Source: Candidatus Aenigmatarchaeota archaeon
Lineage (GTDB): Archaea; Aenigmatarchaeota; Aenigmatarchaeia; GW2011-AR5
Reading direction: 5' to 3'
NCBI GenBank assembly: GCA_042584825.1
Contig: JBHOSK010000002.1
Span: 1 to 60,757 of the forward strand
Length of the DNA: 60,757 bases
In this document: one piece after another, positions 1 through 60,757 of the stretch
How positions within the stretch are numbered: position 1 is the stretch's first letter
Layout: every line of letters begins with the position of its first letter
Translations under genes and position numbers: made by a program
The notes under the pieces: model-generated
Database searches by the model: none
What the model was told of the DNA's origin: nothing
Seen by the model: only the letters and a program-made list of their open reading frames with translations

Positions 1-340
1 TTGGTCTTTTTGGGTTTTTTGTTCTTCTTGATTCCCACCTATATAATTCTTTATTTAATATAACTGTGAATCTAATACGTCTTTGATGACCCTGATTAGA
101 TGAAAAACTTTGGCGATAACTACGAAAGTCATCTAAGTCTACTTCTTCTTCAATAGGAGGCAAATAATCTGCGTCTCCCCAATTGTTTAGGTGTGAAACA
201 ATTTTGTTGTAAACTGGGCAATTACCACCTTCTAAGTAATTACCAAAACCCACATTTCTAGCTACATCTAAACATGTTCCCCTATAAGGGCATTCCGTAA
301 TTATCATGAATGTTTTCTGTTGATGATTACCTTGTGGCAT
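1..340 (-). CDS. hypothetical protein, truncated by window edge
   Basis: Minus-strand frame is open from ATG (338-340) to the window start (MPQGNHQQKTFMIITECPYRGTCLD...). It is absent from the ORF track, probably because it is open-ended. No recognisable motif. Confidence 0.3.
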   Translation of the reverse strand, partial: MPQGNHQQKTFMIITECPYRGTCLDVARNVGFGNYLEGGNCPVYNKIVSHLNNWGDADYLPPIEEEVDLDDFRSYRQSFSSNQGHQRRIRFTVILNKELYRWESRRTKNPKRP

Positions 341-408
341 GGCGATTTAATGAGTCAGAAAAGCTTATAAAATAATTATTTTAACTGGTGAGACCCAATT
401 ATAATATA

Positions 409-1827
409 ATGAAAAGTTATATGATTTTTTCAGTGATAGTCCTTCTTTTACTTAGTGGATGTACTCAACAGCAAAATTTCCTTTCTGATTATTCTGCAGA
501 TTCTGATCCTGATTATGCTTTTGAACGATTACAACAGGATTTGGATAGTTTGCTTGCAAATAACATGAAAATTGGTGCTGATCACTATCAGGCATTGGAG
601 GAAGTCTACACATCATTAAAAGAACATGGATTGGATGTGACGGGGCTAAGAGAAAAAATGGATCAGTTGAGTGTGGCTGTTGATACAAGTACAGGTGATA
701 ATGACCAGAATGATCAAACAGGAGATGATGATACGGGAGACGACGATACAGGAGATGATGACACAGATGACAACTATGTTGAATCGTGTACAGATGAACC
801 AATAATGTTTGATAATACCCCAGCTGATATGGATGGTGTTTCTTTTATCATACCAATGGGAAGTGTTCACGGTGATCATGTTTCACCAACTGATCATCAG
901 TACTATACTTCTCAAGAAAATGCAGTTGTTGATGTATATTCTCCTGGAGATGGTACGGTCATTAAAATTTCCCATATGGGAGCATTTCGAGCAGATCGTT
1001 TTATGATGGATGATTATCATGTAATCATTCAACACACTTGTGGCATGTCAAGTGTGTTCATTCATGTAGATGACCTTTCTGAAAAACTTGCAGCAGTTGG
1101 TCCGACAGAAACTGGAGGACATGTATATGTTGATGTGCCAGTAGAAGCTGGTGAGATTATAGGAACTTATAGTGGTGGGCTTGATTATAATGTTGTTGAC
1201 GAGTCAGTTTCAATTAATTTGATTAATCCAGATAGTTATGGATATACGTATAATCATCGATTGCATATAACAGATCCATTTAATTATTTTAATGAACCAG
1301 TAAAAAGCGAACTTATTGAAAAATCACTCAGGAGTGAAGAACCATTGGGTGGTACAATCGATTATGACGTTGATGGTACATTAGCTGGTGTGTGGTTTTT
1401 GAAGGATAGTGGTGGTTGGGAAAGTTTTGCTGATCCAAATTCAAAATATTGGAGTGGCCACCTAGCAATTGTATATCATCATGTTGATACAGAACACATA
1501 GCAATTTCATTTGGAACTTACGATGACCCTGAAAACGAAGGAAAACAATTTGGAGTAAAAGGAAATAGTCCTGATCCAGTCGAGATAAATACAGAAACTG
1601 GAATCGTGAAATATGAATTAGTTGAGTATAATTATTATGTTAATGATCAATTGTGGGATGGAAACACTTTTGTAAAAAATCCTGATGTCAGAAATAGCGA
1701 TATTGTAACTGATGTTGTATTGTTTCAATTAATTGATGATACAACACTTAAAGTAGAATTGTTCATTGGTAAAACAGGTTCTCAGGTTGATGAATTTACT
1801 GACAATGCAGACATTTATGTGAGATAA
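409..1827 (+). CDS. secreted lipoprotein with acidic linker and M23/LytM-like hybrid-barrel region (paralog 1)
   Basis: Signal peptide plus lipobox (LLLLSGC). GDDDT x3 acidic linker. Segment VDVYSPGDGTVIKISH...YHVIIQHTCGMSSVFIHVDDL...VEAGEIIGTYSG resembles the M23 core, but the HxxxD/HxH spacing is not canonical. The C-terminus is shared with the next ORF. The track starts at GTG 388, but ATG 409 is more likely. Confidence 0.55.
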   Translation: MKSYMIFSVIVLLLLSGCTQQQNFLSDYSADSDPDYAFERLQQDLDSLLANNMKIGADHYQALEEVYTSLKEHGLDVTGLREKMDQLSVAVDTSTGDNDQNDQTGDDDTGDDDTGDDDTDDNYVESCTDEPIMFDNTPADMDGVSFIIPMGSVHGDHVSPTDHQYYTSQENAVVDVYSPGDGTVIKISHMGAFRADRFMMDDYHVIIQHTCGMSSVFIHVDDLSEKLAAVGPTETGGHVYVDVPVEAGEIIGTYSGGLDYNVVDESVSINLINPDSYGYTYNHRLHITDPFNYFNEPVKSELIEKSLRSEEPLGGTIDYDVDGTLAGVWFLKDSGGWESFADPNSKYWSGHLAIVYHHVDTEHIAISFGTYDDPENEGKQFGVKGNSPDPVEINTETGIVKYELVEYNYYVNDQLWDGNTFVKNPDVRNSDIVTDVVLFQLIDDTTLKVELFIGKTGSQVDEFTDNADIYVR

Positions 1828-3189
1828 ATGAAAAAAATATTAATTATTTTATTGGCTGTTGTTTTGATTAGTGGATGCACACAACAACAAGATAACTCAG
1901 GATCAATAAGTCAAAATGATGGCACTATACTAAATTGTGAAGAGGGATTTATCCTTACAGATGACTTATTATGCTGTCCGGATGCTGATGTTGATGGTAT
2001 GTGTGATACCCCCCCAGAGAACCAGCCGGAAAATTCACCACGACCACGAGATCATAATCTCGGTTTATGGCCACCTTCAAATTGTCAGGATATTGATGTT
2101 ACATTTACTTATTCCCCGATTCCAATAGAAGAAATCACACGTATTGGTCCTGCCGGGGTTTTAACAGTGCCGATTGCTGGTCATATAATTCCAAATGATC
2201 ACAATGCAATTGGATACTCTGGTGAAGAAGTTGATGTAATAATGCCTGCTGATGGTTTCCTTGTAATGGTGGAACGCCATCGATACGCCCCACCTCCGGG
2301 CGAGCCTCAGGTGAATCACTATCATCTATATTTCGAACATTCTTGTTCGCTCTTCACAGCCCTCCTCCACATATCAGAGCTGGATTCTGCCCTCTTAGAT
2401 GTGAGCGAGGAACTTAGAAATCTGGATACCAAAGAGCTGGAAAGAGACAGTGAAAACATTTGGCCAAGAATTCCCTTAACTGCTGGGCAGAAGATAGGAA
2501 CATCCAGCCAGTGGCAATTCCTGGGATCATTATCGGCAGACATACGAGTGGATAAACACCATTCAAATCCAGAGAGCTATTCAGGTGCGTCATGGAGACT
2601 GCATGCAACAACAATATTTGAATATTATGAAGGAACCCTGAAAGAACAGCTTTATGATAAAATACTACGTACAGCCGAACCCAGAGCTGGGAAGGCTAAT
2701 TACGATATAGATGGAAAACTTGTAGGAGGTTGGTTCCTTGAAGGTACTAATGGCATGGCCGGCCCTGATCCTTATTCTGAACCCAGACAATGCGGAAACA
2801 TCCCGTGTTCATACTGGGCTGGACATTTAGCATTCGTTTATGATTACATGGAGCCAGATTGGATACGGGTGCAGTTCGGATACGAACTGGGATCATCATT
2901 GCTCGGTCCATACGGTATTAAAGGGAACACACCTGATCCGGCAGATGTCTCTCCTGAAACAGGTCTGGTAAAATATGAACTTGTAAATCTCAAGGACGTG
3001 ACAATAGAGCGCGGTGTACAGGATTATATTGTCGGAAGTCCTATTTTTACTGAGAATGAGAATGAGGTTGTCGCAACAGTCCTCCTAGAAATGATAGATG
3101 ATATGACTGTCAAACTTGAGGTCTTTGTTGGTAAAACAACTTCTCAAGTTAGTGAGTTTACCGACAATGTAAATATCTATGTGAGATAA
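1828..3189 (+). CDS. secreted lipoprotein, paralog of preceding gene (M23-like region)
   Basis: Lipobox LISGC. Its start abuts the upstream stop (TAAATG). C-terminus ...VKYELV...VFVGKTTSQVSEFTDNVNIYVR aligns with ...VKYELV...LFIGKTGSQVDEFTDNADIYVR of ORF 409-1827. The central part is visibly GC-richer than its neighbours. Confidence 0.55.
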   Translation: MKKILIILLAVVLISGCTQQQDNSGSISQNDGTILNCEEGFILTDDLLCCPDADVDGMCDTPPENQPENSPRPRDHNLGLWPPSNCQDIDVTFTYSPIPIEEITRIGPAGVLTVPIAGHIIPNDHNAIGYSGEEVDVIMPADGFLVMVERHRYAPPPGEPQVNHYHLYFEHSCSLFTALLHISELDSALLDVSEELRNLDTKELERDSENIWPRIPLTAGQKIGTSSQWQFLGSLSADIRVDKHHSNPESYSGASWRLHATTIFEYYEGTLKEQLYDKILRTAEPRAGKANYDIDGKLVGGWFLEGTNGMAGPDPYSEPRQCGNIPCSYWAGHLAFVYDYMEPDWIRVQFGYELGSSLLGPYGIKGNTPDPADVSPETGLVKYELVNLKDVTIERGVQDYIVGSPIFTENENEVVATVLLEMIDDMTVKLEVFVGKTTSQVSEFTDNVNIYVR

Positions 3190-5331
3190 ATGAAAATAAC
3201 AATATTAATTATTTTACTATGTTCGGTTCTTTTAATTAGTGGTTGTACTGAAAATTATGTCGATTCTAATGGTTCTAATCATAGTGTTGATCGTGGTGTT
3301 GATTATGATCCTGAAGATGTGAATCAGGATCTAACACTTGAAACAGTTGAGGCTGAGATAGGTGCGGCAATAGATAGTGGTCAATTGATAGGTTATGAAC
3401 ATTATGAACGATTAAAACAGGTTTTGGATAAATACAAACAACAAGGGATAGATGTAACAGAACTTAGGGAAAAATTATTGTCGGTCTATCAAGATACAGA
3501 TAGTCATGAACAAGAAGAGCAGAAAGAAAAAAAAGAGGACCAAAAAGGTGTGAGTGTTAAGGGTAAAGGTTATGCCGAACTTGTTGGTGTGAATGATGGT
3601 GTTGCTGCCTGGTTAGCAAAAGATATAGTTATTCAAGTAATAGATGTTTCTGATCCAACCAACCCGTCTCATATTGACATGATAGAAACCATGGGCTTTG
3701 CAAGTACGGTTTATCAGGATGATGAATATATCTATGCAGTTGGATCAGATGGAATGATTATACTCCGAAAAAATGATATGTTTGGTGCTCATGTTTCAAC
3801 ATTTACGTCTTCTGATGGCGGTTTCTGGCCTTCAGATATAACGATAGATGGTAATTATATTTATTTTCTTTCTAATGAATTGATTATAGTAGATATAAGT
3901 GACATTAGCAACCCTTCTCAAATTTCTCGCACAGCATTCACAGGTACTGCACCAACAAAAATAATTATAAAAGATAACTATGCGTTCATTGGGGTACCTT
4001 TAGGTGGATTTGTTGTGATGGATATAACAGATAAAAAAAACCCTAAAGAAATTGCAGTTCATCCATTTGAATCACACGAAATGGGTCTTGAAATAAAAGG
4101 AGATTATGCTTACATAGCCCACGTTTCATCTCTTGAACATGTTGATGATTGGTATGAATTCGGATCTGTTCTAGAGGTGATTGATATTTCAGATCCTGGT
4201 TCCTTGGAGGTTGTAGGAACTCTTACAGTCTCAACTAATTTTAAAGGCCTTGACATTGAAGGTAATTATGCTTTTATTACTGGATCCTATCCACACAGGC
4301 TTACAGTGGTTGATATAACTGATCCGAGTAATCCAAGAGAAATAACTTTTCAGAACCCAATTCAAACAGAGGGTGCGCTTAAAGATATTTCTATACAAAA
4401 TGGATATGCTTATATAATGGATTCGGGTTATGGTCTTAGGATACTTGATATAACAGATCCAACAAAACCGATTCAAGTGGCTGATGTAAATCTTCAGCAA
4501 ATGTTGTCTGACATCTATGTGGAAGATGATAAAGTTTATTTGGTTGCTGAACAAAGATACTTCAATGTTGCAGATGTAAGCGATCCAGAAAATCCGATTC
4601 TTGCTTACACAGAGGCAACCTCATCTAGTGCATATCCTTATACAAGTATTGTTATAGAAGACGATATAGCATTTTCTAATTTATATTATTCCAGTTTCTA
4701 TGATGTAAAGGATCCTTATAATCCTAAACAATTTAATATGGATATTGGTGTGGATGGAATCGCTGTCGGAGATAATTATCTATACACGGTTATTGGTGAG
4801 GTTGGACTTTTCATATATGATATAAATAATCTAGATAACCCAATATTACTTTCAACCACGAGTTTTGCACAAGGTATGTGCAGAGATTTTAGTCTAGATG
4901 GAAATTGGGTAGTATGTGTTGCCAACAAACCTTATTCAATTAATGTAATGGATGTCTCGGTTTTGGAAAATCCTATTGCAAAAGGAACATATGTTTTTGA
5001 TGAATATGTTATGTCAGTAACCGTAAAAGATGGTTATGTCTATGCACCACGAGGAGAGAAAGGTCTTGATATATTTAAAATAGATTCTGATGGTGAACTC
5101 ACTTTCCTTACTAATTATGACACAAATGCTTACAGAGTTGTTGTGGAAGGAAACAGAGCATACGTGTTGGGTGGGCTTGAGGTTCTTGATATTTCTGATC
5201 CAGCTAACCCAGTTAAGATAGATAAAATCAATATCGAAGGAGGCTCAGGTCATGCTAAAATTCAAAATGGTTATATGTATACTGTGGGCGGAGATAGAGG
5301 ATTAACTGTGATAAATTTAGAGGACGTTTAA
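3190..5331 (+). CDS. secreted lipoprotein with LVIVD-repeat beta-propeller
   Basis: Lipobox LISGC. At least 8 LVIVD-type repeats (LIIVDISDISNPSQI, VVMDITDKKNPKEI, LEVIDISDPGSLEVV, LTVVDITDPSNPREI, LRILDITDPTKPIQV, FNVADVSDPENPIL, LEVLDISDPANPVKI). Its start abuts the upstream stop. Confidence 0.75.
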   Translation: MKITILIILLCSVLLISGCTENYVDSNGSNHSVDRGVDYDPEDVNQDLTLETVEAEIGAAIDSGQLIGYEHYERLKQVLDKYKQQGIDVTELREKLLSVYQDTDSHEQEEQKEKKEDQKGVSVKGKGYAELVGVNDGVAAWLAKDIVIQVIDVSDPTNPSHIDMIETMGFASTVYQDDEYIYAVGSDGMIILRKNDMFGAHVSTFTSSDGGFWPSDITIDGNYIYFLSNELIIVDISDISNPSQISRTAFTGTAPTKIIIKDNYAFIGVPLGGFVVMDITDKKNPKEIAVHPFESHEMGLEIKGDYAYIAHVSSLEHVDDWYEFGSVLEVIDISDPGSLEVVGTLTVSTNFKGLDIEGNYAFITGSYPHRLTVVDITDPSNPREITFQNPIQTEGALKDISIQNGYAYIMDSGYGLRILDITDPTKPIQVADVNLQQMLSDIYVEDDKVYLVAEQRYFNVADVSDPENPILAYTEATSSSAYPYTSIVIEDDIAFSNLYYSSFYDVKDPYNPKQFNMDIGVDGIAVGDNYLYTVIGEVGLFIYDINNLDNPILLSTTSFAQGMCRDFSLDGNWVVCVANKPYSINVMDVSVLENPIAKGTYVFDEYVMSVTVKDGYVYAPRGEKGLDIFKIDSDGELTFLTNYDTNAYRVVVEGNRAYVLGGLEVLDISDPANPVKIDKINIEGGSGHAKIQNGYMYTVGGDRGLTVINLEDV

Positions 5332-5332
5332 C

Positions 5333-6742
5333 ATGAAAATAATAATAATTATTTTATTGGTCGTTGTTTTGATTAGTGGTTGTGCTGAACAAGAAAATCA
5401 GGTTGTTCAAACTGGAGAATGTCGTCAAGAAGGAAACTCGTGTTGTAGAGGAGATTATTGCGTTGAAATGACTGATCAATGTGATGAAGAAGGGCTTGTT
5501 ACTAAAATTTTAGGTTGCGATTTTGAAGGATGTGTTCCGGTTGTTTATTGTGATTATGAAAATACAGGAGACCCATTTGATCAAGAGGATAACAATTATC
5601 TGATTGAACTTGATCCTTGTGGAGATTCCGTAGGAAACGGTGATATAATAATTTCAGGTCCAAGTGAACCTAGTGAAAATGATCCTGATAATCCATTCAG
5701 ATCCCTGACAGTTCACCATACAAATCCAGACATTGTTTTTGTTGGTACTGAAAGAAACGGTTTTTTGAAATCAACTGATGGCGGTGAAACATGGGAAAGA
5801 AAAAGAAAAGGACTTTGGCACGATGATACAGATTTGGTAATAGGGCATGATGCATTTTATCCTGAAATATATGATATTGCAATATCAGAAAGTAATCCTG
5901 ACATCATGTATGCGGCAACAGTAGCTGGTCCTGGTCCCTTGGTAAATAAAGAACGTGGTTCATCTGGTGTCTACAAAAGTATCGATGGAGGAAATACCTG
6001 GGAGAGAAAAAGTTGCGGTTTAACAAGCGGATCGGTAACAAGTATTTGGATTTCACCTAGTAATCCTGATATTGCCTTTACATCAGTTTCAGGGGGTTAT
6101 AGTACCGAAGATGGAATACAAGAAGACTATTATGACGGTGGAATATTCAAAACAATAGACGGTGGTGAGAACTGGGTAAGAATTAATGTTGCAGAAAACG
6201 ATAATAAGAATTTTTATATTTCAATAAAATCTGTAAAATCAAATCCTGATACATTATATATAGCAGGAATGGATCATGAAGATGAAATCGATCATATGGG
6301 TCTTGTAAAAAGTACTGATGGCGGATCCACCTGGAATTTAATAGGTTCTGAAATTATTTCTCATTTTGATATTTCTTCAGATGGTAATGTAATATATGGA
6401 GCACGAAACGATTGCATGGGAATGATAAAATCCGTTGACGGTGGAAATTCGTGGTCTGAGCACGAAGGCTCATGTTATGCTGTTGCGGTTTCTCCGACTG
6501 ATTCTGACAGGGTTTTGTACGGAACTACTGAAGGCGTATACCTTTCAACAAACGGTCTTGGTTCAATAGCAAAGGTAATTGATACTAATAATAACATTGG
6601 TGATATTGTGTTTGCCCCATCTGATAATAATATTGTATATGTAATTACATATGGTTATAACCTTTTCAAAAGTACGGATGGCGGAGAAAACTTTGAAAAA
6701 ATAAAAAACCTTCGCAGCGAAGTGTTAGATGTTATTCCATAA
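5333..6742 (+). CDS. secreted lipoprotein with Cys-rich N-domain and BNR/Asp-box beta-propeller
   Basis: Lipobox LISGC. Six Asp-box motifs (STDGGETWE, SIDGGNTWE, TIDGGENW, STDGGSTW, SVDGGNSW, STDGGENF). A Cys-rich stretch follows the signal peptide. Confidence 0.75.
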   Translation: MKIIIIILLVVVLISGCAEQENQVVQTGECRQEGNSCCRGDYCVEMTDQCDEEGLVTKILGCDFEGCVPVVYCDYENTGDPFDQEDNNYLIELDPCGDSVGNGDIIISGPSEPSENDPDNPFRSLTVHHTNPDIVFVGTERNGFLKSTDGGETWERKRKGLWHDDTDLVIGHDAFYPEIYDIAISESNPDIMYAATVAGPGPLVNKERGSSGVYKSIDGGNTWERKSCGLTSGSVTSIWISPSNPDIAFTSVSGGYSTEDGIQEDYYDGGIFKTIDGGENWVRINVAENDNKNFYISIKSVKSNPDTLYIAGMDHEDEIDHMGLVKSTDGGSTWNLIGSEIISHFDISSDGNVIYGARNDCMGMIKSVDGGNSWSEHEGSCYAVAVSPTDSDRVLYGTTEGVYLSTNGLGSIAKVIDTNNNIGDIVFAPSDNNIVYVITYGYNLFKSTDGGENFEKIKNLRSEVLDVIP

Positions 6743-6754
6743 ATAGATATTTTA

Positions 6755-8191
6755 TCACAAATGTAAAAATGAGTCAGATGTATGTGTTTTGTTTTTTTTC
6801 ATCTTAGAGACAATTGCATTGTAATCATCTTCGAAAAAGAATTTGTCTTTGAATACTGGTTTCAAATCACTCATCCATTCAGCTTCTGGATCGAACTTTG
6901 CAAAAAATGGTCGATCAACCCAATCGGGATTTCTACCCTGAAGAAAACGCAATACAAAAACTTTTTGTTTTTTTATGTTCTGTACACCCACGACTTGCAC
7001 TTTTCCTGATTCGCAGGACATTGATGGTCCTCTTACAGTACGGGCAAGCCCACTCACATGTTCATATGCGTTTTTGAATATTTTCCATGCTTTATATAAC
7101 GGAACACCAAAATAATGCTGGGCACCAGTATCTCTTGCAACGAACATGTAATATGGTATACAGCCCAACGATATTTGTTTTTTCCACATTTCTACCCATA
7201 GTTTAGAATCATCGTTAATATGTTTCACCAAGGGTGATTGTGTTCTGATTATTGCTCCTGTTTCACGTACTTTTTCTATTGCAGCTTGTACAGCAGGCGT
7301 ATCGAGTTCTCGTGGATGATTGAAATGAGCCATTATAGCAAGATGTTTTCCTGAATCTATAATATCGGTGAATAATTTCAGAACTTTTTTTGAATCCTTG
7401 TCAGTAAGATATCTATAAGGCCAGTAACTTATTGATCTTGTTCCAATACGAATTGATTTCAGGTTAGGTAATTTAGATTCTAATAACGGACGTATATATG
7501 TTTCAAGAAATTCTACGTTCATAATCATTGGATCGCCACCAGTAAACAGTATATCTGTTATTTTTGGATGTTTTGATATGTACTTAACAAGTTTTTCTGT
7601 TTCTTGTGCCGCGAATTTCAATTTTTCTATACCTACGAATTGTGCCCAACGAAAACAGAACAAACAATATGCATGGCATGTTTGTCCTTGACTTGGAAAG
7701 AACAATGCAGTTTCCTCGTACTTATGTTGCATTCCTTCAAGTGGTTTGCCATCAACTTTAGGTACATTGTATTCCATCTGACCTGCAGGATGAGGATTAA
7801 GCTGAAGACGTATCTTGTCAGCAGTTTCTTTTATTTTTTTAGGATCTGCATTATCTTTTATTAGTTTTTCCATTTGTGTGAAGTGTCTTTTATGAAGCAG
7901 ATCCTTTTGAGGAAAATTAAGTGTAAACAAAGGATCATTAGGAACTTTATCCCAGTTTATTAATTGATTTATTACATAATTGTTTGTCTTAAACGGAAGT
8001 ACGTTTGCAACCACTTCCAGTTCTTTTAATCTTTTTTCAGGTAGTGATTTTAATTGTTTTATTTTTCTAAAATTTGCTAGAGAATATTGTTGATATTTTA
8101 GTGGTTTCACTAGTGCCATATGTTCATTATCGATTAAGTGATATAAATAAGTTCTATTGTATTCGGAGAGATTTGAGATTTTCTGTTTCAT
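6755..8191 (-). CDS. radical SAM protein, KamA (lysine 2,3-aminomutase) family
   Basis: CxxxCxxC cluster motif (CHAYCLFC), followed by FTGGDPMIM and overall KamA-like layout. 478 aa, with N- and C-terminal extensions. Confidence 0.7.
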   Translation of the reverse strand: MKQKISNLSEYNRTYLYHLIDNEHMALVKPLKYQQYSLANFRKIKQLKSLPEKRLKELEVVANVLPFKTNNYVINQLINWDKVPNDPLFTLNFPQKDLLHKRHFTQMEKLIKDNADPKKIKETADKIRLQLNPHPAGQMEYNVPKVDGKPLEGMQHKYEETALFFPSQGQTCHAYCLFCFRWAQFVGIEKLKFAAQETEKLVKYISKHPKITDILFTGGDPMIMNVEFLETYIRPLLESKLPNLKSIRIGTRSISYWPYRYLTDKDSKKVLKLFTDIIDSGKHLAIMAHFNHPRELDTPAVQAAIEKVRETGAIIRTQSPLVKHINDDSKLWVEMWKKQISLGCIPYYMFVARDTGAQHYFGVPLYKAWKIFKNAYEHVSGLARTVRGPSMSCESGKVQVVGVQNIKKQKVFVLRFLQGRNPDWVDRPFFAKFDPEAEWMSDLKPVFKDKFFFEDDYNAIVSKMKKNKTHTSDSFLHL

Positions 8192-8221
8192 TTAAAAGAA
8201 TATCCTTTTGTAGAATATAGT

Positions 8222-8737
8222 ATGAAGAATCGTAATACAGGGTTTTTGATAATAATAATTGCCATTTTGATAGGCTTTATAATATTCTCATTTAACATGG
8301 CCTTAACAGATATTGCAGTTAGTGCATGTTCGCATGGGCCCGAATGTCCAATGTGGGGAACAATAGATTTCCAAACAAACGTCAGTATGGGTGTAATGGT
8401 TTTTGTGATTATGATTGGTCTGTATTTAATCTTCTTTGGAAAAGAGGAAAAAATAATAAGAGAAGTTAGAACAATAAAACAGCAAGTTGAGCCAAAGAGA
8501 ATGACAAAAGGAAATTATAAAAAAATTATGAACAAACTAAATGCTGATGAAAAGGTTACGCTTGATAAAGTCATCGAGTCAGATGGAACAATTTTCCAAA
8601 GCGAGCTTGTTGACAAGACAAAATTAAATAAAGTTAAAATGACACGTATTCTGGATAGACTAGAAGGCATGGGTATAATAGAAAGAAGACGCCGTGGCAT
8701 GACAAATGTGATTGTTTTAAAACACGAAAAACAGTGA
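8222..8737 (+). CDS. membrane-anchored winged-helix (MarR-like) transcriptional regulator
   Basis: Two N-terminal TM helices, then a wHTH-like C-terminus (FQSELVDKTKLNKVKMTRILDRLEGMGIIERRRRG). Resembles the COG2512 architecture. Confidence 0.55.
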   Translation: MKNRNTGFLIIIIAILIGFIIFSFNMALTDIAVSACSHGPECPMWGTIDFQTNVSMGVMVFVIMIGLYLIFFGKEEKIIREVRTIKQQVEPKRMTKGNYKKIMNKLNADEKVTLDKVIESDGTIFQSELVDKTKLNKVKMTRILDRLEGMGIIERRRRGMTNVIVLKHEKQ

Positions 8738-8773
8738 AACTAGTTTCAAACAATTGTTAATATACTGTTTCAG
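8735..8773. promoter_or_regulatory. candidate operator: TGAAAC/GTTTCA half-sites around a TATA-like box
   Basis: Perfect palindrome GAAACTAGTTTC (8736-8747), adjacent palindrome AACAATTGTT, and a third GTTTCA half-site at 8767-8772. TTAATATAC lies about 25 nt upstream of ATG 8788. Confidence 0.3.
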
Positions 8774-8787
8774 TCTTAGAATGATGC

Positions 8788-9714
8788 ATGAGTAAGCGTC
8801 ATGATATTGATATAAAAGGCATGTCATGCAAAAACTGTTCAGATAAAATTGAGGCAAAGATAAATGAGTTAGGTGGCGTTGATAATATAAAAGTAGACCT
8901 GATAAAAAACAATGCCTCTGTATCTTATGATCCAAAGAAGATTAGTCTGAGCAAAATTAAATCAGAGATAATGTCCTTGGGGTATTCATGTGATGGAACA
9001 AGTGATAGTAGAAACACGACCATTTTACAGGGAGTGGGATATGCACTGGTTCCGCATATAGGTTGTATAGCTTTTATAGTCGGTTCCGTACTTGGTGTTA
9101 CTGTACTCATGGAATTTTTTAAGCCAATATTAATGAACAGATATTTTTTCCATGCTCTTATAGCGTTGTCATTGGGATTTGCAACACTATCGTCTGTTAT
9201 TTACTTACGAAAAAACGGATTATTATCATTAGCTGGAACAAAGAGAAAATGGCAATATCTATCCACTATGTATGGTTCAACAATAGGGATAAACCTTGTA
9301 TTATTCATGTTGATATTCCCTCTTCTTGCTAATGTATCTGCAGCAGGAATAACTGGAGCAGTTGTGGGAATCGGTGACTTAGCTGATAGTAGTTTAATTA
9401 AATTGTCTGTAGACATACCATGCCCTGGTCATGCACCTCTTATATCAGAGGAGCTGAAAAGTATAGAAGGCGTGCAAAACATACAATTCTCTTTTCCAAA
9501 CGTGTTCGATGTTATATACGATTCTACAGAGACGTCGAAGGGTGAGATGTTGTCTTTGGATGTGTTTGATGAATATCCAGCAACTGTTCTGGAGGAGAAA
9601 TCTAATGAGGAAGATTTATTAAAAGTTAATGAGCAACCAACCACCTCTGGTGGAAGTTGTTGTGGAGGTCCTGATTGTTCAGGACCTAGCGGTGGCTGTG
9701 GTTGTGGAGGATAG
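8788..9714 (+). CDS. heavy-metal-associated (HMA) domain / polytopic membrane fusion protein with Cys-Gly-rich tail
   Basis: N-terminal HMA motif GMSCKNC. About 4 TM helices. A second ferredoxin-like module (DIPCPGHAPLISEELKSIEGV). C-terminal tail SGGSCCGGPDCSGPSGGCGCGG. Confidence 0.6.
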   Translation: MSKRHDIDIKGMSCKNCSDKIEAKINELGGVDNIKVDLIKNNASVSYDPKKISLSKIKSEIMSLGYSCDGTSDSRNTTILQGVGYALVPHIGCIAFIVGSVLGVTVLMEFFKPILMNRYFFHALIALSLGFATLSSVIYLRKNGLLSLAGTKRKWQYLSTMYGSTIGINLVLFMLIFPLLANVSAAGITGAVVGIGDLADSSLIKLSVDIPCPGHAPLISEELKSIEGVQNIQFSFPNVFDVIYDSTETSKGEMLSLDVFDEYPATVLEEKSNEEDLLKVNEQPTTSGGSCCGGPDCSGPSGGCGCGG

Positions 9715-9720
9715 TAGGTG

Positions 9721-10173
9721 ATGAAAATGACAAGAAAAATAATAATCGGGATAGTCGTTATTCTGATTTTAGTGGTTGGTCTAGCAATCGGACTTCCCGG
9801 CATTACTGGGAATGTCGTAAACGAAAACAATAACGAAGAATTCACGGTTCCATTATCAGAAGTATCAGAAAATGCAAAATTTTATGAATATGATTCTGAT
9901 GGGAAGACAATAAGATTCTTTGCAGTAAAGGCGAGCGACGGTACAATAAAAACAGCCTTTGATCAATGTGATGTCTGTTATAGAAGTGGAAAAGGATACA
10001 GACAGGAAGGCGATAACATGGTTTGTAACAACTGTGGTAATAAATATCCTATTATTGGGTTAGGTACAGAAAACAAAAACCCTGGTGGATGTTGGCCAAG
10101 TTATTTACCAAGTAAAATTGAAGGAGATAACGTAATCATTAAAAAGTCCGATCTTGATAAAGGGAAGAGCTAG
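9721..10173 (+). CDS. membrane-anchored Cys4 metal-binding protein (DUF2318-like)
   Basis: N-terminal TM anchor and Cys4 motif CDVC...CNNC. Sits between the HMA protein and CopA. The family name is from memory only. Confidence 0.45.
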   Translation: MKMTRKIIIGIVVILILVVGLAIGLPGITGNVVNENNNEEFTVPLSEVSENAKFYEYDSDGKTIRFFAVKASDGTIKTAFDQCDVCYRSGKGYRQEGDNMVCNNCGNKYPIIGLGTENKNPGGCWPSYLPSKIEGDNVIIKKSDLDKGKS

Positions 10174-10176
10174 ATT

Positions 10177-12363
10177 ATGAAAAAGAAAAAAGAAATTTCA
10201 ATAACAGGTATGCACTGTGCAAGCTGTGCTGCCAATATTGAAAAAAATCTAAAAAATGAAAAGGGTGTAGATAATGTTAGTGTTAACTTTGCAACATCTA
10301 AAGCAAATGTCGAATTTAATGAAAAAATAATAACCGAAGACCAAATTAATAAAAGAATAACAAGATTGGGTTTTGGGGTTATTACAGAAGAGAAAAAAGA
10401 CAAAGAAAAGGAATATAGAGAGAAAGAAATGCGAACATTGAAAATATTATTTTTGTTTTCACTTTTACTTTCAATACCGATCTTTATTATTTCGATGATA
10501 CTTCCTATGATTGGTGTTTCTGTTCCGAATCAAAATATAATTTTATTTATTCTGGCAACACCGGTTCAGTTCATTGTCGGATATAGATTCTATAAAGGAG
10601 CATATAATGCATTAAAAGCAAAGACATCGTCCATGGATACACTTGTGGCACTGGGTACTTCTGCTGCTTATATTTACAGTTTATCTGTTTTGACGATCCC
10701 TGGTAGTGAGGTTTATTTTGAAACGTCTGCTGTACTTATAACATTCATAATGCTTGGTAGGTGGATGGAAGCTATTACAAAAGGAAAAACATCCGAAGCA
10801 ATAAAAAAACTCATAGGGTTACAACCCAAGACAGCTATAGTTGTTAGAAAAGGTAAGGAAGTTTCTGTGCCTATAGAAAACGTTGTGGTTGGAGATATAA
10901 TCATAGTGAAACCAGGGCAAAAAATTCCTGTTGATGGTGTTGTTGTAAGAGGAGTATCTAGCGTAGATGAATCAATGGTGACTGGTGAATCGATTCCTAT
11001 TGAAAAGAAAAAAGGAGATACAGTTATAGGAGCAACGATGAATAAACACGGTTCTTTTGAATTCAGAGCTACCAAAATAGGAAAGGACATGGCACTTAAC
11101 CAGATAATTAAATTGGTAGAAGATGCGCAAGGCAGTAAAGCACCCATACAACGTATGGCTGATAGAATCAGCGGTTACTTTGTTCCAGTGGTTATTATTA
11201 TAGCACTTCTATCATTCTTACTATGGTTCTTTGTTTTGGGACAGGTTTTTATTTTCTCACTTACAATTTTTGTGGCGGTTTTAATAATAGCATGCCCGTG
11301 TTCTCTTGGATTAGCAACACCAACAGCGATTATGGTAGGGACAGGAAAGGGAGCAGAAAACGGAATACTAATCAAAGGAGCAGAAGCTCTTGAGAATGTC
11401 CATAAAATAACGACAGTTGTTTTCGATAAAACAGGAACACTAACACAGGGCGAACCGTCTGTGACAAATATTGTACAATTATCTAATATTAATGAAAAAG
11501 AAATTTTGAAATATGCAGCAATAGCTGAAAAAAGATCAGAACACCCATTGGCAGATGCTATACTTAATAAAGCAAAAAACATGGAGATACCAAATCCCAC
11601 ACAATTCAAATCCATTACTGGGTTTGGTATTATTGCTAATTATAAAACAAAATCCATATTTTTTGGCAACAGGAATCTTATGAAGAAGTATAATATAACC
11701 ACCCATAATGTAGAAGATAGAATCACAACGCTTGAAAATGAAGGAAAAACCGTGATGATACTTTCGATAAATAGGAAAGTTGTTGGTTTGATAGCAGTTG
11801 CAGATACTCTTAAGAAATCATCTAAAGAAGCTGTTAAAAAATTGCATGCTATGAAAAAAGAAGTTATTATGATTACAGGTGACAACGAAAGAACAGCTTA
11901 CGCAATAGCTAAAGAGGCTGGAATAGACAGTGTACTTGCAGGCGTTTTACCAGAAGACAAAAAAAATGAAATAGAAAAACTTCAGAAACAAGGAAAGGTG
12001 GTTGCTATGGTGGGGGATGGTATTAATGATGCTCCAGCTTTGGCTACATCTGATATTGGTATTGCTATTGGCGCAGGTACAGATGTTGCGTTAGAGACTG
12101 GTCAGATTATTTTAATAAAGAATGATATTGGAGATGTGGTAAAAGCAATTGATTTGAGTAACCATACAATCAAGAAGATTAAACAGAATTTGTTCTGGGC
12201 ATTCTTTTATAACAGTATTGGTATACCAATTGCAGCAGGTATGTTATATCCAGGCTTTGGTTTTCTTTTAAACCCAATGGTAGCAGGTGCTGCGATGGCA
12301 TTTTCTAGTGTGAGCGTGGTCTCTAATTCGTTGTTAATGAAGAGATATAAAATGGATAAATAA
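10177..12363 (+). CDS. copA: copper-translocating P1B-type ATPase
   Basis: N-terminal HMA GMHCASC, TM CPC motif ([11 protein letters not shown]), phosphorylation site DKTGTLT, hinge GDGINDAP. Confidence 0.95.
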
Positions 12364-12370
12364 ATGTAAT

Positions 12371-12464
12371 TGGGCCCGACGCGATTCGAACGCGCGACCT
12401 TCTGGTCCGAAGCATCGCCGATCAGATGATCTCAGACGCTCTATCCAAGCTGAGCTACGAGCCC
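12371..12464 (-). tRNA. tRNA-Arg(UCG) with a 19-nt intron at a non-canonical position (about 30/31, genomic 12414-12432)
   Basis: Hand-folded cloverleaf. Acceptor GGGCTCG/CGGGCCC, D arm GCTC-AGCTTGGATA-GAGC. The anticodon arm TCTG|G-CTTCGGA-CCAGA forms only after removing AGATCATCTGATCGGCGAT. Variable loop AGGTC, T arm GCGCG-TTCGAAT-CGCGT, discriminator A. CCA is not encoded. Confidence 0.8.
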
Positions 12465-13205
12465 ATAATAAAACATTTTTGGGTTTAGCTGTTTTTCTAA
12501 TATTTGTTTGCGATCTTTATATGTTGTATGTGGTGGACAAAATCCCCATTTTTTCCATATTTCATATCTACTGTATTTTGTATGATTTTTACATCCAATG
12601 AGTTTCATCCAATTCTCTACATTATTACCTCTTACCCAAATTCTAAATCTCTTATGCTCTTTAATGTTTTTTGGTGTATGATAATCTGTCCAATATACTA
12701 TTTGTAAATCATTAAGAACTCTTTTCATGTTAAAAAACAATGCTTTAGATATGCTTGTTAAAATCAATCGTGGATAATAATGATATCTCCTTTTGAATTT
12801 TGTGTAATTTTTATCATATCTTCTGTCGAATGTCAAACACCCATCTGTATCTAAAACTCCTCTGAGAAAAAGAGCTTTCGTCTTAATATTTTTAGATTTC
12901 AAAACAAATTTCGGAACACTGACGGTTAATGACTTTTTACCATAAGGAAACCCAAAGCCGTGCATTTTTCTTATAACTTTTTCATCTCTTATTACAAACC
13001 CGTATGTGTTTCTAGATTTAAACAACTTTCCTTTAATTTTTATGTCAAATACTTTTGAAAACAGAGGAATAACATAATTATCATAATAATCTTTCTCTTC
13101 TATAGATCCGCTTATATCTAGTTCAATTCGTTTTCCATCATTTCTTAAATATCCATCACCAGCATGTATTCCACATATCTCGGCTAGTTTTTCTTCGAAT
13201 TTCAT
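12441..13205 (-). CDS. free-standing LAGLIDADG-type (DOD) endonuclease-like protein
   Basis: Two LAGLIDADG-like motifs (GIHAGDGYL and LRGVLDTDGCL) about 100 aa apart. The last 8 codons overlap the 5' end of the co-directional tRNA-Arg. Confidence 0.65.
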   Translation of the reverse strand: MKFEEKLAEICGIHAGDGYLRNDGKRIELDISGSIEEKDYYDNYVIPLFSKVFDIKIKGKLFKSRNTYGFVIRDEKVIRKMHGFGFPYGKKSLTVSVPKFVLKSKNIKTKALFLRGVLDTDGCLTFDRRYDKNYTKFKRRYHYYPRLILTSISKALFFNMKRVLNDLQIVYWTDYHTPKNIKEHKRFRIWVRGNNVENWMKLIGCKNHTKYSRYEIWKKWGFCPPHTTYKDRKQILEKQLNPKMFYYGLVAQLG

Positions 13206-13283
13206 TCAATATAAATTTTTATTATATTTATTAACAATTTTACCAAGATCATGGAAAGTGAAAAGTAATTAAAATAAAAAAAA

Positions 13284-13892
13284 TTAAAAGAAAACATCTT
13301 CTTTACTGAAGCGTGTTTTTGGTCTTGGTTCGTCGGCTGCATAGCCAATTGGACAGATAACTGTTGGTATAAGGTTGTCTGGTAGATTCAATATTTTTGA
13401 ATATTCTTTTGCAGTGAATCCTTCCATTGGGCATGAATCAAGACCCAAAGATTTAGCACCATTTAGAGCATTTCCTAAGGCTATGTAAAGCTGATGTTGT
13501 AACCAAGCAGTTCTTTGTTCACCTGTTACATATTGCACGGCACCTTTCACCATATCGATGTATGCTTTTATTTTGTCATCTGACATTCCTGATTCTTTTG
13601 ATAGTTTTTCCAATCTTTCTAACAAGCCGTCTACATCAGTATCAACGCAAAATACAAGCAGATGGGAACACGTTGTTATTTGTTCTTGATTCCATGACAC
13701 TGGAAATAATTTTAGTTTTGTTTCATCATCGCTTATGATCTTTATTTTCCATGGTTGTATATTGAGTGATGATGCAGAATATCTTATCATCTCTAGTAGT
13801 TGGTTTAATTTATCTTCGGGTACTTTCTCTTCAGTAAATTTTTTTGTTGCATACCTACTCATTACGATATCTTTGAATTCCATGTTAATCAC
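13284..13892 (-). CDS. NAD(P)H nitroreductase family protein
   Basis: Typical N-terminus (SRYATKKFTEEKV...IRYSASSLNIQPW) and C-terminal GYA...P...R motif of the NfsB/FRase-like fold. Confidence 0.75.
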   Translation of the reverse strand: MINMEFKDIVMSRYATKKFTEEKVPEDKLNQLLEMIRYSASSLNIQPWKIKIISDDETKLKLFPVSWNQEQITTCSHLLVFCVDTDVDGLLERLEKLSKESGMSDDKIKAYIDMVKGAVQYVTGEQRTAWLQHQLYIALGNALNGAKSLGLDSCPMEGFTAKEYSKILNLPDNLIPTVICPIGYAADEPRPKTRFSKEDVFF

Positions 13893-13997
13893 AGTTCTTA
13901 GTTTTTATAATTCATCCTCTTCTGGATTTGAGAAAAGAGTCGTTTTCATTAATTGGTGGTTAACCTTTATAAGCGTTTTGTTTATATTGAATAGGTT

Positions 13998-14315
13998 ATG
14001 ATATTTACAATTATTCCGTATAAAGCTGGACCCGAAGAAGAACGCAGAATTAATGTTTATAGAGGTCCTAACGTAGATCCTTTTAAAAGTAAGTATAGTT
14101 TTATTGGTTTAGATCAGGATGAACCCATTGAAAAACTTTCAGGGGCTTTGCGTCTTGTTTTAAGATCATATAGTCTTCCAGGAAGACCTGATACATGTAG
14201 AATTCTGTATAATTTTCCTGGACTTAGATATATGAGTGACGGACAAGTTCTTCCATTTGATGATGATGAGTTAGATAAAGTTGTTGAAGCTACCCAGGAT
14301 GCTTTACGCAATTAG
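13998..14315 (+). CDS. hypothetical protein
   Basis: 105-aa ORF filling an intergenic gap. No motif recognised. Confidence 0.35.
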   Translation: MIFTIIPYKAGPEEERRINVYRGPNVDPFKSKYSFIGLDQDEPIEKLSGALRLVLRSYSLPGRPDTCRILYNFPGLRYMSDGQVLPFDDDELDKVVEATQDALRN

Positions 14316-14316
14316 A

Positions 14317-15591
14317 TTAAGGATAAGATCTATTGATAACACGAGGGAAAGGTTGTGTATCGCGTATGTGTTCTAGATTGCATAACCACTTTACCAAACG
14401 TTCAATACCCATACCAAAACCCGAGTGTGGGACAGAACCAAATTTTCTGAGATCTAGGTACCATTCATATGATTTTAGGTCTTCATTACCCTTCTTAAGA
14501 CGTTCTACAAGTTTGTCGAAATCAGTTTCACGTTCACTACCACCAATGATTTCTCCAAATCCTTCTGGTCCAAGCAGGTCGTTGCATAAAAATGTTCTTG
14601 GATCTTCTGGATTTTCTTTCATGTAAAATGCTTTGGCTTCAATTGGATATTTTTCTATAAACATCGGTTTTTTCTCTTTTTCTGTTAAGAAAACTTCTTC
14701 TTTTGCTCCAAGATCCTTACCCCATTCGATATCAAAACCATTATCCTGTAAGAAATGAATTGCTTCTTCGTAACTCATTATTTTGAAAGGAGGTTTTATT
14801 TTTTTCAAATCTTTTGGATCACGACCAAGAAATTCCAATTCAGTTTTCATTCGCTTCGCGACGGACTGACAAATATGTGAAACCATTTGTTCCTGAATTT
14901 CCATGTTTTCCCTGTGTTCAACCCATGCTGCTTCTGGTTCTAAGTGCCAATATTCAGTTAAATGACGGGTTGTTCGAGATTTTTCTGCTCTGAATGACGG
15001 TGTTATTGCATAAACCTTTTCTAAACCAAAAATCAATGCTTCCTGATAAAGTTGTGCAGATTGACTAAGATACGCCTTTGAATCAAAGTAATCAAATTCA
15101 AACAACGTTGATCCACCCTCTGTTTGACCTGAAACTATTATAGGAGGGGTTGTTTCAATAAATCCTTTTCCATCTAACCATTCACGCGCAGCAGATAGTG
15201 CAGCAGCTTTTACCTTAAAGATCATTGTTTGCTTACGTGAGCGTAACCACAAATGGCGTTTGTCGAGTAAAAATTCTGTGCTTTGGTCTTTTGTTATTGG
15301 AAATACATCGGCTTTGTGTGAAACACTCATATTTTTTATATCAATTTCATAACCACCTGGAGCACGATCGTCTTTTTTTAATTTTCCAGTTATGTTTAAA
15401 CTTGATTCAATGAAAATATCTTTTGCTTCTTCAAAATGGGGTGACCCTTCTTTAGCTGTACATTGTATTATACCGGTTGAATCTCTGAGTATGATAAAAA
15501 CAAGATTTTTACTGGCTCTTTGTCTATAGACCCAGCCTCTAACAGAGACGTCTTTACCGGTTAGTTTGTCATTTATTTCATTTATTTTCAT
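14317..15591 (-). CDS. asnS: asparaginyl-tRNA synthetase
   Basis: Class IIb motifs FRAEKSRTTRHLTEYWHLEPE and GEIIGGSERE...WYLDLRKFGSVPHSGFGMGIERLV...IRD..PFPR. GGSxRE rather than GGQRIH favours AsnRS over AspRS. Confidence 0.9.
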   Translation of the reverse strand: MKINEINDKLTGKDVSVRGWVYRQRASKNLVFIILRDSTGIIQCTAKEGSPHFEEAKDIFIESSLNITGKLKKDDRAPGGYEIDIKNMSVSHKADVFPITKDQSTEFLLDKRHLWLRSRKQTMIFKVKAAALSAAREWLDGKGFIETTPPIIVSGQTEGGSTLFEFDYFDSKAYLSQSAQLYQEALIFGLEKVYAITPSFRAEKSRTTRHLTEYWHLEPEAAWVEHRENMEIQEQMVSHICQSVAKRMKTELEFLGRDPKDLKKIKPPFKIMSYEEAIHFLQDNGFDIEWGKDLGAKEEVFLTEKEKKPMFIEKYPIEAKAFYMKENPEDPRTFLCNDLLGPEGFGEIIGGSERETDFDKLVERLKKGNEDLKSYEWYLDLRKFGSVPHSGFGMGIERLVKWLCNLEHIRDTQPFPRVINRSYP

Positions 15592-16010
15592 TGTTGCTCA
15601 CTTATTGAATTAATGTTCTTTAGTAATAAAACTAACTCATCAGTTGAATCTACAATATTATCAAGAAAGTTCCTTACCATTCTTCCTATTGTCTGTGTTT
15701 CATCTACCTTAAGTCCTACTATTTTTTTATCAAGAGCTCTTGCAAACCCAGCTTCCATGTATATACCTCTTGAATCTGAAAGTACAATTATCAAACCTTC
15801 ACTCTTTTGTATTGCTTTTATGTTCTGGAGGAATATTTGTTTTGGTGGCATTGTCTGATCTGTATCGCGTTGTGGTAGATATATAACAATACCATCATCC
15901 TCTAGTTTTTTTGCAATTCTTTCATTTCTTCTTAGATAATATTCCTTGTTCAGGTCTTTTATGGCATTTGGATCAGTTACAGGAGATGATAAATAAAACA
16001 TTGTTATCAA
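15588..16010 (-). CDS. nucleoside 2-deoxyribosyltransferase-like protein
   Basis: LIIVLSDSRGIYMEAGFARALDKKIVGL resembles the ...D.GT.fE.GyA.A.gKP motif of this family. 4-nt overlap with asnS. Confidence 0.45.
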   Translation of the reverse strand: MITMFYLSSPVTDPNAIKDLNKEYYLRRNERIAKKLEDDGIVIYLPQRDTDQTMPPKQIFLQNIKAIQKSEGLIIVLSDSRGIYMEAGFARALDKKIVGLKVDETQTIGRMVRNFLDNIVDSTDELVLLLKNINSISEQQ

Positions 16011-16070
16011 TAATTAATTGACTATAAACATATAAAAAATCTTTTTATTGGGTAAAGTGAAAACATACTT

Positions 16071-16466
16071 ATGAGAAAACCTAAGCCTCTTGCAAGTCCG
16101 AAATATGTCGGTTTGTTCATAATAATACTCTTAATAATGCTTTTTCTTTTAGGTGGTGTTGTGTCGGATAAATGTATTGAAATAGGATCTCATACAGGTT
16201 GCTGGAAAACAACACCAATTAGAATTTCATCTGAATATTGTCCTACTGAAGAAGAATGTATAGCTTCACCAGAAGCACAACAGAATAATGCTGTTGTTTC
16301 ATTGCTTTTAGATGCTTGTAATGATGCAAAATTAGATGATTATGTCGATGCTTCACTAAATATGAGAATAAATGATGTCTTGAAAGATTTCACAGGATAT
16401 GATATAACTGCTCAAGAATTGTGTGAGTCACCAGGTACTCTTTTGGTTTATAGAAGTTATGAATAA
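16071..16466 (+). CDS. hypothetical membrane-anchored Cys-containing protein
   Basis: N-terminal TM helix and several Cys residues. No family recognised. Confidence 0.4.
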   Translation: MRKPKPLASPKYVGLFIIILLIMLFLLGGVVSDKCIEIGSHTGCWKTTPIRISSEYCPTEEECIASPEAQQNNAVVSLLLDACNDAKLDDYVDASLNMRINDVLKDFTGYDITAQELCESPGTLLVYRSYE

Positions 16467-16495
16467 AGTTATAAAGATACAGCCTATTTTTATTT

Positions 16496-16930
16496 ATGAA
16501 AGATCGGTTTAAGCTTATTCCAACTGCACATTTAATTTTAATTAAAGATGATAAAATATTGCTTCTCAGAAGATATAATACAGGCTATGAAGATGGAAAT
16601 TATAGTGTTGTTGCCGGGCATTTAGATGGTGATGAGACTGTTATGAAAGCCATGAAAAGAGAGGCTAAAGAGGAAGCTGGTATTGATATAGAAAATTTAG
16701 AAATTGTACATGTTATGCATAGGAAATCCGATGATGTGAGTAATGAGAGGATTGATTTCTTTATCAGAGCTGATGAATGGATCGGTGAAATTAAGAATAT
16801 GGAACCGAATAGGTGTGATGATTTGAAATGGTTCGATATTAATGAACTACCAAAAAATACAATATCATACGTTAAACAAGCTATTGAAAATATTCAGAAA
16901 GGTGTTTTTTACAGTGAACATGGCTGGTAA
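16496..16930 (+). CDS. NUDIX hydrolase
   Basis: Nudix box GHLDGDETVMKAMKREAKEEAGI. Confidence 0.85.
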   Translation: MKDRFKLIPTAHLILIKDDKILLLRRYNTGYEDGNYSVVAGHLDGDETVMKAMKREAKEEAGIDIENLEIVHVMHRKSDDVSNERIDFFIRADEWIGEIKNMEPNRCDDLKWFDINELPKNTISYVKQAIENIQKGVFYSEHGW

Positions 16931-16931
16931 T

Positions 16932-18128
16932 TTATGCCTTTTTCTTCATGAATTCATCTAATTTATCAAAAGCTTCTGACATTACATCAACTGGTGGGAG
17001 TATTACAGAACGGAAATGCCAATTACCAGCAGAACCGAAACCAGAACCGTATGGGAAAACACATCCAGTTTCTTTCATAACGTCTAATACAAATTCAATA
17101 TCATTTTTCCAGCTACCGTTTATTTCAACTTTTGGAAATATGTAGAAAGCACCGTTTGGTTTGTTTGTTATTATTCCATGTATGTCGTTTAATCGTTTGT
17201 AAGCAAATTCTGCACGTTCTTTTAGTTTTTTGTTTATTTCCTTTATGTGGTTATTATCATCGAAAGCACGTGCACATGCTTTCATTAATGGTGTCGATGC
17301 GCTTAGTCGTTGACGTAATATAGCATCAAATCCTGTTTTTAGTTCGTCAAGTCTGTTTTGGGAATCATAAAAATATGTATAACCAACACGCCAGCCTGGC
17401 ATTAAATGTGCTTTTGAAAACCCGTTGAAAATTATTACAGGTACATCTTTTGCAAGTGAAGCAACACCGTGGTATTCTGTGTCACCGAAAACAAGTTCGT
17501 CATAAATTTCATCAGAAAGTATTGGTAAATTATGCTCTCCTGCTATGTTGATTATTGATTGTAACGTTTTCTTGGAAAACATGCTGCCGCACGGATTATT
17601 AGGACTTATTATAACTATGAGCTTTGTTTTATCTGTTATTTGATGACGTAAATGATCAAGATCAGCTTGCCAATCGTTTTCCTCATCCATCTTATATTCA
17701 ACAGGTACACCACCAGCAAATTTTGTATACTCAATATAAGGTGGATATGATGGACAAGGTAGTAAGATTTCATCTCCAGTACCATGTTCAATAACTGTAT
17801 GAAGCAACTCATGTTGTGCTTCGCTTATGCCGTGTGTTATGTTTATATTATCTAGTTCTAAAGAGATGCCATTGAACTTTCTTTCTCTTTGTATGATACT
17901 TTGTTTTAATTCGTTATCTCCTTCTGACGCAGAATAATGGCCTACTTTACCTTTTACAGCCTCGGTAAGCGCGTTTTTTATGTGATCTGGTGTATCAAAA
18001 TCAAACTTATTTGGGTCACCTATGTTGAAATAATACATCTTTTTTCCAGCCGCTTCAATTTTTTTTGCATGAGCAACTATGTCTCTTAGTGGAGAACGTA
18101 AATTTCGTGTACGTGAACTCATTTTCAT
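16932..18128 (-). CDS. class I/II PLP-dependent aminotransferase (aspartate/alanine type)
   Basis: PLP-lysine motif NGFSKAHLMPGWRVGY, plus SPNNPCG and LSDEIYDELVF motifs. Confidence 0.85.
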   Translation of the reverse strand: MKMSSRTRNLRSPLRDIVAHAKKIEAAGKKMYYFNIGDPNKFDFDTPDHIKNALTEAVKGKVGHYSASEGDNELKQSIIQRERKFNGISLELDNINITHGISEAQHELLHTVIEHGTGDEILLPCPSYPPYIEYTKFAGGVPVEYKMDEENDWQADLDHLRHQITDKTKLIVIISPNNPCGSMFSKKTLQSIINIAGEHNLPILSDEIYDELVFGDTEYHGVASLAKDVPVIIFNGFSKAHLMPGWRVGYTYFYDSQNRLDELKTGFDAILRQRLSASTPLMKACARAFDDNNHIKEINKKLKERAEFAYKRLNDIHGIITNKPNGAFYIFPKVEINGSWKNDIEFVLDVMKETGCVFPYGSGFGSAGNWHFRSVILPPVDVMSEAFDKLDEFMKKKA

Positions 18129-18265
18129 AGGTTGATCTGTATTTGATTACTTAAATAACTTTGCGCCTAATAAAAAATTTCAAATAAAACAAAAATTTTT
18201 TTAGTAAAGCAATAAATACTAGCTAGTTCTAATAATGTTAATTCACGATGATGAGGTGAGTGAAA

Positions 18266-18358
18266 ATGGCTCTGTTTTTATGTAGGGTGTGTGGAGAAAT
18301 AACTGATGATAAGAAACCATGTGCAAATGGTTACAAATTCTGTAGAAAATGGATGTAA
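18266..18358 (+). CDS. possible 30-aa zinc-ribbon-like peptide
   Basis: MALFLCRVCGEITDDKKPCANGYKFCRKWM with GGTGA upstream. Below the ORF-track cutoff and unsupported otherwise. Confidence 0.25.
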   Translation: MALFLCRVCGEITDDKKPCANGYKFCRKWM

Positions 18359-18376
18359 CAAAGGAGATTTTCATAG

Positions 18377-18751
18377 TTATTGTATGGATTTTTCATAAAG
18401 TTTGTAAAGTTTATCCACATTTTTTGAACAAACATAGTCATGATAACGAAATCCACCACCCATTGATTTTGGTATGTGCAGTAATTCGTGTATAATTGTT
18501 TTTATTTTCTCTTCTTCGCTTAAGCGGTCAAAACGTTCTGAAATAACTTCAACGACATAATGTCCCTTTGTTTCTAATGCTATTTGCATGACTTTGGGAA
18601 GGCCATGACATCTTGCGATTGTTCTGCGTGATGTTGAACCACGGCTGCGTAAGAATGTTATACGAGAAAAATCATGGTTTAATCCAAGTACACTTGCTAC
18701 ACTTAATGCAGTTTCTTTTAATTCAAGAGCAGATTCATATTTTATTGGCAT
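18377..18751 (-). CDS. small predicted zinc metallopeptidase
   Basis: HExxH motif (IIHELLHIP) in a 124-aa protein typical of an archaeal predicted-metallopeptidase family. Confidence 0.6.
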   Translation of the reverse strand: MPIKYESALELKETALSVASVLGLNHDFSRITFLRSRGSTSRRTIARCHGLPKVMQIALETKGHYVVEVISERFDRLSEEEKIKTIIHELLHIPKSMGGGFRYHDYVCSKNVDKLYKLYEKSIQ

Positions 18752-18779
18752 GATAATAATTATAGGAGAAGATATTAAT

Positions 18780-20423
18780 TTATGGTCCTTTATGATACGT
18801 TACATTAAGAGCAGGACGCATTGATATGTTAGTGTTATCTTCTGAACCCGGTCTTGCACCTCCGGTATAAGTTTCATCACAGTTGAATCCAATACTAAAC
18901 CAGGCAGTATCTAATTGATTTTCAAGATCTTGAGTTGCTGTTAAACCCAAATCTATATAATAATATTCAATACTATCTGGGAATGGAATTTCACTTACAT
19001 AAAGTGTTCCATTACCTGTGAGATTGAAAAGCATTTCCAACTCCTCTGGTGTGCTTGTGAGTGTGCTTCCCATTGTCGTAAGATGTCTTATGTCAATTTC
19101 ATTTTCACCATATAGCGACCCTTCTCCTTTATTAAGAATTAGATAAACATTATCAATTTTTGCATCCAATGGTATTGTGTCTGTATTAAAATCTATATAA
19201 GACCTTCTATAATCATATCCACCTGAAATAGCATATCTTGATATATAAAGGATATTATAATTTCCGTGAGAAAATGTAAACTCTCCAAAACTCTCGACCT
19301 TTCTTGCAGTACCGTCTGCTATTATTTCATCGGTTACATCATTGTTTGTCAAAGTTTTTGTCGCATAAACAGTTACATATTGCGGACTTGTGGGTGTTCC
19401 GGCTCCAAGAGCACTGTTGTAAAATTCATCTGTTGCGTTTATGTAGTATTCGAGTCCGACATATGTTATGCTTCCTCCAGGTATTGTTACTCTAAATTCA
19501 TCCCCACTTGAAAATACCATATTTTCTACAGTATAACTTGGTTGTCCGGGGATTCTGTAATAAAGATCTACAACAAAATTATTTTCATCTGTTGTGTTTA
19601 CAGCGATTATGAGAGGTTCTCCTTCATATCCTTCTGTGACAAAATCACCTGTTATGGATGGTGGTGATGAATCTCCGCTACCACCAGATACAGTGAACAC
19701 GTAATTGCTCGGATACCAACCATCTTCGGTTATGGCATCATTATCAATACCTTTACAATTCCATTCCCACAACCCGTCTGATATACCTAAAACAGTGTGT
19801 TCAAGTATTTCTACTTGATTGGTGTTTGGTGCATCGTATATAAATTCTAAATGCCATCCTCCAACGGTTGTCCACAATTCAATGAAATCTATTGTATTTT
19901 CTCCATCGGCCGTTGCTGTACATTGAAAATATACGTCTTCTGATGGGGGGCTGGTACCGTCACCGGGTTGATCTAGACTTATAATTGGTGCTGTTGCTGG
20001 TGGTGGTGAAGGTATACCACCACTAATATCAACATACATTTTTAGTGTATCCTTTGCATAGCTAGATGTTGTTACTCTAAAAGTATGTTCACCGCTTTCA
20101 AAAGCAGAAAGATCGACATATATAGGGTTTACAGTTCCTTCTGGAATAGGGTCTCCAGTAATATCAACAGATATATCATCAACATATACCTTAAAATCAG
20201 TAAGTTCACCCAAACCACAATTTCTTATGTATATTGTTTCGTCGGCTACTGATTCTATTCTCATGCATCCCGATGCTTTTGTAGTTTCTCTCTCTACAGC
20301 ACTTGTCGCAGCTTCACCCGACGTTTCGACCACATCTTGAAATATAGTAAACGAGAAGCCGACAACTGTTATGACTATGACCAATAGTAAAATAATGGCT
20401 ATTATCGGTGTTATACCTTTCAT
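18780..20423 (-). CDS. archaeal type IV pilin-like surface protein with large extracellular region
   Basis: Class III signal peptide MKGITPIIAIILLLVIVITVV. The N-terminal 130 aa are homologous to ORFs 39154 and 40139. C-terminal module (YIDFNTDTIPLDAKIDNVYLIL...AWFSIGF...RPALNVTYH) is shared with them. Confidence 0.7.
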   Translation of the reverse strand: MKGITPIIAIILLLVIVITVVGFSFTIFQDVVETSGEAATSAVERETTKASGCMRIESVADETIYIRNCGLGELTDFKVYVDDISVDITGDPIPEGTVNPIYVDLSAFESGEHTFRVTTSSYAKDTLKMYVDISGGIPSPPPATAPIISLDQPGDGTSPPSEDVYFQCTATADGENTIDFIELWTTVGGWHLEFIYDAPNTNQVEILEHTVLGISDGLWEWNCKGIDNDAITEDGWYPSNYVFTVSGGSGDSSPPSITGDFVTEGYEGEPLIIAVNTTDENNFVVDLYYRIPGQPSYTVENMVFSSGDEFRVTIPGGSITYVGLEYYINATDEFYNSALGAGTPTSPQYVTVYATKTLTNNDVTDEIIADGTARKVESFGEFTFSHGNYNILYISRYAISGGYDYRRSYIDFNTDTIPLDAKIDNVYLILNKGEGSLYGENEIDIRHLTTMGSTLTSTPEELEMLFNLTGNGTLYVSEIPFPDSIEYYYIDLGLTATQDLENQLDTAWFSIGFNCDETYTGGARPGSEDNTNISMRPALNVTYHKGP

Positions 20424-20475
20424 AATAATAAGATTTGTTTTAATTAATATAAAATATTAAAGAACCCCTAGGATT

Positions 20476-20859
20476 CTATATGTTATCTTTTAAAAATTTT
20501 CTAATACCTTCAACGTCTTTGGTATTTTTGTTGTAATGAAATACAGACATTCCAATTGATTCAGCAGCTTTTACAGCATCTTCATTATGCTCGAAATAAA
20601 CCACGTCATCAATAGTTAAAGAAAAATGCTCGAATAGCCTTTTGAAATATTCTGGATCAGTCTTATCGGGATTGTGTGATAGACTAAAAACCTCATAAGG
20701 CATGTCTATAATACCAAGTTTGATTTTTTCCTCTTCGTTAGCATTTGTAACAATTATTTTTCTGTTCTCAAATTCATCTAGCATTTCTTTCATTTCTTTG
20801 TTAATACCTTCTTCAATAACGAAAGTATTCCAAGCATCAACCAAGATTGTTTTTGTCAT
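20476..20859 (-). CDS. small HAD-like hydrolase
   Basis: N-terminal ILVDAWNTF (degenerate DxDxT) and a C-terminal acidic motif region. Weak call. Confidence 0.4.
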   Translation of the reverse strand: MTKTILVDAWNTFVIEEGINKEMKEMLDEFENRKIIVTNANEEEKIKLGIIDMPYEVFSLSHNPDKTDPEYFKRLFEHFSLTIDDVVYFEHNEDAVKAAESIGMSVFHYNKNTKDVEGIRKFLKDNI

Positions 20860-20922
20860 ATTTTAATGTTAACATGAAGACTTATAAAATTTATTTATGA
20901 TAGATCCAATTAGGTTATAATC

Positions 20923-21672
20923 ATGAGTAAATTAAATATTTGTATATTATCGGCAGGCGAAGGAAAAAGATTAATGGAAGTAACAGATGGAAAAATCCCA
21001 AAAATATTGGTTCCGTTGAAAAATCAAACGGTTCTTGGAAGATTGATTGAGGATCTAGTAAGTTATAATCATAAACCAGTTGTTTCTATATACATGCAAC
21101 ACAGACATAGCGACATGATAAAGCGAGTGGAAAAATATATGGAGACTCACTTTCCAGAAATAGAATTTCATATATGTAAAATTTCTACTGAAAATCCGGG
21201 TGAGGCGTTTAAAATTATAGCTTCTGATAATGAAAATAAACACGGTATATTCTATGTAAATTCAGATATAGTATTATCTTTCGGAGTATTCGGTCATATA
21301 GTTAATTATATAATTGAAAAAGATTATGGTTTGGATTTGCTGATCGGGACTTCAAAAGAGGCTCTTAATTCATCAAACGTGAAAGTTATAGTGAATAAGG
21401 AGCACAAAATTACTAGATTATTAAAAAATGAAAACAATCCACAATTAGATGACGATGAAGAAATACATGGATATGCTGGCGTGTCTTACTTATCTTCAAT
21501 CTCTCTTAAAAAAATTAAGCAAATTCCAAATAATTATACATCACCTTCTCTTATCTTATCAAAATTGGCATCGCTCGTAAAAAACTCAGATATTTTTGAG
21601 CACAACTGGTCTGTTAACATTAACACAAAAAAGGATTATGTACGTGTACTTGAACTAATTGATAAAGAATAG
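20923..21672 (+). CDS. sugar-phosphate/choline-phosphate nucleotidyltransferase-like protein
   Basis: N-terminal ILSAGEGKRL nucleotide-binding loop (GxGxRL). Confidence 0.6.
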   Translation: MSKLNICILSAGEGKRLMEVTDGKIPKILVPLKNQTVLGRLIEDLVSYNHKPVVSIYMQHRHSDMIKRVEKYMETHFPEIEFHICKISTENPGEAFKIIASDNENKHGIFYVNSDIVLSFGVFGHIVNYIIEKDYGLDLLIGTSKEALNSSNVKVIVNKEHKITRLLKNENNPQLDDDEEIHGYAGVSYLSSISLKKIKQIPNNYTSPSLILSKLASLVKNSDIFEHNWSVNINTKKDYVRVLELIDKE

Positions 21673-21699
21673 ACCTAGATATGAACTTATTGATTTGTT

Positions 21700-22644
21700 T
21701 TATAAAATTATAGAAACCAAACATATAGTGATCATATATTGATATATACGATTTAAAAAACCACTATCTGAAAGGCTTCTTGAAATTATTGATGGTGGAT
21801 TCACTGGATTAAGTAAAAACTCGTTTGGGGTTCTTGCTTTATTAGAAAACCTAACTTCATCTATAGTCCCATTAAAAGCATAACCAGTTAATCCAGCCCC
21901 GGTGTTAGAATTTGCGCCTATCCAACCTATAGTACTTATTAATCCTATACCACCACCATAGATAACTGATGCGTTTAATTCACCATCAATATACAAATTC
22001 ATGATTCCGGTTTCATTATTATATGTTCCTGCAACATGATACCATTGATTTGGTTGCATTGGTGAAGTTGATTCAAGATTATAGTATTGTGATGAAAAAT
22101 CATTTATAATAGTCCACTGAATTAATCCTTTATGAGTAATAGACATTTCTATGTGTCTATCCCACGATGATGACCTGCCAACTATATATCTATACCACGA
22201 TGATCCATCAGCTTTTGTATATCTATATTGTGTTGGTGCTCCGCTAAATGCTATACTAAATATTTGACTCTTAACTTCACCCACTGTTTTGTTTGGATAA
22301 ATCCAAGCTTCAAACGAGAAATTGACTGGGGCAAATGCGATATGATTTGGTAATGATACGTTGCCCATGTTCTCTGTTCCTACACCAGATAATTGTAGTG
22401 CATGTGTTCCTACTTTTACGTTATCTGTAACATATCCATAACTTCCCACGGCAGTTCCATGGAATCCATTACTACTTGAGTCTGTTGCATCACCATCAAA
22501 GTGATATAGTGCTATTGTCCATTCATCATCTATTAGTTGTGTTGCTACATATGATGTATGAACTGGTACAGATAAAATTACAACTAATATATATACAAAT
22601 ATTCCCACTAGCAGTAACTTTCTATAACCCAACCTTATCACCAA
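21700..22644 (-). CDS. membrane-anchored LamG (concanavalin A-like lectin) domain protein
   Basis: N-terminal TM helix. LamG_3-like pattern LYHFDGDATDSSSNGFHGT...FSFEAWIYPN...WYHVAGTYNNETGIMNLYIDGE...GTIDEVRFSN. Confidence 0.7.
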   Translation of the reverse strand: MVIRLGYRKLLLVGIFVYILVVILSVPVHTSYVATQLIDDEWTIALYHFDGDATDSSSNGFHGTAVGSYGYVTDNVKVGTHALQLSGVGTENMGNVSLPNHIAFAPVNFSFEAWIYPNKTVGEVKSQIFSIAFSGAPTQYRYTKADGSSWYRYIVGRSSSWDRHIEMSITHKGLIQWTIINDFSSQYYNLESTSPMQPNQWYHVAGTYNNETGIMNLYIDGELNASVIYGGGIGLISTIGWIGANSNTGAGLTGYAFNGTIDEVRFSNKARTPNEFLLNPVNPPSIISRSLSDSGFLNRIYQYMITICLVSIIL

Positions 22645-22713
22645 ATGCTTTATTATTGATATAAATTAAGTCGATGTTCTTATTAAAGATTCTTAGTTAT
22701 CCCAGAGGTTAGT

Positions 22714-22753
22714 GAGCCCCGGTAGGATAACTGGCAAGATTTCAAGTCCCTAA
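22714..22753 (-). repeat. degenerate copy of tRNA-Thr 3'-end core plus 27-nt arm (copy F)
   Basis: gAGCCCCGGTAGG... has 2 mismatches to the 13-nt core. 35/40 identical to copy D at 28115-28154. Overlaps the stop codon of the HD gene. Confidence 0.7.
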
Positions 22754-23385
22754 ATTTTTCCAGACCATTCTGATTTTAATCTTTCTAAAAATTCAACCAT
22801 GAAATCATGTCTTTCTTGAGCTAAATTTCTGGCAAATTCTGTATTCATCGTATCTTTAAGATTGAGTAGTTTTGTGTAGAAATGTCTGATAGCAGATGTG
22901 AGTTGACCTACATGATAATCTTCTGGTAGTTTCTTCATATCATCTGGAGTGCCGAATGGTTCGTTAAGCTTTGCAGATACATAGAAGCATCTACCAATTC
23001 CTATTGCCCCTAACCCATCCAATCTATCAGCATCTTGAAGAATTTGACATTCTTTTGAAAGTTTTGTTTTTTTCTTTACAAAATCGTAATCTTCATGATG
23101 GTGTATTATCTCAATAACTTTCTCAACCTTATCTTTTGGAAAATTCAATGCTTCTAAATCTTTTCTTATTTCTTCCATTGCTTCCTCACTAACATGATAT
23201 TCTCTTCCCTTGAATGCACACCAGTCATGCATATAACAAGAAGCAGTGATAATTAATTTATCTCCTCCTTCGTGTTCATGAATTTCTCCTGCTAAATTAG
23301 CAACCCTTACTGCATGTTCATATCCATGTGCATCATCATTTTGAGCTAATCTTGTTTTCGCTAATTCTTGAATTTTGTTAATCAT
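22750..23385 (-). CDS. HD-domain metal-dependent phosphohydrolase
   Basis: HGYEHAVRV ... CYMHDW ... HHHED pattern of the HD superfamily. Confidence 0.8.
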   Translation of the reverse strand: MINKIQELAKTRLAQNDDAHGYEHAVRVANLAGEIHEHEGGDKLIITASCYMHDWCAFKGREYHVSEEAMEEIRKDLEALNFPKDKVEKVIEIIHHHEDYDFVKKKTKLSKECQILQDADRLDGLGAIGIGRCFYVSAKLNEPFGTPDDMKKLPEDYHVGQLTSAIRHFYTKLLNLKDTMNTEFARNLAQERHDFMVEFLERLKSEWSGKI

Positions 23386-23427
23386 ATAATAGAAAATTTC
23401 ACTGTAACGCTTAAAAAAATAAAATTT

Positions 23428-23474
23428 AGCCCCGGGAGGGCAGAATGTAACTACTTCGTAATCCCACGTCCTTG
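23428..23474 (-). repeat. tRNA-Thr 3'-end core plus 34-nt arm (copy A)
   Basis: AGCCCCGGGAGGGCAGAATGTAACTACTTCGTAATCCCACGTCCTTG is identical over 47 nt to copy B. Confidence 0.9.
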
Positions 23475-23765
23475 AATATATTGGGATGATAAGTAGTATT
23501 AACTAATTGGTGATGAAAATTTTATATCTTTAAGTAATACGGGATGTATAATTATATTATAAGGCTGGTAATACGGAATCACGGTTTCTAAAAGTGATGA
23601 TTTCATAAACAGATACAATGCAACGATTTTGCTGGAAAAGACATTTCAAATTTGGTGTGTACGATATTTTAGAGATTTATAGATAATTTGTAAAAGTTTT
23701 TAAATTTCCGAAATTCAGATGTCGGAATTGTGTTATCCTTATTAAAAAATATAGATGTGATAAAT

Positions 23766-23873
23766 ATGAGAAAATGTATAGCGTGCGATGAATCTTTTGG
23801 ATTTCATAGAAACTACAGTGGCAAATGCATTAGTTGCTTGGATACTGAAATGAAAGATAGAATAGAATTATAG
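23766..23873 (+). CDS. possible 35-aa zinc-ribbon peptide
   Basis: MRKCIACDESFGFHRNYSGKCISCLDTEMKDRIEL has two CxxC pairs. It is the only plausible ORF between repeat copies A and B. Confidence 0.3.
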   Translation: MRKCIACDESFGFHRNYSGKCISCLDTEMKDRIEL

Positions 23874-23930
23874 ATGTAGAAAAATAAATGAATAGAAAAA
23901 AAGATAAAGGGGTGTGAAACTTTTTTACAT

Positions 23931-23977
23931 AGCCCCGGGAGGGCAGAATGTAACTACTTCGTAATCCCACGTCCTTG
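23931..23977 (-). repeat. tRNA-Thr 3'-end core plus 34-nt arm (copy B)
   Basis: 47/47 identical to copy A. Confidence 0.9.
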
Positions 23978-24076
23978 TGATATATATGTCTAAGATTCCA
24001 TTTAAGAATAAAATAACTAAAGGCAATAACTTTTAATTAAGCTCTATTGCAACTTCAGTTTTATCTAAACTTGATT

Positions 24077-24385
24077 CTATTTCCTCAAAATACCCAGTTG
24101 ATAGCTCAAATGTTTTAGTGAGTCGGTTATTTTGGGTTTGAAAACTATAATACCCCAACTTGTAGTTATTCCTCCAGTAATTATACCACCTAAAGCCAAA
24201 TCCGTAAGCCAATTTGCATTGATAAGGAATAACTCACCATACCAGAGATGGTCTATTGCTCCGAAAAGTGCACCACCGAGAAGCATTATATTCAGCCAAA
24301 ATCCATGGAGATTTTTCTTATGAGATACTTTTCTTCCGATAAAACCAACCATTGTTGCTATCAAAGGAATAATCCAGCAAACCAT
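24077..24385 (-). CDS. small integral membrane protein (3 TM)
   Basis: Hydrophobic 102-aa ORF. No family recognised. Confidence 0.45.
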   Translation of the reverse strand: MVCWIIPLIATMVGFIGRKVSHKKNLHGFWLNIMLLGGALFGAIDHLWYGELFLINANWLTDLALGGIITGGITTSWGIIVFKPKITDSLKHLSYQLGILRK

Positions 24386-24514
24386 ATATAATTGTATATC
24401 ACAACTGTATAAAATATTAAATTTTAATAGGCTTAAAATATGAAAAAATAAATAATGGTACCTTTAAATAGATTATGAATATATATTCATTATTAATAAT
24501 TAGAGGTGGAAAAT

Positions 24515-24646
24515 ATGCCAAGAAGAGATAGAACAGGACCAGAAGGTAAAGGACCAAAAACTGGACGACAGTTGGGAAAATGTGAAGGAACAGAACCAAT
24601 TGGAAGAGGCTTTGGTAGAAGATTTAATCGACAAAAAGAGGATTAA
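24515..24646 (+). CDS. DUF5320-like small basic protein
   Basis: MPRRDRTGPEGKGPKTGRQLGKCEG... matches the remembered DUF5320 N-terminus. GGTGGA lies upstream. Sits 2 nt before the DUF134 gene, a pairing remembered from other genomes. Confidence 0.55.
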   Translation: MPRRDRTGPEGKGPKTGRQLGKCEGTEPIGRGFGRRFNRQKED

Positions 24647-24648
24647 AA

Positions 24649-24963
24649 ATGCCAAGACCAAGACAGTTTCGTAGAGTGAAAGCAATACCAGGCGTTACAT
24701 ATTTCAAACCTGCTGGAGTTAGGATGATTGACTTAGAAGAATCTATCGTAACAGTAGATGAATTTGAGGCTTTACGTTTGAAAGATATGATGGGTCTTGA
24801 ACAGGAAGAAGCAGCAAAGAAAATGAACATATCACAACCCACATTTCATCGTTTGGTTTTGTCTGCCAGAAAAAAGATAGCTGATGCAATTGTGAATGGT
24901 AAAGCAATAAGGATAGAAGGTGGCAATTACATGTTACGAGGACGTTTTGGAAAAGGTAAATGA
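24649..24963 (+). CDS. DUF134 (UPF0251) predicted DNA-binding protein
   Basis: MPRPRQFRRV...YFKPAG...EALRL.D..GL.QEEAA.KM.ISQPTF.R is the characteristic DUF134 pattern. Confidence 0.75.
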   Translation: MPRPRQFRRVKAIPGVTYFKPAGVRMIDLEESIVTVDEFEALRLKDMMGLEQEEAAKKMNISQPTFHRLVLSARKKIADAIVNGKAIRIEGGNYMLRGRFGKGK

Positions 24964-24972
24964 ATCGAGTAT

Positions 24973-24985
24973 AGCCCCGGGAGGG
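24973..24985 (-). repeat. tRNA-Thr 3'-end 13-nt core (copy C)
   Basis: Exact AGCCCCGGGAGGG, 10 nt after the DUF134 stop. Confidence 0.8.
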
Positions 24986-25130
24986 TTGGAGAACATTGGT
25001 TTGAATTGTACTATAGATATATTGGTCAGAGGAATATAAGAGGGTTGTTATTATCTAAATTCTTTCAGCCTCTCGAAAAAAACCTTTTCCAGGGTTTTGT
25101 AACTTATTTTGACATTTAACCATCATATAA

Positions 25131-26237
25131 CTATAATGAGCCAAAAATTAATCCGGCAATTGTAGAGTAGATTACAACCAAAATTATATAAACTAAAGTT
25201 TTCTTTGTTCCCATTATACCCTTTACTACCAGCATATTAGGCAAACTAAGACTTGGTCCTGCCAAAAGTAATGCAAGAGCAGGACCGTTTGACATACCTT
25301 TGGCCATTAGTGCCTGTAGTATTGGTACTTCTGTCAGGGTGGAAAAGTACATGAACGCTCCAAACACAGAAGCCACAAGGTTCCCAAAAAGTGTGTTTTG
25401 TCCAACAACACTTTCTATTATTTCTTGTGGTAGTATGGGTATTATAAAACCTGCAATGAAAACTCCTATGAACAAATACGGGATCAATAGTTTTGAGAAT
25501 TTCCACGTCTCACTTAACCATTCTTTTGTATCATTTTTCTGGAATTTGAATATGACGATTAAAATTGCTGATATAATAAAAATAGTTATAATTACATATT
25601 TCGTAATTGTATTTATCTGCAAACCATTCACAACAATGACCATAACCATTGAGAAAAAGAAAATAAGAAGTGTTGTTTTGTTTATTGACGGTTTTTTATT
25701 ATTTTGAAAAAATAATTTTTTTGTTCCGATTTTTTCTCTGAATATCAATTCCATTGATAAACCGACAATTATTGATAATATGATAGCAAATATTATTCTC
25801 GCAAATCCAATATCGAATCCCAGTACACTAAATGTAAGGAAAATCGCGGCAATGTTGATAGCAGGACCCGAAAACAGAAATGTTACAGCAGGCCCCAAAC
25901 CCGCACCACCTTTTCTTATTCCCGCGAACAATGGTAGTATTGTGCATGAACATACTGCAAGAACAGCTCCAGAAACAGAAGCTATTGAATATGAAATATA
26001 TTTTTTGCTTTCTGGTCCGAGATACTTTAAAACAGTTTCTTTTCTTATAAAAACTATTATTGCTCCTGCAATGAAAAAGGCTGGCAATAAACATGTAAGA
26101 AAATGTTCTGTTGCATATTCATGAAGTAAAGAAACCCCGTTTAATATGGCACCATTAAATATGCTATTATCTATTGGCATGAAAAAGAAAATTAGAAAAA
26201 TTAACACAATTAATAGTAATGAGTTTCTTTCTTTCAT
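25131..26237 (-). CDS. polytopic permease (COG0701 / ArsP-like family)
   Basis: About 10 TM helices and a CSC motif (LAVCSCTILPLFAGI). Typical neighbours: small thioredoxin, CcdA and ArsR. Confidence 0.65.
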   Translation of the reverse strand: MKERNSLLLIVLIFLIFFFMPIDNSIFNGAILNGVSLLHEYATEHFLTCLLPAFFIAGAIIVFIRKETVLKYLGPESKKYISYSIASVSGAVLAVCSCTILPLFAGIRKGGAGLGPAVTFLFSGPAINIAAIFLTFSVLGFDIGFARIIFAIILSIIVGLSMELIFREKIGTKKLFFQNNKKPSINKTTLLIFFFSMVMVIVVNGLQINTITKYVIITIFIISAILIVIFKFQKNDTKEWLSETWKFSKLLIPYLFIGVFIAGFIIPILPQEIIESVVGQNTLFGNLVASVFGAFMYFSTLTEVPILQALMAKGMSNGPALALLLAGPSLSLPNMLVVKGIMGTKKTLVYIILVVIYSTIAGLIFGSL

Positions 26238-26239
26238 GA

Positions 26240-26479
26240 TTATTTCTCCTTTTCTTTTATGATCTTCAACAATTCTTCATCACTCGGCATGCCGACATAG
26301 ACAGGCTTTCCGTCTATTAATATGGCGGGGCTTCCCATTATTCCTCTCTTCACGAGTTCAGCTACGTCTTTTTTGTATTCGATCTTCGCATCTATTTTTC
26401 CCTCTTCTTTGAGTTTCTTTACTTTATTGTAAAGTGCCTCGCATTTTGGGCATCCAGAGCCGATAATTGTTATTTGCAT
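26240..26479 (-). CDS. small thioredoxin-fold redox-active disulfide protein
   Basis: 79 aa, with the CxxC GSGCPKCEAL near the N-terminus. Confidence 0.75.
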   Translation of the reverse strand: MQITIIGSGCPKCEALYNKVKKLKEEGKIDAKIEYKKDVAELVKRGIMGSPAILIDGKPVYVGMPSDEELLKIIKEKEK

Positions 26480-26491
26480 TTATATGTCACC

Positions 26492-27199
26492 TCATATGAT
26501 CAATACGCTTAAACAATATATTCCCACGATTATGAACACAAGTGATACAATCCTTCTTGTCCACTTGTCTATTACATTAACCTTATTCATAGTAGATCCG
26601 AGTCTTGAAACACCAAAACCAAGTATTAGTGAAAATATAATTACGGGTATTCCAGTTGCAAAAGCAAATATTGATGGAAGTATCAATGCGTCACTCATAA
26701 TAACTGCAAGTGGGATAAGCATCCCAAAAAAAAGGACCGCACTAAATGGACAGAAAGCAAGGGCGAATAAAGCCCCAAGAACAAATGATCCAACGACCCC
26801 TTTATTTACCAACGATTCCTTCAACCTGCTTACTCCTTTGATGTTGAACGACGGGAACCTTATTTTTCCACTGAGTAAAACTCCTATGATTATCAACAAA
26901 GGCCCCAGGAAAAATTCACCACCACCCCGAAGAACTATTGAAATTGATTGTGTGCTTATTCCTATCCACACAATGGCAGCTGCTATCCCGACATATGTAA
27001 ACATTCTTCCTAATGTATATGCAAGACCGAAAAACAACGTCTTTCTGTTATCACCCGCTTTTCTTGAGACAGCAGCAATTGCCGTGATGTTTGTTGCCAT
27101 GGGACATGGGCTCATCGCCATCATAATACCAATGAAAAATGCCGCTAATGGTACAATCTCACTTGTTCCCATTACCTCCACGAATGCCATTATGTCCAT
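26492..27199 (-). CDS. CcdA/DsbD-family transmembrane thiol-disulfide electron transporter
   Basis: 6 TM helices with Cys-Pro in TM1 (MSPCPMA) and a second conserved Cys (AFCPFS). The fully overlapping plus-strand ORF was rejected. Confidence 0.7.
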   Translation of the reverse strand: MDIMAFVEVMGTSEIVPLAAFFIGIMMAMSPCPMATNITAIAAVSRKAGDNRKTLFFGLAYTLGRMFTYVGIAAAIVWIGISTQSISIVLRGGGEFFLGPLLIIIGVLLSGKIRFPSFNIKGVSRLKESLVNKGVVGSFVLGALFALAFCPFSAVLFFGMLIPLAVIMSDALILPSIFAFATGIPVIIFSLILGFGVSRLGSTMNKVNVIDKWTRRIVSLVFIIVGIYCLSVLII

Positions 27200-27203
27200 T
27201 TAA

Positions 27204-27680
27204 TCAACCTTTTAGCTTCTTCTCTATTACACCTTTGATATATTCCTTGCACTTTTTCATATCGCTTGTCTTGTACCAAACATTGATATTATGCTCTTTT
27301 GAAAAACTACCATCCTTAAGGTAAACCCCAATCCATAGAGAAGATCCTATTGTGCCGTACTGTTGAACAATATCTACGTTCTCAGGCAAGTCACTGTTAA
27401 TATGATCGAACATTACGAGACCAGATTTCTGCTCATCTTGGAAATATTCGTTTACAGCACTTTCTGCGCATTTACCTACATTGATGCAGCCTTGGCATTG
27501 ATTGTTCCCGTGAAAATGGAATACTTCAATTTTTTCAACATTTTTTGAATACGGAATATCTTTTCTAATGATCAAAGTATTATCAGCTGAATTAATGTTT
27601 GTATTACTTTCTTCCTGATTCACACACCCCAAAGAAATAAGAATTGTCATTAAAAGGAAAATGATAATTATTCTTTTCAT
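27204..27680 (-). CDS. secreted CxxC lipoprotein
   Basis: Signal peptide plus lipobox (LISLGC) and HGNNQCQGC motif. ATG 27680 overlaps the ArsR stop (ATGA). Confidence 0.5.
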   Translation of the reverse strand: MKRIIIIFLLMTILISLGCVNQEESNTNINSADNTLIIRKDIPYSKNVEKIEVFHFHGNNQCQGCINVGKCAESAVNEYFQDEQKSGLVMFDHINSDLPENVDIVQQYGTIGSSLWIGVYLKDGSFSKEHNINVWYKTSDMKKCKEYIKGVIEKKLKG

Positions 27681-27985
27681 TTTCTTCCCTCCATACAACA
27701 ACTCTTTTTCAAAATCTTCCCTTTTGAGATACCCAGCGCTTTAAAAATATCATAAACTTTATGATTATTTATTCTGTAGAACACTTTTTTTCCTTCTCTC
27801 CTAGAAGTAAGAATTTCTGAGCTGACGAGCTTACTTAACTGAATAGATACAGTTGATTGTGTCCTTTTCACATGAGGGAATATCTCGCATACACATTTTT
27901 CTCCACCAAGAAGAAAATACACTATTTTATATCTTGTATCGTCTGATAAAGCTTTCAATAAAATCAGATCTTTTTTTCTATACAT
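27677..27985 (-). CDS. ArsR/SmtB-family metalloregulator
   Basis: wHTH with a CVC metal site (GGEKCVCEIFPHV...TVSIQLSKL). Confidence 0.85.
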   Translation of the reverse strand: MYRKKDLILLKALSDDTRYKIVYFLLGGEKCVCEIFPHVKRTQSTVSIQLSKLVSSEILTSRREGKKVFYRINNHKVYDIFKALGISKGKILKKSCCMEGRK

Positions 27986-28114
27986 AAAAACCTATTTACA
28001 TATTGATACATGTCAATGTATAAAGTTATCGCTTACCCGTTTTATGAAAAAAATAATTGTTTATCAGAATTTTTAGAAATAATTACAAAAGAAATTTTTG
28101 AATATTTTGTTCTT

Positions 28115-28154
28115 GAGCCCCGGGAGGGTAGTTGACAAGATTTCAAGTCCCTAA
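28115..28154 (-). repeat. tRNA-Thr 3'-end core plus 27-nt arm (copy D)
   Basis: Exact 13-nt core. The arm ...CAAGATTTCAAGTCCCTAA is shared with copy F. Confidence 0.85.
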
Positions 28155-28187
28155 TATCTAATAGATTTTAATACTTTTTCAAGTTAA

Positions 28188-28886
28188 ATGAGAAAAGGTA
28201 ATACAATGGATGACATCAAGAAATACACTGTTGGACTAATAAACACAATGGGTATAAATGAATTTAGCCCTGCATGGAAAGACGATGAAGAGTTTTTAGA
28301 GTTATGTAAAAAAATGTATGATAAAACACTTGTGAGCCATCATAGACTGTTTTTCTTGTATCAATTTGCCAAATATGCAAATGCTTTGTCAGGCAACTTT
28401 GCACAGATAGGTATTTTTAAAGGAGGTTCGGCAAAGATGGTTTCACTTGTCAAGGACAAATCAAAAAAGTTCTATTTGTTCGATACTTTTGAGGGTTTGC
28501 CAGAACCAGATCCAGTAACAGATAAACATGATGAAGCTCATGTAAAAGGAGAGTTTGCAGAGCCAATCGAGAATGTTAAAAAACTTTTCGAGGATGATGA
28601 CAGTATTGAACTTGTAAAAGGCGTGTTTCCTGAAACTGGAAAAATAATAGAAAATGAAAAGTTTTCTTTTGTCTACATTGATGTTGATGTTTACAAGTCT
28701 AATTATGAAACTCTGGAGTTCTTTTATGACAGGATGGTTCCAGGAGGAGTAATAATTTTCGATGATTATGAATGGAAGAAAACACCAGGAATTAAAAAAT
28801 CAATATGCGATTTTCTTGAAAAAAGAGGGGCTAAAGAGAGGCCGATAATAACAACAAAATATCAATGCATTATTATAAAATTGTAA
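28188..28886 (+). CDS. TylF/macrocin-O-methyltransferase-like SAM-dependent methyltransferase
   Basis: GIFKGGS ... YIDVDVYKS ... GGVIIFDDY pattern. Confidence 0.7.
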   Translation: MRKGNTMDDIKKYTVGLINTMGINEFSPAWKDDEEFLELCKKMYDKTLVSHHRLFFLYQFAKYANALSGNFAQIGIFKGGSAKMVSLVKDKSKKFYLFDTFEGLPEPDPVTDKHDEAHVKGEFAEPIENVKKLFEDDDSIELVKGVFPETGKIIENEKFSFVYIDVDVYKSNYETLEFFYDRMVPGGVIIFDDYEWKKTPGIKKSICDFLEKRGAKERPIITTKYQCIIIKL

Positions 28887-28892
28887 AAATTA

Positions 28893-28908
28893 AGCCCCGG
28901 GAGGGATT
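28893..28908 (-). repeat. tRNA-Thr 3'-end core, 16-nt identity (copy E)
   Basis: AGCCCCGGGAGGGATT matches the tRNA gene for 16 nt. Lies 7 nt after the methyltransferase stop. Confidence 0.85.
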
Positions 28909-28966
28909 GAGCAAATGGTTCAAAGCCCTACTATATCCTTAAAAAGATTATTTCTATATTTTTAAT

Positions 28967-29326
28967 ATGACAATAAAAATATTAGGTGCTCATAAATCAT
29001 CTACAAGAAATGCATTTACATTTGAGAAAACACAGGAATTTATCAAAGGATTTGTCGGATTCCTACATGATTTGGATTTCTCAGAATTTGACATAATGAC
29101 GTGCCACTTTGCTCATAAAATAGACAAAAAGACAAATGAACCTATCATGACAAGTGAGGTTGATATAAATGAATATATAGATACGACCTTCAATTTTGAG
29201 AATGGAAAATATAACATAGAACTCATATTTGGCAAATCGAAAATATTTGTTTACATATATACTAAAGAAGATAAACAACAGGAAATTTTGGACAAAATAC
29301 AAAAATTTAGTTCTTTTGATTTATGA
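28967..29326 (+). CDS. hypothetical protein
   Basis: 119-aa ORF between repeat copy E and the tRNA. No motif recognised. Confidence 0.4.
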   Translation: MTIKILGAHKSSTRNAFTFEKTQEFIKGFVGFLHDLDFSEFDIMTCHFAHKIDKKTNEPIMTSEVDINEYIDTTFNFENGKYNIELIFGKSKIFVYIYTKEDKQQEILDKIQKFSSFDL

Positions 29327-29357
29327 TATCGCGGAAAAACAAAAAGAAAGAAAAATC

Positions 29358-29473
29358 AGCCCCGGGAGGGATTCGAACCCCCAACCTTCTGATATCATTA
29401 AGTCACAGACCCGTCGGGCCTCTTAATATCAGACCATACAAGTCAGATGCTCTACCAGCTGAGCTACCGAGGC
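29358..29473 (-). tRNA. tRNA-Thr(UGU) with canonical 37/38 intron of 43 nt (genomic 29394-29436)
   Basis: Acceptor GCCTCGG/CCGGGGC, D arm GCTC-AGCTGGTA-GAGC. Anticodon arm TCTGA-CTTGTA[intron]A-TCAGA. Variable loop AGGTT, T arm GGGGG-TTCGAAT-CCCTC, discriminator U. CCA is not encoded. Confidence 0.9.
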
Positions 29474-29586
29474 ATGAATGATCAAAGCATGCGAAGCATA
29501 CTTCAATATCTTTAACTTTTGTATATCATACTTTTAAAATTTACTTATATACGGATCTTCACCATATTTTTATCAGGGTTCCGTAC

Positions 29587-31008
29587 ATGGTAGAAATAAA
29601 CATATTAGGTATATTGGCCATTTTTGGTTTTACGATTATGATAGGTTATATAGGCTCATTGATATTCAATAAAACACGTATACCCGACGTTTTTTGGCTA
29701 TTGCTTTTTGGATTCTTTTTAGGACCAATACTTGGGTTTGCAGACCGTCAGATGTTCCTATTGGTTACCCCCTTTTTGTCTTCAATTGCACTGTTAATTA
29801 TATTATTTGATGCTGGATTACATCTTAATTTTTATCAATTAATTCGTGGTGCACCCAGAAGTACGTTGTTGGCTATAGTAAACATAGTACTTGGTACCTT
29901 TGTTATTGGAGGTATTTCAATATACATTTTTAATACAGACATGCTTACAGGCTTGCTTATTGGTGTAATGTTGGGTGGCACAAGTTCGCCAATAGTTTTA
30001 TCCATAGTTAATAAGCTGAGTATAAGAAGTCAAATAAAGACACTACTCAGTCTTGAATCTATATTTACAGATGCGTTGGTTATTGTTATTGCGATAGCAC
30101 TCATGAATATTATTGCATTTACTGAGATAGCAGTATCTCCTGTTCAAGCTGTTGTTAGTAGTTTTTCCATAGGTGCGGTGTTTGGCTTATTTTTTGGTAT
30201 ACTTTGGTTATTTGTTTTAGAAAAACTAAAGGGAAAATCTTTCGATTATATGCTTACACTGGCAGCGCTATTCCTGATATATGTAAGTGTTGAAGTTTTA
30301 GCAGGGTCTGGTGCCATAGCATCTCTTCTTTTTGGTATGGTTTTGGGTAATGGAAAAATATTTTCAAATATAATGAAAACAAGAATGATGGTAGGAGCAG
30401 ACCACCTATTGAAAACATTCCAATCAGAAGTTTCGTTCTTTATTAGATCTTTCTTTTTTGTGTTATTAGGTATAATATTTGTTTTTACATCTGATTTTGT
30501 TGTTATTCTGTTTTATGGTGTTTTCATATCATTAATACTCATAGTCTTGAGATTTGTTGCAGTTCAATTTTCTGTAATAAAAATGAAAGTTGATAAACAT
30601 GATATGAACATGATGAGAATAATGACACCAAGAGGTCTTGCTCCAGCCGTGCTTGCTCAAATAGCATTTACATACGCTATACCAGGAGCAGAGTTAATAT
30701 CAAATATAATTCTTGTTGTCATATTGATTACTGTATTGTATACTTCATTTTCAGTTAGGTTCTTATCTAAAAAGATGACTTATGGTGGAAAGCCAAAACT
30801 TCAAAGAGAGTATAAACTTGCAAATAGAGAATTGAAATCTATAGAGAAAAAAGAACTAAAGAAGGAATATTCATTAGCAAAGAGAGAATTGAAAACCATA
30901 GAGAAAAAAGAGAAAGAACTTGGCGGGAGTAAAAAATCACTTCACCATAAAATTAAACATAAATTAAAAAAGAAAAAAGTAAGGCACCTTTATTTCACTC
31001 CTAAGTAA
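29587..31008 (+). CDS. cation/proton antiporter (CPA1-type Na+/H+ exchanger) with repetitive charged tail
   Basis: About 12 TM helices, with DAGL and GGTSSP-type motifs. The C-terminal tail carries a duplicated EY(K/S)LA(N/K)RELK(S/T)IEKKE unit. Confidence 0.75.
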   Translation: MVEINILGILAIFGFTIMIGYIGSLIFNKTRIPDVFWLLLFGFFLGPILGFADRQMFLLVTPFLSSIALLIILFDAGLHLNFYQLIRGAPRSTLLAIVNIVLGTFVIGGISIYIFNTDMLTGLLIGVMLGGTSSPIVLSIVNKLSIRSQIKTLLSLESIFTDALVIVIAIALMNIIAFTEIAVSPVQAVVSSFSIGAVFGLFFGILWLFVLEKLKGKSFDYMLTLAALFLIYVSVEVLAGSGAIASLLFGMVLGNGKIFSNIMKTRMMVGADHLLKTFQSEVSFFIRSFFFVLLGIIFVFTSDFVVILFYGVFISLILIVLRFVAVQFSVIKMKVDKHDMNMMRIMTPRGLAPAVLAQIAFTYAIPGAELISNIILVVILITVLYTSFSVRFLSKKMTYGGKPKLQREYKLANRELKSIEKKELKKEYSLAKRELKTIEKKEKELGGSKKSLHHKIKHKLKKKKVRHLYFTPK

Positions 31009-31009
31009 A

Positions 31010-31450
31010 CTAAACACAAACAGATATTTCATTGCTCTCAGTAATAATGCAATTCGTAACTGCTCTGACATATGAGAAATCTTCACAATTTTGCATTATA
31101 TTTGTTATATTGAATTCTACTGTTTTTATTTCACCTTTTGGTAAGAAGAATGGGAAAGATGATAAGTTATATGCAAGATCATTTGTTGTGTTAAAAAACT
31201 CCATAGCCAATATTTCCTCTTCATTAAGTCCTGAATTTTTTAAAAAAATCCTGGCTACGTTTGTGTTAAGATTTAGATAAATATCGTTTATTTCCACGTT
31301 TGATACGCTACAATCTATTGCTTGTTCTGTCCTTATATCTATTTCTTCTGTTTCTTGATTAGTCATTGTTAAAGAAAAATCACTTACAAGCGAGGCTATT
31401 ACAATTGCTAATGCAATTAAAATAACACCACCTACCAGTACAGATACCAT
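31010..31450 (-). CDS. small pilin/FlaG-like protein with N-terminal hydrophobic anchor
   Basis: N-terminal TM (VLVGGVILIALAIVIASLV) followed by a beta-rich domain. Lies 9 nt downstream of a pilin-like gene. Confidence 0.45.
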   Translation of the reverse strand: MVSVLVGGVILIALAIVIASLVSDFSLTMTNQETEEIDIRTEQAIDCSVSNVEINDIYLNLNTNVARIFLKNSGLNEEEILAMEFFNTTNDLAYNLSSFPFFLPKGEIKTVEFNITNIMQNCEDFSYVRAVTNCIITESNEISVCV

Positions 31451-31459
31451 TCTTTCACG

Positions 31460-32851
31460 CTATATACAATTTATAAACTCGAACTCATTTACAGGTATTG
31501 AATCAAATCCTGTTCCAGGACAGTTAATACTTATTATGTTAGCTTTATCGATTATTGATGTATCAATACAATTTTCTAAACAATTCGATTCTGGACTACA
31601 TGGGTACCATTTTTCTATTATCTTATCAGATTCAACAACAACCCTATAGTTTGTTATTTCTATGTCTTCTAGAACTACATTGAAATTATTGGCGCCGCCA
31701 ACATCATATTCTGTTATCAAATTTTCACTTTCGTCATAAAGCCTTACAAAATTTATGTTAGGATAAGACACGTCTATTATAAGGTCTATGCTATCTATGG
31801 CGCCTGGTGATGTAAATGATTTTGATATATTGGATATTTTTACTTCGTCAATACCACCTTCAAATCCAACAGACGGACCGCCTAAAGCGGATTCTATGTT
31901 TCCAATTAAAATATCATTTGTTAGTAGTCTTACATTGCGGGTATTAGAATCACCAATTGTGATTTCACCATTTACATATATTTCCATTCTATTGTCTTGT
32001 GAATTGTAAACGCCTGCAACATGGCTCCAATCTCCTATTCCAACTTCTGTGTTGCTCGGTACTTCATATTTATTTCCAAAATTATCTCTTACAAAAAATA
32101 TTACGGTTTGTCTTGAAATATGTAAACAAAATTGCTCGTTATTAAATACACCCCGACACACGATTCCAATGTTGTCCATTGTAGCTGTTTCGGGATTTAT
32201 CCAAGCCTCAACTGTCAATTCGTTGGTTATAGAATTAAACAAAGTTGAGCTTGGAACAATTATTCTATGATCAGAATCTTGGAAATTTAATGCGTTTCCG
32301 AATAGTCCAGATATCCATGTGGGTCCTATAATAGTACCATTGTTTCCATGTGGAGATGTATCGTATACAACATCACCAGAACCCTCATTGAAATGTAATA
32401 ACATTAGAGTATCTGTATCAAGCATTGGTGGTGTCTGTGCAAGTGCTCCTGGTATAGGAGGATCAGATGTAATCATTATGCTGTTGAATCCAAAGGTGTC
32501 AACTTCTCCTGCAGATATGTCGTGTGTTGGACTGTCGAGTCTTATTATATTTCCATTATTGAAAATTAAATTAAGTTTTGAAAATTGTAATAAAAGTGAT
32601 CCACTATTTCTCATGTTTGCATCGATTTTATAAGGAATCCCGGTGAAACAATTCATGTTACAATCATAATATAATTTATTTATAAATAGGTCAGCATTCT
32701 GACATCTTAGCTTTTCTTGGGTGGTGTTTTGTAATTCACTTGATCTTTCATTAGAAACCGTTGTAAGCCATCCAGCAACGAGTGTTGCTATTATTACAGT
32801 AATTAAAATAAACATAGTTCCACTTACGAGTGGACTAACTCCTTTTTTCAT
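31460..32851 (-). CDS. archaeal pilin-like protein with LamG domain
   Basis: Class III signal peptide MKKGVSPLVSGTMFILITVIIATL. LamG_3 pattern LLHFNEGSGDVVYDTSPHGNNGT...LTVEAWINPE...WSHVAGVYNSQDNRMEIYVNGE...GGIDEVKISN. Confidence 0.75.
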   Translation of the reverse strand: MKKGVSPLVSGTMFILITVIIATLVAGWLTTVSNERSSELQNTTQEKLRCQNADLFINKLYYDCNMNCFTGIPYKIDANMRNSGSLLLQFSKLNLIFNNGNIIRLDSPTHDISAGEVDTFGFNSIMITSDPPIPGALAQTPPMLDTDTLMLLHFNEGSGDVVYDTSPHGNNGTIIGPTWISGLFGNALNFQDSDHRIIVPSSTLFNSITNELTVEAWINPETATMDNIGIVCRGVFNNEQFCLHISRQTVIFFVRDNFGNKYEVPSNTEVGIGDWSHVAGVYNSQDNRMEIYVNGEITIGDSNTRNVRLLTNDILIGNIESALGGPSVGFEGGIDEVKISNISKSFTSPGAIDSIDLIIDVSYPNINFVRLYDESENLITEYDVGGANNFNVVLEDIEITNYRVVVESDKIIEKWYPCSPESNCLENCIDTSIIDKANIISINCPGTGFDSIPVNEFEFINCI

Positions 32852-32953
32852 GAATAACTATTGGAAAAGGTGATATTTAATAATTCATTTAGCTATACTG
32901 ACAATTATAATAACTTGTAAAAATAGAAAAACCATGATTTTCTGATACATGTC

Positions 32954-33406
32954 TTATCGGAATGACATTGATGCTGGTGCTCTAGGACAGTTTCCTGCAA
33001 CAACTTCTAAGCTTTTTGGATCTGAGGTCTTATCAGACACGTCTACATTTACAAACAGGGTTTCACTTGGGTCTATGTTTCCATCAACGAATCCAGTAAC
33101 ACTTGCATTGTCCCATGGATATACCGAGTTTTCGCTTGGATCATCAAATTCTATTATTATTGATAAATCTTCAAGTACCAGATCAGATCTAATTACAGTG
33201 TTTCTTAATCTAAAGCTTACAATATCTGAAGCTGAATCAAAACTTAATGTGTTTAAATCGAGTGCTCCTATACACTTTGCCTCATCACCTGTTGTGGCTA
33301 TTTGTTCTCTTGTTAATGATGTTGCAAATGTTGCGAGTATTCCTGCAATCAACACAGTGAAAACTATCAAAAATACGGCTGCTATGAGCGGAGATATACC
33401 TTTCAT
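32954..33406 (-). CDS. archaeal type IV pilin-like protein
   Basis: Class III signal peptide MKGISPLIAAVFLIVFTVLIAGILA. 150 aa. Confidence 0.75.
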   Translation of the reverse strand: MKGISPLIAAVFLIVFTVLIAGILATFATSLTREQIATTGDEAKCIGALDLNTLSFDSASDIVSFRLRNTVIRSDLVLEDLSIIIEFDDPSENSVYPWDNASVTGFVDGNIDPSETLFVNVDVSDKTSDPKSLEVVAGNCPRAPASMSFR

Positions 33407-33459
33407 AGCTTTATTATGTCTATCTGTAGTATAAATATTTTGTCTTTAAAAAATAAAAT

Positions 33460-33726
33460 GGAGGCTAGGTTGGGTCATTGGCGGCGACCTGTAACCAGAA
33501 GTCCGCCTCATGCTGGAACTGAAATCCATGGAAGGTGTAATGAGTTATAAGGGCCCATTGTCAAAGCTGAGAAGCTCAGCCATTTGGGATCTCTTATATA
33601 ATGAATTGGGTCAGGTGGGGAACCAAGCAGCCCTAAGTTGTATGAAAGATGCTTAGATGTTACTGAGTGGAGCGATGATGGTGGATAAACTTTTATGATT
33701 TATTATATCGACTATGGGATGCCTCC
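33460..33726 (+). ncRNA. signal recognition particle RNA (7S/SRP RNA)
   Basis: GC-rich island in AT-rich DNA. 5' GGAGGC pairs with 3' GCCTCC. The helix-8 signature GGTCAGGTGGGGAACCAAGCAGCCCTAAG (33608-33637) matches the conserved GGUCAGGUccGGAAggAAGCAGCC motif. TATAAATA lies about 25 nt upstream and a T8 run directly downstream. Confidence 0.85.
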
Positions 33727-33734
33727 TTTTTTTT
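33727..33734 (+). terminator. oligo-T archaeal terminator after SRP RNA
   Basis: TTTTTTTT immediately follows the closing helix. Confidence 0.5.
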
Positions 33735-33745
33735 AGGTGTTTGAA

Positions 33746-34360
33746 ATGCAACAAGAAGAAATAAAAGCAATTATGATATCTGCAGTTGTTTTAGCAGCAG
33801 CTTTTGCCATCGCAAGAGGGGGCGGTATATTTGGAGGATTCCGATTTAATTTCGTTTCATTGCTTGTTTCGTCTTTAATCGCCGTATCACTTGGTTTTAT
33901 TTTACACGAGATGGGTCATCGTTATTTGGCAAAAAAATACGGATACTATGCTGAATTTAAGATGTGGTCACGCGGACTCATTATGGCTGTGATGTTCTCG
34001 TTTTTTGGTTTTGTTTTTGCAGCACCGGGTGCGGTTGTAATACATCCAAGAGCTGATTTATATGGCCGATTTAGTCCGATAACAAAAAAGAAATATGGTC
34101 TTGTTTCATTAATGGGTCCTGTTATGAATCTCGTGCTTGTTGGTATATTTTTTGGACTGTTATTTATATTTCCAACAGGGTTTTTAGCAGATGTTTTTGT
34201 TACAGGAATGTTTGTTAATATTTGGTTAGCTCTTTTCAACATGTTGCCAGTGTTTGTGCTTGATGGTGCAAAGATTTTTGCATGGGATAGAAAAATATGG
34301 GGAGCAGTTTTTGCATTGATAATCGTACTTTTTGGTTTGTCAACTTTATTCGCTTTCTAA
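33746..34360 (+). CDS. M50-family (site-2 protease-like) membrane zinc metalloprotease
   Basis: HEMGH motif inside a TM helix (LHEMGHRYLAKKYG), the downstream NMLPVFVLDG motif, and multiple TM helices. Confidence 0.8.
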   Translation: MQQEEIKAIMISAVVLAAAFAIARGGGIFGGFRFNFVSLLVSSLIAVSLGFILHEMGHRYLAKKYGYYAEFKMWSRGLIMAVMFSFFGFVFAAPGAVVIHPRADLYGRFSPITKKKYGLVSLMGPVMNLVLVGIFFGLLFIFPTGFLADVFVTGMFVNIWLALFNMLPVFVLDGAKIFAWDRKIWGAVFALIIVLFGLSTLFAF

Positions 34361-34393
34361 AAGCATTAATTTCTATAACACAAATAATAGTGT

Positions 34394-35629
34394 ATGCCTG
34401 TAATCGTGGTCGGCAGAGACGAAGAAGATTTGAAGAAATATGGTGAAACAGGTACCATATACCTGGGTAAACATCTGGTTGGTACTGGTGAGGATGCTCA
34501 TACAACTACTCCTGTTAGGATGGATATCTTACGACCCCATATTGTTTGCATAACTGGGAAGAGGGGATCAGGAAAATCATTTTCTTTGGGAATTTTTGTA
34601 GAGGAAATAATGGAACTTCCCGATAATATAAGAAGTAATTTATGTAGTTTGATAATTGATACACAGGGCATTTTTTGGACAATGAAATCTGCAAATGAGA
34701 AAGATCTTTTATTACTTAATAAGTGGGATATAAAACCAAAGGCTTATGCGAATATACATGTTTCTGTTCCCGTTGGCCAGGAAAATATATTCTTCAAATC
34801 AGGTGTTGAATATGATTCAACGTTTTCTATATCACCAAATGAACTTACACCAGAAGACTGGTTAACTGTGTTTGAGCTAAAGCAGACGGAACCCCTGGGT
34901 ATTTTGTTTTACCAGATTATCAAAAAAATGAGGGGAAATTACTCTCTTGATGATATTATAAATACAATTCATGTTCAGGAGGGCTTTGCGAATGAAAAAT
35001 TGGCATTAAAAAATTATTTAGAAGCTGCAAAGGGCTGGGGTATTTTTGGCGATAGTGAGATGCCTACTATACTTGAGGGTGGAAAAACAACAGTTCTTGA
35101 TGTCAGTTTAACACCATCAAATGTTAGAGCCTTACTCGTTTCTCTTATCGGTCGAAGTGTATTTACTGAACGAGTTAAGGCAAGACGTAAAGAAGAATTA
35201 GCAGATGTTGAAGGAATTAAAATAGCACGGGTGCCGATGTGCTGGATTCTGATAGACGAAGCTCATAACTTTTTACCTGGTATAGGAAGAACACCTGCTA
35301 CAGATACACTGAATAGAATCGTTAAAGAAGGCCGGCAACCGGGGATAACACTTGTTCTTGCTACTCAGAGACCTGAGAAATTGCATCCAGATGCGCTTGC
35401 ACAGTGTGATTTGATATTATCACACAGATTAACTGCAAAAGGAGATATTGATGCTTTGAAAGCAATAATGCAGACCTACATGTTATTTGATATTACAAGA
35501 TACATCAATGAATTGCCAAAATGGAAAGGAACGGCAATAATATTGGACGATAATAGTGAAAGACTGTATAAAGTTCGTGTTCGTCCACGTAAGAGCTGGC
35601 ATGCTGGTTCGAGTCCTGTTGCAATTTAG
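34394..35629 (+). CDS. HerA/DUF87-like P-loop ATPase
   Basis: Walker A ITGKRGSGKSFS and Walker B ILIDEAHNF, followed by LATQRPEKL. Confidence 0.7.
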   Translation: MPVIVVGRDEEDLKKYGETGTIYLGKHLVGTGEDAHTTTPVRMDILRPHIVCITGKRGSGKSFSLGIFVEEIMELPDNIRSNLCSLIIDTQGIFWTMKSANEKDLLLLNKWDIKPKAYANIHVSVPVGQENIFFKSGVEYDSTFSISPNELTPEDWLTVFELKQTEPLGILFYQIIKKMRGNYSLDDIINTIHVQEGFANEKLALKNYLEAAKGWGIFGDSEMPTILEGGKTTVLDVSLTPSNVRALLVSLIGRSVFTERVKARRKEELADVEGIKIARVPMCWILIDEAHNFLPGIGRTPATDTLNRIVKEGRQPGITLVLATQRPEKLHPDALAQCDLILSHRLTAKGDIDALKAIMQTYMLFDITRYINELPKWKGTAIILDDNSERLYKVRVRPRKSWHAGSSPVAI

Positions 35630-35683
35630 CTTTTAATAATTAACTACTTTTATGTTATTGTATCTAAAAGAGGTGTTAATTAT

Positions 35684-36460
35684 ATGCATTGGGGAATGAA
35701 GAATAGATTATCGCGATTTTTAAAGCCTAAAACAGGCAAAACAGTCATGTTAGCTGTTGATCATGGATATTTCCAAGGTCCCACAACAGGATTGAGAAAG
35801 TTCTCAGAATCAATAAATCCTTTACTACCTTACGCCGATTGTTTGTTTATAACAAGAGGTATGTTACGAAACTGTATTCCTGCAGAAAACGATGTGCCAA
35901 TTTTCTTGAGAATATCAGGAGGACCAAGCATTTTAGGTGACTTATCAAACGAAGATATAACAACATCAATGGATGAGGCAATACGACTGAATGCAGTTGG
36001 TGTTGGCATGTCTATTTTTGTCGGCGCAAAAAACGAAGACAGGACAATATCAAATCTGGGAAGACTTGTAAATGAAGCCGAAAACCATGGAATGCCTGTT
36101 CTAGCAATAACAGCTGTTGGTCGTGATATGGCCAGAGACGCAAGATATCTTGGGCTTGCAACAAGAATGGCAGTTGAATTAGGAGCACATGTTGTAAAAA
36201 CATACTATTGTGACAATTTTGAGAAGGTTGTTGAAGGATGTCCAGTGCCAATTGTGATTGCAGGTGGTAAAAAGCTGCCTGAAGAAGAAGCATTAAAAAT
36301 GGCAAGAGATGCTATTGATGCTGGTGCAAGTGGTGTTGACATGGGCAGAAACATATTCCAAAGCGAAAGTCCGGTTGCAATGATTCAAGCTGTAAGAGCA
36401 GTTGTCCAAGAAAACAGAAGCGCAGAAGAAGCTTATGAAATATTCAAGAACAAAAAGTGA
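35684..36460 (+). CDS. DhnA/LsrF-family class I aldolase
   Basis: WGMKNRLSRFLKPKTGKTVMLAVDHGYFQGPTTGL ... VVKTYY ... PVPIVIAGGKKLPEEEAL ... GASGVDMGRNIFQS closely parallels the LsrF/FbaB sequence as I remember it. Confidence 0.8.
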   Translation: MHWGMKNRLSRFLKPKTGKTVMLAVDHGYFQGPTTGLRKFSESINPLLPYADCLFITRGMLRNCIPAENDVPIFLRISGGPSILGDLSNEDITTSMDEAIRLNAVGVGMSIFVGAKNEDRTISNLGRLVNEAENHGMPVLAITAVGRDMARDARYLGLATRMAVELGAHVVKTYYCDNFEKVVEGCPVPIVIAGGKKLPEEEALKMARDAIDAGASGVDMGRNIFQSESPVAMIQAVRAVVQENRSAEEAYEIFKNKK

Positions 36461-36465
36461 TAGAA

Positions 36466-37464
36466 ATGCGTGTTGCGATGTATTATAACAATAGAGATGT
36501 GAGAATCGAAGAAAAGGAAACACCTATTCCTAAGAATAAAGAAATTCTTGTTAAAGTTCATTCTAGTGGAATTTGTGGAAGCGATCTTGCTGAGTGGTAT
36601 AGAATGCCTAGAGCCCCGTTAGTACAAGGTCATGAAATGAGTGGGGAAATTGTTGAAGTTGGACCAGGTATAGAAAAGTTCAAGATAGGTGATAGGGTAT
36701 TTGTTGCACCAAAGGTTGGATGTCAGAACTGCAAGACTTGTAGTGATGGTCATGAATCAATATGTCCTAATGTAAAGGCTAGAATGCCAGGAGCATTTGC
36801 AGAATTTGTTTGTATTCCTGAGGAGCTGCAAAAGGCTGTTTTTAGTCTCCCACATGATATTAGTTATGAAACTGCAACATTTATTGAACCACTTGCTTGT
36901 GCTATAAGAGCGCAGAAGCTTGCTGGTGTTAACGAAAAAGACGAAATTCTTGTAATAGGTAGTGGGATATCTGGATTGTTACACACCAAACTTGCCAAAA
37001 ATAAAGGAGCAGATGTCACAGCTATTGATATAAACGAAAAAAAATTGGAATACGCAAGGAAGTTTGGCGCAAATACAATCCAACCGACGCTTCAAGAAAG
37101 CGTCAATTCGTCAGACAAGAAATTTAGTGTTGTTATTCTTTGTACTGCGGCTCTAAAAGCCTTTGAGACTGCATGGAAAAGTGTTGGTTTGGGAGGAAGA
37201 ATTATTTTGTTTACGGTTCCCGCACCCGATAAAGAAGTAGTGGTTCCTGTAAATGATTTCTGGAGAAAAGAAGTGAAGATAATCACATCTTATTATTGCG
37301 GTCCTGATGATTTGCAAAAATCAATGGAATACATATTTTTAAAAAAGCTAAAAGTGGATGATATGATTACACACAGACTGCCTTTGAGTGATATCCAGAA
37401 GGGTTTCCAATTAATGGCAGATGGCTCTGAATCGTTAAAAATAATAATTGAACCACAGAGGTGA
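36466..37464 (+). CDS. zinc-dependent medium-chain alcohol/polyol dehydrogenase
   Basis: GICGSDL, GHEMSGEIVEVG, structural-Zn Cys cluster (CQNCKTCSDGHESIC), GSGISGL Rossmann loop. Confidence 0.85.
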   Translation: MRVAMYYNNRDVRIEEKETPIPKNKEILVKVHSSGICGSDLAEWYRMPRAPLVQGHEMSGEIVEVGPGIEKFKIGDRVFVAPKVGCQNCKTCSDGHESICPNVKARMPGAFAEFVCIPEELQKAVFSLPHDISYETATFIEPLACAIRAQKLAGVNEKDEILVIGSGISGLLHTKLAKNKGADVTAIDINEKKLEYARKFGANTIQPTLQESVNSSDKKFSVVILCTAALKAFETAWKSVGLGGRIILFTVPAPDKEVVVPVNDFWRKEVKIITSYYCGPDDLQKSMEYIFLKKLKVDDMITHRLPLSDIQKGFQLMADGSESLKIIIEPQR

Positions 37465-37468
37465 TTGT

Positions 37469-38554
37469 ATGAATGTCGATGGTAAACATTATAGAACAAT
37501 ATGGGTTAAGGATGAAAAGACAATTCAGATAATTGATCAAAGAAATTTACCCCATGAATTTATTATTGAAGATTTGAAAACTGTTGAAGATGCTGCACGA
37601 GCTATAACGGATATGCATGTTCGTGGTGCACCACTAATTGGTGCAACAGCTGCTTATGGTATGTATTTGGCGGCAGTAAATGGCGAAGACATTGAAAAAG
37701 CTGCTGAAACTTTAAGAAAAACAAGACCAACAGCCATTGATTTGAATTGGGCTGTCGATAATCAGTTAGAAATTATAAAAAATAAAGATGATAAAACTAA
37801 AATTCTGCTTGAAAATGCAAAGAAAATTGAAGATGAATCAGCTGAAATGTGTAGGATGATAGGAGAACACGGTGTTAAGATAATTGAAGAGATTGCTAAA
37901 AGAAAAAAAGAAGAAGGAAAAGACGAAACTGTTAATATATTGACACACTGTAATGCTGGTTGGCTTGCTTGTGTTGATTATGGAACTGCTACTTCGCCAA
38001 TGTACGCAGCTCATGATAAAGGAATAAAGGTTCACATATGGGTTGATGAAACAAGACCAAGAAACCAAGGTGCAAGATTAACTGCTTGGGAACTTGGAAA
38101 ACATGGTGTTCCACACACAGTTATAGCCGACAATGTTGGTGGACATTTAATGCAACATGGACTTGTTGACATGGTTATTACAGGTACTGATAGAACAACA
38201 TATACAGGAGATGTTGCAAATAAGATCGGAACTTATCTTAAAGCATTAGCTGCTTATGATAATTTAATTCCTTTTTATGTTGCTTTGCCTTCTTCAACAT
38301 TTGATTGGTCAATTCGTGACGGTGTAAAGGAAATACCAATTGAACAAAGAGGAAACGAAGAAGTAAAATACGCAAGAGGCTTTTGTGAGGATAAGGTAAA
38401 GGAAGTTTTATTGACTCCGAAAGATAGTAATGCAGCAAATTACGCATTTGATGTGACTCCATCAAGGCTTGTGACAGCACTTATAACAGAACGTGGTGTG
38501 TGTGTTCCACATGAAGATTGCGTAAAGAAGCTTTATCCTGAGAAATTTAAGTGA
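37469..38554 (+). CDS. mtnA: S-methyl-5-thioribose-1-phosphate (or 5-deoxyribose-1-phosphate) isomerase, MtnA family
   Basis: MHVRGAPLIGATAAYG, TRPTAIDLNWAV, LTHCNAGWLA, VDETRPRNQGARLTAWEL, GTDR...GDVANKIGTY, IPFYVALPSSTFD. GAGGTGA precedes ATG 37469. Confidence 0.85.
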   Translation: MNVDGKHYRTIWVKDEKTIQIIDQRNLPHEFIIEDLKTVEDAARAITDMHVRGAPLIGATAAYGMYLAAVNGEDIEKAAETLRKTRPTAIDLNWAVDNQLEIIKNKDDKTKILLENAKKIEDESAEMCRMIGEHGVKIIEEIAKRKKEEGKDETVNILTHCNAGWLACVDYGTATSPMYAAHDKGIKVHIWVDETRPRNQGARLTAWELGKHGVPHTVIADNVGGHLMQHGLVDMVITGTDRTTYTGDVANKIGTYLKALAAYDNLIPFYVALPSSTFDWSIRDGVKEIPIEQRGNEEVKYARGFCEDKVKEVLLTPKDSNAANYAFDVTPSRLVTALITERGVCVPHEDCVKKLYPEKFK

Positions 38555-38559
38555 TTTCT

Positions 38560-39153
38560 ATGGCCGGGGAATACATCAAATTTAATTACGAGCTGGTAAA
38601 GTCGGATAAAATAAAATTAGATTCTATAAAAGAACTGAATGATTTAAGAAATAAGCTCTATGAGATGGGATTTATAGGAATGTTTAAATCCGGAGAGTTT
38701 GCTGGAGCTGGTTTTGGAAACGTCAGTATAAGAAGTGAAAGTGGATTTATTATTACTGGTTCTGGAACAGGTACAAAACCAAAAATAACAGAGAAAGACT
38801 ATGTTGAAGTTATTGATTACGATTTTGAGAAAAATTGGTTAAAATGTTTTGGTCTTACACCACCTTCTTTTGAATCTTTAACGCATGCAGCAGTGTACGA
38901 ATCCAACAAAAAAATAAATGCTGTTATTCATGCTCATAACTTGGAATTATGGAAAAAGTTACTCAAAAACAACACACCCAAAACACCAGAACACATTGGT
39001 AGCGGAACATCTGAAATTGTTGACGAAATAAAACGATTGATAAAGGAAGAAAAAGGAATAATCGTCATGGGTGGTCATGAAGAAGGTATGTTAATATTTG
39101 GATCAACGCTTGATGAAGCTTGGAGAATTCTTTTACAGTATTTCGAGAAATAA
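38560..39153 (+). CDS. class II aldolase/adducin-family protein
   Basis: GNVSIR ... ITGSGTG ... SLTHAAVYE ... AVIHAHN pattern of the class II aldolase fold. Confidence 0.75.
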   Translation: MAGEYIKFNYELVKSDKIKLDSIKELNDLRNKLYEMGFIGMFKSGEFAGAGFGNVSIRSESGFIITGSGTGTKPKITEKDYVEVIDYDFEKNWLKCFGLTPPSFESLTHAAVYESNKKINAVIHAHNLELWKKLLKNNTPKTPEHIGSGTSEIVDEIKRLIKEEKGIIVMGGHEEGMLIFGSTLDEAWRILLQYFEK

Positions 39154-40107
39154 TTATTCTATTGTGTAGTATGTCAAAACTAAACGTGGTGTGTAACCAA
39201 TATTTTCTGCATCTTCTGACCAAGGAGTATAATGGTTACCATCAGCTTCCCCCGTGGTTTTAAATCCAAGACTAAACCAACCTTTTGAAATGCTTTGTGT
39301 TATGTTGTTGTTGGCACCATTTCCTAAAGTTATGTTAATATGAGCATTTATCGGAAACTCGCTTATTGGCTTTTCTGAGTAAAATTCACCAAGAGCTATA
39401 GTATCATATAATTCTTCGTTGGTGACAAAATCATCTGATTTAGCTGGTAGGTTTCTGACTTCTACAACATCAATGCCAGAGAAACTGTGTCGTCTTAAAC
39501 TAATGTTTGCTTCTGTTATTACTGCGTTAAAAGGTAATTGAGAAATATCAAAATCAATAAAACCTCTATTTATGTTACCGTCACGATGTCCAATGTAAAA
39601 GAAGGTGTTAAACCAATCTAAAATAAATAAATTGTTTACAAATCCATCCTCAATAATAAAATCATTTTCTGGAACATCACTCCAACTTAGAGTTATTGTT
39701 TGCAAATCAGAAATTGTAACAGTTCTTGGGAAGGCTGTTGCACTTGATGATGCTACTCTCAATTGATTTGTGCCTTCGCCTGGATGTGGGCCGAATGAAA
39801 CATTTATTTTGGCAATTCCATCTTCTGTTATGTTCATGTTGTCAGATGGTATTTCCTCATTGCCTAAATAGACCTTAATATCAGTTACTATTCCTTGACC
39901 ACAGTTTCTAACATATATTCCGTCAGCAGTTACAGTTTCAATTCTCAGACATTTACTGAGACGCTCTGATTGGTGTTCTACCTGAGTTTGTGCTGTTTCA
40001 CCAGAACTCGTTATAACACCTTGGAATATGGTGAAAGCTGAGGCTGTTACTACGATTACAATAACAAGTAATAATATAATCGCTATGATTGGGGTTATTC
40101 CACGCAT
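39154..40107 (-). CDS. archaeal type IV pilin-like adhesin (tandem paralog 1)
   Basis: Class III signal peptide MRGITPIIAIILLLVIVIVV. First 137 aa are about 96% identical to ORF 40139-41116. Divergent C-terminal module FIDFDISQLPFNAVITEANISL...GWFSLGFK...PRLVLTYY. Confidence 0.8.
   Translation of the reverse strand: MRGITPIIAIILLLVIVIVVTASAFTIFQGVITSSGETAQTQVEHQSERLSKCLRIETVTADGIYVRNCGQGIVTDIKVYLGNEEIPSDNMNITEDGIAKINVSFGPHPGEGTNQLRVASSSATAFPRTVTISDLQTITLSWSDVPENDFIIEDGFVNNLFILDWFNTFFYIGHRDGNINRGFIDFDISQLPFNAVITEANISLRRHSFSGIDVVEVRNLPAKSDDFVTNEELYDTIALGEFYSEKPISEFPINAHINITLGNGANNNITQSISKGWFSLGFKTTGEADGNHYTPWSEDAENIGYTPRLVLTYYTIE
39697..40107 (-). repeat. about 411-bp near-identical segment (5' halves of tandem pilin-like genes), copy 1
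   Basis: Encodes aa 1-137, with 6 aa differences from copy 2. Similarity stops abruptly at codon ~138. Confidence 0.9.
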
Positions 40108-40138
40108 AGAAATAGTTTGTTTTCTGACAATTTAAAAA

Positions 40139-41116
40139 TTATGATATTCTATAATACGTAACAACAAGACGTGGTGCATCATCTTCTGGGTTTGTGGTTT
40201 CTTCTGTATGAAAACTAATACGATCATTTAAACCCACTGGCGGGTCATCGTCAAAGAATTTTATTCCTAAACTAAACCAGCCCTGTGAAATGGCCTTTGT
40301 CATTTCAGTTGTGGCGGTGTTTCCTAAAGTAATATTTATACGGTCACCTATTACCCAAGCAGCATTCCATGGTTCTGATGTATATAGATCACCTGCAGAT
40401 ATATTATTATAAAGATAAAGATTTTCAGCATCCATTCCGTCACCCCAATTACTTCCCTTTGGTGTGAGTTTTCTGAATTCTATATCACGATCTTCTGATT
40501 CTACAACTGATGTTATTTCAAGACTAATATTAGCTTGAGTTATAACGGCATTTGATGGTAAAGATGATGTATGAAAATCAATATAGCTTCGTGCTACGGT
40601 TGCACCAATTGATTGAAGTTTCATAGTTCCAGGACCTATACCGGCTTTAAATCCTGAGTTAATTACGTCACCATCTTCAAGAATATCGTTATAGTCTAAT
40701 TCTATTGTCTGTAAACCAGAAATTGTAACAGTTCTTGGGAAGGCTGTTGCACTTGATGATGCTACTCTCAATTGATTTGTGCCTTCGCCTGGATGTGGGC
40801 CGAATGAAACATTTATTTTGGCAATTCCATCTTCTGTTATGTTCATGTTGTCAGATGGTATTTCCTCATTGCCTAAATAGACCTTAATATCAGTTACTAT
40901 TCCTTGACCACAGTTTCTAACATATATTCCGTCAGAAGATACAGATTCAATTCTCAGGCATTTACTGAGACGCTCTGATTGTTGTTCTACCTGAGTTTGT
41001 GCTGTTTCACCAGAACTCGTTATAACACCTTGGAATATGGTGAAAGCTGAGGCTGTTACTACGATTACAATAACAAGTAATAATATAATCGCTATGATTG
41101 GGGTTATTCCCTTCAT
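40139..41116 (-). CDS. archaeal type IV pilin-like adhesin (tandem paralog 2)
   Basis: Class III signal peptide MKGITPIIAIILLLVIVIVV. C-terminal module YIDFHTSSLPSNAVITQANISL...GWFSLGIK...PRLVVTYY. Confidence 0.8.
   Translation of the reverse strand: MKGITPIIAIILLLVIVIVVTASAFTIFQGVITSSGETAQTQVEQQSERLSKCLRIESVSSDGIYVRNCGQGIVTDIKVYLGNEEIPSDNMNITEDGIAKINVSFGPHPGEGTNQLRVASSSATAFPRTVTISGLQTIELDYNDILEDGDVINSGFKAGIGPGTMKLQSIGATVARSYIDFHTSSLPSNAVITQANISLEITSVVESEDRDIEFRKLTPKGSNWGDGMDAENLYLYNNISAGDLYTSEPWNAAWVIGDRINITLGNTATTEMTKAISQGWFSLGIKFFDDDPPVGLNDRISFHTEETTNPEDDAPRLVVTYYRIS
40706..41116 (-). repeat. about 411-bp near-identical segment, copy 2
   Basis: See copy 1. Confidence 0.9.
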
Positions 41117-41212
41117 AAATAAATATTTTAATACTCTTCCTTATAAAGACTTTATGAAGATATAGATAATGATTTAAGCGTTATGTACAAGATTTTATGA
41201 AATGTGATTTAT

Positions 41213-41395
41213 ATGGTAGTTGGATATGGTAAAAAGGTCAGGGAAAAGGTGCGAAAGGTTGAAATAACCAAGAAAAGAAAGTATAAATGCCCAACATGCT
41301 CAAGAAGAACCATAAAGAGGAAATCAATGGGTGTTTGGGAATGTAGGAAATGCAAAGCAAAGTTTGCATCAGGTTCGTATGAATTTAAACGGTGA
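41213..41395 (+). CDS. rpl37ae: 50S ribosomal protein L37Ae (eL43)
   Basis: GYGKKVREKVRKVE...YKCPTCSRRTIKRKSMGVWECRKCKAKFASGSYEF is a Cys4 zinc ribbon in eL43 context. Confidence 0.85.
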   Translation: MVVGYGKKVREKVRKVEITKKRKYKCPTCSRRTIKRKSMGVWECRKCKAKFASGSYEFKR

Positions 41396-41399
41396 GAAA

Positions 41400-41531
41400 A
41401 TGTCAGGATATATTTGTGTAAAATGTAAGAAAGATTTTGATTTGGAAGAAAAAGTAAGATGTCCATTTTGTGGTTTTAGGATACTTTCAAAGACAAGACC
41501 TGTTTTTAGGAAAAAAGTACAAGCACGATAA
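41400..41531 (+). CDS. rpoP: DNA-directed RNA polymerase subunit P (Rpo12)
   Basis: MSGYICVKCKKDFDLEEKVRCPFCGFRILSKTRP is the canonical RpoP zinc ribbon. The track ORF 41331-41531 was trimmed to the internal ATG. Confidence 0.85.
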   Translation: MSGYICVKCKKDFDLEEKVRCPFCGFRILSKTRPVFRKKVQAR

Positions 41532-41562
41532 AAGCAGCTTTAGATTAGTAGATGGTGATTAT

Positions 41563-41901
41563 ATGAAAGAAGAAGCAAAAGAAATTCTAAGTAAGGTTCA
41601 AATTCAAAACCAGCAATTACAAGCGATTTTGATTCAAAAACAAACTCTTGAAATGCAGGAGAGGGAAATATCTAATGCATTAGAAGAAATAGACAAAAGT
41701 AGCAGTGATGTGTATAAGAACGTTGGTCCTATACTAGTAAAGTCAACAAAACAACAGATAAAAAAAGAGCTCGATGAAAAAAAAGAGGAAATTGAGCTTA
41801 AATTGAAGACAATTGAGTCACAAGAGAAAAAAATAACAGAAAAGCTTAAAGAAAACCAAGAAAAACTACAAGATATGGTTTCCCCTGGAAAGGGCGGATA
41901 A
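41563..41901 (+). CDS. pfdB: prefoldin beta subunit
   Basis: Coiled coil - beta hairpin - coiled coil layout (QNQQLQAILIQKQTLEMQ...VYKNVGPILVKSTK...). Follows rpl37ae-rpoP, as is conserved in archaea. Confidence 0.75.
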   Translation: MKEEAKEILSKVQIQNQQLQAILIQKQTLEMQEREISNALEEIDKSSSDVYKNVGPILVKSTKQQIKKELDEKKEEIELKLKTIESQEKKITEKLKENQEKLQDMVSPGKGG

Positions 41902-41918
41902 TCTAGAAAGGTGGGGTT

Positions 41919-42164
41919 ATGAATTTCAGTGAAATAAGTAGATTACTAGAGGAAATAAATGAAGATAGAAGTGTACCTAGGAATATACGAACACTAATAC
42001 AACAGGCAAGAGACAACCTAAATAATGAAAAAAATGACGTTCCTGTTAGAATAAATTCAGCTGTTTCTATTCTAGACGATGTTTCAAATGATCCAAATAT
42101 ACCAACCTATACAAGAACACAGGTATGGAATATAGTATCCATGCTTGAGATATCAAATAAGTAA
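41919..42164 (+). CDS. UPF0147-family small helical protein
   Basis: DRSVPRNIRTLIQQARDNL...LDDVSNDPNIPTYTRTQVWNIVSMLE matches the remembered UPF0147 pattern. Confidence 0.65.
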   Translation: MNFSEISRLLEEINEDRSVPRNIRTLIQQARDNLNNEKNDVPVRINSAVSILDDVSNDPNIPTYTRTQVWNIVSMLEISNK

Positions 42165-42256
42165 TAATGTAATTTTACAGTAATGTAAAGGCGATTTCTC
42201 TCAAAACGAATAAAGATTTAAATATTAGTAAGAATTAATTAGTATAAAGTGATCAT

Positions 42257-42604
42257 ATGGGTTTAAAAAATATATTTAACAGAGAAAATGAAGGACTATC
42301 TCCTGATGAAGATTATATAGAACTTGATTTTGAAGAAGAACAAACATCCAAACGTGTCATGATTCATGTTGAAAAAATGGAAGACTTTGGCGACGCAGAC
42401 CGTGTTTTAAAAAAAGTCAGAGAAGGTGCAATACTTCTAGTGAAAATTAAAGAACTAAGAAACAAGGATATCGCAGAGCTAAAGAGATCAATTGAAAAGT
42501 TAAGAAAAACATGTATGGCAATAAATGGAGATATCGCAGGAATAGGAGAAGATTGGCTTGTTCTGACTCCAAACTATGCACGTGTGCACAGAGAAAGTGA
42601 ATAA
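42257..42604 (+). CDS. sepF: cell division protein SepF-like
   Basis: 115 aa with an acidic N-terminus, then ...VEKMEDFGDADRVLKKVREGAILLVKIKEL...INGDIAGIGEDWLVLTP, typical of archaeal SepF/DUF552. Confidence 0.7.
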   Translation: MGLKNIFNRENEGLSPDEDYIELDFEEEQTSKRVMIHVEKMEDFGDADRVLKKVREGAILLVKIKELRNKDIAELKRSIEKLRKTCMAINGDIAGIGEDWLVLTPNYARVHRESE

Positions 42605-42669
42605 AATTAATGGAGAATCAAGAGCTGTAGAGAGCTAACAAGTAAAATTTAGGTTTTTTTATTTCAACT

Positions 42670-44010
42670 TTATATTAATTTCTTAAAATATTTTTCTCTT
42701 ATTGCTACGGACAGATTTTTATCTTTTTTGAATAATGAGAATGAATTTTCTAATATTTTTGATTTTTTCATATGTGTTGCAATGTTCTTTGGTATTCCTT
42801 TTTCTTCTAATTTCTTAGAAGAAACAAATGATTTTATTAAATCAAAGGCTGTTTTATGTTCTCTTGGTTTTTCGACAACCCACCGACCGTTTTCTATGAA
42901 CGGACCGAAAATATTTTTAGTGGATCCATATTTTGTTAGGAATTCTTTTGTGTGTTTTTTTGAATAAATTGTTGGTCCTGTCATTTTTTCAACTGCAGGC
43001 ATTTTTTCATTTTCAACTTCTAAAATAATCACCATTTTTTTATTATCTGAAAAGACAAACGAACGAATTGTGAAGAATTCGTGTTGATGTAGTAGACTAT
43101 TTATTCTTCTTAATGATCTGCGCAGTTGTGGATAAACTATATCATCGAGTATGTCTGGTCTTTTCATTACAATAGTAATGAAGTGTGTTCCCCGTTTTTT
43201 TAATATGTTTAACTCGGTTGTTGATAAAGTTTTTTTGTTTGGTGGAAAGAAGAACGATAAAGTTGGTTTTTTAGTATATTGTTTAGCTGCAGAGATGAAT
43301 TTAATGAAATTTTCATCACTTATAACTGCAGCTACATTTCTGTTGCTGTCTATAGGATCAATTACTATTAATGAATCAGAGAATTTCTTCTCTTTTTTTA
43401 CAAGCTCTAAAAGAACCGGCGGTTGCCAGTTTGAAGCTTCCTTTATTAATTTTTTAAATGATCCAAATGCAATTATAAAAAGTTCGCATATGTAACCTGA
43501 AAATCCTTCTGTTTTGGTGTCACTACCATATACACCAATTCCTTTGCAAAACTGTTTTAGTAATCTTGCTTCATCTGGACGGGATAACTTTTCTTTAACA
43601 AACTCTAAATGAAGAGGTGAACGATCAACCGCAGATATGATTTTTTCATGTCTTTTTATTTTATAACAAGGTACGACGTCGATTGTAAATCCTGATGCAG
43701 TTATTTGTGTATAGGGGTGCTCAGCGTATTTTATTATATGTTTTCCTTTTAGGTTTTTTGCAATCTTTTTACCAAATGCAAGTCCGTGTTTCTCGAGCGT
43801 TGCTCTTGAAGTATTTCTTGGAAATATCATGAACAAGTCTATGTCGTGATCTCCAGATAGCCATGTTCCTTTTCCAATAGATCCGCATGGTAAACAATTA
43901 AGATTGGATACAGATTCTGCTGTTTTCACAAGTTTTTTAACGAATTTTTTGACTCTTTCTTCTCCATTTTTTGACGGTTTTATCTTTCTAAGAGCGTTTT
44001 GTTCAACCAT
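42670..44010 (-). CDS. cca: CCA-adding tRNA nucleotidyltransferase (archaeal class I)
   Basis: GSIGKGTWLSGDHDIDLFM catalytic motif and 446-aa archaeal-type architecture. Confidence 0.85.
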   Translation of the reverse strand: MVEQNALRKIKPSKNGEERVKKFVKKLVKTAESVSNLNCLPCGSIGKGTWLSGDHDIDLFMIFPRNTSRATLEKHGLAFGKKIAKNLKGKHIIKYAEHPYTQITASGFTIDVVPCYKIKRHEKIISAVDRSPLHLEFVKEKLSRPDEARLLKQFCKGIGVYGSDTKTEGFSGYICELFIIAFGSFKKLIKEASNWQPPVLLELVKKEKKFSDSLIVIDPIDSNRNVAAVISDENFIKFISAAKQYTKKPTLSFFFPPNKKTLSTTELNILKKRGTHFITIVMKRPDILDDIVYPQLRRSLRRINSLLHQHEFFTIRSFVFSDNKKMVIILEVENEKMPAVEKMTGPTIYSKKHTKEFLTKYGSTKNIFGPFIENGRWVVEKPREHKTAFDLIKSFVSSKKLEEKGIPKNIATHMKKSKILENSFSLFKKDKNLSVAIREKYFKKLI

Positions 44011-44040
44011 ACAAAGAAATTGTGTTTCTAGATATTTATA

Positions 44041-44493
44041 TTATTTTTTCTCGTTTTTCTCAGATTTTTTAGGTATTCTCCTTGCTCTACGAACTCTTAT
44101 TCTTTTATGAGGTCCTGTTTTTGTTAAAGCAACTCTAAGAGATTTCGCACCGAATTTGTCACCATTACCTCTTTTTCTAATGGCTGATGCTAACTCAGTG
44201 TAAGTGGTACTTGGTATTCTGTATTGTCGTAGTGTTGATCCAGCCATTACTAATACACCATAACCAACTGAACTCCAGAGCAACTCATATGTACCGTCTT
44301 CTACCTGATCTGGATGTGTATAATTTCTGAAGGATAATGGTGCTCCTGATCCTGAAGGATAACTATCAGAACCCGATGGCAGTCTTCCTGCTTTTATTGA
44401 GCCTATTGGTTTTCCGGGTCTGCCGGGGCTAAAGCCAACAATATCAGCAGCTTCTCCTGCTTCAAACCCACTATCTAAATATGAATCTGACAT
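44041..44493 (-). CDS. hypothetical protein with G/S/P-rich N-half and highly basic tail
   Basis: 150-aa ORF. C-terminus KRIRVRRARRIPKKSEKNEKK. No family recognised. Confidence 0.45.
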   Translation of the reverse strand: MSDSYLDSGFEAGEAADIVGFSPGRPGKPIGSIKAGRLPSGSDSYPSGSGAPLSFRNYTHPDQVEDGTYELLWSSVGYGVLVMAGSTLRQYRIPSTTYTELASAIRKRGNGDKFGAKSLRVALTKTGPHKRIRVRRARRIPKKSEKNEKK

Positions 44494-44587
44494 AATAAAT
44501 CACAACTCAATTACTGTAACAGAAATCTTTAAAAAGCCTTTGATGGGTGCTGAATAAGGATAAATCTCTTTTGGGTAAGTTAACTTA

Positions 44588-46126
44588 ATGGAATATATCA
44601 ATCACCCCTGGTTGCATGAGAATAAAATACAAAGAAGAATGTATCAGGAAAATATTGCTAAAACCGCTGCGCGGGGCAATACACTATGTGTTATACCTAC
44701 AGGGATGGGTAAGACAAATATAGCGGCTCTTGTTGTTGCAGATCGTTTAAACAAGGATATGGACAAAAAGATCTTGTTTATGGCACCTACAAAGCCATTG
44801 GTTGAACAACATAAGAGAAGTTTTGGCAAGTTTTTGAAAATCGGTGAAAGTGAATTGAAGGTTGTTACAGGTTCTAATGATCCAGATGATCGTAGAGAGC
44901 TTTATAAAAAATCATGGATTGTTTTTTCCACACCGCAGACAATAAGAAATGACCTTAAAGTTGCTCGTTTATCACTAAAAGATTTTTCTCTTGTAATTTT
45001 TGATGAAGCCCATAGAGCTGTTGGTGATTATGCCTATTCTTACATAGCTAAAGTGTATATGAGCCAAGCAGAGGATCCATTAATATTGGGATTAACTGCT
45101 TCTCCCGGTAGTCATCAGTACAAAATAAACGAAGTTAGAGATACTCTTTTTGTTGAACACGTTGAAGTTCGTTCAAGGGATGATGATGATGTTAAGCCAT
45201 ATATCCAAAAAGTAGACTACGATTTGGAAAATGTTGAACTTACAGATGATCAGAAAAAAATAAAGAAATATTTGGAAAGTATAAAAGAAGAAAAAATGGG
45301 AAAGCTTAGAAAGTGGGGTATTATACGAAAACCGTTTGTAACGAAAACAGAGATGATAAGAATTCAACAAGAACTTGCAAGAAAGAAGACTGGTATGGGT
45401 TATGCTGCTATGTCTCGTCTTGCAGAAATAATAAAGGTTGATCATGCATTACTTCTTTTAGAAACACAGTGTTTGTATTCATTGAATGAATATATGCAAA
45501 ACATGAAAGAACAAGAAACAAAGGCAGTTGAAAGGTTAATGAAAAATGAGAAATTTATTATTGCGGAAAAACTTGTTAAACAACTTATTGAAAGAGGAGA
45601 AGAACATCCTAAGTTGAAGAAATTAAATGAAATAGTTTCAAAAGAGCTCGAAGAAGATAAATATGCGGGTATTATAATATTTGCTCAATTTAGAGATACA
45701 ATAACCCAAATTATGCATTCACTTCGTGATGTAAAAAATGCTGCTCCTGTTGAATTTATTGGTCAAGCAAAAAAACGTGGTAAAGGACTAACTCAAAAAG
45801 AGCAAATTGCAATATTGAATGATTTTAAAGCAGGTTTCTATAATATACTTATAGCTTCACAAGTTGGTGAAGAGGGACTGGATATAGAAGAAACGAATAG
45901 TGTTATATTTTATGAGGCAGTGCCTTCGGCTATAAGACGTGTTCAACGAACAGGTAGGACAGCAAGAACAAAACCTGGTAAGGTTTTTGTTTTAGTTGCT
46001 AAGGATACAAGGGACGAAGCATATTATTGGTCGGGTCATCATAAAGAGAGGAAAATGAAGAATATACTTAATACTATGAAAAAACAAACAGAACTTAAGG
46101 AGTTTACTAAGAGGGATAAAAAATGA
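44588..46126 (+). CDS. hef: Hef/FANCM-type SF2 helicase (helicase part only)
   Basis: Walker A PTGMGKT, DEAH box VIFDEAHRAVGDYAY, motif VI QRTGRTAR. No nuclease domain in this ORF. Confidence 0.85.
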   Translation: MEYINHPWLHENKIQRRMYQENIAKTAARGNTLCVIPTGMGKTNIAALVVADRLNKDMDKKILFMAPTKPLVEQHKRSFGKFLKIGESELKVVTGSNDPDDRRELYKKSWIVFSTPQTIRNDLKVARLSLKDFSLVIFDEAHRAVGDYAYSYIAKVYMSQAEDPLILGLTASPGSHQYKINEVRDTLFVEHVEVRSRDDDDVKPYIQKVDYDLENVELTDDQKKIKKYLESIKEEKMGKLRKWGIIRKPFVTKTEMIRIQQELARKKTGMGYAAMSRLAEIIKVDHALLLLETQCLYSLNEYMQNMKEQETKAVERLMKNEKFIIAEKLVKQLIERGEEHPKLKKLNEIVSKELEEDKYAGIIIFAQFRDTITQIMHSLRDVKNAAPVEFIGQAKKRGKGLTQKEQIAILNDFKAGFYNILIASQVGEEGLDIEETNSVIFYEAVPSAIRRVQRTGRTARTKPGKVFVLVAKDTRDEAYYWSGHHKERKMKNILNTMKKQTELKEFTKRDKK

Positions 46127-46563
46127 TTAGTGAAAGATCTGCTGGTGCGGTTGTATATCGAGAATGCGAAGACGATAAAAAATATCTCTTATTGCTTTAT
46201 CTTGGTGGTCATTGGGATTTTCCAAAAGGTAACATCGAGAAAGATGAAAATGAAATAGATACGGTTGTTAGAGAGGTGGAGGAAGAAACAGGTATAAGTG
46301 ATATCGATTTTATTGAAGGATTTCGGCATTCAATAAAATATTTCTACAAAAGAGACGGCAATTTAGTTAACAAAGAGGTTGTGTTTTTCGTTACAAAGAC
46401 ATCAACAGAAAAAGTCAAGATATCGCATGAACATAAAGATTTTATTTGGCTTGATTTTGACGAAGCCATGAAAAAATTAACATTTAGCAATTCAAAAGAA
46501 ATACTAAAAAGAGCCAACAGTTATCTTGGAAAGAAAAGAAGTTTGAAAGATTTTAGTGGGTAA
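46123..46563 (+). CDS. NUDIX hydrolase (Ap4A hydrolase-like)
   Basis: Nudix box PKGNIEKDENEIDTVVREVEEETGI. ATGA overlap with the helicase stop. Confidence 0.85.
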   Translation: MISERSAGAVVYRECEDDKKYLLLLYLGGHWDFPKGNIEKDENEIDTVVREVEEETGISDIDFIEGFRHSIKYFYKRDGNLVNKEVVFFVTKTSTEKVKISHEHKDFIWLDFDEAMKKLTFSNSKEILKRANSYLGKKRSLKDFSG

Positions 46564-46568
46564 AATAT

Positions 46569-47246
46569 ATGCAGAAAACATTTGATTCAAAAAAGATAAT
46601 TATATATTCTGATACTGGTGAGAAAAATAAAGTTATTGATATACTGAAAAAGAAGTGTAGTCTTAGAAAGAAAAGACTTGAGGTTTCTGATTATATCCTA
46701 AGTAAGGACGTTGCTGTTGAGAGAAAAACAACATCGGATTTTATTAGCAGCATTATTGACGGTCGTTTATTCAAACAAATAAACGAATTAAAAAATAATT
46801 TCCCAAAACCGATTCTTATAATAGAGGGGGAATCCTTGTTTAATAATGGAAGAAAAATACACCCAAATGCGATAAGAGGTGCTATAGCGTCTATAGCAAC
46901 AGAATATTCATTACCAATAATATGGACTGTCTCACAGATGGAAACAGCGGAAATACTTTTTTCTATTGCTAAGCGAGAACAAGCACATATAAAAAATACA
47001 ATTGCAATTAGGGGAAAAAAGAAAACAAAGTCATCTAATGAAGAACAATTATTTTTAATAGCGGGTTTACCTAAAGTTAATAATAAGATAGCAAAAAATT
47101 TGCTAAAATATTTTGGATCGCCTGAAGCTGTTTTTACAGCAAGTGAAACCGAATTACAAAAAGTGGGCGGTGTTGGTAAAGAGATGTCAAAAAGAATAAA
47201 GAAACTGTTGGAAAAGGAGTATGAAAAATCTATTTTAGAGGGTTGA
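46569..47246 (+). CDS. XPF/Hef ERCC4-type structure-specific nuclease with (HhH)2 domain
   Basis: ERCC4 signature VAVERKTTSDFISSIIDGRLFKQ. C-terminal HhH2 (LIAGLPKVNNKIAKNLLKYFGSPEAV...LQKVGGVGKEMSKRI). Confidence 0.85.
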   Translation: MQKTFDSKKIIIYSDTGEKNKVIDILKKKCSLRKKRLEVSDYILSKDVAVERKTTSDFISSIIDGRLFKQINELKNNFPKPILIIEGESLFNNGRKIHPNAIRGAIASIATEYSLPIIWTVSQMETAEILFSIAKREQAHIKNTIAIRGKKKTKSSNEEQLFLIAGLPKVNNKIAKNLLKYFGSPEAVFTASETELQKVGGVGKEMSKRIKKLLEKEYEKSILEG

Positions 47247-47497
47247 GTATGGCAGCAAGCTCAGTTAGAAATCTTATAGTCGGTTTGATTGTGCTACTTA
47301 TTGGAATACGGGTTGTTTTCTATTTTGTTCAGAATATTCTATCACAATATGAACAGCCAGAACTACCTTTGCAAATTTTTGATCTAAATATGATAGAACC
47401 TTTTGTTAATCTATTTACCTGGGCTTTTATTGTAATAATAATTTTGCTAATTCCTATTTACCTATATAGAAGACACAAAGACAAAGAAGCAGCGTAA
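47243..47497 (+). CDS. small membrane protein (2 TM)
   Basis: 84 aa with two hydrophobic helices. 4-nt overlap with the upstream gene. Confidence 0.45.
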   Translation: MSMAASSVRNLIVGLIVLLIGIRVVFYFVQNILSQYEQPELPLQIFDLNMIEPFVNLFTWAFIVIIILLIPIYLYRRHKDKEAA

Positions 47498-47534
47498 AGC
47501 ATACGTTTTTATCCCTTTCTGCCTTATTTGCGAT

Positions 47535-48317
47535 ATGTTATTGCATACATCAAATACATTTACATCGTATAATTATCCACTAAAAGAGGCAGAGATTGTC
47601 TTTTTAGGTATACCTTTTTCATCTACAGGTCTTACAAAATCATCATATTCTGGGCCTACTGTGATAAGGCAAGCTCTGAAAATGATACAAGAATTACCGG
47701 AGAGAAAATATGCAGATGTGGGTGATTTGAGTGTTGTTCCAGGTTCTTACGAATTAACGTCACAAAGAATAAGAGATACAATATTTGAGATAAAATCAGA
47801 AAACAAAGACGCATTTTTAGTAATAACTGGTGGTGAACATCTCATTACTTTACCTGTTTGTGAAGCTTTGGCTGCAAAAACGATAATACATCTAGATGCT
47901 CATTCTGATACGCTTAGCAATTATCTTGGTAATAAACACACACATCAAACATGGGCTTATCATGCTAGTAAATTTTCAAATATCATGCAAGTTGGTGTTA
48001 ATGTTTGGGCTAAAGGTGAAAATGATTTTGTCAAAAATAGTGAAAAAGTCCATGCGTTTGATATAGACAGATTTTTAGAAACAGATTTTGATTTTGTAGA
48101 ACCAGTTCATCTTACAATTGATATGGATGTTATAGAAGGCATGGAAACACAATATCCAGAGGGTGTTTTAACAAAAGAAGATGTTATGAATGTTATTGAT
48201 AAAATAAAAAGAAGTTGCACTTTATCGTCTATGGACATAGTCGAAATAACAGATGATAAATTAGGAAATAATACATCTTTTACTGCAGCTCAATTGGTAA
48301 AAAAAGTGTTGGAGTGA
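47535..48317 (+). CDS. arginase/agmatinase-family ureohydrolase
   Basis: GGEHLITLP, IIHLDAHSDT, LTIDMDVIE metal-ligand motifs. Short (260 aa). Confidence 0.7.
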   Translation: MLLHTSNTFTSYNYPLKEAEIVFLGIPFSSTGLTKSSYSGPTVIRQALKMIQELPERKYADVGDLSVVPGSYELTSQRIRDTIFEIKSENKDAFLVITGGEHLITLPVCEALAAKTIIHLDAHSDTLSNYLGNKHTHQTWAYHASKFSNIMQVGVNVWAKGENDFVKNSEKVHAFDIDRFLETDFDFVEPVHLTIDMDVIEGMETQYPEGVLTKEDVMNVIDKIKRSCTLSSMDIVEITDDKLGNNTSFTAAQLVKKVLE

Positions 48318-48321
48318 TAAT

Positions 48322-49044
48322 ATGCTTTATCTTATTGGTTTGGGTATAAACGATGAAAATGATTTGTCAATGAAAGGTTTAGAAATGGCAAGGAAATGTG
48401 ATAAAATTTTCATGGAGACGTATACTAACAAATGGCATGGTGATTTGGATAAGCTAAAAGAAATGATAGGAAAAGATGTTCTTATTCTTAATAGGGAAAA
48501 CGTTGAAGATAATCATCTCGTGGATGAAGCAAAAGAAAACAATATTGCTTTATTTGTTTGTGGTGACCCGCTTTCAGCTACGACGCATACGGAGTTAATA
48601 TCAGAAGCAATTAAGAAGAAAGTTGATTATAGGGTTATACATTCTTCATCGGTTCTTACGGCTGTGGGTGAAACTGGTTTACATTTGTATAAATTTGGAA
48701 GGACGACAACACTTTGCTATCCTGAAGGTAATTATAAACCAACAAGCCCGTTGGATATGATAAAGAAAAACAAGGAAAATGGTTTACATACATTGGTGCT
48801 GCTTGATGTCAAGGATGATGAAAAAAGATATATGACAGTAAAAGAAGGTGTCAAGATATTGCTTGACACTTTAAAAAAGGATGAAAAAATTATAGCTGCA
48901 TCATGTCTGGGATCTGATAAAAGAAAAATGAAATATAGTACAGCAGAAAATATAATGAAAGAAGATTTTGAAACACCCGCTGTTATAATAATACCAGGTG
49001 AGTTAAACTTTAAGGAAGAGGAGTTTTTGAGGTTGTTAGAATGA
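48322..49044 (+). CDS. dph5: diphthine synthase
   Basis: MLYLIGLGINDENDLSMKGLE...ETYT... tetrapyrrole-methylase fold, with GDPLSATTH and the HTLVLLD motif. Confidence 0.85.
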   Translation: MLYLIGLGINDENDLSMKGLEMARKCDKIFMETYTNKWHGDLDKLKEMIGKDVLILNRENVEDNHLVDEAKENNIALFVCGDPLSATTHTELISEAIKKKVDYRVIHSSSVLTAVGETGLHLYKFGRTTTLCYPEGNYKPTSPLDMIKKNKENGLHTLVLLDVKDDEKRYMTVKEGVKILLDTLKKDEKIIAASCLGSDKRKMKYSTAENIMKEDFETPAVIIIPGELNFKEEEFLRLLE

Positions 49045-49280
49045 ATACAGAACAACAATTGATAGATGAAATAAAAAAGTGGACTGAAAAGATAGCTGAA
49101 GAAAGGAAAGCTGTGAGCGCTAAAGATGAAAAAGGGAAAGATTTTTTGAAGAATATAGACGCATATATTTCTGACTCAAAACACTTTTTTGATAAGAATG
49201 ATCTTGTTAGAAGTTTTGAGGCAATTATCTGGGCATGGTCATGGCTAGAGATTGGCAGGAATGAAGGAATAATAAATTAG
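49041..49280 (+). CDS. DUF357-family protein
   Basis: ...YISDSKHFFDKNDLVRSFEAIIWAWSWLEIG matches the remembered DUF357 pattern. 4-nt overlap with dph5. Confidence 0.6.
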   Translation: MNTEQQLIDEIKKWTEKIAEERKAVSAKDEKGKDFLKNIDAYISDSKHFFDKNDLVRSFEAIIWAWSWLEIGRNEGIIN

Positions 49281-49300
49281 TTTTTCGGTTGTGATGATGA

Positions 49301-50239
49301 ATGCCAAAAGTTGCAATAATTACACCAACGTATAATAGAGATAGACTTTTACCTAAAACCATGGTGGGTGTTGCAAGACAAAATTATGATGATTATGTAC
49401 ATATTATTGTTGATGATGCGTCTACTGACGATACACCACAAGTTGTTGGTAATTTTACTGAATTTTATCCAACATCAGGACATGTTAAATATGTAAGGAG
49501 GGAGAGAACGTCAGAACAAGTTCTTGGAGCATCTGCTGCTAGAAATCGTGGAATTAAAACACTTAGTGAATTTCCTGATGTTAAGTATGTTACCTTTTTT
49601 GATGATGATGATATACTAGCTCAAGGATCATTGCGCTGTCGTGTTGAGGCACTCGATGCAAATTCGGAAATACGTTTAGTGTACGGTTATCTTGCAGTTT
49701 GTACAGAAGACATGCGCGTTTATGATATTTGTAAAGGTCCTAATACAAACGACCCACGAGAAATACCACAATATATAATACAATATCATGATAGAGGCTT
49801 TCCTAGTCTTGCAATTATGTTTAGAAGAGAATTTTTAGATGACCTGGGGGGCTATGATGTTGCATTAGGGCACGGTGAAGATCTGGATTTTAGCATAAGA
49901 GCCTTTAACGCATTGAAAAGAGGACAGTTTTTAAGACTACCAAGAAAAATTTTTTATTATAGAAAACATGAAGGAGGGATGTGCCAACACAACTCGCAAG
50001 ATGACGATATTATTACACGACAACGGGCAATATTTAACAATAGGCATGGTATAACACCGATAGAAGAAGGGTTATCCGGTTTACGAAGATTTGCTACAAG
50101 ACCGCATACATTTTTACCAGAACCGATAAAAGCAGCGTTGAGGCCATTAAGGAATAGATTCAGTAGAAATATTGGCCATATTGATCCATTTGTAGCGGAA
50201 ATTGAAAGAGACGTTGATAAGATGCTTTCCAGAACTTAG
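49301..50239 (+). CDS. family 2 glycosyltransferase
   Basis: VAIITPTYNR...IIVDDASTDDT...FFDDDD (DxD) pattern. Confidence 0.8.
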   Translation: MPKVAIITPTYNRDRLLPKTMVGVARQNYDDYVHIIVDDASTDDTPQVVGNFTEFYPTSGHVKYVRRERTSEQVLGASAARNRGIKTLSEFPDVKYVTFFDDDDILAQGSLRCRVEALDANSEIRLVYGYLAVCTEDMRVYDICKGPNTNDPREIPQYIIQYHDRGFPSLAIMFRREFLDDLGGYDVALGHGEDLDFSIRAFNALKRGQFLRLPRKIFYYRKHEGGMCQHNSQDDDIITRQRAIFNNRHGITPIEEGLSGLRRFATRPHTFLPEPIKAALRPLRNRFSRNIGHIDPFVAEIERDVDKMLSRT

Positions 50240-50441
50240 AATGGCCATGGTACTATACTTCTAAGGAAGTAGTACCAAAAAAACCCAACTATAATGAACA
50301 TAATTATTGCAGTACTGATTCTAAGTAACTTATGATCCATTTCCGACCAGTCTTCTTTTGTTATTCCTAGGAAGACTTTCAAAATACCTTTTATAGTTTT
50401 TAACAACATCAAAAATCACTTGAATTAAATAATATTTATAA

Positions 50442-51179
50442 TTATAATCGTTTTATTTTACCTGGTCGTGGCTCAAAACATTCACCATCTGTCAATAAAT
50501 CATTTATGACAGCATCGAGTATATCTTCCTGTATTCCTGCTATAGCTATTAATTCTGAATATTCACAACCATCTCCTTTGTCGAGCTTTTCTATTAGTTC
50601 TAATATTTTTTGTTTTGTTTCATCTTCCTTTTCTTCTGTTTCATCTGGTGCCGAAGAAAGCATAGCTTCTGTTTCGTCAGCTGTTATGTTAAACCGTTCT
50701 GAGAGAATCATCTTTAATTCGTCCATGTCTGCTACTTGTTTTTGGTATTCAACAACGATCTTTTTCTTTTCTTTTTGTCTTTCATCTTCTTTTTTTAATT
50801 CTAATTCACGTAGCAGTTCTTCATTGGGATCTTCTATTTTTCTTACTATTTCAGGTATGACGTAAACTTCGTCTTTGAACTGCTTAATTTTTCCTATCAC
50901 GTCTACAATATCCCCCTTTTCTACATCATTGAATAATTTTACTCCTTTGAATATGCGTGCGCGGATAGTATTGCTTGCATCGTCTATTGTTATTGATGCG
51001 AATTTATTATCCTCTGATATAAACTTGTGTACAACCGTTCCCATAATCCACACACGTGACAGTCTTCTACCCATCTTTGTTATGGCAAAGTTTGGAGTGA
51101 ACCCGTCTTGTTTCACAAAACTACCACTAATGATGTCATCTATTCTTGTTTTTGCTGCTGTCATTCTTTTTTGTTCCAT
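50442..51179 (-). CDS. RPA32/Rpa2-like OB-fold ssDNA-binding protein with acidic linker and C-terminal winged helix
   Basis: OB-fold segment (VWIMGTVVHKF...ASITIDDASNTIRARIF...GDIVDVIGKIKQF...VYVIPE), charged linker, C-terminal wH-like region. Adjacent to mcm. Confidence 0.5.
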   Translation of the reverse strand: MEQKRMTAAKTRIDDIISGSFVKQDGFTPNFAITKMGRRLSRVWIMGTVVHKFISEDNKFASITIDDASNTIRARIFKGVKLFNDVEKGDIVDVIGKIKQFKDEVYVIPEIVRKIEDPNEELLRELELKKEDERQKEKKKIVVEYQKQVADMDELKMILSERFNITADETEAMLSSAPDETEEKEDETKQKILELIEKLDKGDGCEYSELIAIAGIQEDILDAVINDLLTDGECFEPRPGKIKRL

Positions 51180-51180
51180 T

Positions 51181-51591
51181 CTATAACCTCTTAGATAAAA
51201 TATACCAATTAATTTTGAACTTATCGTTTTTTAGTTCAGCTTCAATTTCATATCCAAGTTTTTTATAAAATTCAAGAGCGATGATATGTTTTTCAGATGT
51301 TTTTATTCTTAATTTATGACATCCTCTATTCACAGCCAATTTTTCTGATTCTTTTATCAATATTTTTCCTATTCCTTTTTTCCTATGTTCTTTTTTAACT
51401 AAAAATTCATTAAGATCACAAACCCCTCCCTGAAATTTAAGGATCATATAGGCTACTGGGTTTTCATTATCATACAAAAAATATACTTCTTTTTCTTCAT
51501 TTTCCCATGGCAGATCGTGTTCTGAATCAGCATGTTTCCAATCTTGTTCAAAGAACTTTACATTTTTAAACTCAACTTTTTTTATTTCCAT
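51181..51591 (-). CDS. GNAT-family N-acetyltransferase
   Basis: Acetyl-CoA motif VKKEHRKKGIGKILI. Confidence 0.75.
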   Translation of the reverse strand: MEIKKVEFKNVKFFEQDWKHADSEHDLPWENEEKEVYFLYDNENPVAYMILKFQGGVCDLNEFLVKKEHRKKGIGKILIKESEKLAVNRGCHKLRIKTSEKHIIALEFYKKLGYEIEAELKNDKFKINWYILSKRL

Positions 51592-51600
51592 TTTAGCACC

Positions 51601-53586
51601 CTATATCTTCTTCAAAAATCCTGCGCGAGGTTCAAATATGGTTCCCTCACGTTTTAATCGTTCTATTGTATCTTCTATATTTTCTATACCTCTTGATTCA
51701 GCTTCTGCCATCACATCTTCAACAGAAACCTCACCACCTTTCTGATCTTTACCTAATTCATCAATTATTTCTATAATGATTCCTATCTTTCTTCTTTTAC
51801 TTGCTGTAACGCCGCTTTCTAGTCGGTCTATGTCTATTCTACCTGTTTCGTAATCAACACCCAATTGCGACAAGGAAAATTTCATAAGCTTCATTGCTCT
51901 TTCTGCATCAGCTGCCCTGACTTTTGTGTCAAGTCTAATCTTTGCAGATGCTTCAGCCAATCTTATTAGAGCTTCATACTGTCTTAATGTTATTGCAATT
52001 GTTGGCACTTCTTCTCCACTATAGCGGTTACGCATATCTACATAGAAGTTTTTTAATGATTCAGACGCTTCTTTTGTTAATTCTATTTGCTTTATCTGTC
52101 TTGCGTATGCGATATATTTTCTTAAAAAACGCGTTTCTATTACTGGTTCTATTAATCTAGGTTTTGTTCTTGATGTTATTATGTGTTCTGCTAGTTGTTC
52201 ATCTTTTGTTTTGTCGGGAACATCTCTAAGTGCGAACTTCAGATCGAACCTACTTAGTAGTGTCTCTGGTATTTTTATTTGCTCTGCTACAGAAAGTATG
52301 GGTTCAAACCTACCCAGTTTAGGATTAGCACCGGCCAAGACGGCAGTTTCTGCGGGTAGCGTTGCTACAATACTCGCTTTTGCAATACTGACGGTTTCCA
52401 TTGACATTGCTTCGTGCATTGCGATCTGATCGTCTCTATTCATTTTATCGAATTCGTCAATAGAAATCATTCCTTTATTTGCAAGAATTAATGCACCGGC
52501 TTCAAGTAACCAAGTACCAAGTGCTTCGTCTTTTCTTACTGTTGCTGTTAATCCAGCACCGGTTACACCCTTCCCTGAAACATATTTTCCTCTTGGAACA
52601 AGGTTGGAAACAACCTTTAGTATTTGTGATTTACCAACACCGGGATCACCGGTTATAAGAATATGAATATTACCACGGATTCTTGTACCATCTGGTTGTT
52701 GGTGCTTTATTCCACCAAATATTTGCATTAAAATAGATTCTTTTATTTCACTAAAACCGAATATACCTGGAGCCAATGAAGCAACTAATTTTTCATAGAC
52801 GTTTGGATCAGACGCAAGCTCTACTATTTTTTTCTTATCTTCTTCTGTTATGACAAGTTCTTCATATTCTGTTTCAGATGGCTCTACATGATTTGCTTCT
52901 ATATACATGTCCAATCTTGTACTTAATCGACCTTTGATTCTCTTAGGAATTTCTTTTAGGATCCCCACTATTTTTAGCCTAGTTCCAGGATCTGTTTTTT
53001 TTTGCATTTTTGGAGTTGTAAGATCTTCTTTCAAGAACGTAGTTATTTCACCTGGCTGCTCTCCGGTTGTTATTTCAAATGGTTCAATAGTATTCAACCA
53101 TCTTATATCAAATAATTTTTTTTCTAGTTGTTTGAAATCACCACGACGTCCGCATTCACAAACCTCGGGTTTTTGTAATAAATTTGAATCTTGTTTCATT
53201 CTTAGTTGTGTTCCACACGAAGGACATTCAAAAATAACCTCATATATTTGGGGTTTGATTTCAGATGCAGACTTTACTGTAGCATCTATTGACCAAAGTC
53301 TGTTAAGATGTTCAGCTCTCAAATTTCTTATTCGAATTTCTCTTCTTTCGGGCAAATCATGGACTCTTATGTTAATTTTTTCATTTACTATGTTTGTTGC
53401 AGCTTCATTGAAACTTTCTAATACTTCTGATGGTCGCTCTAATAGCTGATCTGCTATTACTATATCATATCTATCAAGATCACTAAAATCTACTGCTAGA
53501 AACCCGTTATTTTCTTTAACAGCCTTTAGTAGCTGCGTTTCATATTTTTCTCTTAAAAATTCTTCTAGTGTTTCTACAAAGTCCAT
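51601..53586 (-). CDS. mcm: MCM replicative helicase
   Basis: Zn finger CPSCG...CECG, Walker A ILITGDPGVGKSQ, Walker B IDEFDKM, arginine finger SRFDL. Start trimmed to MDFVETL. Confidence 0.95.
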   Translation of the reverse strand: MDFVETLEEFLREKYETQLLKAVKENNGFLAVDFSDLDRYDIVIADQLLERPSEVLESFNEAATNIVNEKINIRVHDLPERREIRIRNLRAEHLNRLWSIDATVKSASEIKPQIYEVIFECPSCGTQLRMKQDSNLLQKPEVCECGRRGDFKQLEKKLFDIRWLNTIEPFEITTGEQPGEITTFLKEDLTTPKMQKKTDPGTRLKIVGILKEIPKRIKGRLSTRLDMYIEANHVEPSETEYEELVITEEDKKKIVELASDPNVYEKLVASLAPGIFGFSEIKESILMQIFGGIKHQQPDGTRIRGNIHILITGDPGVGKSQILKVVSNLVPRGKYVSGKGVTGAGLTATVRKDEALGTWLLEAGALILANKGMISIDEFDKMNRDDQIAMHEAMSMETVSIAKASIVATLPAETAVLAGANPKLGRFEPILSVAEQIKIPETLLSRFDLKFALRDVPDKTKDEQLAEHIITSRTKPRLIEPVIETRFLRKYIAYARQIKQIELTKEASESLKNFYVDMRNRYSGEEVPTIAITLRQYEALIRLAEASAKIRLDTKVRAADAERAMKLMKFSLSQLGVDYETGRIDIDRLESGVTASKRRKIGIIIEIIDELGKDQKGGEVSVEDVMAEAESRGIENIEDTIERLKREGTIFEPRAGFLKKI

Positions 53587-53675
53587 TCTCACGACACCAA
53601 CAATAGAAATAATGCACAAATCTTTTTAATCCCAGATGTATTTCTTATGGAAATTGTAGAAATAAAAAGAAAAAA

Positions 53676-54245
53676 TTATACTCCAAGTTGTTTTAATCGT
53701 TGATCAAGCTTCTTTACAGCAGCTTTTACGTTGTCTAAACTCTTTGCTCCTGCGCATACAAGTCTTCCTGAAGAGAATAACAGAAAAGCGACTTTTGGGT
53801 CAGTTATTCTGTATACAAGCCCTGGAAATTGTTCTGGTTCATATTCACTATCTTCCAACTGGAAGGCTAACTGATCTAGATTCAATTCCTTACCCAAGTT
53901 TATTGAGACGACAATATTTTCTATTTTTACTCTTATTTTATTCTCATTTACTCGAATGCCTATTCTCTTTATGTTTTTTACTGTCTTTCTTAGAGCAACT
54001 TTTGCTGCTGAGATGCTTCTTGCACCTACACAGATTATTTTTCCTGATCTGAATATCAGTGTAGCTACTCTTGGTTCATCTAAACGATATACAAGCCCTG
54101 GAAATTGTTCTGGTTCATATTCACTGGCTTCGAGAACATTTAGCAATTTATCAAGTGATATTGTTTTTTTGATATCTGTAGAAGCAACTACATTCTCAAT
54201 TTTTATTTTCTTTATTTTCTTTTCTTTATTTATTTTCCCGACCAT
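53676..54245 (-). CDS. tbp: TATA-box binding protein
   Basis: Two direct repeats, each with IENVVAS/IENIVVS ... EYEPEQFPGLVYR ... F.SGK/R.VC.GA.S. Confidence 0.95.
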   Translation of the reverse strand: MVGKINKEKKIKKIKIENVVASTDIKKTISLDKLLNVLEASEYEPEQFPGLVYRLDEPRVATLIFRSGKIICVGARSISAAKVALRKTVKNIKRIGIRVNENKIRVKIENIVVSINLGKELNLDQLAFQLEDSEYEPEQFPGLVYRITDPKVAFLLFSSGRLVCAGAKSLDNVKAAVKKLDQRLKQLGV

Positions 54246-54382
54246 TTACACACCTTATTCTTTTCCTTTTTAAAGTATACGGAAATTATTTAAATACCAT
54301 TTAAATAGTCTCATTATCAATGGATACTTATTAAAAGGTTTGTTTCACAAAACAAACGCTGTGTATCCTAATTGTGATAAAT

Positions 54383-54781
54383 ATGATGTTTAGGGACTAT
54401 TTTGAGATTAGTACAACACCGGGAGATATGTTAGATATAACAGAAAATGTGCTAAAATCACTCCAAAACTGTGTAATGCAGGAAGGTACATGTAATATAT
54501 TTATACCAGGATCAACCGCAGGATTAATTCTTAATGAATATGATCAATTATTACTTGGAGATTTGAAGAAATTTTTCAATTATTTGGCTGATAAGGACAA
54601 GTTATATGCACACCCAGATAATGCGCATTCTCATTTGCGTTCAAGTATTGTTGGATCGAGTAAAAATGTACCTTTTTCTCAAGGTAATCTTATCTTAGGA
54701 ACATGGCAACAAGTTATTTTTTGTGAGTTTGACACATCGCCAAGAAAAAGGAAAGTTATCGTAACAGTTAATGGAGATTAA
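54383..54781 (+). CDS. YjbQ/UPF0047-family protein (secondary thiamine-phosphate synthase-like)
   Basis: HPDNAHSHLRSSIVGSS..VPF..GNLILGTWQQVIFCEFD..PRKRKV signature. Confidence 0.75.
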   Translation: MMFRDYFEISTTPGDMLDITENVLKSLQNCVMQEGTCNIFIPGSTAGLILNEYDQLLLGDLKKFFNYLADKDKLYAHPDNAHSHLRSSIVGSSKNVPFSQGNLILGTWQQVIFCEFDTSPRKRKVIVTVNGD

Positions 54782-54905
54782 TTACATAGGTAATTTTCAT
54801 ACATTACAAAATAATACTTAAAAAACAAACTAAAAAACGTTGTTACTAGTCGAGAGATAAATATATATACTTTCTAAATAACTTTTGTATAAACGGGGGA
54901 ACAAG

Positions 54906-55730
54906 ATGGTAATAAATGCTAAAATTTCTGATGCCTTAAAAACAATCGGGCTGAATAAATATGAGAGAAATTTGTGGGTAGCTTTACTTGCAAGAAGTTC
55001 TGCGACAGCCGGTGAATTAGCAGACATTTCAAAAGTGCCTAGGTCAAGATGTTACGATGTTCTTGAATCATTAGCTGATAAAGGATTTGTAATTGTTCAA
55101 CCAGGAAAGCCAATGAAGTATGTGGCAATTAAACCACGTGAAGCTTTAGAAAGAGCAAAGAAAAAAGTACAATTAGACTCAACAGAAACTTGTTCAAAAA
55201 TAGACAGACTTTGCAAAACTGACATAATGAAGGAACTTGAAAGAGTTTACAAAGACAGTTTTCAGACAGTTTCTCCTGAGGAATTGTCAGGTTCATTAAG
55301 AGGAAGATATTCCTTGGTTCAGCAAACCGAGACAATGATGAAGAAGGCAAGGAAATATGCAAAGATTATAACAACAGAAGATTCTTTTATTGAACTTGTT
55401 AAAAACTATTCATCAGTGATTCAGAAAATGTCAAAGAGTGGTGTTAAGGTTAACATATTAGCTCCATTAAATAAAAACACAAAGGAGTATGCAAGTACCA
55501 TATCAAAATATGCAAAAATAAGGAACTATGCAGACACCGAACATGTAGGTAAAATGTTTGCAAGATTTTTCATCGTTGATGGCGAAGAATCTTGTGTAGG
55601 TCTTACCGATGACAAGAAAACACACGAATCACAAGATGTTGCATTCTGGACTCAAAGCAGACACGTTACATCAAATACGTTTGAACCGATGTTTAATCTA
55701 GTATGGCACAATTCAAAGGAATTCAAGTAA
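54906..55730 (+). CDS. TrmB-family transcriptional regulator
   Basis: N-terminal wHTH LGLNKYERNLWVALLARSSATAGELADISKVPRSRCYDVLESLADKGFV, plus a C-terminal effector-like domain. Confidence 0.8.
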   Translation: MVINAKISDALKTIGLNKYERNLWVALLARSSATAGELADISKVPRSRCYDVLESLADKGFVIVQPGKPMKYVAIKPREALERAKKKVQLDSTETCSKIDRLCKTDIMKELERVYKDSFQTVSPEELSGSLRGRYSLVQQTETMMKKARKYAKIITTEDSFIELVKNYSSVIQKMSKSGVKVNILAPLNKNTKEYASTISKYAKIRNYADTEHVGKMFARFFIVDGEESCVGLTDDKKTHESQDVAFWTQSRHVTSNTFEPMFNLVWHNSKEFK

Positions 55731-55810
55731 AATCACTGCAAGTATAGGTCAAATGTCTAGGCAGTATGCTAAAGATTTCTTTTTTTTGTTTATATTTAAT
55801 TTAAAAAAAA

Positions 55811-56326
55811 TCATCTTTTAGTATTTGGAACATTTAACAATTGTTCTGGCGACAACAAAGAAATACCTGCTTTATTTTTAATTATTTCGATTCTTATAAC
55901 TTGTTGTGGCTTTTTTAGATCAACAATTGGTTTGTTTATTGGATCTGTGAATTTTTTTATCATTTCTGATACGCTTTTATTATATAAGCGTTTGTTTATT
56001 TCCAATTTCCAGCTTTTTTTTGGATCAATTTTTTTATCAATAGCCTTCATTGTTTTTACTACTGTAGTCAATTTAGAATCGACCCATTTCTCAATAGGTA
56101 CCCAATTGAATGTGTATTGAAATAATGAAGGATCGTTTTCACATGTTTTTTTCACTTTTTCTACTACCTTTTTTGCGTCCTTTTTTGTTTTTAATAAGAA
56201 AACTCCTTCTACAGGACTTTTTAGAAAACGAGTATCACTTATTAATGCCCTTACCTCACGTTCTGCGCTGCTTATATGAGCTGGCTCATAAGTAACTACT
56301 AAATTAGCATCTACCATATATCCCAC
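55811..56326 (-). CDS. THUMP-domain RNA-binding protein
   Basis: Size and pattern (LVVTYEP...AEREV...GVFLLKT...W.P...IRIEI) resemble stand-alone archaeal THUMP proteins. From memory only. Confidence 0.45.
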   Translation of the reverse strand: MGYMVDANLVVTYEPAHISSAEREVRALISDTRFLKSPVEGVFLLKTKKDAKKVVEKVKKTCENDPSLFQYTFNWVPIEKWVDSKLTTVVKTMKAIDKKIDPKKSWKLEINKRLYNKSVSEMIKKFTDPINKPIVDLKKPQQVIRIEIIKNKAGISLLSPEQLLNVPNTKR

Positions 56327-56424
56327 CCTAGTAAAAATATGACTGCAAGGTTTATTAGGCTTTTTGGGACGAAAATTGAAGCAAAACTAAGCTTTTTAAA
56401 TTTTATTCACCAATCTTTAACACT

Positions 56425-58602
56425 ATGGCAACCGATAAAACAGATCTCATAAGAGATATAATGAAAACACCAGAATATATTAGAAACATAGGAATTGCTG
56501 CCCATATCGATCACGGCAAGACAACACTGACAGATAATATACTTGCTGGTGCGGGCATGATTTCTGACGAATTAGCTGGTAAACAGTTATTTACTGATTT
56601 CGATAAGCAAGAGCAAGAAAGAGGAATTACTATCTTTTCTGCTAATGTTAGTATGGTCCATGAATATGATGGAAAGAATTATTTGATTAATCTTATTGAT
56701 ACACCAGGTCATGTTGACTTTGGTGGAGATGTTACAAGAGCAATGCGCGCTGTTGATGGTGCAATAATAGTTGTTGATGCAGTTGAAGCAATAATGCCGC
56801 AGACGGAGACAGTTGTTCGTCAGGCTTTGAGAGAACGAGTAAAGCCTATACTGTTTATTAATAAAGTCGATCGTTTGATTAAAGAATTACAGCTTACACC
56901 TGAAAAAATGCAAGAGAGATTTTTGAATGTAATTATGCAAGTAAATAAGCTAATACAGAAATATGCAGAAAAAGAATATCAAGAAAAATGGTTGGTAAAG
57001 GTTGAAGATGGTTCAGTTGCGTTTGGTTCTGCATATAGAAATTGGGCAATATCATTTCCATTCATGAAAAAAATGAACATAAGCTTTAAGGATATTATTG
57101 ACCTTTGTTCTGGTGGTAATGATAAAGAACTTGCAGAAAAGTCACCACTACATAAAATTGTTCTTGATATGGTTATAAGACATATGCCAAATCCGCTAGA
57201 TTCACAGAATTATAGAATAGAAAAAATATGGCAAGGTGAAATTGATTCCGACATTGGAAAATCTATGAAAGTAATGGATTCAACAGGACCTTTGGCTGCA
57301 ATTATAACGAAGGTTAATCCCGATCCACACGCGGGTTTAGTTGCAACAGCACGAATATTTTCAGGTACACTTAAACGAGGAAGCGAAGTTACTCTTGTAT
57401 CACAGCATCAGCAAAAGAGAGTGCAACAAATAGCTATTTACAAAGGACCTCAACGAATACAAATGGAGGAAATACCTGCTGGCAATATTATAGCACTAGT
57501 TGGATTACCTGATGCATTTTCTGGTGAGACAATATGCGGAGGTGATCGTGAGATTCATCCATTTGAGGCAATAAAACACATATTTGATCCTGTAGTAACA
57601 AAAAGTATAGATTGTAAAGATCCTCAGAATCTTCCAAAGCTGATTATTTTTTTGAAACAGGTCAGTAGAGAAGACCCGACACTTGTGGTAAAGATAGATG
57701 AAGATACTGGTGAGTACTTGGTTTCAGGTTTGGGTGAACTACACATAGACGCAAAAATAGAAAGACCACTGAAGGAAAAGGGTATTGATGTAACAACATC
57801 ACCACCTATTGTTATTTATCATGAAACTGCAAGGCAAGTAAGTCCTGAAGTAGAAGGTAAATCATCAAACAAACACAACAAATTTTATATTACTCTTGAG
57901 CCGTTATATCAAGAAGTTTATGATGCTCTTGTAAGCGGAGATATTGAAGAAACCAATATAAGAAAAAATCTGAAAAACCTTATTCCAAAATTTGTTGAAC
58001 TCGGTATGGGAAGAAACGAAGCAAAAAAGATATATGATGTTTATAATAGGAATATGCTTATCGATGCTACAAAGGGTATTCAGCATTTAAGCGAGACAAT
58101 GGAACTTGTTATTGAAGCTTTTAGACGAGTAATGAATCAAGGTCCTCTTGCTGGAGAACCATGTACGGGTATTTTAATGAAGGTGCATGATGCAAAACTT
58201 CATGAAGATGCAATTCATAGAGGACCAGCACAAGTTGTTCCTGCAGTTAGTGATGCAATGAAAGAAGCATTATTGAAAACAAAACCAACATTCCTTGAAC
58301 CCATTCAAACCATAAGAATTGACCTTCCAGAAGATGTTATGGGTTCTGCTATGACGCAGGTACAAAACAGAAGAGGACAAATACTTGATACAACCGTTGA
58401 ATACGGAACAGCTATAATAAAATCAAAGCTTCCTGTTTCTGAGATGTTCGGATTTGAAGCTGTGTTAAAAAGTGCAACACAGGGTAAAGGATTCTATTCA
58501 TTAATAGATGTTACGTTTGAAAGAATACCCGAAGAACTGAAAATGCCAGCTATATTAAAGGTAAGAGATAGAAAAGGCATGAATAAGGAATTCAAAGTTT
58601 AG
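56425..58602 (+). CDS. fusA: translation elongation factor 2 (aEF-2)
   Basis: G1 AHIDHGKTTL, DTPGHVDF, NKVDR, and the diphthamide-site region HEDAIHRGPAQV. Confidence 0.95.
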   Translation: MATDKTDLIRDIMKTPEYIRNIGIAAHIDHGKTTLTDNILAGAGMISDELAGKQLFTDFDKQEQERGITIFSANVSMVHEYDGKNYLINLIDTPGHVDFGGDVTRAMRAVDGAIIVVDAVEAIMPQTETVVRQALRERVKPILFINKVDRLIKELQLTPEKMQERFLNVIMQVNKLIQKYAEKEYQEKWLVKVEDGSVAFGSAYRNWAISFPFMKKMNISFKDIIDLCSGGNDKELAEKSPLHKIVLDMVIRHMPNPLDSQNYRIEKIWQGEIDSDIGKSMKVMDSTGPLAAIITKVNPDPHAGLVATARIFSGTLKRGSEVTLVSQHQQKRVQQIAIYKGPQRIQMEEIPAGNIIALVGLPDAFSGETICGGDREIHPFEAIKHIFDPVVTKSIDCKDPQNLPKLIIFLKQVSREDPTLVVKIDEDTGEYLVSGLGELHIDAKIERPLKEKGIDVTTSPPIVIYHETARQVSPEVEGKSSNKHNKFYITLEPLYQEVYDALVSGDIEETNIRKNLKNLIPKFVELGMGRNEAKKIYDVYNRNMLIDATKGIQHLSETMELVIEAFRRVMNQGPLAGEPCTGILMKVHDAKLHEDAIHRGPAQVVPAVSDAMKEALLKTKPTFLEPIQTIRIDLPEDVMGSAMTQVQNRRGQILDTTVEYGTAIIKSKLPVSEMFGFEAVLKSATQGKGFYSLIDVTFERIPEELKMPAILKVRDRKGMNKEFKV

Positions 58603-58612
58603 AAAAATCTTT

Positions 58613-59047
58613 TTAAAAAGTCATTTTTACTGGGGTTTCATCGATACTTGTAAAATACCAATAACCACGATGTCTTTTTGTTCCAGCATATTCCCAGATA
58701 GCATTATCCCAATCAATTTCATTATCAGGAACTATTGTAGGAACACCAGGAACTATTGTAGGAGAATCCACGCGTGATAATACAGGGGCCAAACCACCGG
58801 TTTCGTTTATTCTTGCACCAACAATTTCATAAACTCTACCAGGTCCTTTTCCGTCTAACTTTTCTCCGCTGTAATCAACATGATGTCTAAAATGAGCAAC
58901 CCGTATAAGATCTCCAGGTGCGAGTTTACTTGTATCTTGTGGGTCAGAGCCAGGATCGTAACAACTTCGGAAACGATCTAGTCCGCCTTTCATTATAGTT
59001 TTTTCTATCTCAACAATTACCATAAATATCATCATCCGTGTATTCAT
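58613..59047 (-). CDS. hypothetical protein
   Basis: 144-aa ORF downstream of rps7. No family recognised. Confidence 0.4.
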   Translation of the reverse strand: MNTRMMIFMVIVEIEKTIMKGGLDRFRSCYDPGSDPQDTSKLAPGDLIRVAHFRHHVDYSGEKLDGKGPGRVYEIVGARINETGGLAPVLSRVDSPTIVPGVPTIVPDNEIDWDNAIWEYAGTKRHRGYWYFTSIDETPVKMTF

Positions 59048-59073
59048 AAGGAGAATTAAATGTTTTTAAATCT

Positions 59074-59775
59074 TTATCTTGCACCGGTTGCTTCCCTTTC
59101 TATTCGTTCTTTTTCTTGGATAGCAGATGACTGATTTGAGCCTTTTGATGCGTTTATTAGTTCCTCAGCAAGACTAGCTGCTAAACTGCGCTTGGAGCGG
59201 AATGATTTTCTATATGAACCTTGAGCAATATATCTAAGGGTTTTATCAATTCTACGTTGTGGTGAAGTTACAACAGCTTCACGTGCTACTATAGAACCCA
59301 ATTGAAAAGAAACAATTTCTTCTCGTGCTGCGGCGTTCTCGATAGCCGTTACAAGTATTTGTATAGGATTTTTTTTCTCCTTTTTTTCAATAATATCTAA
59401 TGATTTTTCGACGTGTTTTAACACTGTGTCAAGAGATCCACCAAAACGACCACTTGATAGTCTATGGTTCTTACCTCTATGACCAGAAATTAGAAAATGT
59501 AATGCTAAACGTTCTACGATATGCATTTTTGATTTATGAAAACGTTCTCTTTTTGTTCCAGCGCTTCTTGGTAGTAATCTAGGATATAGATTGATATATT
59601 TTTTTAATCCAGGATCTTTTACTTCAGCATTTGTGTCCCATTTATTGAAAAGTTTTATTGGAATTGGAGGTAAAACTTCCTTTTTTTCTTCCTTTATCTT
59701 TACTTCTTTATCTTCCCTTTTTCTTATTGGTCTTTTACCTTTCATTTTATTTCTCATCATCAATATACACCACAT
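59074..59775 (-). CDS. rps7: 30S ribosomal protein S7 (uS7)
   Basis: ...ERLALHFLISGHRGKNH...AIENAAAREE...YRKSF... uS7 pattern, directly downstream of rps12. The true start may be an internal Met, because the N-terminus is unusually long and basic. Confidence 0.85.
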   Translation of the reverse strand: MWCILMMRNKMKGKRPIRKREDKEVKIKEEKKEVLPPIPIKLFNKWDTNAEVKDPGLKKYINLYPRLLPRSAGTKRERFHKSKMHIVERLALHFLISGHRGKNHRLSSGRFGGSLDTVLKHVEKSLDIIEKKEKKNPIQILVTAIENAAAREEIVSFQLGSIVAREAVVTSPQRRIDKTLRYIAQGSYRKSFRSKRSLAASLAEELINASKGSNQSSAIQEKERIEREATGAR

Positions 59776-60200
59776 TATCTTGTAGGTTTTTGCTTTCTAC
59801 CTGTTCTTATCATTTCTAATGAAACATTATTTACTTTTACAACACGCCATTTTACTCCTGACATACTACCAACAGCACCACCCTGTGAGCCACCCATACC
59901 TTCTACGACAACTTGATCGTGTTCAGATACATGGCCAATTGCACCGGTTCTTGGTACAAAGGCTGTTATTTGTTTACCATTTTTCAATAAACGTACTCTT
60001 ACACATTTAATTAACCCCGATGATGGTTGTTTTTGTTCTATTATTCTTTTTTCTAAAACAATACCCTTTGCTTGTGGAGCGCCCTCTAATGGATCCTTTT
60101 TCTTTTTTGTTTTAAGCATTCTAGCGCGATAGTTTGCACTTCTCCATCTAGCTGTTTTCCTATCTTTGATCAACTTTCTAGCACCAAATTCTCCTGCCAT
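59775..60200 (-). CDS. rps12: 30S ribosomal protein S12 (uS12)
   Basis: ...PLEGAPQAKGIVLEK...KQPSSGLIKCVRVRLLKNGKQITAFVP... archaeal uS12 pattern. Confidence 0.9.
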   Translation of the reverse strand: MAGEFGARKLIKDRKTARWRSANYRARMLKTKKKKDPLEGAPQAKGIVLEKRIIEQKQPSSGLIKCVRVRLLKNGKQITAFVPRTGAIGHVSEHDQVVVEGMGGSQGGAVGSMSGVKWRVVKVNNVSLEMIRTGRKQKPTR

Positions 60201-60309
60201 TTATAATCACCGAGACTATGGGGATATATGAAACAAACGTACTTCGTACGTCAAATATGTTATCTCATTCGTCTCCATAGAATTTAAGTACAAAACTATT
60301 AAAATGCTT

Positions 60310-60726
60310 TTATTTTATCTTCAGGCTCTCTACATCGAAAAGACGATGAAGGATTTCGTTTATGACCTTTATATTTTTCCCTCCTTTTCCTATTACCTTT
60401 GCCTTGAGATTCTGCTTAACTTTTATAAAAATGACCTTTCCACTTTCCTCATCATTTATGTTTATTTCGTTGGTTTCTGGAATAACATTTTTTATGAACG
60501 TTTCCAAGTCAGTAGAGTATTCAAACACCTTTATATTTTTTTTCAAAACCTTTTCAGCGTTTTTTATTTTCATACCGCTTTTACCTACAGCAAGCCCATA
60601 TTGACCTTCTGCTACTACAAAGTATATATCTTCATCCTCGTCTACACAATCAATTATATTAGAACCAGTTAAATTCCTAAAAATATTTATCAATTGTATT
60701 GTCTTTTGGTCTAGTGTTACTTTCAT
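60310..60726 (-). CDS. nusA: archaeal NusA-like transcription factor (two KH domains)
   Basis: GxxG KH motifs (VGKSGMKIKN and IGKGGKNIKV) in 138 aa, upstream of rps12-rps7. Confidence 0.85.
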   Translation of the reverse strand: MKVTLDQKTIQLINIFRNLTGSNIIDCVDEDEDIYFVVAEGQYGLAVGKSGMKIKNAEKVLKKNIKVFEYSTDLETFIKNVIPETNEININDEESGKVIFIKVKQNLKAKVIGKGGKNIKVINEILHRLFDVESLKIK

Positions 60727-60757
60727 TATTCATAACCTACTGCTGCTATTGGAAAAG

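Follow-up and report, generated by a model that had tools for sequence, protein, structure and literature searches.

The 3' end of a tRNA-Thr(UGU) gene in a Candidatus Aenigmatarchaeota archaeon, one of the tiny-celled DPANN archaea, is followed by six further copies of its last 13 nt. These 13-mers are probably the att cores of a tandem array created by repeated site-specific recombination of non-autonomous units into the tRNA 3' end. An initial annotation of the DNA had named serial integration as a process that would give such a layout, but leaned towards a tRNA-anchored cassette array or recombination hotspot served in trans; serial recombination is the best reading of the 60,757-nucleotide stretch analyzed here (the window). 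The pattern would be the scar of repeated site-specific DNA insertion, unusual for its tiny blocks and for the lack of an insertion enzyme nearby. All six units measure 0.46-3.1 kb, they contain zero mobile-element genes, and five of the six non-tRNA cores are perfect.

The tRNA-Thr gene has a 43-nt intron in the anticodon loop (ARAGORN, introns allowed); default ARAGORN misses the gene. The repeated core corresponds to the last 13 nt of the tRNA (29358-29370), comprising the 3' strand of the T-stem, the 3' strand of the acceptor and the discriminator. On the plus strand it reads AGCCCCGGGAGGG, with exact occurrences at 23428, 23931, 24973, 28116, 28893 and 29358, and the copy at 22715, AGCCCCGGTAGGA, has two mismatches. 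The observed repeat architecture, from the tRNA outward, is as follows.

29358-29473, minus strand: tRNA-Thr(UGU) gene, array anchor on the putative attL side (Rfam RF00005, 60.4 bits)
28893-28940, minus strand: core copy (28893-28905, exact) with arm (28906-28940) of the family of the 28116 and 22715 arms
28116-28154, minus strand: core copy (28116-28128, exact) with arm (28129-28154)
24973-25030, minus strand: core copy (24973-24985, exact) with a singleton arm
23931-23977, minus strand: core copy (23931-23943, exact) with arm
23428-23474, minus strand: core copy (23428-23440, exact) with the same arm as the 23931 copy
22715-22775, minus strand: most distal core (22715-22727, two mismatches, TCCTACCGGGGCT in tRNA orientation) with arm

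With up to two mismatches, the 13-mer has seven matches in the 60-kb window against 0.11 expected, and none of 100 shuffled sequences reached seven. All seven cores have the tRNA orientation, lie on its 3' side and between ORFs, and are confined to 6.8 kb of the 60.8 kb, at start-to-start spacings of 713, 503, 1042, 3143, 777 and 465 bp from 22715 towards the tRNA. The probability that six extra copies cluster in this way is about 2e-6, to be multiplied by 1/64 for the common orientation. The stop codon of an HD-domain gene is overlapped only by the arm of the 22715 copy, and no match to the 13-mer lies outside the 6.8-kb array within the window. The initial annotation had identified the 13-mer as the tRNA-Thr 3' end, listed its copies, noted their shared orientation, 3'-side placement and non-coding location, and seen the motif nowhere else in the 60 kb; each of these points was found again, as was the 16-nt identity to the tRNA at 28893. 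The 8-nt suffix CCGGGGCT has two further matches (21895 and 44423), both inside coding sequence and probably due to chance.

Two properties of the cores bear on their origin. In each copy, the discriminator base is precisely where identity to the tRNA stops, which would follow if a functional tRNA has to be restored by the incoming site. Five of the six non-tRNA cores are identical to the tRNA at 13/13 positions, and the sole substituted core, at 22715, is also the most distal, which is consistent with its being the oldest copy.

The sequences 5' of the cores in tRNA orientation, here called arms, fall into two families plus one singleton. The arm-plus-core repeats at 23428 and 23931 are identical across 48 nt (23427-23474), and the 22715 and 28116 arms have 85% identity across 46 nt (22708-22753), bearing out the arm families proposed earlier. 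The 28893 arm groups with the 22715/28116 family (shuffle p = 0.002 versus the 28116 arm), and the singleton at 24973 weakly resembles the arm at 23428 (p = 0.047). Judged by alignment, the arms are decayed versions of the region upstream of the core in the tRNA itself. They align, with indels, to the intron end, the 3' strand of the anticodon stem, the variable loop and the T-arm, and diverge by about 35% plus indels. Shuffle tests against the tRNA upstream region gave p = 0.0025 (23931), 0.026 (23428), 0.037 (28893), 0.09, 0.10 and 0.47; similarity was not significant for the 24973 arm. Roughly 11-20 extra nt, varying by copy, separate the tRNA-like arm from the core in these alignments. In the 23931 arm, homology to all four tRNA segments is recognizable and about 12 extra nt precede the core, and the 22715 arm keeps ATCAGAATGGTCTGG, similar to ATCAGAAGGTTGG of the tRNA. 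The 3' flanks of the cores have no mutual similarity (all p > 0.09). The observed tRNA-like arms thus occur on one side, and together with the unrelated 3' flanks, the arm families argue that the recombination site is one-sided. Perfect cores beside degraded arms, with a sharp break between them, point to a crossover boundary and not to a product of uniform decay.

The cores delimit six units whose genes are in mixed orientation.

28906-29357, 465 bp: unit 1, nearest the tRNA; 119-aa ORF (28967-29326, plus strand), no family match
28129-28892, 777 bp: unit 2; TylF-like O-methyltransferase (28188-28886, plus strand; Pfam PF05711, 6.8e-25)
24986-28115, 3143 bp: unit 3; minus-strand operon of the following five genes (Pfam)
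27677-27985, minus strand: ArsR (Pfam)
27204-27701, minus strand: putative lipoprotein, 165 aa
26492-27199, minus strand: DsbD/CcdA-like membrane protein (Pfam)
26240-26479, minus strand: Thioredoxin_3 (Pfam)
25131-26237, minus strand: ArsP_1 permease (Pfam)
23944-24972, 1042 bp: unit 4; the following three ORFs
24077-24385, minus strand: membrane protein, 102 aa
24516-24647, plus strand: Arg/Gly-rich ORF, 44 aa
24649-24963, plus strand: DUF134 regulator (Pfam PF02001, 3.7e-29)
23441-23930, 503 bp: unit 5; mostly non-coding, with a 35-aa CxxC...CxxC ORF (23766-23873, plus strand; weak phrog_12902 match)
22728-23427, 713 bp: unit 6, most distal; HD-domain hydrolase (22750-23385, minus strand; Pfam PF01966, 2.6e-11; phrog_3921, 1.5e-25)

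Pfam agreed with the gene labels assigned earlier except for DUF5320, which had been given to the 44-aa ORF at 24516-24647 and has no Pfam match there. Unit 5 is flanked on both sides by the identical 48-nt repeats. By its affinities the cargo is foreign-like: the nearest homologues belong to CPR bacteria and to other phyla. The best TylF-like homologues are 53-58% identical, the sole named source in the top matches being Candidatus Magasanikbacteria (CPR); the homologue contexts examined look bacterial, and one adjoins T4SS-like genes. For the ArsP permease, the best 119 clusters listed have 64-73% identity and come from CPR bacteria, DPANN archaea and others, and the ArsR-thioredoxin-permease operon was found again in varied genomic contexts. 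These observed affinities and contexts support an accessory cargo, as described in the initial annotation, that is prone to horizontal transfer. The 119-aa ORF of unit 1 had no relatives in viral contigs. The best matches of the flanking antiporter, outside the cargo, are all archaeal, with at most 56% identity.

A recombinase was also observed to be absent from the window, as had been claimed for the array. Among the ORFs of the 60 kb, the 44 with 170 aa or more gave no match to integrase, recombinase, transposase or Cas1 families, and scans of the smaller array ORFs likewise gave no integrase, recombinase or transposase match. No Int(N) or Int(C) fragment or intact integrase flanks the cores, and no Xer-type gene, dif-like site or polymerase B was identified in the window. 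The six units contain no replication or structural genes. No pseudogene debris is visible, and the intergenic spaces are too short for integrase remnants.

A like layout was observed in a distant Aenigmarchaeota relative (L001), whose antiporter is 54% identical. Its tRNA-Thr(UGU) gene lies at 3113-3312, and the last 8 nt of this different tRNA (CGGTGGCT) are repeated in intergenic DNA at 7794 and 9059 in the same orientation (4 matches versus 0.14 expected). The copies bound two units, which carry ArsR/Trx3/ArsP and a nucleotidyltransferase pair, and mobile-element hallmark genes are absent from these as from all six units of the array. L001 is an independent replicate, a second genome in which the repeats change together with the tRNA. 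The tie to tRNA-Thr, already recognized in the initial annotation, accordingly has clustering, orientation and this co-variation behind it.

From these patterns we infer recombination itself, its temporal order and the type of enzyme, which is most likely a tyrosine recombinase. The incoming attP would combine a diverged arm resembling tRNA-Thr with, behind it, tRNA positions 61-73 copied exactly. Inside these 13 nt, strand exchange would re-form an intact tRNA, and each insertion would displace the previous 3' end, and all behind it, one unit outward. The resulting order would be tRNA, unit 1, arm and core, unit 2, arm and core, and so on to the oldest, degraded core at 22715 and the chromosomal flank. 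The units are non-autonomous, with accessory genes acquired horizontally, largely from a common CPR/DPANN gene pool. The recombinase would be encoded outside the window and act in trans from a host, plasmid or viral gene, or it may have been lost.

Some observations count against this explanation. Five perfect cores are hard to square with the time that the decay of six full-size elements would take, and the array has no recombinase, hallmark gene or debris. In L001, the copies have only 8-11 nt in common with their tRNA and the arms are not tRNA-like. In the related genome L003, where tRNA and antiporter are likewise adjacent, the 4.9 kb covered contain no copies. The arm sequences had no match on the viral, genomic or metagenomic contigs searched, and no collection searched contained a close relative.

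An active integron-like capture platform, in which a recombinase encoded elsewhere inserts, excises and shuffles small cassettes, is an unlikely alternative. The tRNA-Thr 3' end would be the primary insertion site, analogous to attI, and the sole difference from serial recombination leaving remnants is that the units would have arrived small and would still be mobile. As in integrons, including those reported in Archaea, small units of one to few genes form a chain with one site at the same end of each, the sites within the array are mutually similar, and the cargo consists of diverse, horizontally acquired genes. Like the two of L001, all six units are tiny, densely coding and without mobile-element debris; the site families have a common design of tRNA-like arm, insert and core; five perfect cores suggest recency or selection; and two adjacent units have identical 48-nt sites. 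However, no recombinase lies beside the array or across the 60 kb, the array adjoins no integron integrase and has neither attI nor a common promoter, and the anchor is a tRNA gene. The mixed orientation of the genes and their own upstream regions are unlike integron cassettes. By inspection, the repeats lack attC R'/R'' boxes and any attC-like R''/L''/L'/R' symmetry; RNA folding of the six copies was no better than that of shuffles (z = -0.13 to +1.5), and no Rfam family matches the core/arm copies. A passive origin can also give the same layout.

These folding and Rfam results also bear on the quite improbable reading that the copies mimic the tRNA 3' end, either as small RNAs or as cis elements with a function. 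They could be processing or termination signals, enzyme decoys, tRNA-Thr-pairing sequences, ArsR/DUF134 operators, or split-tRNA 3' pieces as in Nanoarchaeota. A 13-mer of which 12 positions are G/C is perfectly kept five times in a 33% GC genome, the arms keep T-arm-like AGGG...CCCT and TTGA...TCAA pairing potential, and split tRNA genes were first found in DPANN archaea. Yet the copies lie upstream, downstream or antisense of their neighbours with no consistent relation, and a protein operator is made less likely by the L001 motif, which follows the tRNA of its own genome. The copies are not tRNA halves, since a canonical T-loop and stem cannot be made from the 7 nt before the core. There is very little to recommend target-site duplications, or target-plus-end sequences, of a transposon directed at tRNA 3' ends (casposon, IS200/IS605-type or trans-mobilized derivatives). 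Casposons do target tRNA 3' ends with 14-15-bp duplications and form tandem arrays in which short direct repeats separate units (PMC6563490, PMC4779613), and units without their own enzyme resemble miniature derivatives. However, no terminal inverted repeats adjoin any core, Cas1, polymerase B and transposase genes are absent from the window, the units consist of ordinary genes instead of element ends, and the conserved arm is one-sided and tRNA-derived. Least credible is an origin without mobile DNA, through leftovers of local tRNA-Thr duplication or through chance or low-complexity matches kept alike by gene conversion. The arms do derive from the lineage's own intron-containing tRNA-Thr, and extra nearby tRNA-Thr 3'-end copies in bacteria are nearly always whole duplicated tRNA genes. 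But arm divergence of this extent would not spare 13/13 identity in five copies, homologous gene conversion needs more than 13 nt, the intervening genes are mutually unrelated and foreign-like, and the counts in the window and in L001 exclude chance.

Serial recombination at the tRNA 3' end can be compared with known systems. IMEX are integrase-less elements that use host Xer recombinases at dif and occur in tandem at one chromosomal site. The array is similar in its tandem, integrase-less units at one site, and the IMEX recombinase also comes in trans; here a tRNA 3' end, and not dif, serves as the site. The initial annotation recognized no described system, a point that is not supported: elements with tyrosine recombinases are documented in tandem at a single tRNA gene, as are integrase-less units keeping attL and attR (CIMEs, cis-mobilizable elements; 'accretion') (PMC6563490, PMC5704250). 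In the CIME accretion arrays of streptococcal ICE/IME islands, direct repeats of the target 3' end likewise separate units, with the tRNA intact at one end; some units without integration or transfer genes retain attL and attR, and newcomers enter a resident att (PMC5704250). Unlike these, every unit here is without a recombinase or hallmark gene and measures 0.46-3.1 kb, where theirs span several to tens of kb; no remains of decayed element genes can be seen, and the host is a DPANN archaeon. The integrated elements and 'gene capture' described for archaeal tRNA 3' ends (tyrosine integrases of the SSV 'suicidal' and pNOB8/pTN3 types; cryptic integrated elements of Thaumarchaeota) also involve short cores and att sites formed by the 3' part of a tRNA. 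For such elements, arrays at one site are on record, as are leftover partial copies of tRNAs (PMC7253208, PMC6563490, PMC9897764). In contrast, no Int(N)/Int(C) or integrase occurs here, and the units are far below the typical size of at least 5-10 kb. Short att sites, of 8-17 bp, are known in archaea (PMC6563490); core lengths have a median of 17 bp and go down to 8 bp (PMC7253208, PMC6563490, PMC9897764). Archaeal integrases use simple tRNA-3'-end att sites, and the one-sided site of the array resembles this form (PMC7253208).

Exact copies of the plus-strand 13-mer AGCCCCGGGAGGG lie at 23428, 23931, 24973, 28116, 28893 and 29358, and a copy with two mismatches lies at 22715. A search of the 60,757-bp window with the core string CCCTCCCGGGGCT, allowing up to two mismatches, found no match beyond these seven. 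Dinucleotide-preserving shuffles give an expectation of 0.11 matches, and none of 100 shuffles reached seven. At 29358, the copy forms the 3' end of a minus-strand tRNA gene (29358-29473; Rfam RF00005, 60.4 bits, full model covered). ARAGORN identifies it as tRNA-Thr(UGU) with a 43-nt intron at the canonical position when introns are allowed; default settings miss it. In tRNA orientation, the core comprises CCCTC (T-stem 3' strand), CCGGGGC (acceptor 3' strand) and T (discriminator). The six copies besides the tRNA gene, five of them exact, are all co-oriented with the tRNA, on its 3' side and between ORFs. Start-to-start spacings across the array are 713, 503, 1042, 3143, 777 and 465 bp, and the placement of the six extra copies within 11% of the window has a probability of ~2e-6 under uniform placement, orientation not counted. 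According to both Rfam and ARAGORN, an intact tRNA-Thr is present at one junction of the array. The motif scan and shuffles bear out the initial annotation, which had described seven same-orientation copies, the one in the tRNA-Thr gene included, with the others on its 3' side outside annotated coding sequence and none elsewhere in the 60 kb. The repeat array is real and statistically robust. The 8-nt suffix of the core alone has two further matches, at 21895 and 44423, both within coding sequence, and these are treated as chance. Identity to the tRNA ends exactly at the discriminator in every copy. The other boundary of identity is position 61, except in the 28893 copy, which is identical over 16 nt. 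The most distal core (22715) is the most degraded, with 2/13 positions changed.

The cores delimit six units, which carry genes on both strands in mixed orientation.

Units of the array, from the tRNA outward
Unit 1, nearest the tRNA (between cores 29358 and 28893): 119-aa ORF with no family match
Unit 2 (between cores 28893 and 28116): TylF-like O-methyltransferase
Unit 3 (between cores 28116 and 24973): operon of ArsR, putative lipoprotein, DsbD-CcdA, Thioredoxin_3 and ArsP permease
Unit 4 (between cores 24973 and 23931): membrane protein, 44-aa Arg/Gly-rich ORF and DUF134 regulator
Unit 5 (between cores 23931 and 23428): 35-aa zinc-ribbon ORF
Unit 6, most distal (between cores 23428 and 22715): HD hydrolase

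The ArsP permease is 64-73% identical to the best 119 clusters listed, which include Patescibacteria/CPR and Nanobdellota, and the ArsR-Trx3-permease core is found again in unrelated genomic contexts. The best homologues of the TylF-like methyltransferase are 53-58% identical, and the CPR lineage Candidatus Magasanikbacteria is the only named source among the top matches. Two contexts of TylF homologues look bacterial, one of them adjoining type-IV-secretion-like genes. Because of these affinities of the permease and the methyltransferase, the cargo is regarded as accessory and as recruited from a gene pool that spans domains. On either side of the array, the genes are typical of the lineage. 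The window itself is chromosomal DNA of an AT-rich (31-38% GC) DPANN archaeon, encoding archaeal SRP RNA, MCM, TBP, EF-2, ribosomal protein S7, AspRS and a CCA-adding enzyme.

Two cargo types can be followed elsewhere. The ArsR-Thioredoxin_3-ArsP module (25131-27985 in the window; 5200-7704 in L001, a distant relative; loci L083-L095) shows 64-79% protein identity across DPANN, CPR and other lineages, and occurs with or without the DsbD/CcdA-like protein and the lipoprotein. It appears to be an operon that passes promiscuously between domains. On a bacterial-looking contig (L217, 5-9.7 kb), a 55%-identical TylF homologue directly follows PrgI-like, TraC-like and VirB4/TraG-like genes; the contig is possibly CPR, and the context may be that of a conjugative element.

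Read in tRNA orientation, each core is preceded by a sequence here called the arm, and the arms fall into families. The arms at 23428 and 23931 are 100% identical over 48 nt, and those at 22715 and 28116 are 85% identical across 46 nt. Both pairings had been proposed from the sequence alone and both hold; the 28893 arm now joins the second family (p = 0.002), and the 24973 arm is essentially a singleton. Arm sequences are absent from the rest of the window. The arms are degraded copies of the tRNA's own upstream region. When the 23931 arm (ATATCAcAAGGacGtGGGaTTaCGAA) is compared with the tRNA (ATATCAGAAGGTTGGGGGTTCGAA), the matched stretch begins at the intron end, takes in the anticodon-stem 3' strand, variable loop and T-stem, and reaches into the T-loop; ~12 extra nt lie between this tRNA-like stretch and the perfect core. 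Shuffle tests of the six arms against the tRNA gave p values of 0.0025, 0.026, 0.037, 0.09, 0.10 and 0.47. The arms at 23428, 23931 and 24973 still resemble the end of the window's tRNA-Thr intron.

No two of the 30-nt stretches 3' of the cores resemble each other (all p > 0.09). Since the arms are patterned and the 3' flanks are unrelated, each unit has a module at one end only, in which a diverged tRNA-like arm is followed by an insert and then by an exact 13-mer. Between arm and core, identity rises in one abrupt step, from ~65% with indels to 13/13. Such a step is what a crossover produces at its boundary, and uniform decay of displaced tRNA halves would not spare five perfect 13-mers. The arm-plus-core pattern has no useful match in the genome contigs searched, and an arm 19-mer matched the metagenomes solely inside an epimerase gene (L090), which was judged chance. 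Neither the arm patterns nor the HD and 119-aa ORF proteins were found on viral contigs.

A second array accompanies tRNA-Thr in a distant relative. The cation/proton antiporter gene adjoining tRNA-Thr has its best matches, at <=56% identity, in Aenigmarchaeota and Nanoarchaeota MAGs, and no closer relative turned up in the collections searched. The 405-kb Aenigmarchaeota-type contig L001 has an antiporter 54% identical to that of the window. Its tRNA-Thr(UGU) (3113-3312) has a 126-nt intron, a different acceptor stem and the 3' end CCCTTCGGTGGCT. The last 8 nt of this tRNA (CGGTGGCT) are repeated co-oriented downstream at 7794 and 9059, both intergenic, and these two copies share 11 nt with each other. 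The 8-mer has 4 matches in 21 kb against 0.14 expected; the fourth falls in CxxC codons of a small ORF. The repeat follows each genome's own tRNA-Thr sequence, which ties it to the tRNA, although as a replicate L001 is limited by the short identity and by arms that are not tRNA-like. The first L001 unit carries thioredoxins, ArsR, Trx3 and ArsP, which are 66-79% identical to the window's proteins and thus exceed the identity of the antiporter. The second carries a nucleotidyltransferase matching candidate defence models and a partner ORF. At 7922-9033, this NTP_transf_2 protein matches PADLOC PDC-M05A and PDC-S09, and its partner is 176 aa long; the two may form a toxin-antitoxin or defence pair of the nucleotidyltransferase type. 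Downstream of ArsP, the arms of the window and L001 show a weak, unconvincing similarity.

In 80 antiporter-linked loci from GTDB genomes, the tRNA-Thr/antiporter adjacency occurred in L003 only, and L003 has no core copies across the 4.9 kb covered. No gene is listed between the antiporter and its neighbours in two other loci (L218 and L219). The tRNA 3'-half pattern gave one match, in L002, with an unrelated anticodon. At other loci, lone matches to a 13-mer with two mismatches are as frequent as background predicts. Among the matches listed, 124 bacterial tRNA-Thr(UGU) genes served as a control: nearly every extra copy of the 3' end belonged to a whole duplicated tRNA gene, and no gene among the 124 had more than two such copies.

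The orthologous tRNA-Thr(UGU) differs in its intron, which is 43 nt long in the window (29358-29473), 126 nt in L001 (3113-3312) and missing from L003 (4948-5021). In the window and in L003 the antiporter stands on the 5' side of tRNA-Thr and is divergent from it; in L001 it is found past the array's distal end and reads in the same direction as the tRNA, a difference that would result from inversion of the segment containing the tRNA and the array. Immediately upstream of the L001 tRNA-Thr is an uncalled ORF of ~45 aa (~1720-1855, minus strand) that contains two CxxC pairs and is dissimilar to the zinc-ribbon ORF of unit 5.

Serial site-specific recombination into the tRNA-Thr 3' end is the best-supported explanation of the array. 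An incoming attP would consist of a tRNA-like arm plus tRNA positions 61-73, and strand exchange would take place inside the 13 nt. The tRNA would then be restored by the attP's own copy of the 3' end, and the earlier 3' end would be displaced outward. This model predicts that cores lie only on the 3' side and are co-oriented, that the arm 5' of each distal core derives from the element, that nothing is conserved past the tRNA end and that the most distal core is the most degraded, and all four are seen. Archaeal integrases characteristically use simple att sites that consist of the 3' part of a tRNA alone (PMC7253208). Att cores as short as 8-17 bp are on record in archaea, as are tandem arrays occupying a single site (PMC6563490), and integration leaves partial tRNA copies (PMC9897764). 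CIMEs are integrase-less units that have kept attL and attR and accrete in tandem (PMC5704250). We class the locus as a tRNA-anchored tandem accretion of att-bounded, non-autonomous units, a variant of a kind already known. Its notable aspects are the miniature units, the absence of a recombinase from the window, the DPANN host and the CPR-like cargo.

The initial annotation had stated that no recombinase accompanies the repeats, and this is true of the window: a Pfam scan of its 44 ORFs of at least 170 aa and the smaller array ORFs found no integrase, recombinase or transposase. PHROGs returned only unknown-function or generic matches, for the HD, methyltransferase and DUF134 proteins, and PADLOC defence models had 0 matches among the window's cargo proteins. 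The array units contain neither element-like genes nor pseudogene debris.

Several other readings of the repeats were rejected. The six copies fold no better than shuffles when tested as RNA (z -0.13 to +1.5), which argues against a structured RNA, and an Rfam scan found only the tRNAs and SRP RNA, with no family matching the repeat copies. Split-tRNA 3' halves are rejected on inspection of T-arm geometry: the 7 nt before the core and the preceding 5 nt form no T-arm in any copy, extra nucleotides break the T-loop, and a cloverleaf cannot be completed. The locus differs from a casposon or transposon array, and target duplications of this type are rejected, as there are no terminal inverted repeats at cores or unit edges and no Cas1 or transposase in the window. 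'Suicidal' integrase capture of the SSV type is rejected because no Int(N) or Int(C) fragments abut the cores; the adjoining ORFs are HD, TylF, DUF134, ArsR and ArsP, and the intergenic gaps are below ~330 nt. A protein operator or generic intergenic motif is argued against by the covariation of the repeat with the tRNA-Thr of each genome. The relation of the core copies to neighbouring genes is inconsistent, being upstream, downstream or antisense.

Like a tRNA-targeted tyrosine-recombinase element, the array has co-oriented direct repeats of the tRNA 3' part on the 3' side, as does L001, and an intact tRNA at one junction; it differs in that the window has no integrase within or beside it. 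Like the units of a CIME or accretion array, its units keep both att sites, lie in tandem and share internal att sites without integration or transfer genes, but there is no sign of decay from an autonomous element, such as pseudogenes or full-length homology. All six units and both L001 units are unusual in their very small size, their dense coding and their lack of mobile-element genes or debris. It is also unusual that five cores are still perfect and that the sites of two adjacent units are identical over 48 nt. Had six full-size elements decayed to single genes, the time needed should have sufficed to damage the cores, and the state of the cores therefore favours cassette capture in trans or selection on the cores. 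These same features speak for an integron-like form of gene capture, which we nevertheless consider unlikely. The DPANN (Aenigmarchaeota-type) tRNA-Thr 3' end would be a docking site for very small non-replicating cassettes, each ending in a tRNA-mimicking arm-plus-core site, that a recombinase encoded elsewhere inserts and shuffles. The defining features of an integron are missing. The array has no linked IntI, attI or promoter, and the gene on the 5' side of the tRNA is the conserved cation/proton antiporter. By inspection, its repeats have no GTTRRRY-type box at unit boundaries; unlike attC sites, they show no above-shuffle folding as RNA and no Rfam match. Integron cassettes are co-oriented and mostly promoterless, whereas the array has genes on both strands.

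Both DPANN archaea and CPR bacteria combine tiny genomes with gene exchange across domains. To our knowledge, little is known of the machinery by which foreign genes become fixed in their chromosomes. In two genomes of the Aenigmarchaeota type, distant from each other, CPR-like single genes and small operons are stacked behind tRNA-Thr and bounded by copies of the tRNA end. If the units are remnants, they clearly document integration that was repeated and then followed by extreme streamlining. Should the units themselves be mobile, the locus would be a tRNA-anchored counterpart of the integron without a linked integrase. It would then represent a gene-capture platform of a new class and could newly supply recombinases with short, defined sites. 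Integron-like capture, if real, would give reduced-genome symbionts a dedicated route to sample the gene pool of the CPR/DPANN community. Under either reading, the co-varying core is a simple search key for more arrays: the last 8-13 nt of the tRNA, co-oriented and downstream.

Some further features of the window were recorded. A 16-nt inverted match (94% complementary) links 27933-27948 (plus strand, in the ArsR CDS) to 29427-29442, at the tRNA anticodon-loop/intron junction; it is probably chance, because many position pairs were compared. A second tRNA (12370-12465, minus strand; 96 nt, Rfam 46.5 bits) has no repeat copies near its 3' end. ARAGORN calls it 'Asp(atc)', an implausible anticodon, and it probably bears an intron and has an identity other than the one called. 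A 254-aa ORF (12441-13205, minus strand) with a weak LAGLIDADG_3 match (E = 5.5e-4) overlaps its 5' end. LamG proteins and pilin-like proteins with class-III signals are also numerous in the window. A 300-nt direct repeat of 97% identity (39694-39993 and 40703-41002) is shared by two adjacent pilin-like paralogues (39154-40107 and 40139-41116), which suggests a recent duplication or gene conversion.

Follow-up and report, generated by a model that had tools for sequence, protein, structure and literature searches.

We show here that a compact operon of a Candidatus Aenigmatarchaeota archaeon is the union of two independently conserved gene pairs, one consisting of the isomerase MtnA and a divergent class II aldolase-family protein (AldII), the other of an LsrF-type enzyme and a zinc-dependent dehydrogenase. 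We consider the chances to be about even that this operon is a disposal or salvage unit for 5-deoxy-pentoses from 5'-deoxyadenosine, and probably also from MTA, in which both pairs take the product of MtnA. The novelty here is the presence of both proposed exits within a single operon of an archaeon with a tiny genome. The operon lies in a window of 60,757 nucleotides, which is the whole stretch of DNA analysed (contig JBHOSK010000002.1, assembly GCA_042584825.1), and comprises the following features.

35631..35683, + strand: putative operon leader, read directly from the sequence, with a predicted promoter role.
35684..36460, + strand: LsrF-type enzyme, 258 aa, probable 3-hydroxy-2,4-pentanedione-5-phosphate thiolase (NF006081).
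36457..37464, + strand: NAD-type Zn-dependent MDR dehydrogenase, 335 aa (Pfam ADH_N and ADH_zinc_N), the conserved partner of LsrF.
37470..38554, + strand: MtnA, 5-methylthioribose-1-P / 5-deoxyribose-1-P isomerase, 361 aa (NF004326, TIGR00512).
38551..39153, + strand: AldII, divergent class II aldolase-family protein, 197-200 aa (Pfam PF00596), probable pentulose-1-phosphate aldolase.

As the preliminary description of this DNA had stated, the four genes are tightly packed on the + strand, and their reading frames overlap or abut (35684-36460, 36457-37464, 37448/37470-38554 and 38551/38560-39153). Its family assignments of the four genes also hold in Pfam and NCBIfam searches. The leader occupies the 54-nt gap 3' of a HerA-like gene that ends at 35629, and it carries an A/T-rich TATA-like box, TTTTAATAA, at about 35631-35639 and a Shine-Dalgarno-like GAGGTG 8-9 nt 5' of the LsrF ATG. 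The GTG start of the dehydrogenase overlaps the LsrF stop, and that of AldII overlaps the MtnA stop. The MtnA frame opens with a TTG at 37448; its likeliest start is the ATG at 37470, 5 nt past the dehydrogenase stop and with GAGGTGA ahead of it.

The assembly contains a single IF-2B-family gene, MtnA. It scores 449 bits on NF004326 and 401 bits on TIGR00512 (cut-off 279), and with the validated DHAP-shunt MtnA of E. coli ATCC 25922 it shares 53% identity. The R15P isomerase model TIGR00511 matches this same gene only, with 143 bits against a cut-off of 314. The isomerase is thus MtnA-type, as had been claimed before. As stated before, the window contains no phosphorylase or kinase; MtnP, found by a genome-wide search for an MTA/5'-deoxyadenosine phosphorylase, is located on another contig (C17; TIGR01694, 290.8 bits, cut-off 274.85), next to Apt and a MiaB-like radical-SAM gene. 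The assembly is 65.7% complete and genome-wide absences refer to its assembled part, in which an MtnK homologue was not found. About 8-9 radical-SAM genes are present in the genome. The KamA-like gene described earlier at 6755-8191 is present, but its score of 132.8 stays below the family cut-offs (199.2). Together with the MtnA-type isomerase, MtnP and Apt, the radical-SAM genes support the earlier theme of salvage or disposal of pentose-1-phosphates from 5'-deoxyadenosine and MTA. MtnP would release adenine and 5-deoxyribose-1-P or MTR-1-P by phosphorolysis of the nucleoside, and MtnA, judging from its identity to the validated enzyme, would yield 5-deoxyribulose-1-P or MTRu-1-P.

A related system is the DHAP shunt of R. 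rubrum, E. coli ATCC 25922 and B. thuringiensis, which consists of MtnP or MtnN plus MtnK, MtnA, Ald2/DrdA and an alcohol dehydrogenase. The archaeal system has the same entry enzymes, with MtnP above its equivalog cut-off, and a class II aldolase-fold protein directly 3' of MtnA. The intermediate 5-deoxyribulose-1-P / MTRu-1-P and the product DHAP would also be shared under our proposal. However, AldII is not an orthologue of the Ald2/DrdA/FucA type, and an exit via dehydrogenase and LsrF thiolase belongs to no described shunt; it would give acetyl-CoA, not a free aldehyde.

The LsrF-type enzyme belongs to the DeoC/LacD-fold class I aldolase family, and the preliminary description had regarded it as an LsrF/DhnA-type aldolase. 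This role is not what we find; the protein is closely orthologous to the LsrF thiolase. Its best NCBIfam model is NF006081 (411 bits, cut-off 297), it is 57.2% identical to LsrF of E. coli K-12, and in a PDB search E. coli LsrF (3gkf) reached 325 bits, compared to 150 bits for MJ0400. Residues D26, H27, K172, Y174, G194 and G195 correspond to D57, H58, K203, Y205, G226 and G227 of E. coli LsrF, and D219, M220, G221 and R222 to D251-R254. Hence, the Schiff-base Lys203, Asp57, the LsrF-specific Asp251 and the phosphate cradle (His58, Gly226/227, Gly253, Arg254) all have equivalents. An identity as MJ0400-type ADH-synthase/DKFP aldolase was rejected on the scores (TIGR01949, 200.5 bits vs 299.45; NF005556, 210 vs 241) and on the Asp, instead of Ala, at the Asp251 position. 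Asp251 is also kept in 37/41 archaeal and 35/35 bacterial dehydrogenase-linked homologues, and in a quick tree E. coli LsrF is the sister of the bacterial dehydrogenase-linked proteins (SH-aLRT 100). An identity of 57-65% to a proven CoA-dependent thiolase and the conserved Asp251 argue for LsrF-like chemistry.

In the lsr operon of E. coli and Salmonella, LsrF (PDB 3GKF, 4P2V) acts in the degradation of the quorum signal AI-2 (phospho-DPD). The equivalog score and the high identity would be in line with the same task here, unconnected with the neighbouring genes, but we regard this as hardly credible. In tblastn searches of the 65.7%-complete assembly with the E. coli Lsr proteins, homologues of LsrK, LsrG, LsrB, LsrC, LsrD or LsrR were not found; the only matches were LsrF and one generic ABC ATPase. 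Moreover, translational coupling ties the gene to the dehydrogenase, and 45 of the 46 genomes with LsrF also have MtnA. Compared to E. coli LsrF, the archaeal protein is shorter by about 30 residues at its N-terminus. All described ligand-binding and catalytic residues are conserved, and the proposed substrate, 3-hydroxy-2,4-pentanedione-5-phosphate (P-HPD), and the proposed products, DHAP and acetyl-CoA, are identical. The setting differs: AI-2 uptake, kinase or isomerase genes were not found in the assembly, and LsrF is partnered by a Zn dehydrogenase, with MtnA and MtnP as neighbours. In the lsr system P-HPD arises by isomerisation of phospho-DPD, while here it is proposed to come from oxidation of 5-deoxyribulose-1-P.

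For this oxidation the dehydrogenase is the candidate. No NCBIfam model exceeds its cut-off, the top one being Tdh with 170 bits. The protein contains Cys40, His59/Glu60, the structural Cys89/92/95/103, Glu144 in an EPLAC motif, GSGISG at 168-173 and Asp191. We take Glu144 to be a zinc ligand of the polyol/threonine-dehydrogenase type, in place of the Cys of primary-alcohol dehydrogenases, and Asp191 to be a sign of NAD use. P-HPD is the substrate of E. coli LsrF. Since oxidation of the C4 hydroxyl of 5-deoxyribulose-1-P yields exactly this compound, we infer that the dehydrogenase precedes the thiolase: it would form P-HPD, whose acetyl group the LsrF orthologue would pass on to CoA, so that DHAP and acetyl-CoA result. 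Gene coupling and orthology to a proven thiolase make this exit probable, with C4 oxidation as its predicted step. In the literature searched, an acetyl-CoA-yielding route of dehydrogenase and LsrF was not found. By analogy only, threonine dehydrogenase and 2-amino-3-ketobutyrate CoA ligase (Tdh-Kbl) follow a similar logic, in which an MDR Zn dehydrogenase turns CH3-CHOH- into a methyl ketone that is then split with CoA into acetyl-CoA and the remainder. There, however, the cleaving enzyme is of the PLP type, while here it is a Schiff-base TIM-barrel thiolase and the substrate would be a sugar phosphate.

It had been suggested before that the dehydrogenase reduces the aldehyde released by the class II aldolase. 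A classical DHAP shunt with redundancy would explain the operon in this way, with AldII or the LsrF-like protein acting as aldolase to DHAP and an aldehyde, which the Zn-dependent dehydrogenase converts to ethanol or methylthioethanol. LsrF does have the fold of class I aldolases together with their Schiff-base Lys and general-base Asp, the best PDB match of the dehydrogenase is the primary/secondary alcohol dehydrogenase 1rjw, and an alcohol dehydrogenase is the last enzyme of the known shunt (PMC10986504). Furthermore, LsrF and the dehydrogenase are the sole candidate exit in 29 MtnA-positive genomes, to which an aldolase plus a reductase fits equally well. Nevertheless, we judge this explanation unlikely, given the identity of LsrF to the proven thiolase and its Asp251. 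The dehydrogenase, and with it the LsrF-dehydrogenase pair, was never seen beside the 80 sampled MtnA-AldII pairs, where an aldehyde reductase would be equally useful; in 12 Verrucomicrobia loci an aldo-keto reductase (AKR) follows AldII instead. Because the dehydrogenase is coupled to LsrF across genomes and its zinc ligand is a Glu (EPL), as is typical of dehydrogenases for secondary alcohols and polyols, it is unlikely to be simply a post-aldolase aldehyde reductase. On the other side, the protein is about 30% identical to both primary-alcohol dehydrogenases and polyol dehydrogenases in the PDB and thus about equally distant from both, which speaks against our preferred reading.

The other exit would be provided by AldII, which would cleave the ketose-1-phosphate to DHAP and acetaldehyde or (methylthio)acetaldehyde. 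AldII matches PF00596 (Aldolase_II) with 52.6 bits, and every NCBIfam model stays far under its cut-off. Within the family, E108, H127 and H129 never vary, and H176 hardly does. The AF2 model (pLDDT 90.4) has FucA as its closest fold (TM 0.62-0.67), compared to 0.55 for APIP/MtnB. The previous assignment to the Ald2/DrdA type (FucA-like, EC 4.1.2.62) could not be maintained: E. coli Ald2 is remote (hhalign E 1.5e-11), FucA models give 30-37 bits against cut-offs of 264-400, and the DrdA structures 6BTD/6BTG are absent from the PDB sequence matches at E<=0.01. AldII is a different subfamily that shares the aldolase fold, the His/His/His plus Glu site and the adjacency to MtnA. MtnA adjoins AldII in 67/80 loci, MtnP in 16, and there are fusions of AldII to MtnA as well as to a RuBP-5-phosphatase-like HAD. 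Gene context and fusions suggest that AldII is probably a pentulose-1-phosphate aldolase.

Could AldII instead be an MtnB-type dehydratase, with the operon being part of a methionine salvage pathway? In the PDB, the sequence that the family profile matches best is Aquifex aq_1979 (35.8 bits), the weak NCBIfam matches include MtnB models (TIGR03328, 36.7 bits vs 137), and AldII-like relatives from DPANN reach 65-67 bits on such models. All these scores are far under the cut-offs (137-226), and FucA is the closer fold neighbour. MtnD (ARD) was found in one of five other AldII-carrying genomes and not in the archaeon's own 65.7%-complete assembly, while MtnC exceeded its cut-off in 0/5. The association with an AKR and with a RuBP-phosphatase-like domain speaks for an aldolase, and altogether an MtnB function is very improbable.

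In haloarchaea, the non-carboxylating pentose bisphosphate pathway employs a class II-family Ru1P aldolase that splits a pentulose-1-phosphate to DHAP and a C2 aldehyde (PMC9700705). AldII has the same fold, and in P0242 a domain of its family is joined to a HAD domain that resembles RuBP 5-phosphatase (242.9 bits, short of the cut-off of 330). Genes for HAD phosphatases also occur close to the clusters, namely in 8 DPANN and 12 Bacteroidales loci, and contig C5 encodes a second PNP-family protein. The operon might therefore serve general nucleoside-ribose catabolism, in which a phosphorylase gives ribose-1-P, the MtnA homologue ribulose-1-P and AldII DHAP and glycolaldehyde, while the LsrF-dehydrogenase pair handles the same sugar or aldehyde. 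This is improbable. On the Ru1P aldolase model AldII reaches only 24.5 bits (cut-off 300), its partner is MtnA-type and not an R15P isomerase, and thiolysis would yield glycolyl-CoA, which has no obvious fate. A context of R1P kinase, RuBP phosphatase or RuBisCO was not found in the 65.7%-complete assembly, nor were RuBisCO, AMP phosphorylase (PF00016 and TIGR03327, no match) or an R15P isomerase (TIGR00511 below cut-off). Thus, neither of the alternatives named in the preliminary description, an R15P isomerase with a RuBisCO/AMP phosphorylase route or MtnB in full methionine salvage, was encountered. RuBisCO occurs in LsrF carriers at the background rate (about 29-30/46 vs 190/301 overall), so that the cassette is no substitute for the RuBisCO route.

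The coupling of LsrF and dehydrogenase extends well beyond this operon. Both are adjacent in 35 of 40 DPANN loci; of all 40, 27 contain MtnA, 10 MtnP and 5 Apt. In a phylum sample of 301 genomes, MtnA is present in 45/46 LsrF-positive and 32/255 LsrF-negative genomes, counts that are inflated by kinship among the genomes and weigh less in favour of the salvage reading for that reason. In bacterial metagenomes, LsrF lies directly upstream of the dehydrogenase in 54/80 loci, and the pair is flanked by MetK and AhcY in 4 loci and by a class II aldolase in 5. Against the salvage reading, MtnA adjoins the bacterial pair in just 1/80 loci. Since it rarely does so, another bacterial source of P-HPD is conceivable, and it may be, for example, oxidation of 1-deoxyxylulose-5-P.

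Two exits from the same intermediate within one operon look redundant, which also counts against the salvage reading. Taken jointly, we hold it slightly short of an even chance that the LsrF-dehydrogenase pair is a previously undescribed exit of 5'-deoxyadenosine salvage, oxidative and dependent on CoA, and the ancestral LsrF job, and that AldII is a new pentulose-1-phosphate aldolase family. If this is true, the oxidative exit avoids a free aldehyde and keeps the C2 unit as a thioester. It would then be the ancestral, widespread task of the LsrF family, and the AI-2 pathway of enterobacteria would have recruited LsrF from there at a later time. AldII would be the commonest partner of MtnA, at times fused to it, outside the organisms studied so far. 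An ADP-forming acetyl-CoA synthetase (ACD)-like gene is present elsewhere in the genome, and its product could convert the acetyl-CoA into ATP.

To our knowledge, all organisms with radical-SAM enzymes must dispose of 5'-deoxyadenosine, and we know of few routes for it: apart from excretion, these are the DHAP shunt and side routes in methanogens and cyanobacteria. We infer that the operon at 35684-39153 encodes a DHAP-shunt-type pathway in a form not described before. The compact four-gene arrangement seen in the preliminary description is confirmed, with four + strand ORFs and no spacer between them:

35684-36460, + strand, LsrF-type gene, 258 aa
36457-37464, + strand, zinc MDR dehydrogenase gene, 335 aa, GTG start overlapping the LsrF stop
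37448-38554, + strand, MtnA ORF, likely true start at ATG 37470
38551-39153, + strand, gene of a divergent class II aldolase-family protein (AldII), 200 aa, GTG start overlapping the MtnA stop; database copy from ATG 38560

The likely MtnA start lies 5 nt past the dehydrogenase stop, is preceded by GAGGTGA and is where the alignment with E. coli MtnA begins. In the 54-nt gap upstream of the operon, TATA-like TTTTAATAA and GAGGTG stand ahead of the first ATG; a sigma-70 promoter/terminator scan, a model ill-suited to archaea, returned nothing above shuffles. Directly upstream on the same strand are genes for an M50 intramembrane protease (33737-34360) and a HerA/DUF87-type ATPase (34394-35629), for which related loci reveal no tie to the operon. 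Two tandem archaeal pilin-like genes (39154-41116) converge on the operon end with an intergenic distance of zero (stops at 39153 and 39154). The window is archaeal, as seen from its archaeal SRP RNA and pilins, with a G+C content of ~34%, and the closest protein homologues bear DPANN names (Aenigmarchaeota, Woesearchaeota, Nanoarchaeota, Diapherotrites). The assembly comprises 887 kb in 41 contigs and is 65.7% complete.

The theme of 5'-deoxyadenosine/MTA salvage proposed earlier is supported by the identity of MtnA, by an MtnP gene elsewhere in the genome and by ~8-9 radical-SAM genes. The third gene scores 401 bits with the MtnA model TIGR00512 (cut-off 279) and 143 bits with the R15P isomerase model (cut-off 314), and its product is 53% identical to MtnA of E. 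coli ATCC 25922, where the DHAP shunt was studied experimentally. The alternative that the isomerase acts on R15P in a route with form III RuBisCO and AMP phosphorylase is not borne out by these scores, and no RuBisCO, AMP phosphorylase, second IF-2B-family gene or ARD/MtnD was found in the 66%-complete assembly, a provisional result. A phosphorylase, of which the preliminary description saw none in the window, is present on contig C17 (MtnP, 290.8 bits, cut-off 274.85), flanked by Apt and a MiaB-type radical-SAM methylthiotransferase. This cluster (C17:3907-6919) places a net 5'-deoxyadenosine producer beside removal and adenine-recycling enzymes, and the Apt-MtnP pair recurs next to LsrF clusters in five DPANN loci. 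A second PNP/UDP-family protein (C5:6810-7607), resembling AMP nucleosidase, DeoD and uridine phosphorylase with scores under every cut-off, adjoins carbamate kinase and is possibly a general nucleoside phosphorylase. The SAM synthetase gene is split over two contig ends (C18:1-669 and C15:1-483); with 60-63% identity to a bacterial MetK, the enzyme of this DPANN genome is of the bacterial and not the archaeal type. AhcY was not detected in the genome with a bacterial query.

The enzyme roles first assigned had to be revised: gene 1, previously read as a class I aldolase, is an LsrF-thiolase orthologue, the dehydrogenase is its partner, and AldII forms a distinct subfamily. The gene 1 product has a DeoC/LacD fold and its top NCBIfam model is LsrF thiolase (411 bits, cut-off 297), while it stays under the cut-offs of the methanogen ADH-synthase models. 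Among PDB entries E. coli LsrF scores 325 bits and MJ0400 150 bits. The protein shares 57.2% identity with LsrF of E. coli K-12 and retains all residues described for that enzyme, Asp57, His58, Lys203, Tyr205, Gly226/227, Asp251, Met252, Gly253 and Arg254 (PMC2728841). The position of Asp251 is occupied by Ala in MJ0400 and in the T. tenax FBP aldolase (Diaz et al., PMC2728841). E. coli LsrF converts 3-hydroxy-2,4-pentanedione-5-phosphate (P-HPD) and CoA to DHAP and acetyl-CoA, according to Marques 2014 as cited in PMC7828210 and to the RefSeq product name. The archaeal protein would, by its residues and orthology, share this thiolase activity. A quick ML tree places E. coli LsrF as the sister of the dehydrogenase-linked LsrFs of bacteria (SH-aLRT 100), and the window LsrF adjoins this clade with a support of 87; the outgroup placement is unstable, with one outgroup sequence translated in a wrong frame, so that we use the tree for the E. 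coli-bacterial sister relation only. Degradation of AI-2 by the window LsrF was rejected, since the assembly shows no other lsr genes; the search for homologues of E. coli LsrK, LsrG, LsrB, LsrC, LsrD, LsrR and MtnK found none in the 65.7%-complete assembly (provisional).

The dehydrogenase is a zinc MDR enzyme without an NCBIfam model above cut-off (threonine dehydrogenase 170 bits, galactitol-1-P 5-dehydrogenase 145 bits), and its identity to many solved MDRs is ~30% throughout, so that PDB neighbours favour no particular substrate. Family members with 53-56% identity occur in Deltaproteobacteria and Ignavibacteria. At the position of the fourth zinc ligand it carries Glu144 within an EPL motif, which we take to be the ligand of the polyol/threonine/butanediol dehydrogenase branch and not the Cys of primary-alcohol ADHs; Asp191 presumably marks the NAD-discriminating position, as general knowledge of the MDR family has it. 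The enzyme is predicted to act in the oxidative direction on 5-deoxy-D-ribulose-1-phosphate (CH3-CHOH-CHOH-CO-CH2OP), whose C4 hydroxyl would be oxidised. The product, CH3-CO-CHOH-CO-CH2OP, would be P-HPD, the substrate of E. coli LsrF, and the LsrF orthologue could then cleave it with CoA to DHAP and acetyl-CoA. This order mirrors that of Tdh and Kbl, in which CH3-CHOH is oxidised before cleavage with CoA, and the scheme fits Glu144 and Asp191 as well as the tree position of the E. coli thiolase. Our literature search found no paper joining LsrF with MtnA, methylthioribose, 5-deoxyribose or 5-deoxyribulose. The genome also encodes an ADP-forming acetyl-CoA synthetase-like protein (506 bits, under the cut-off of 567).

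What we observe for the LsrF-dehydrogenase cassette is orthology, conserved residues, coupled genes and co-occurrence. Genes were cross-tabulated in 301 genomes of the phylum and neighbourhoods inspected in 40 enlarged LsrF loci. The dehydrogenase gene is adjacent in 35 of these loci, and MtnA (27), MtnP (10), AldII-like (9-10) and Apt (5) genes also occur; the colinear four-gene operon of the window was not seen in these 40 other loci. Conversely, 54 of 80 metagenome loci found via the dehydrogenase have LsrF directly upstream (35 of 43 for loci of at least 5 kb), with MtnA adjacent in one of the 80. Desulfobacterota in particular often carry the pair, but without MtnA clustered beside it. 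An LsrF orthologue is present in 46 of the 301 phylum genomes, and in CPR bacteria in 0 of 301. MtnA, found in 77 of the 301, accompanies LsrF in 45 of 46 carriers (the lone exception is 75% complete) versus 32 of 255 non-carriers, counts that are descriptive and not statistics, related genomes being non-independent. The idea that the cassette replaces the nucleoside route through RuBisCO was rejected, since RuBisCO is about as frequent among LsrF carriers (~29-30 of 46) as in the sample overall (190 of 301). In four metagenome loci (L188, L189, L203, L226) MetK and AhcY lie just upstream of the cassette, a second, independent link to SAM metabolism. Bacterial cassettes have an upstream FucA/AraD-like class II aldolase gene in 5 loci and in 13 a downstream glyoxalase/VOC-family gene (124-140 aa, methylmalonyl-CoA-epimerase-like; L187, L188, L191, L194, L197, L205, L216, L219, L225, L230, L231, L233, L236). 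By analogy with LsrG its product might isomerise the diketone intermediate; no such gene was seen beside the cassette in archaeal loci.

AldII belongs to a distinct, widespread family partnering MtnA. It matches Pfam Aldolase_II (52.6 bits) with all curated subfamily models far under threshold, and homologues of ~200 aa with 37-54% identity occur in DPANN archaea, Bacteroidales, Verrucomicrobia, cyanobacteria and CPR, relatives being encoded in at least 548 genome loci of many phyla. Among the best 80 of these at least 548 loci, 67 have MtnA as the immediate upstream neighbour, 16 have MtnP a short way downstream, and none has an LsrF-like or related dehydrogenase gene within 8 kb. In the 301-genome sample, 30 of 36 AldII-family carriers have MtnA. 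Glu108, His127 and His129 are invariant and His176 nearly so, matching the Glu and three His of class II aldolases. The confident AF2 model (pLDDT 90.4) is nearest to FucA (TM 0.62-0.67), AraD (0.66), DrdA (0.61) and APIP/MtnB (0.55), and the sequence relation to the validated E. coli Ald2 is remote (hhalign E 1.5e-11), the latter being very similar to R. rubrum Ald2 (PMC6302742). We consider it fairly probable that AldII is a pentulose-1-phosphate aldolase of a new subfamily. As to the rival reading, an MtnB dehydratase in full methionine salvage, MtnB models score far under threshold and the 65.7%-complete assembly yielded no ARD/MtnD (provisional). Several observations favour the aldolase: in 12 Verrucomicrobia loci the gene right after MtnA-AldII encodes an aldo-keto reductase, MtnA-AldII fusions of 566-615 aa exist (one Atlas cluster has 171 members), and among five AldII genomes MtnD is missing in four and MtnC in all five. 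Neighbouring HAD proteins were ruled out as MtnC, being generic HAD-IA without a TIGR01691 match. No LsrF was found in five AldII-bearing genomes. Also in favour, in one fusion (P0242) AldII follows a HAD domain similar to the RuBP 5-phosphatase of haloarchaea, an enzyme that supplies the substrate of a Ru1P aldolase (PMC9700705). Another protein (P0241) carries AldII fused to a Bud32/RIO-like kinase domain.

Both candidate exits from MtnA occur in 16 of the 301 genomes, including that of the window, and neither in 18 MtnA genomes. The window MtnA is 55-70% identical to MtnAs paired with AldII and 44-53% to most MtnAs of DPANN LsrF clusters; because of this closeness, the operon looks like an MtnA-AldII unit set behind an LsrF-dehydrogenase unit. 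The cassette is co-transcribed here with MtnA and the class II aldolase-family gene, and hence is not always an aldolase replacement. One option is a division of labour, in which AldII takes methylthioribulose-1-P to DHAP and methylthioacetaldehyde and the cassette takes 5-deoxyribulose-1-P; the other is simple redundancy after gene transfer. If the scheme is true, a widespread pair annotated as "autoinducer-2 aldolase/thiolase" and "L-iditol dehydrogenase" gains a metabolic function apart from quorum sensing, it becomes clear where the lsr operon obtained its LsrF, genome-reduced anaerobes gain an energy-conserving salvage branch from acetyl-CoA to ATP, and the MtnA-adjacent family of at least 548 loci becomes a new DHAP-dependent aldolase entry. 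Elsewhere in the window, two over-long tRNA genes (12370-12465 and 29358-29473, ~95 and ~116 nt; Rfam and ARAGORN) probably contain introns.
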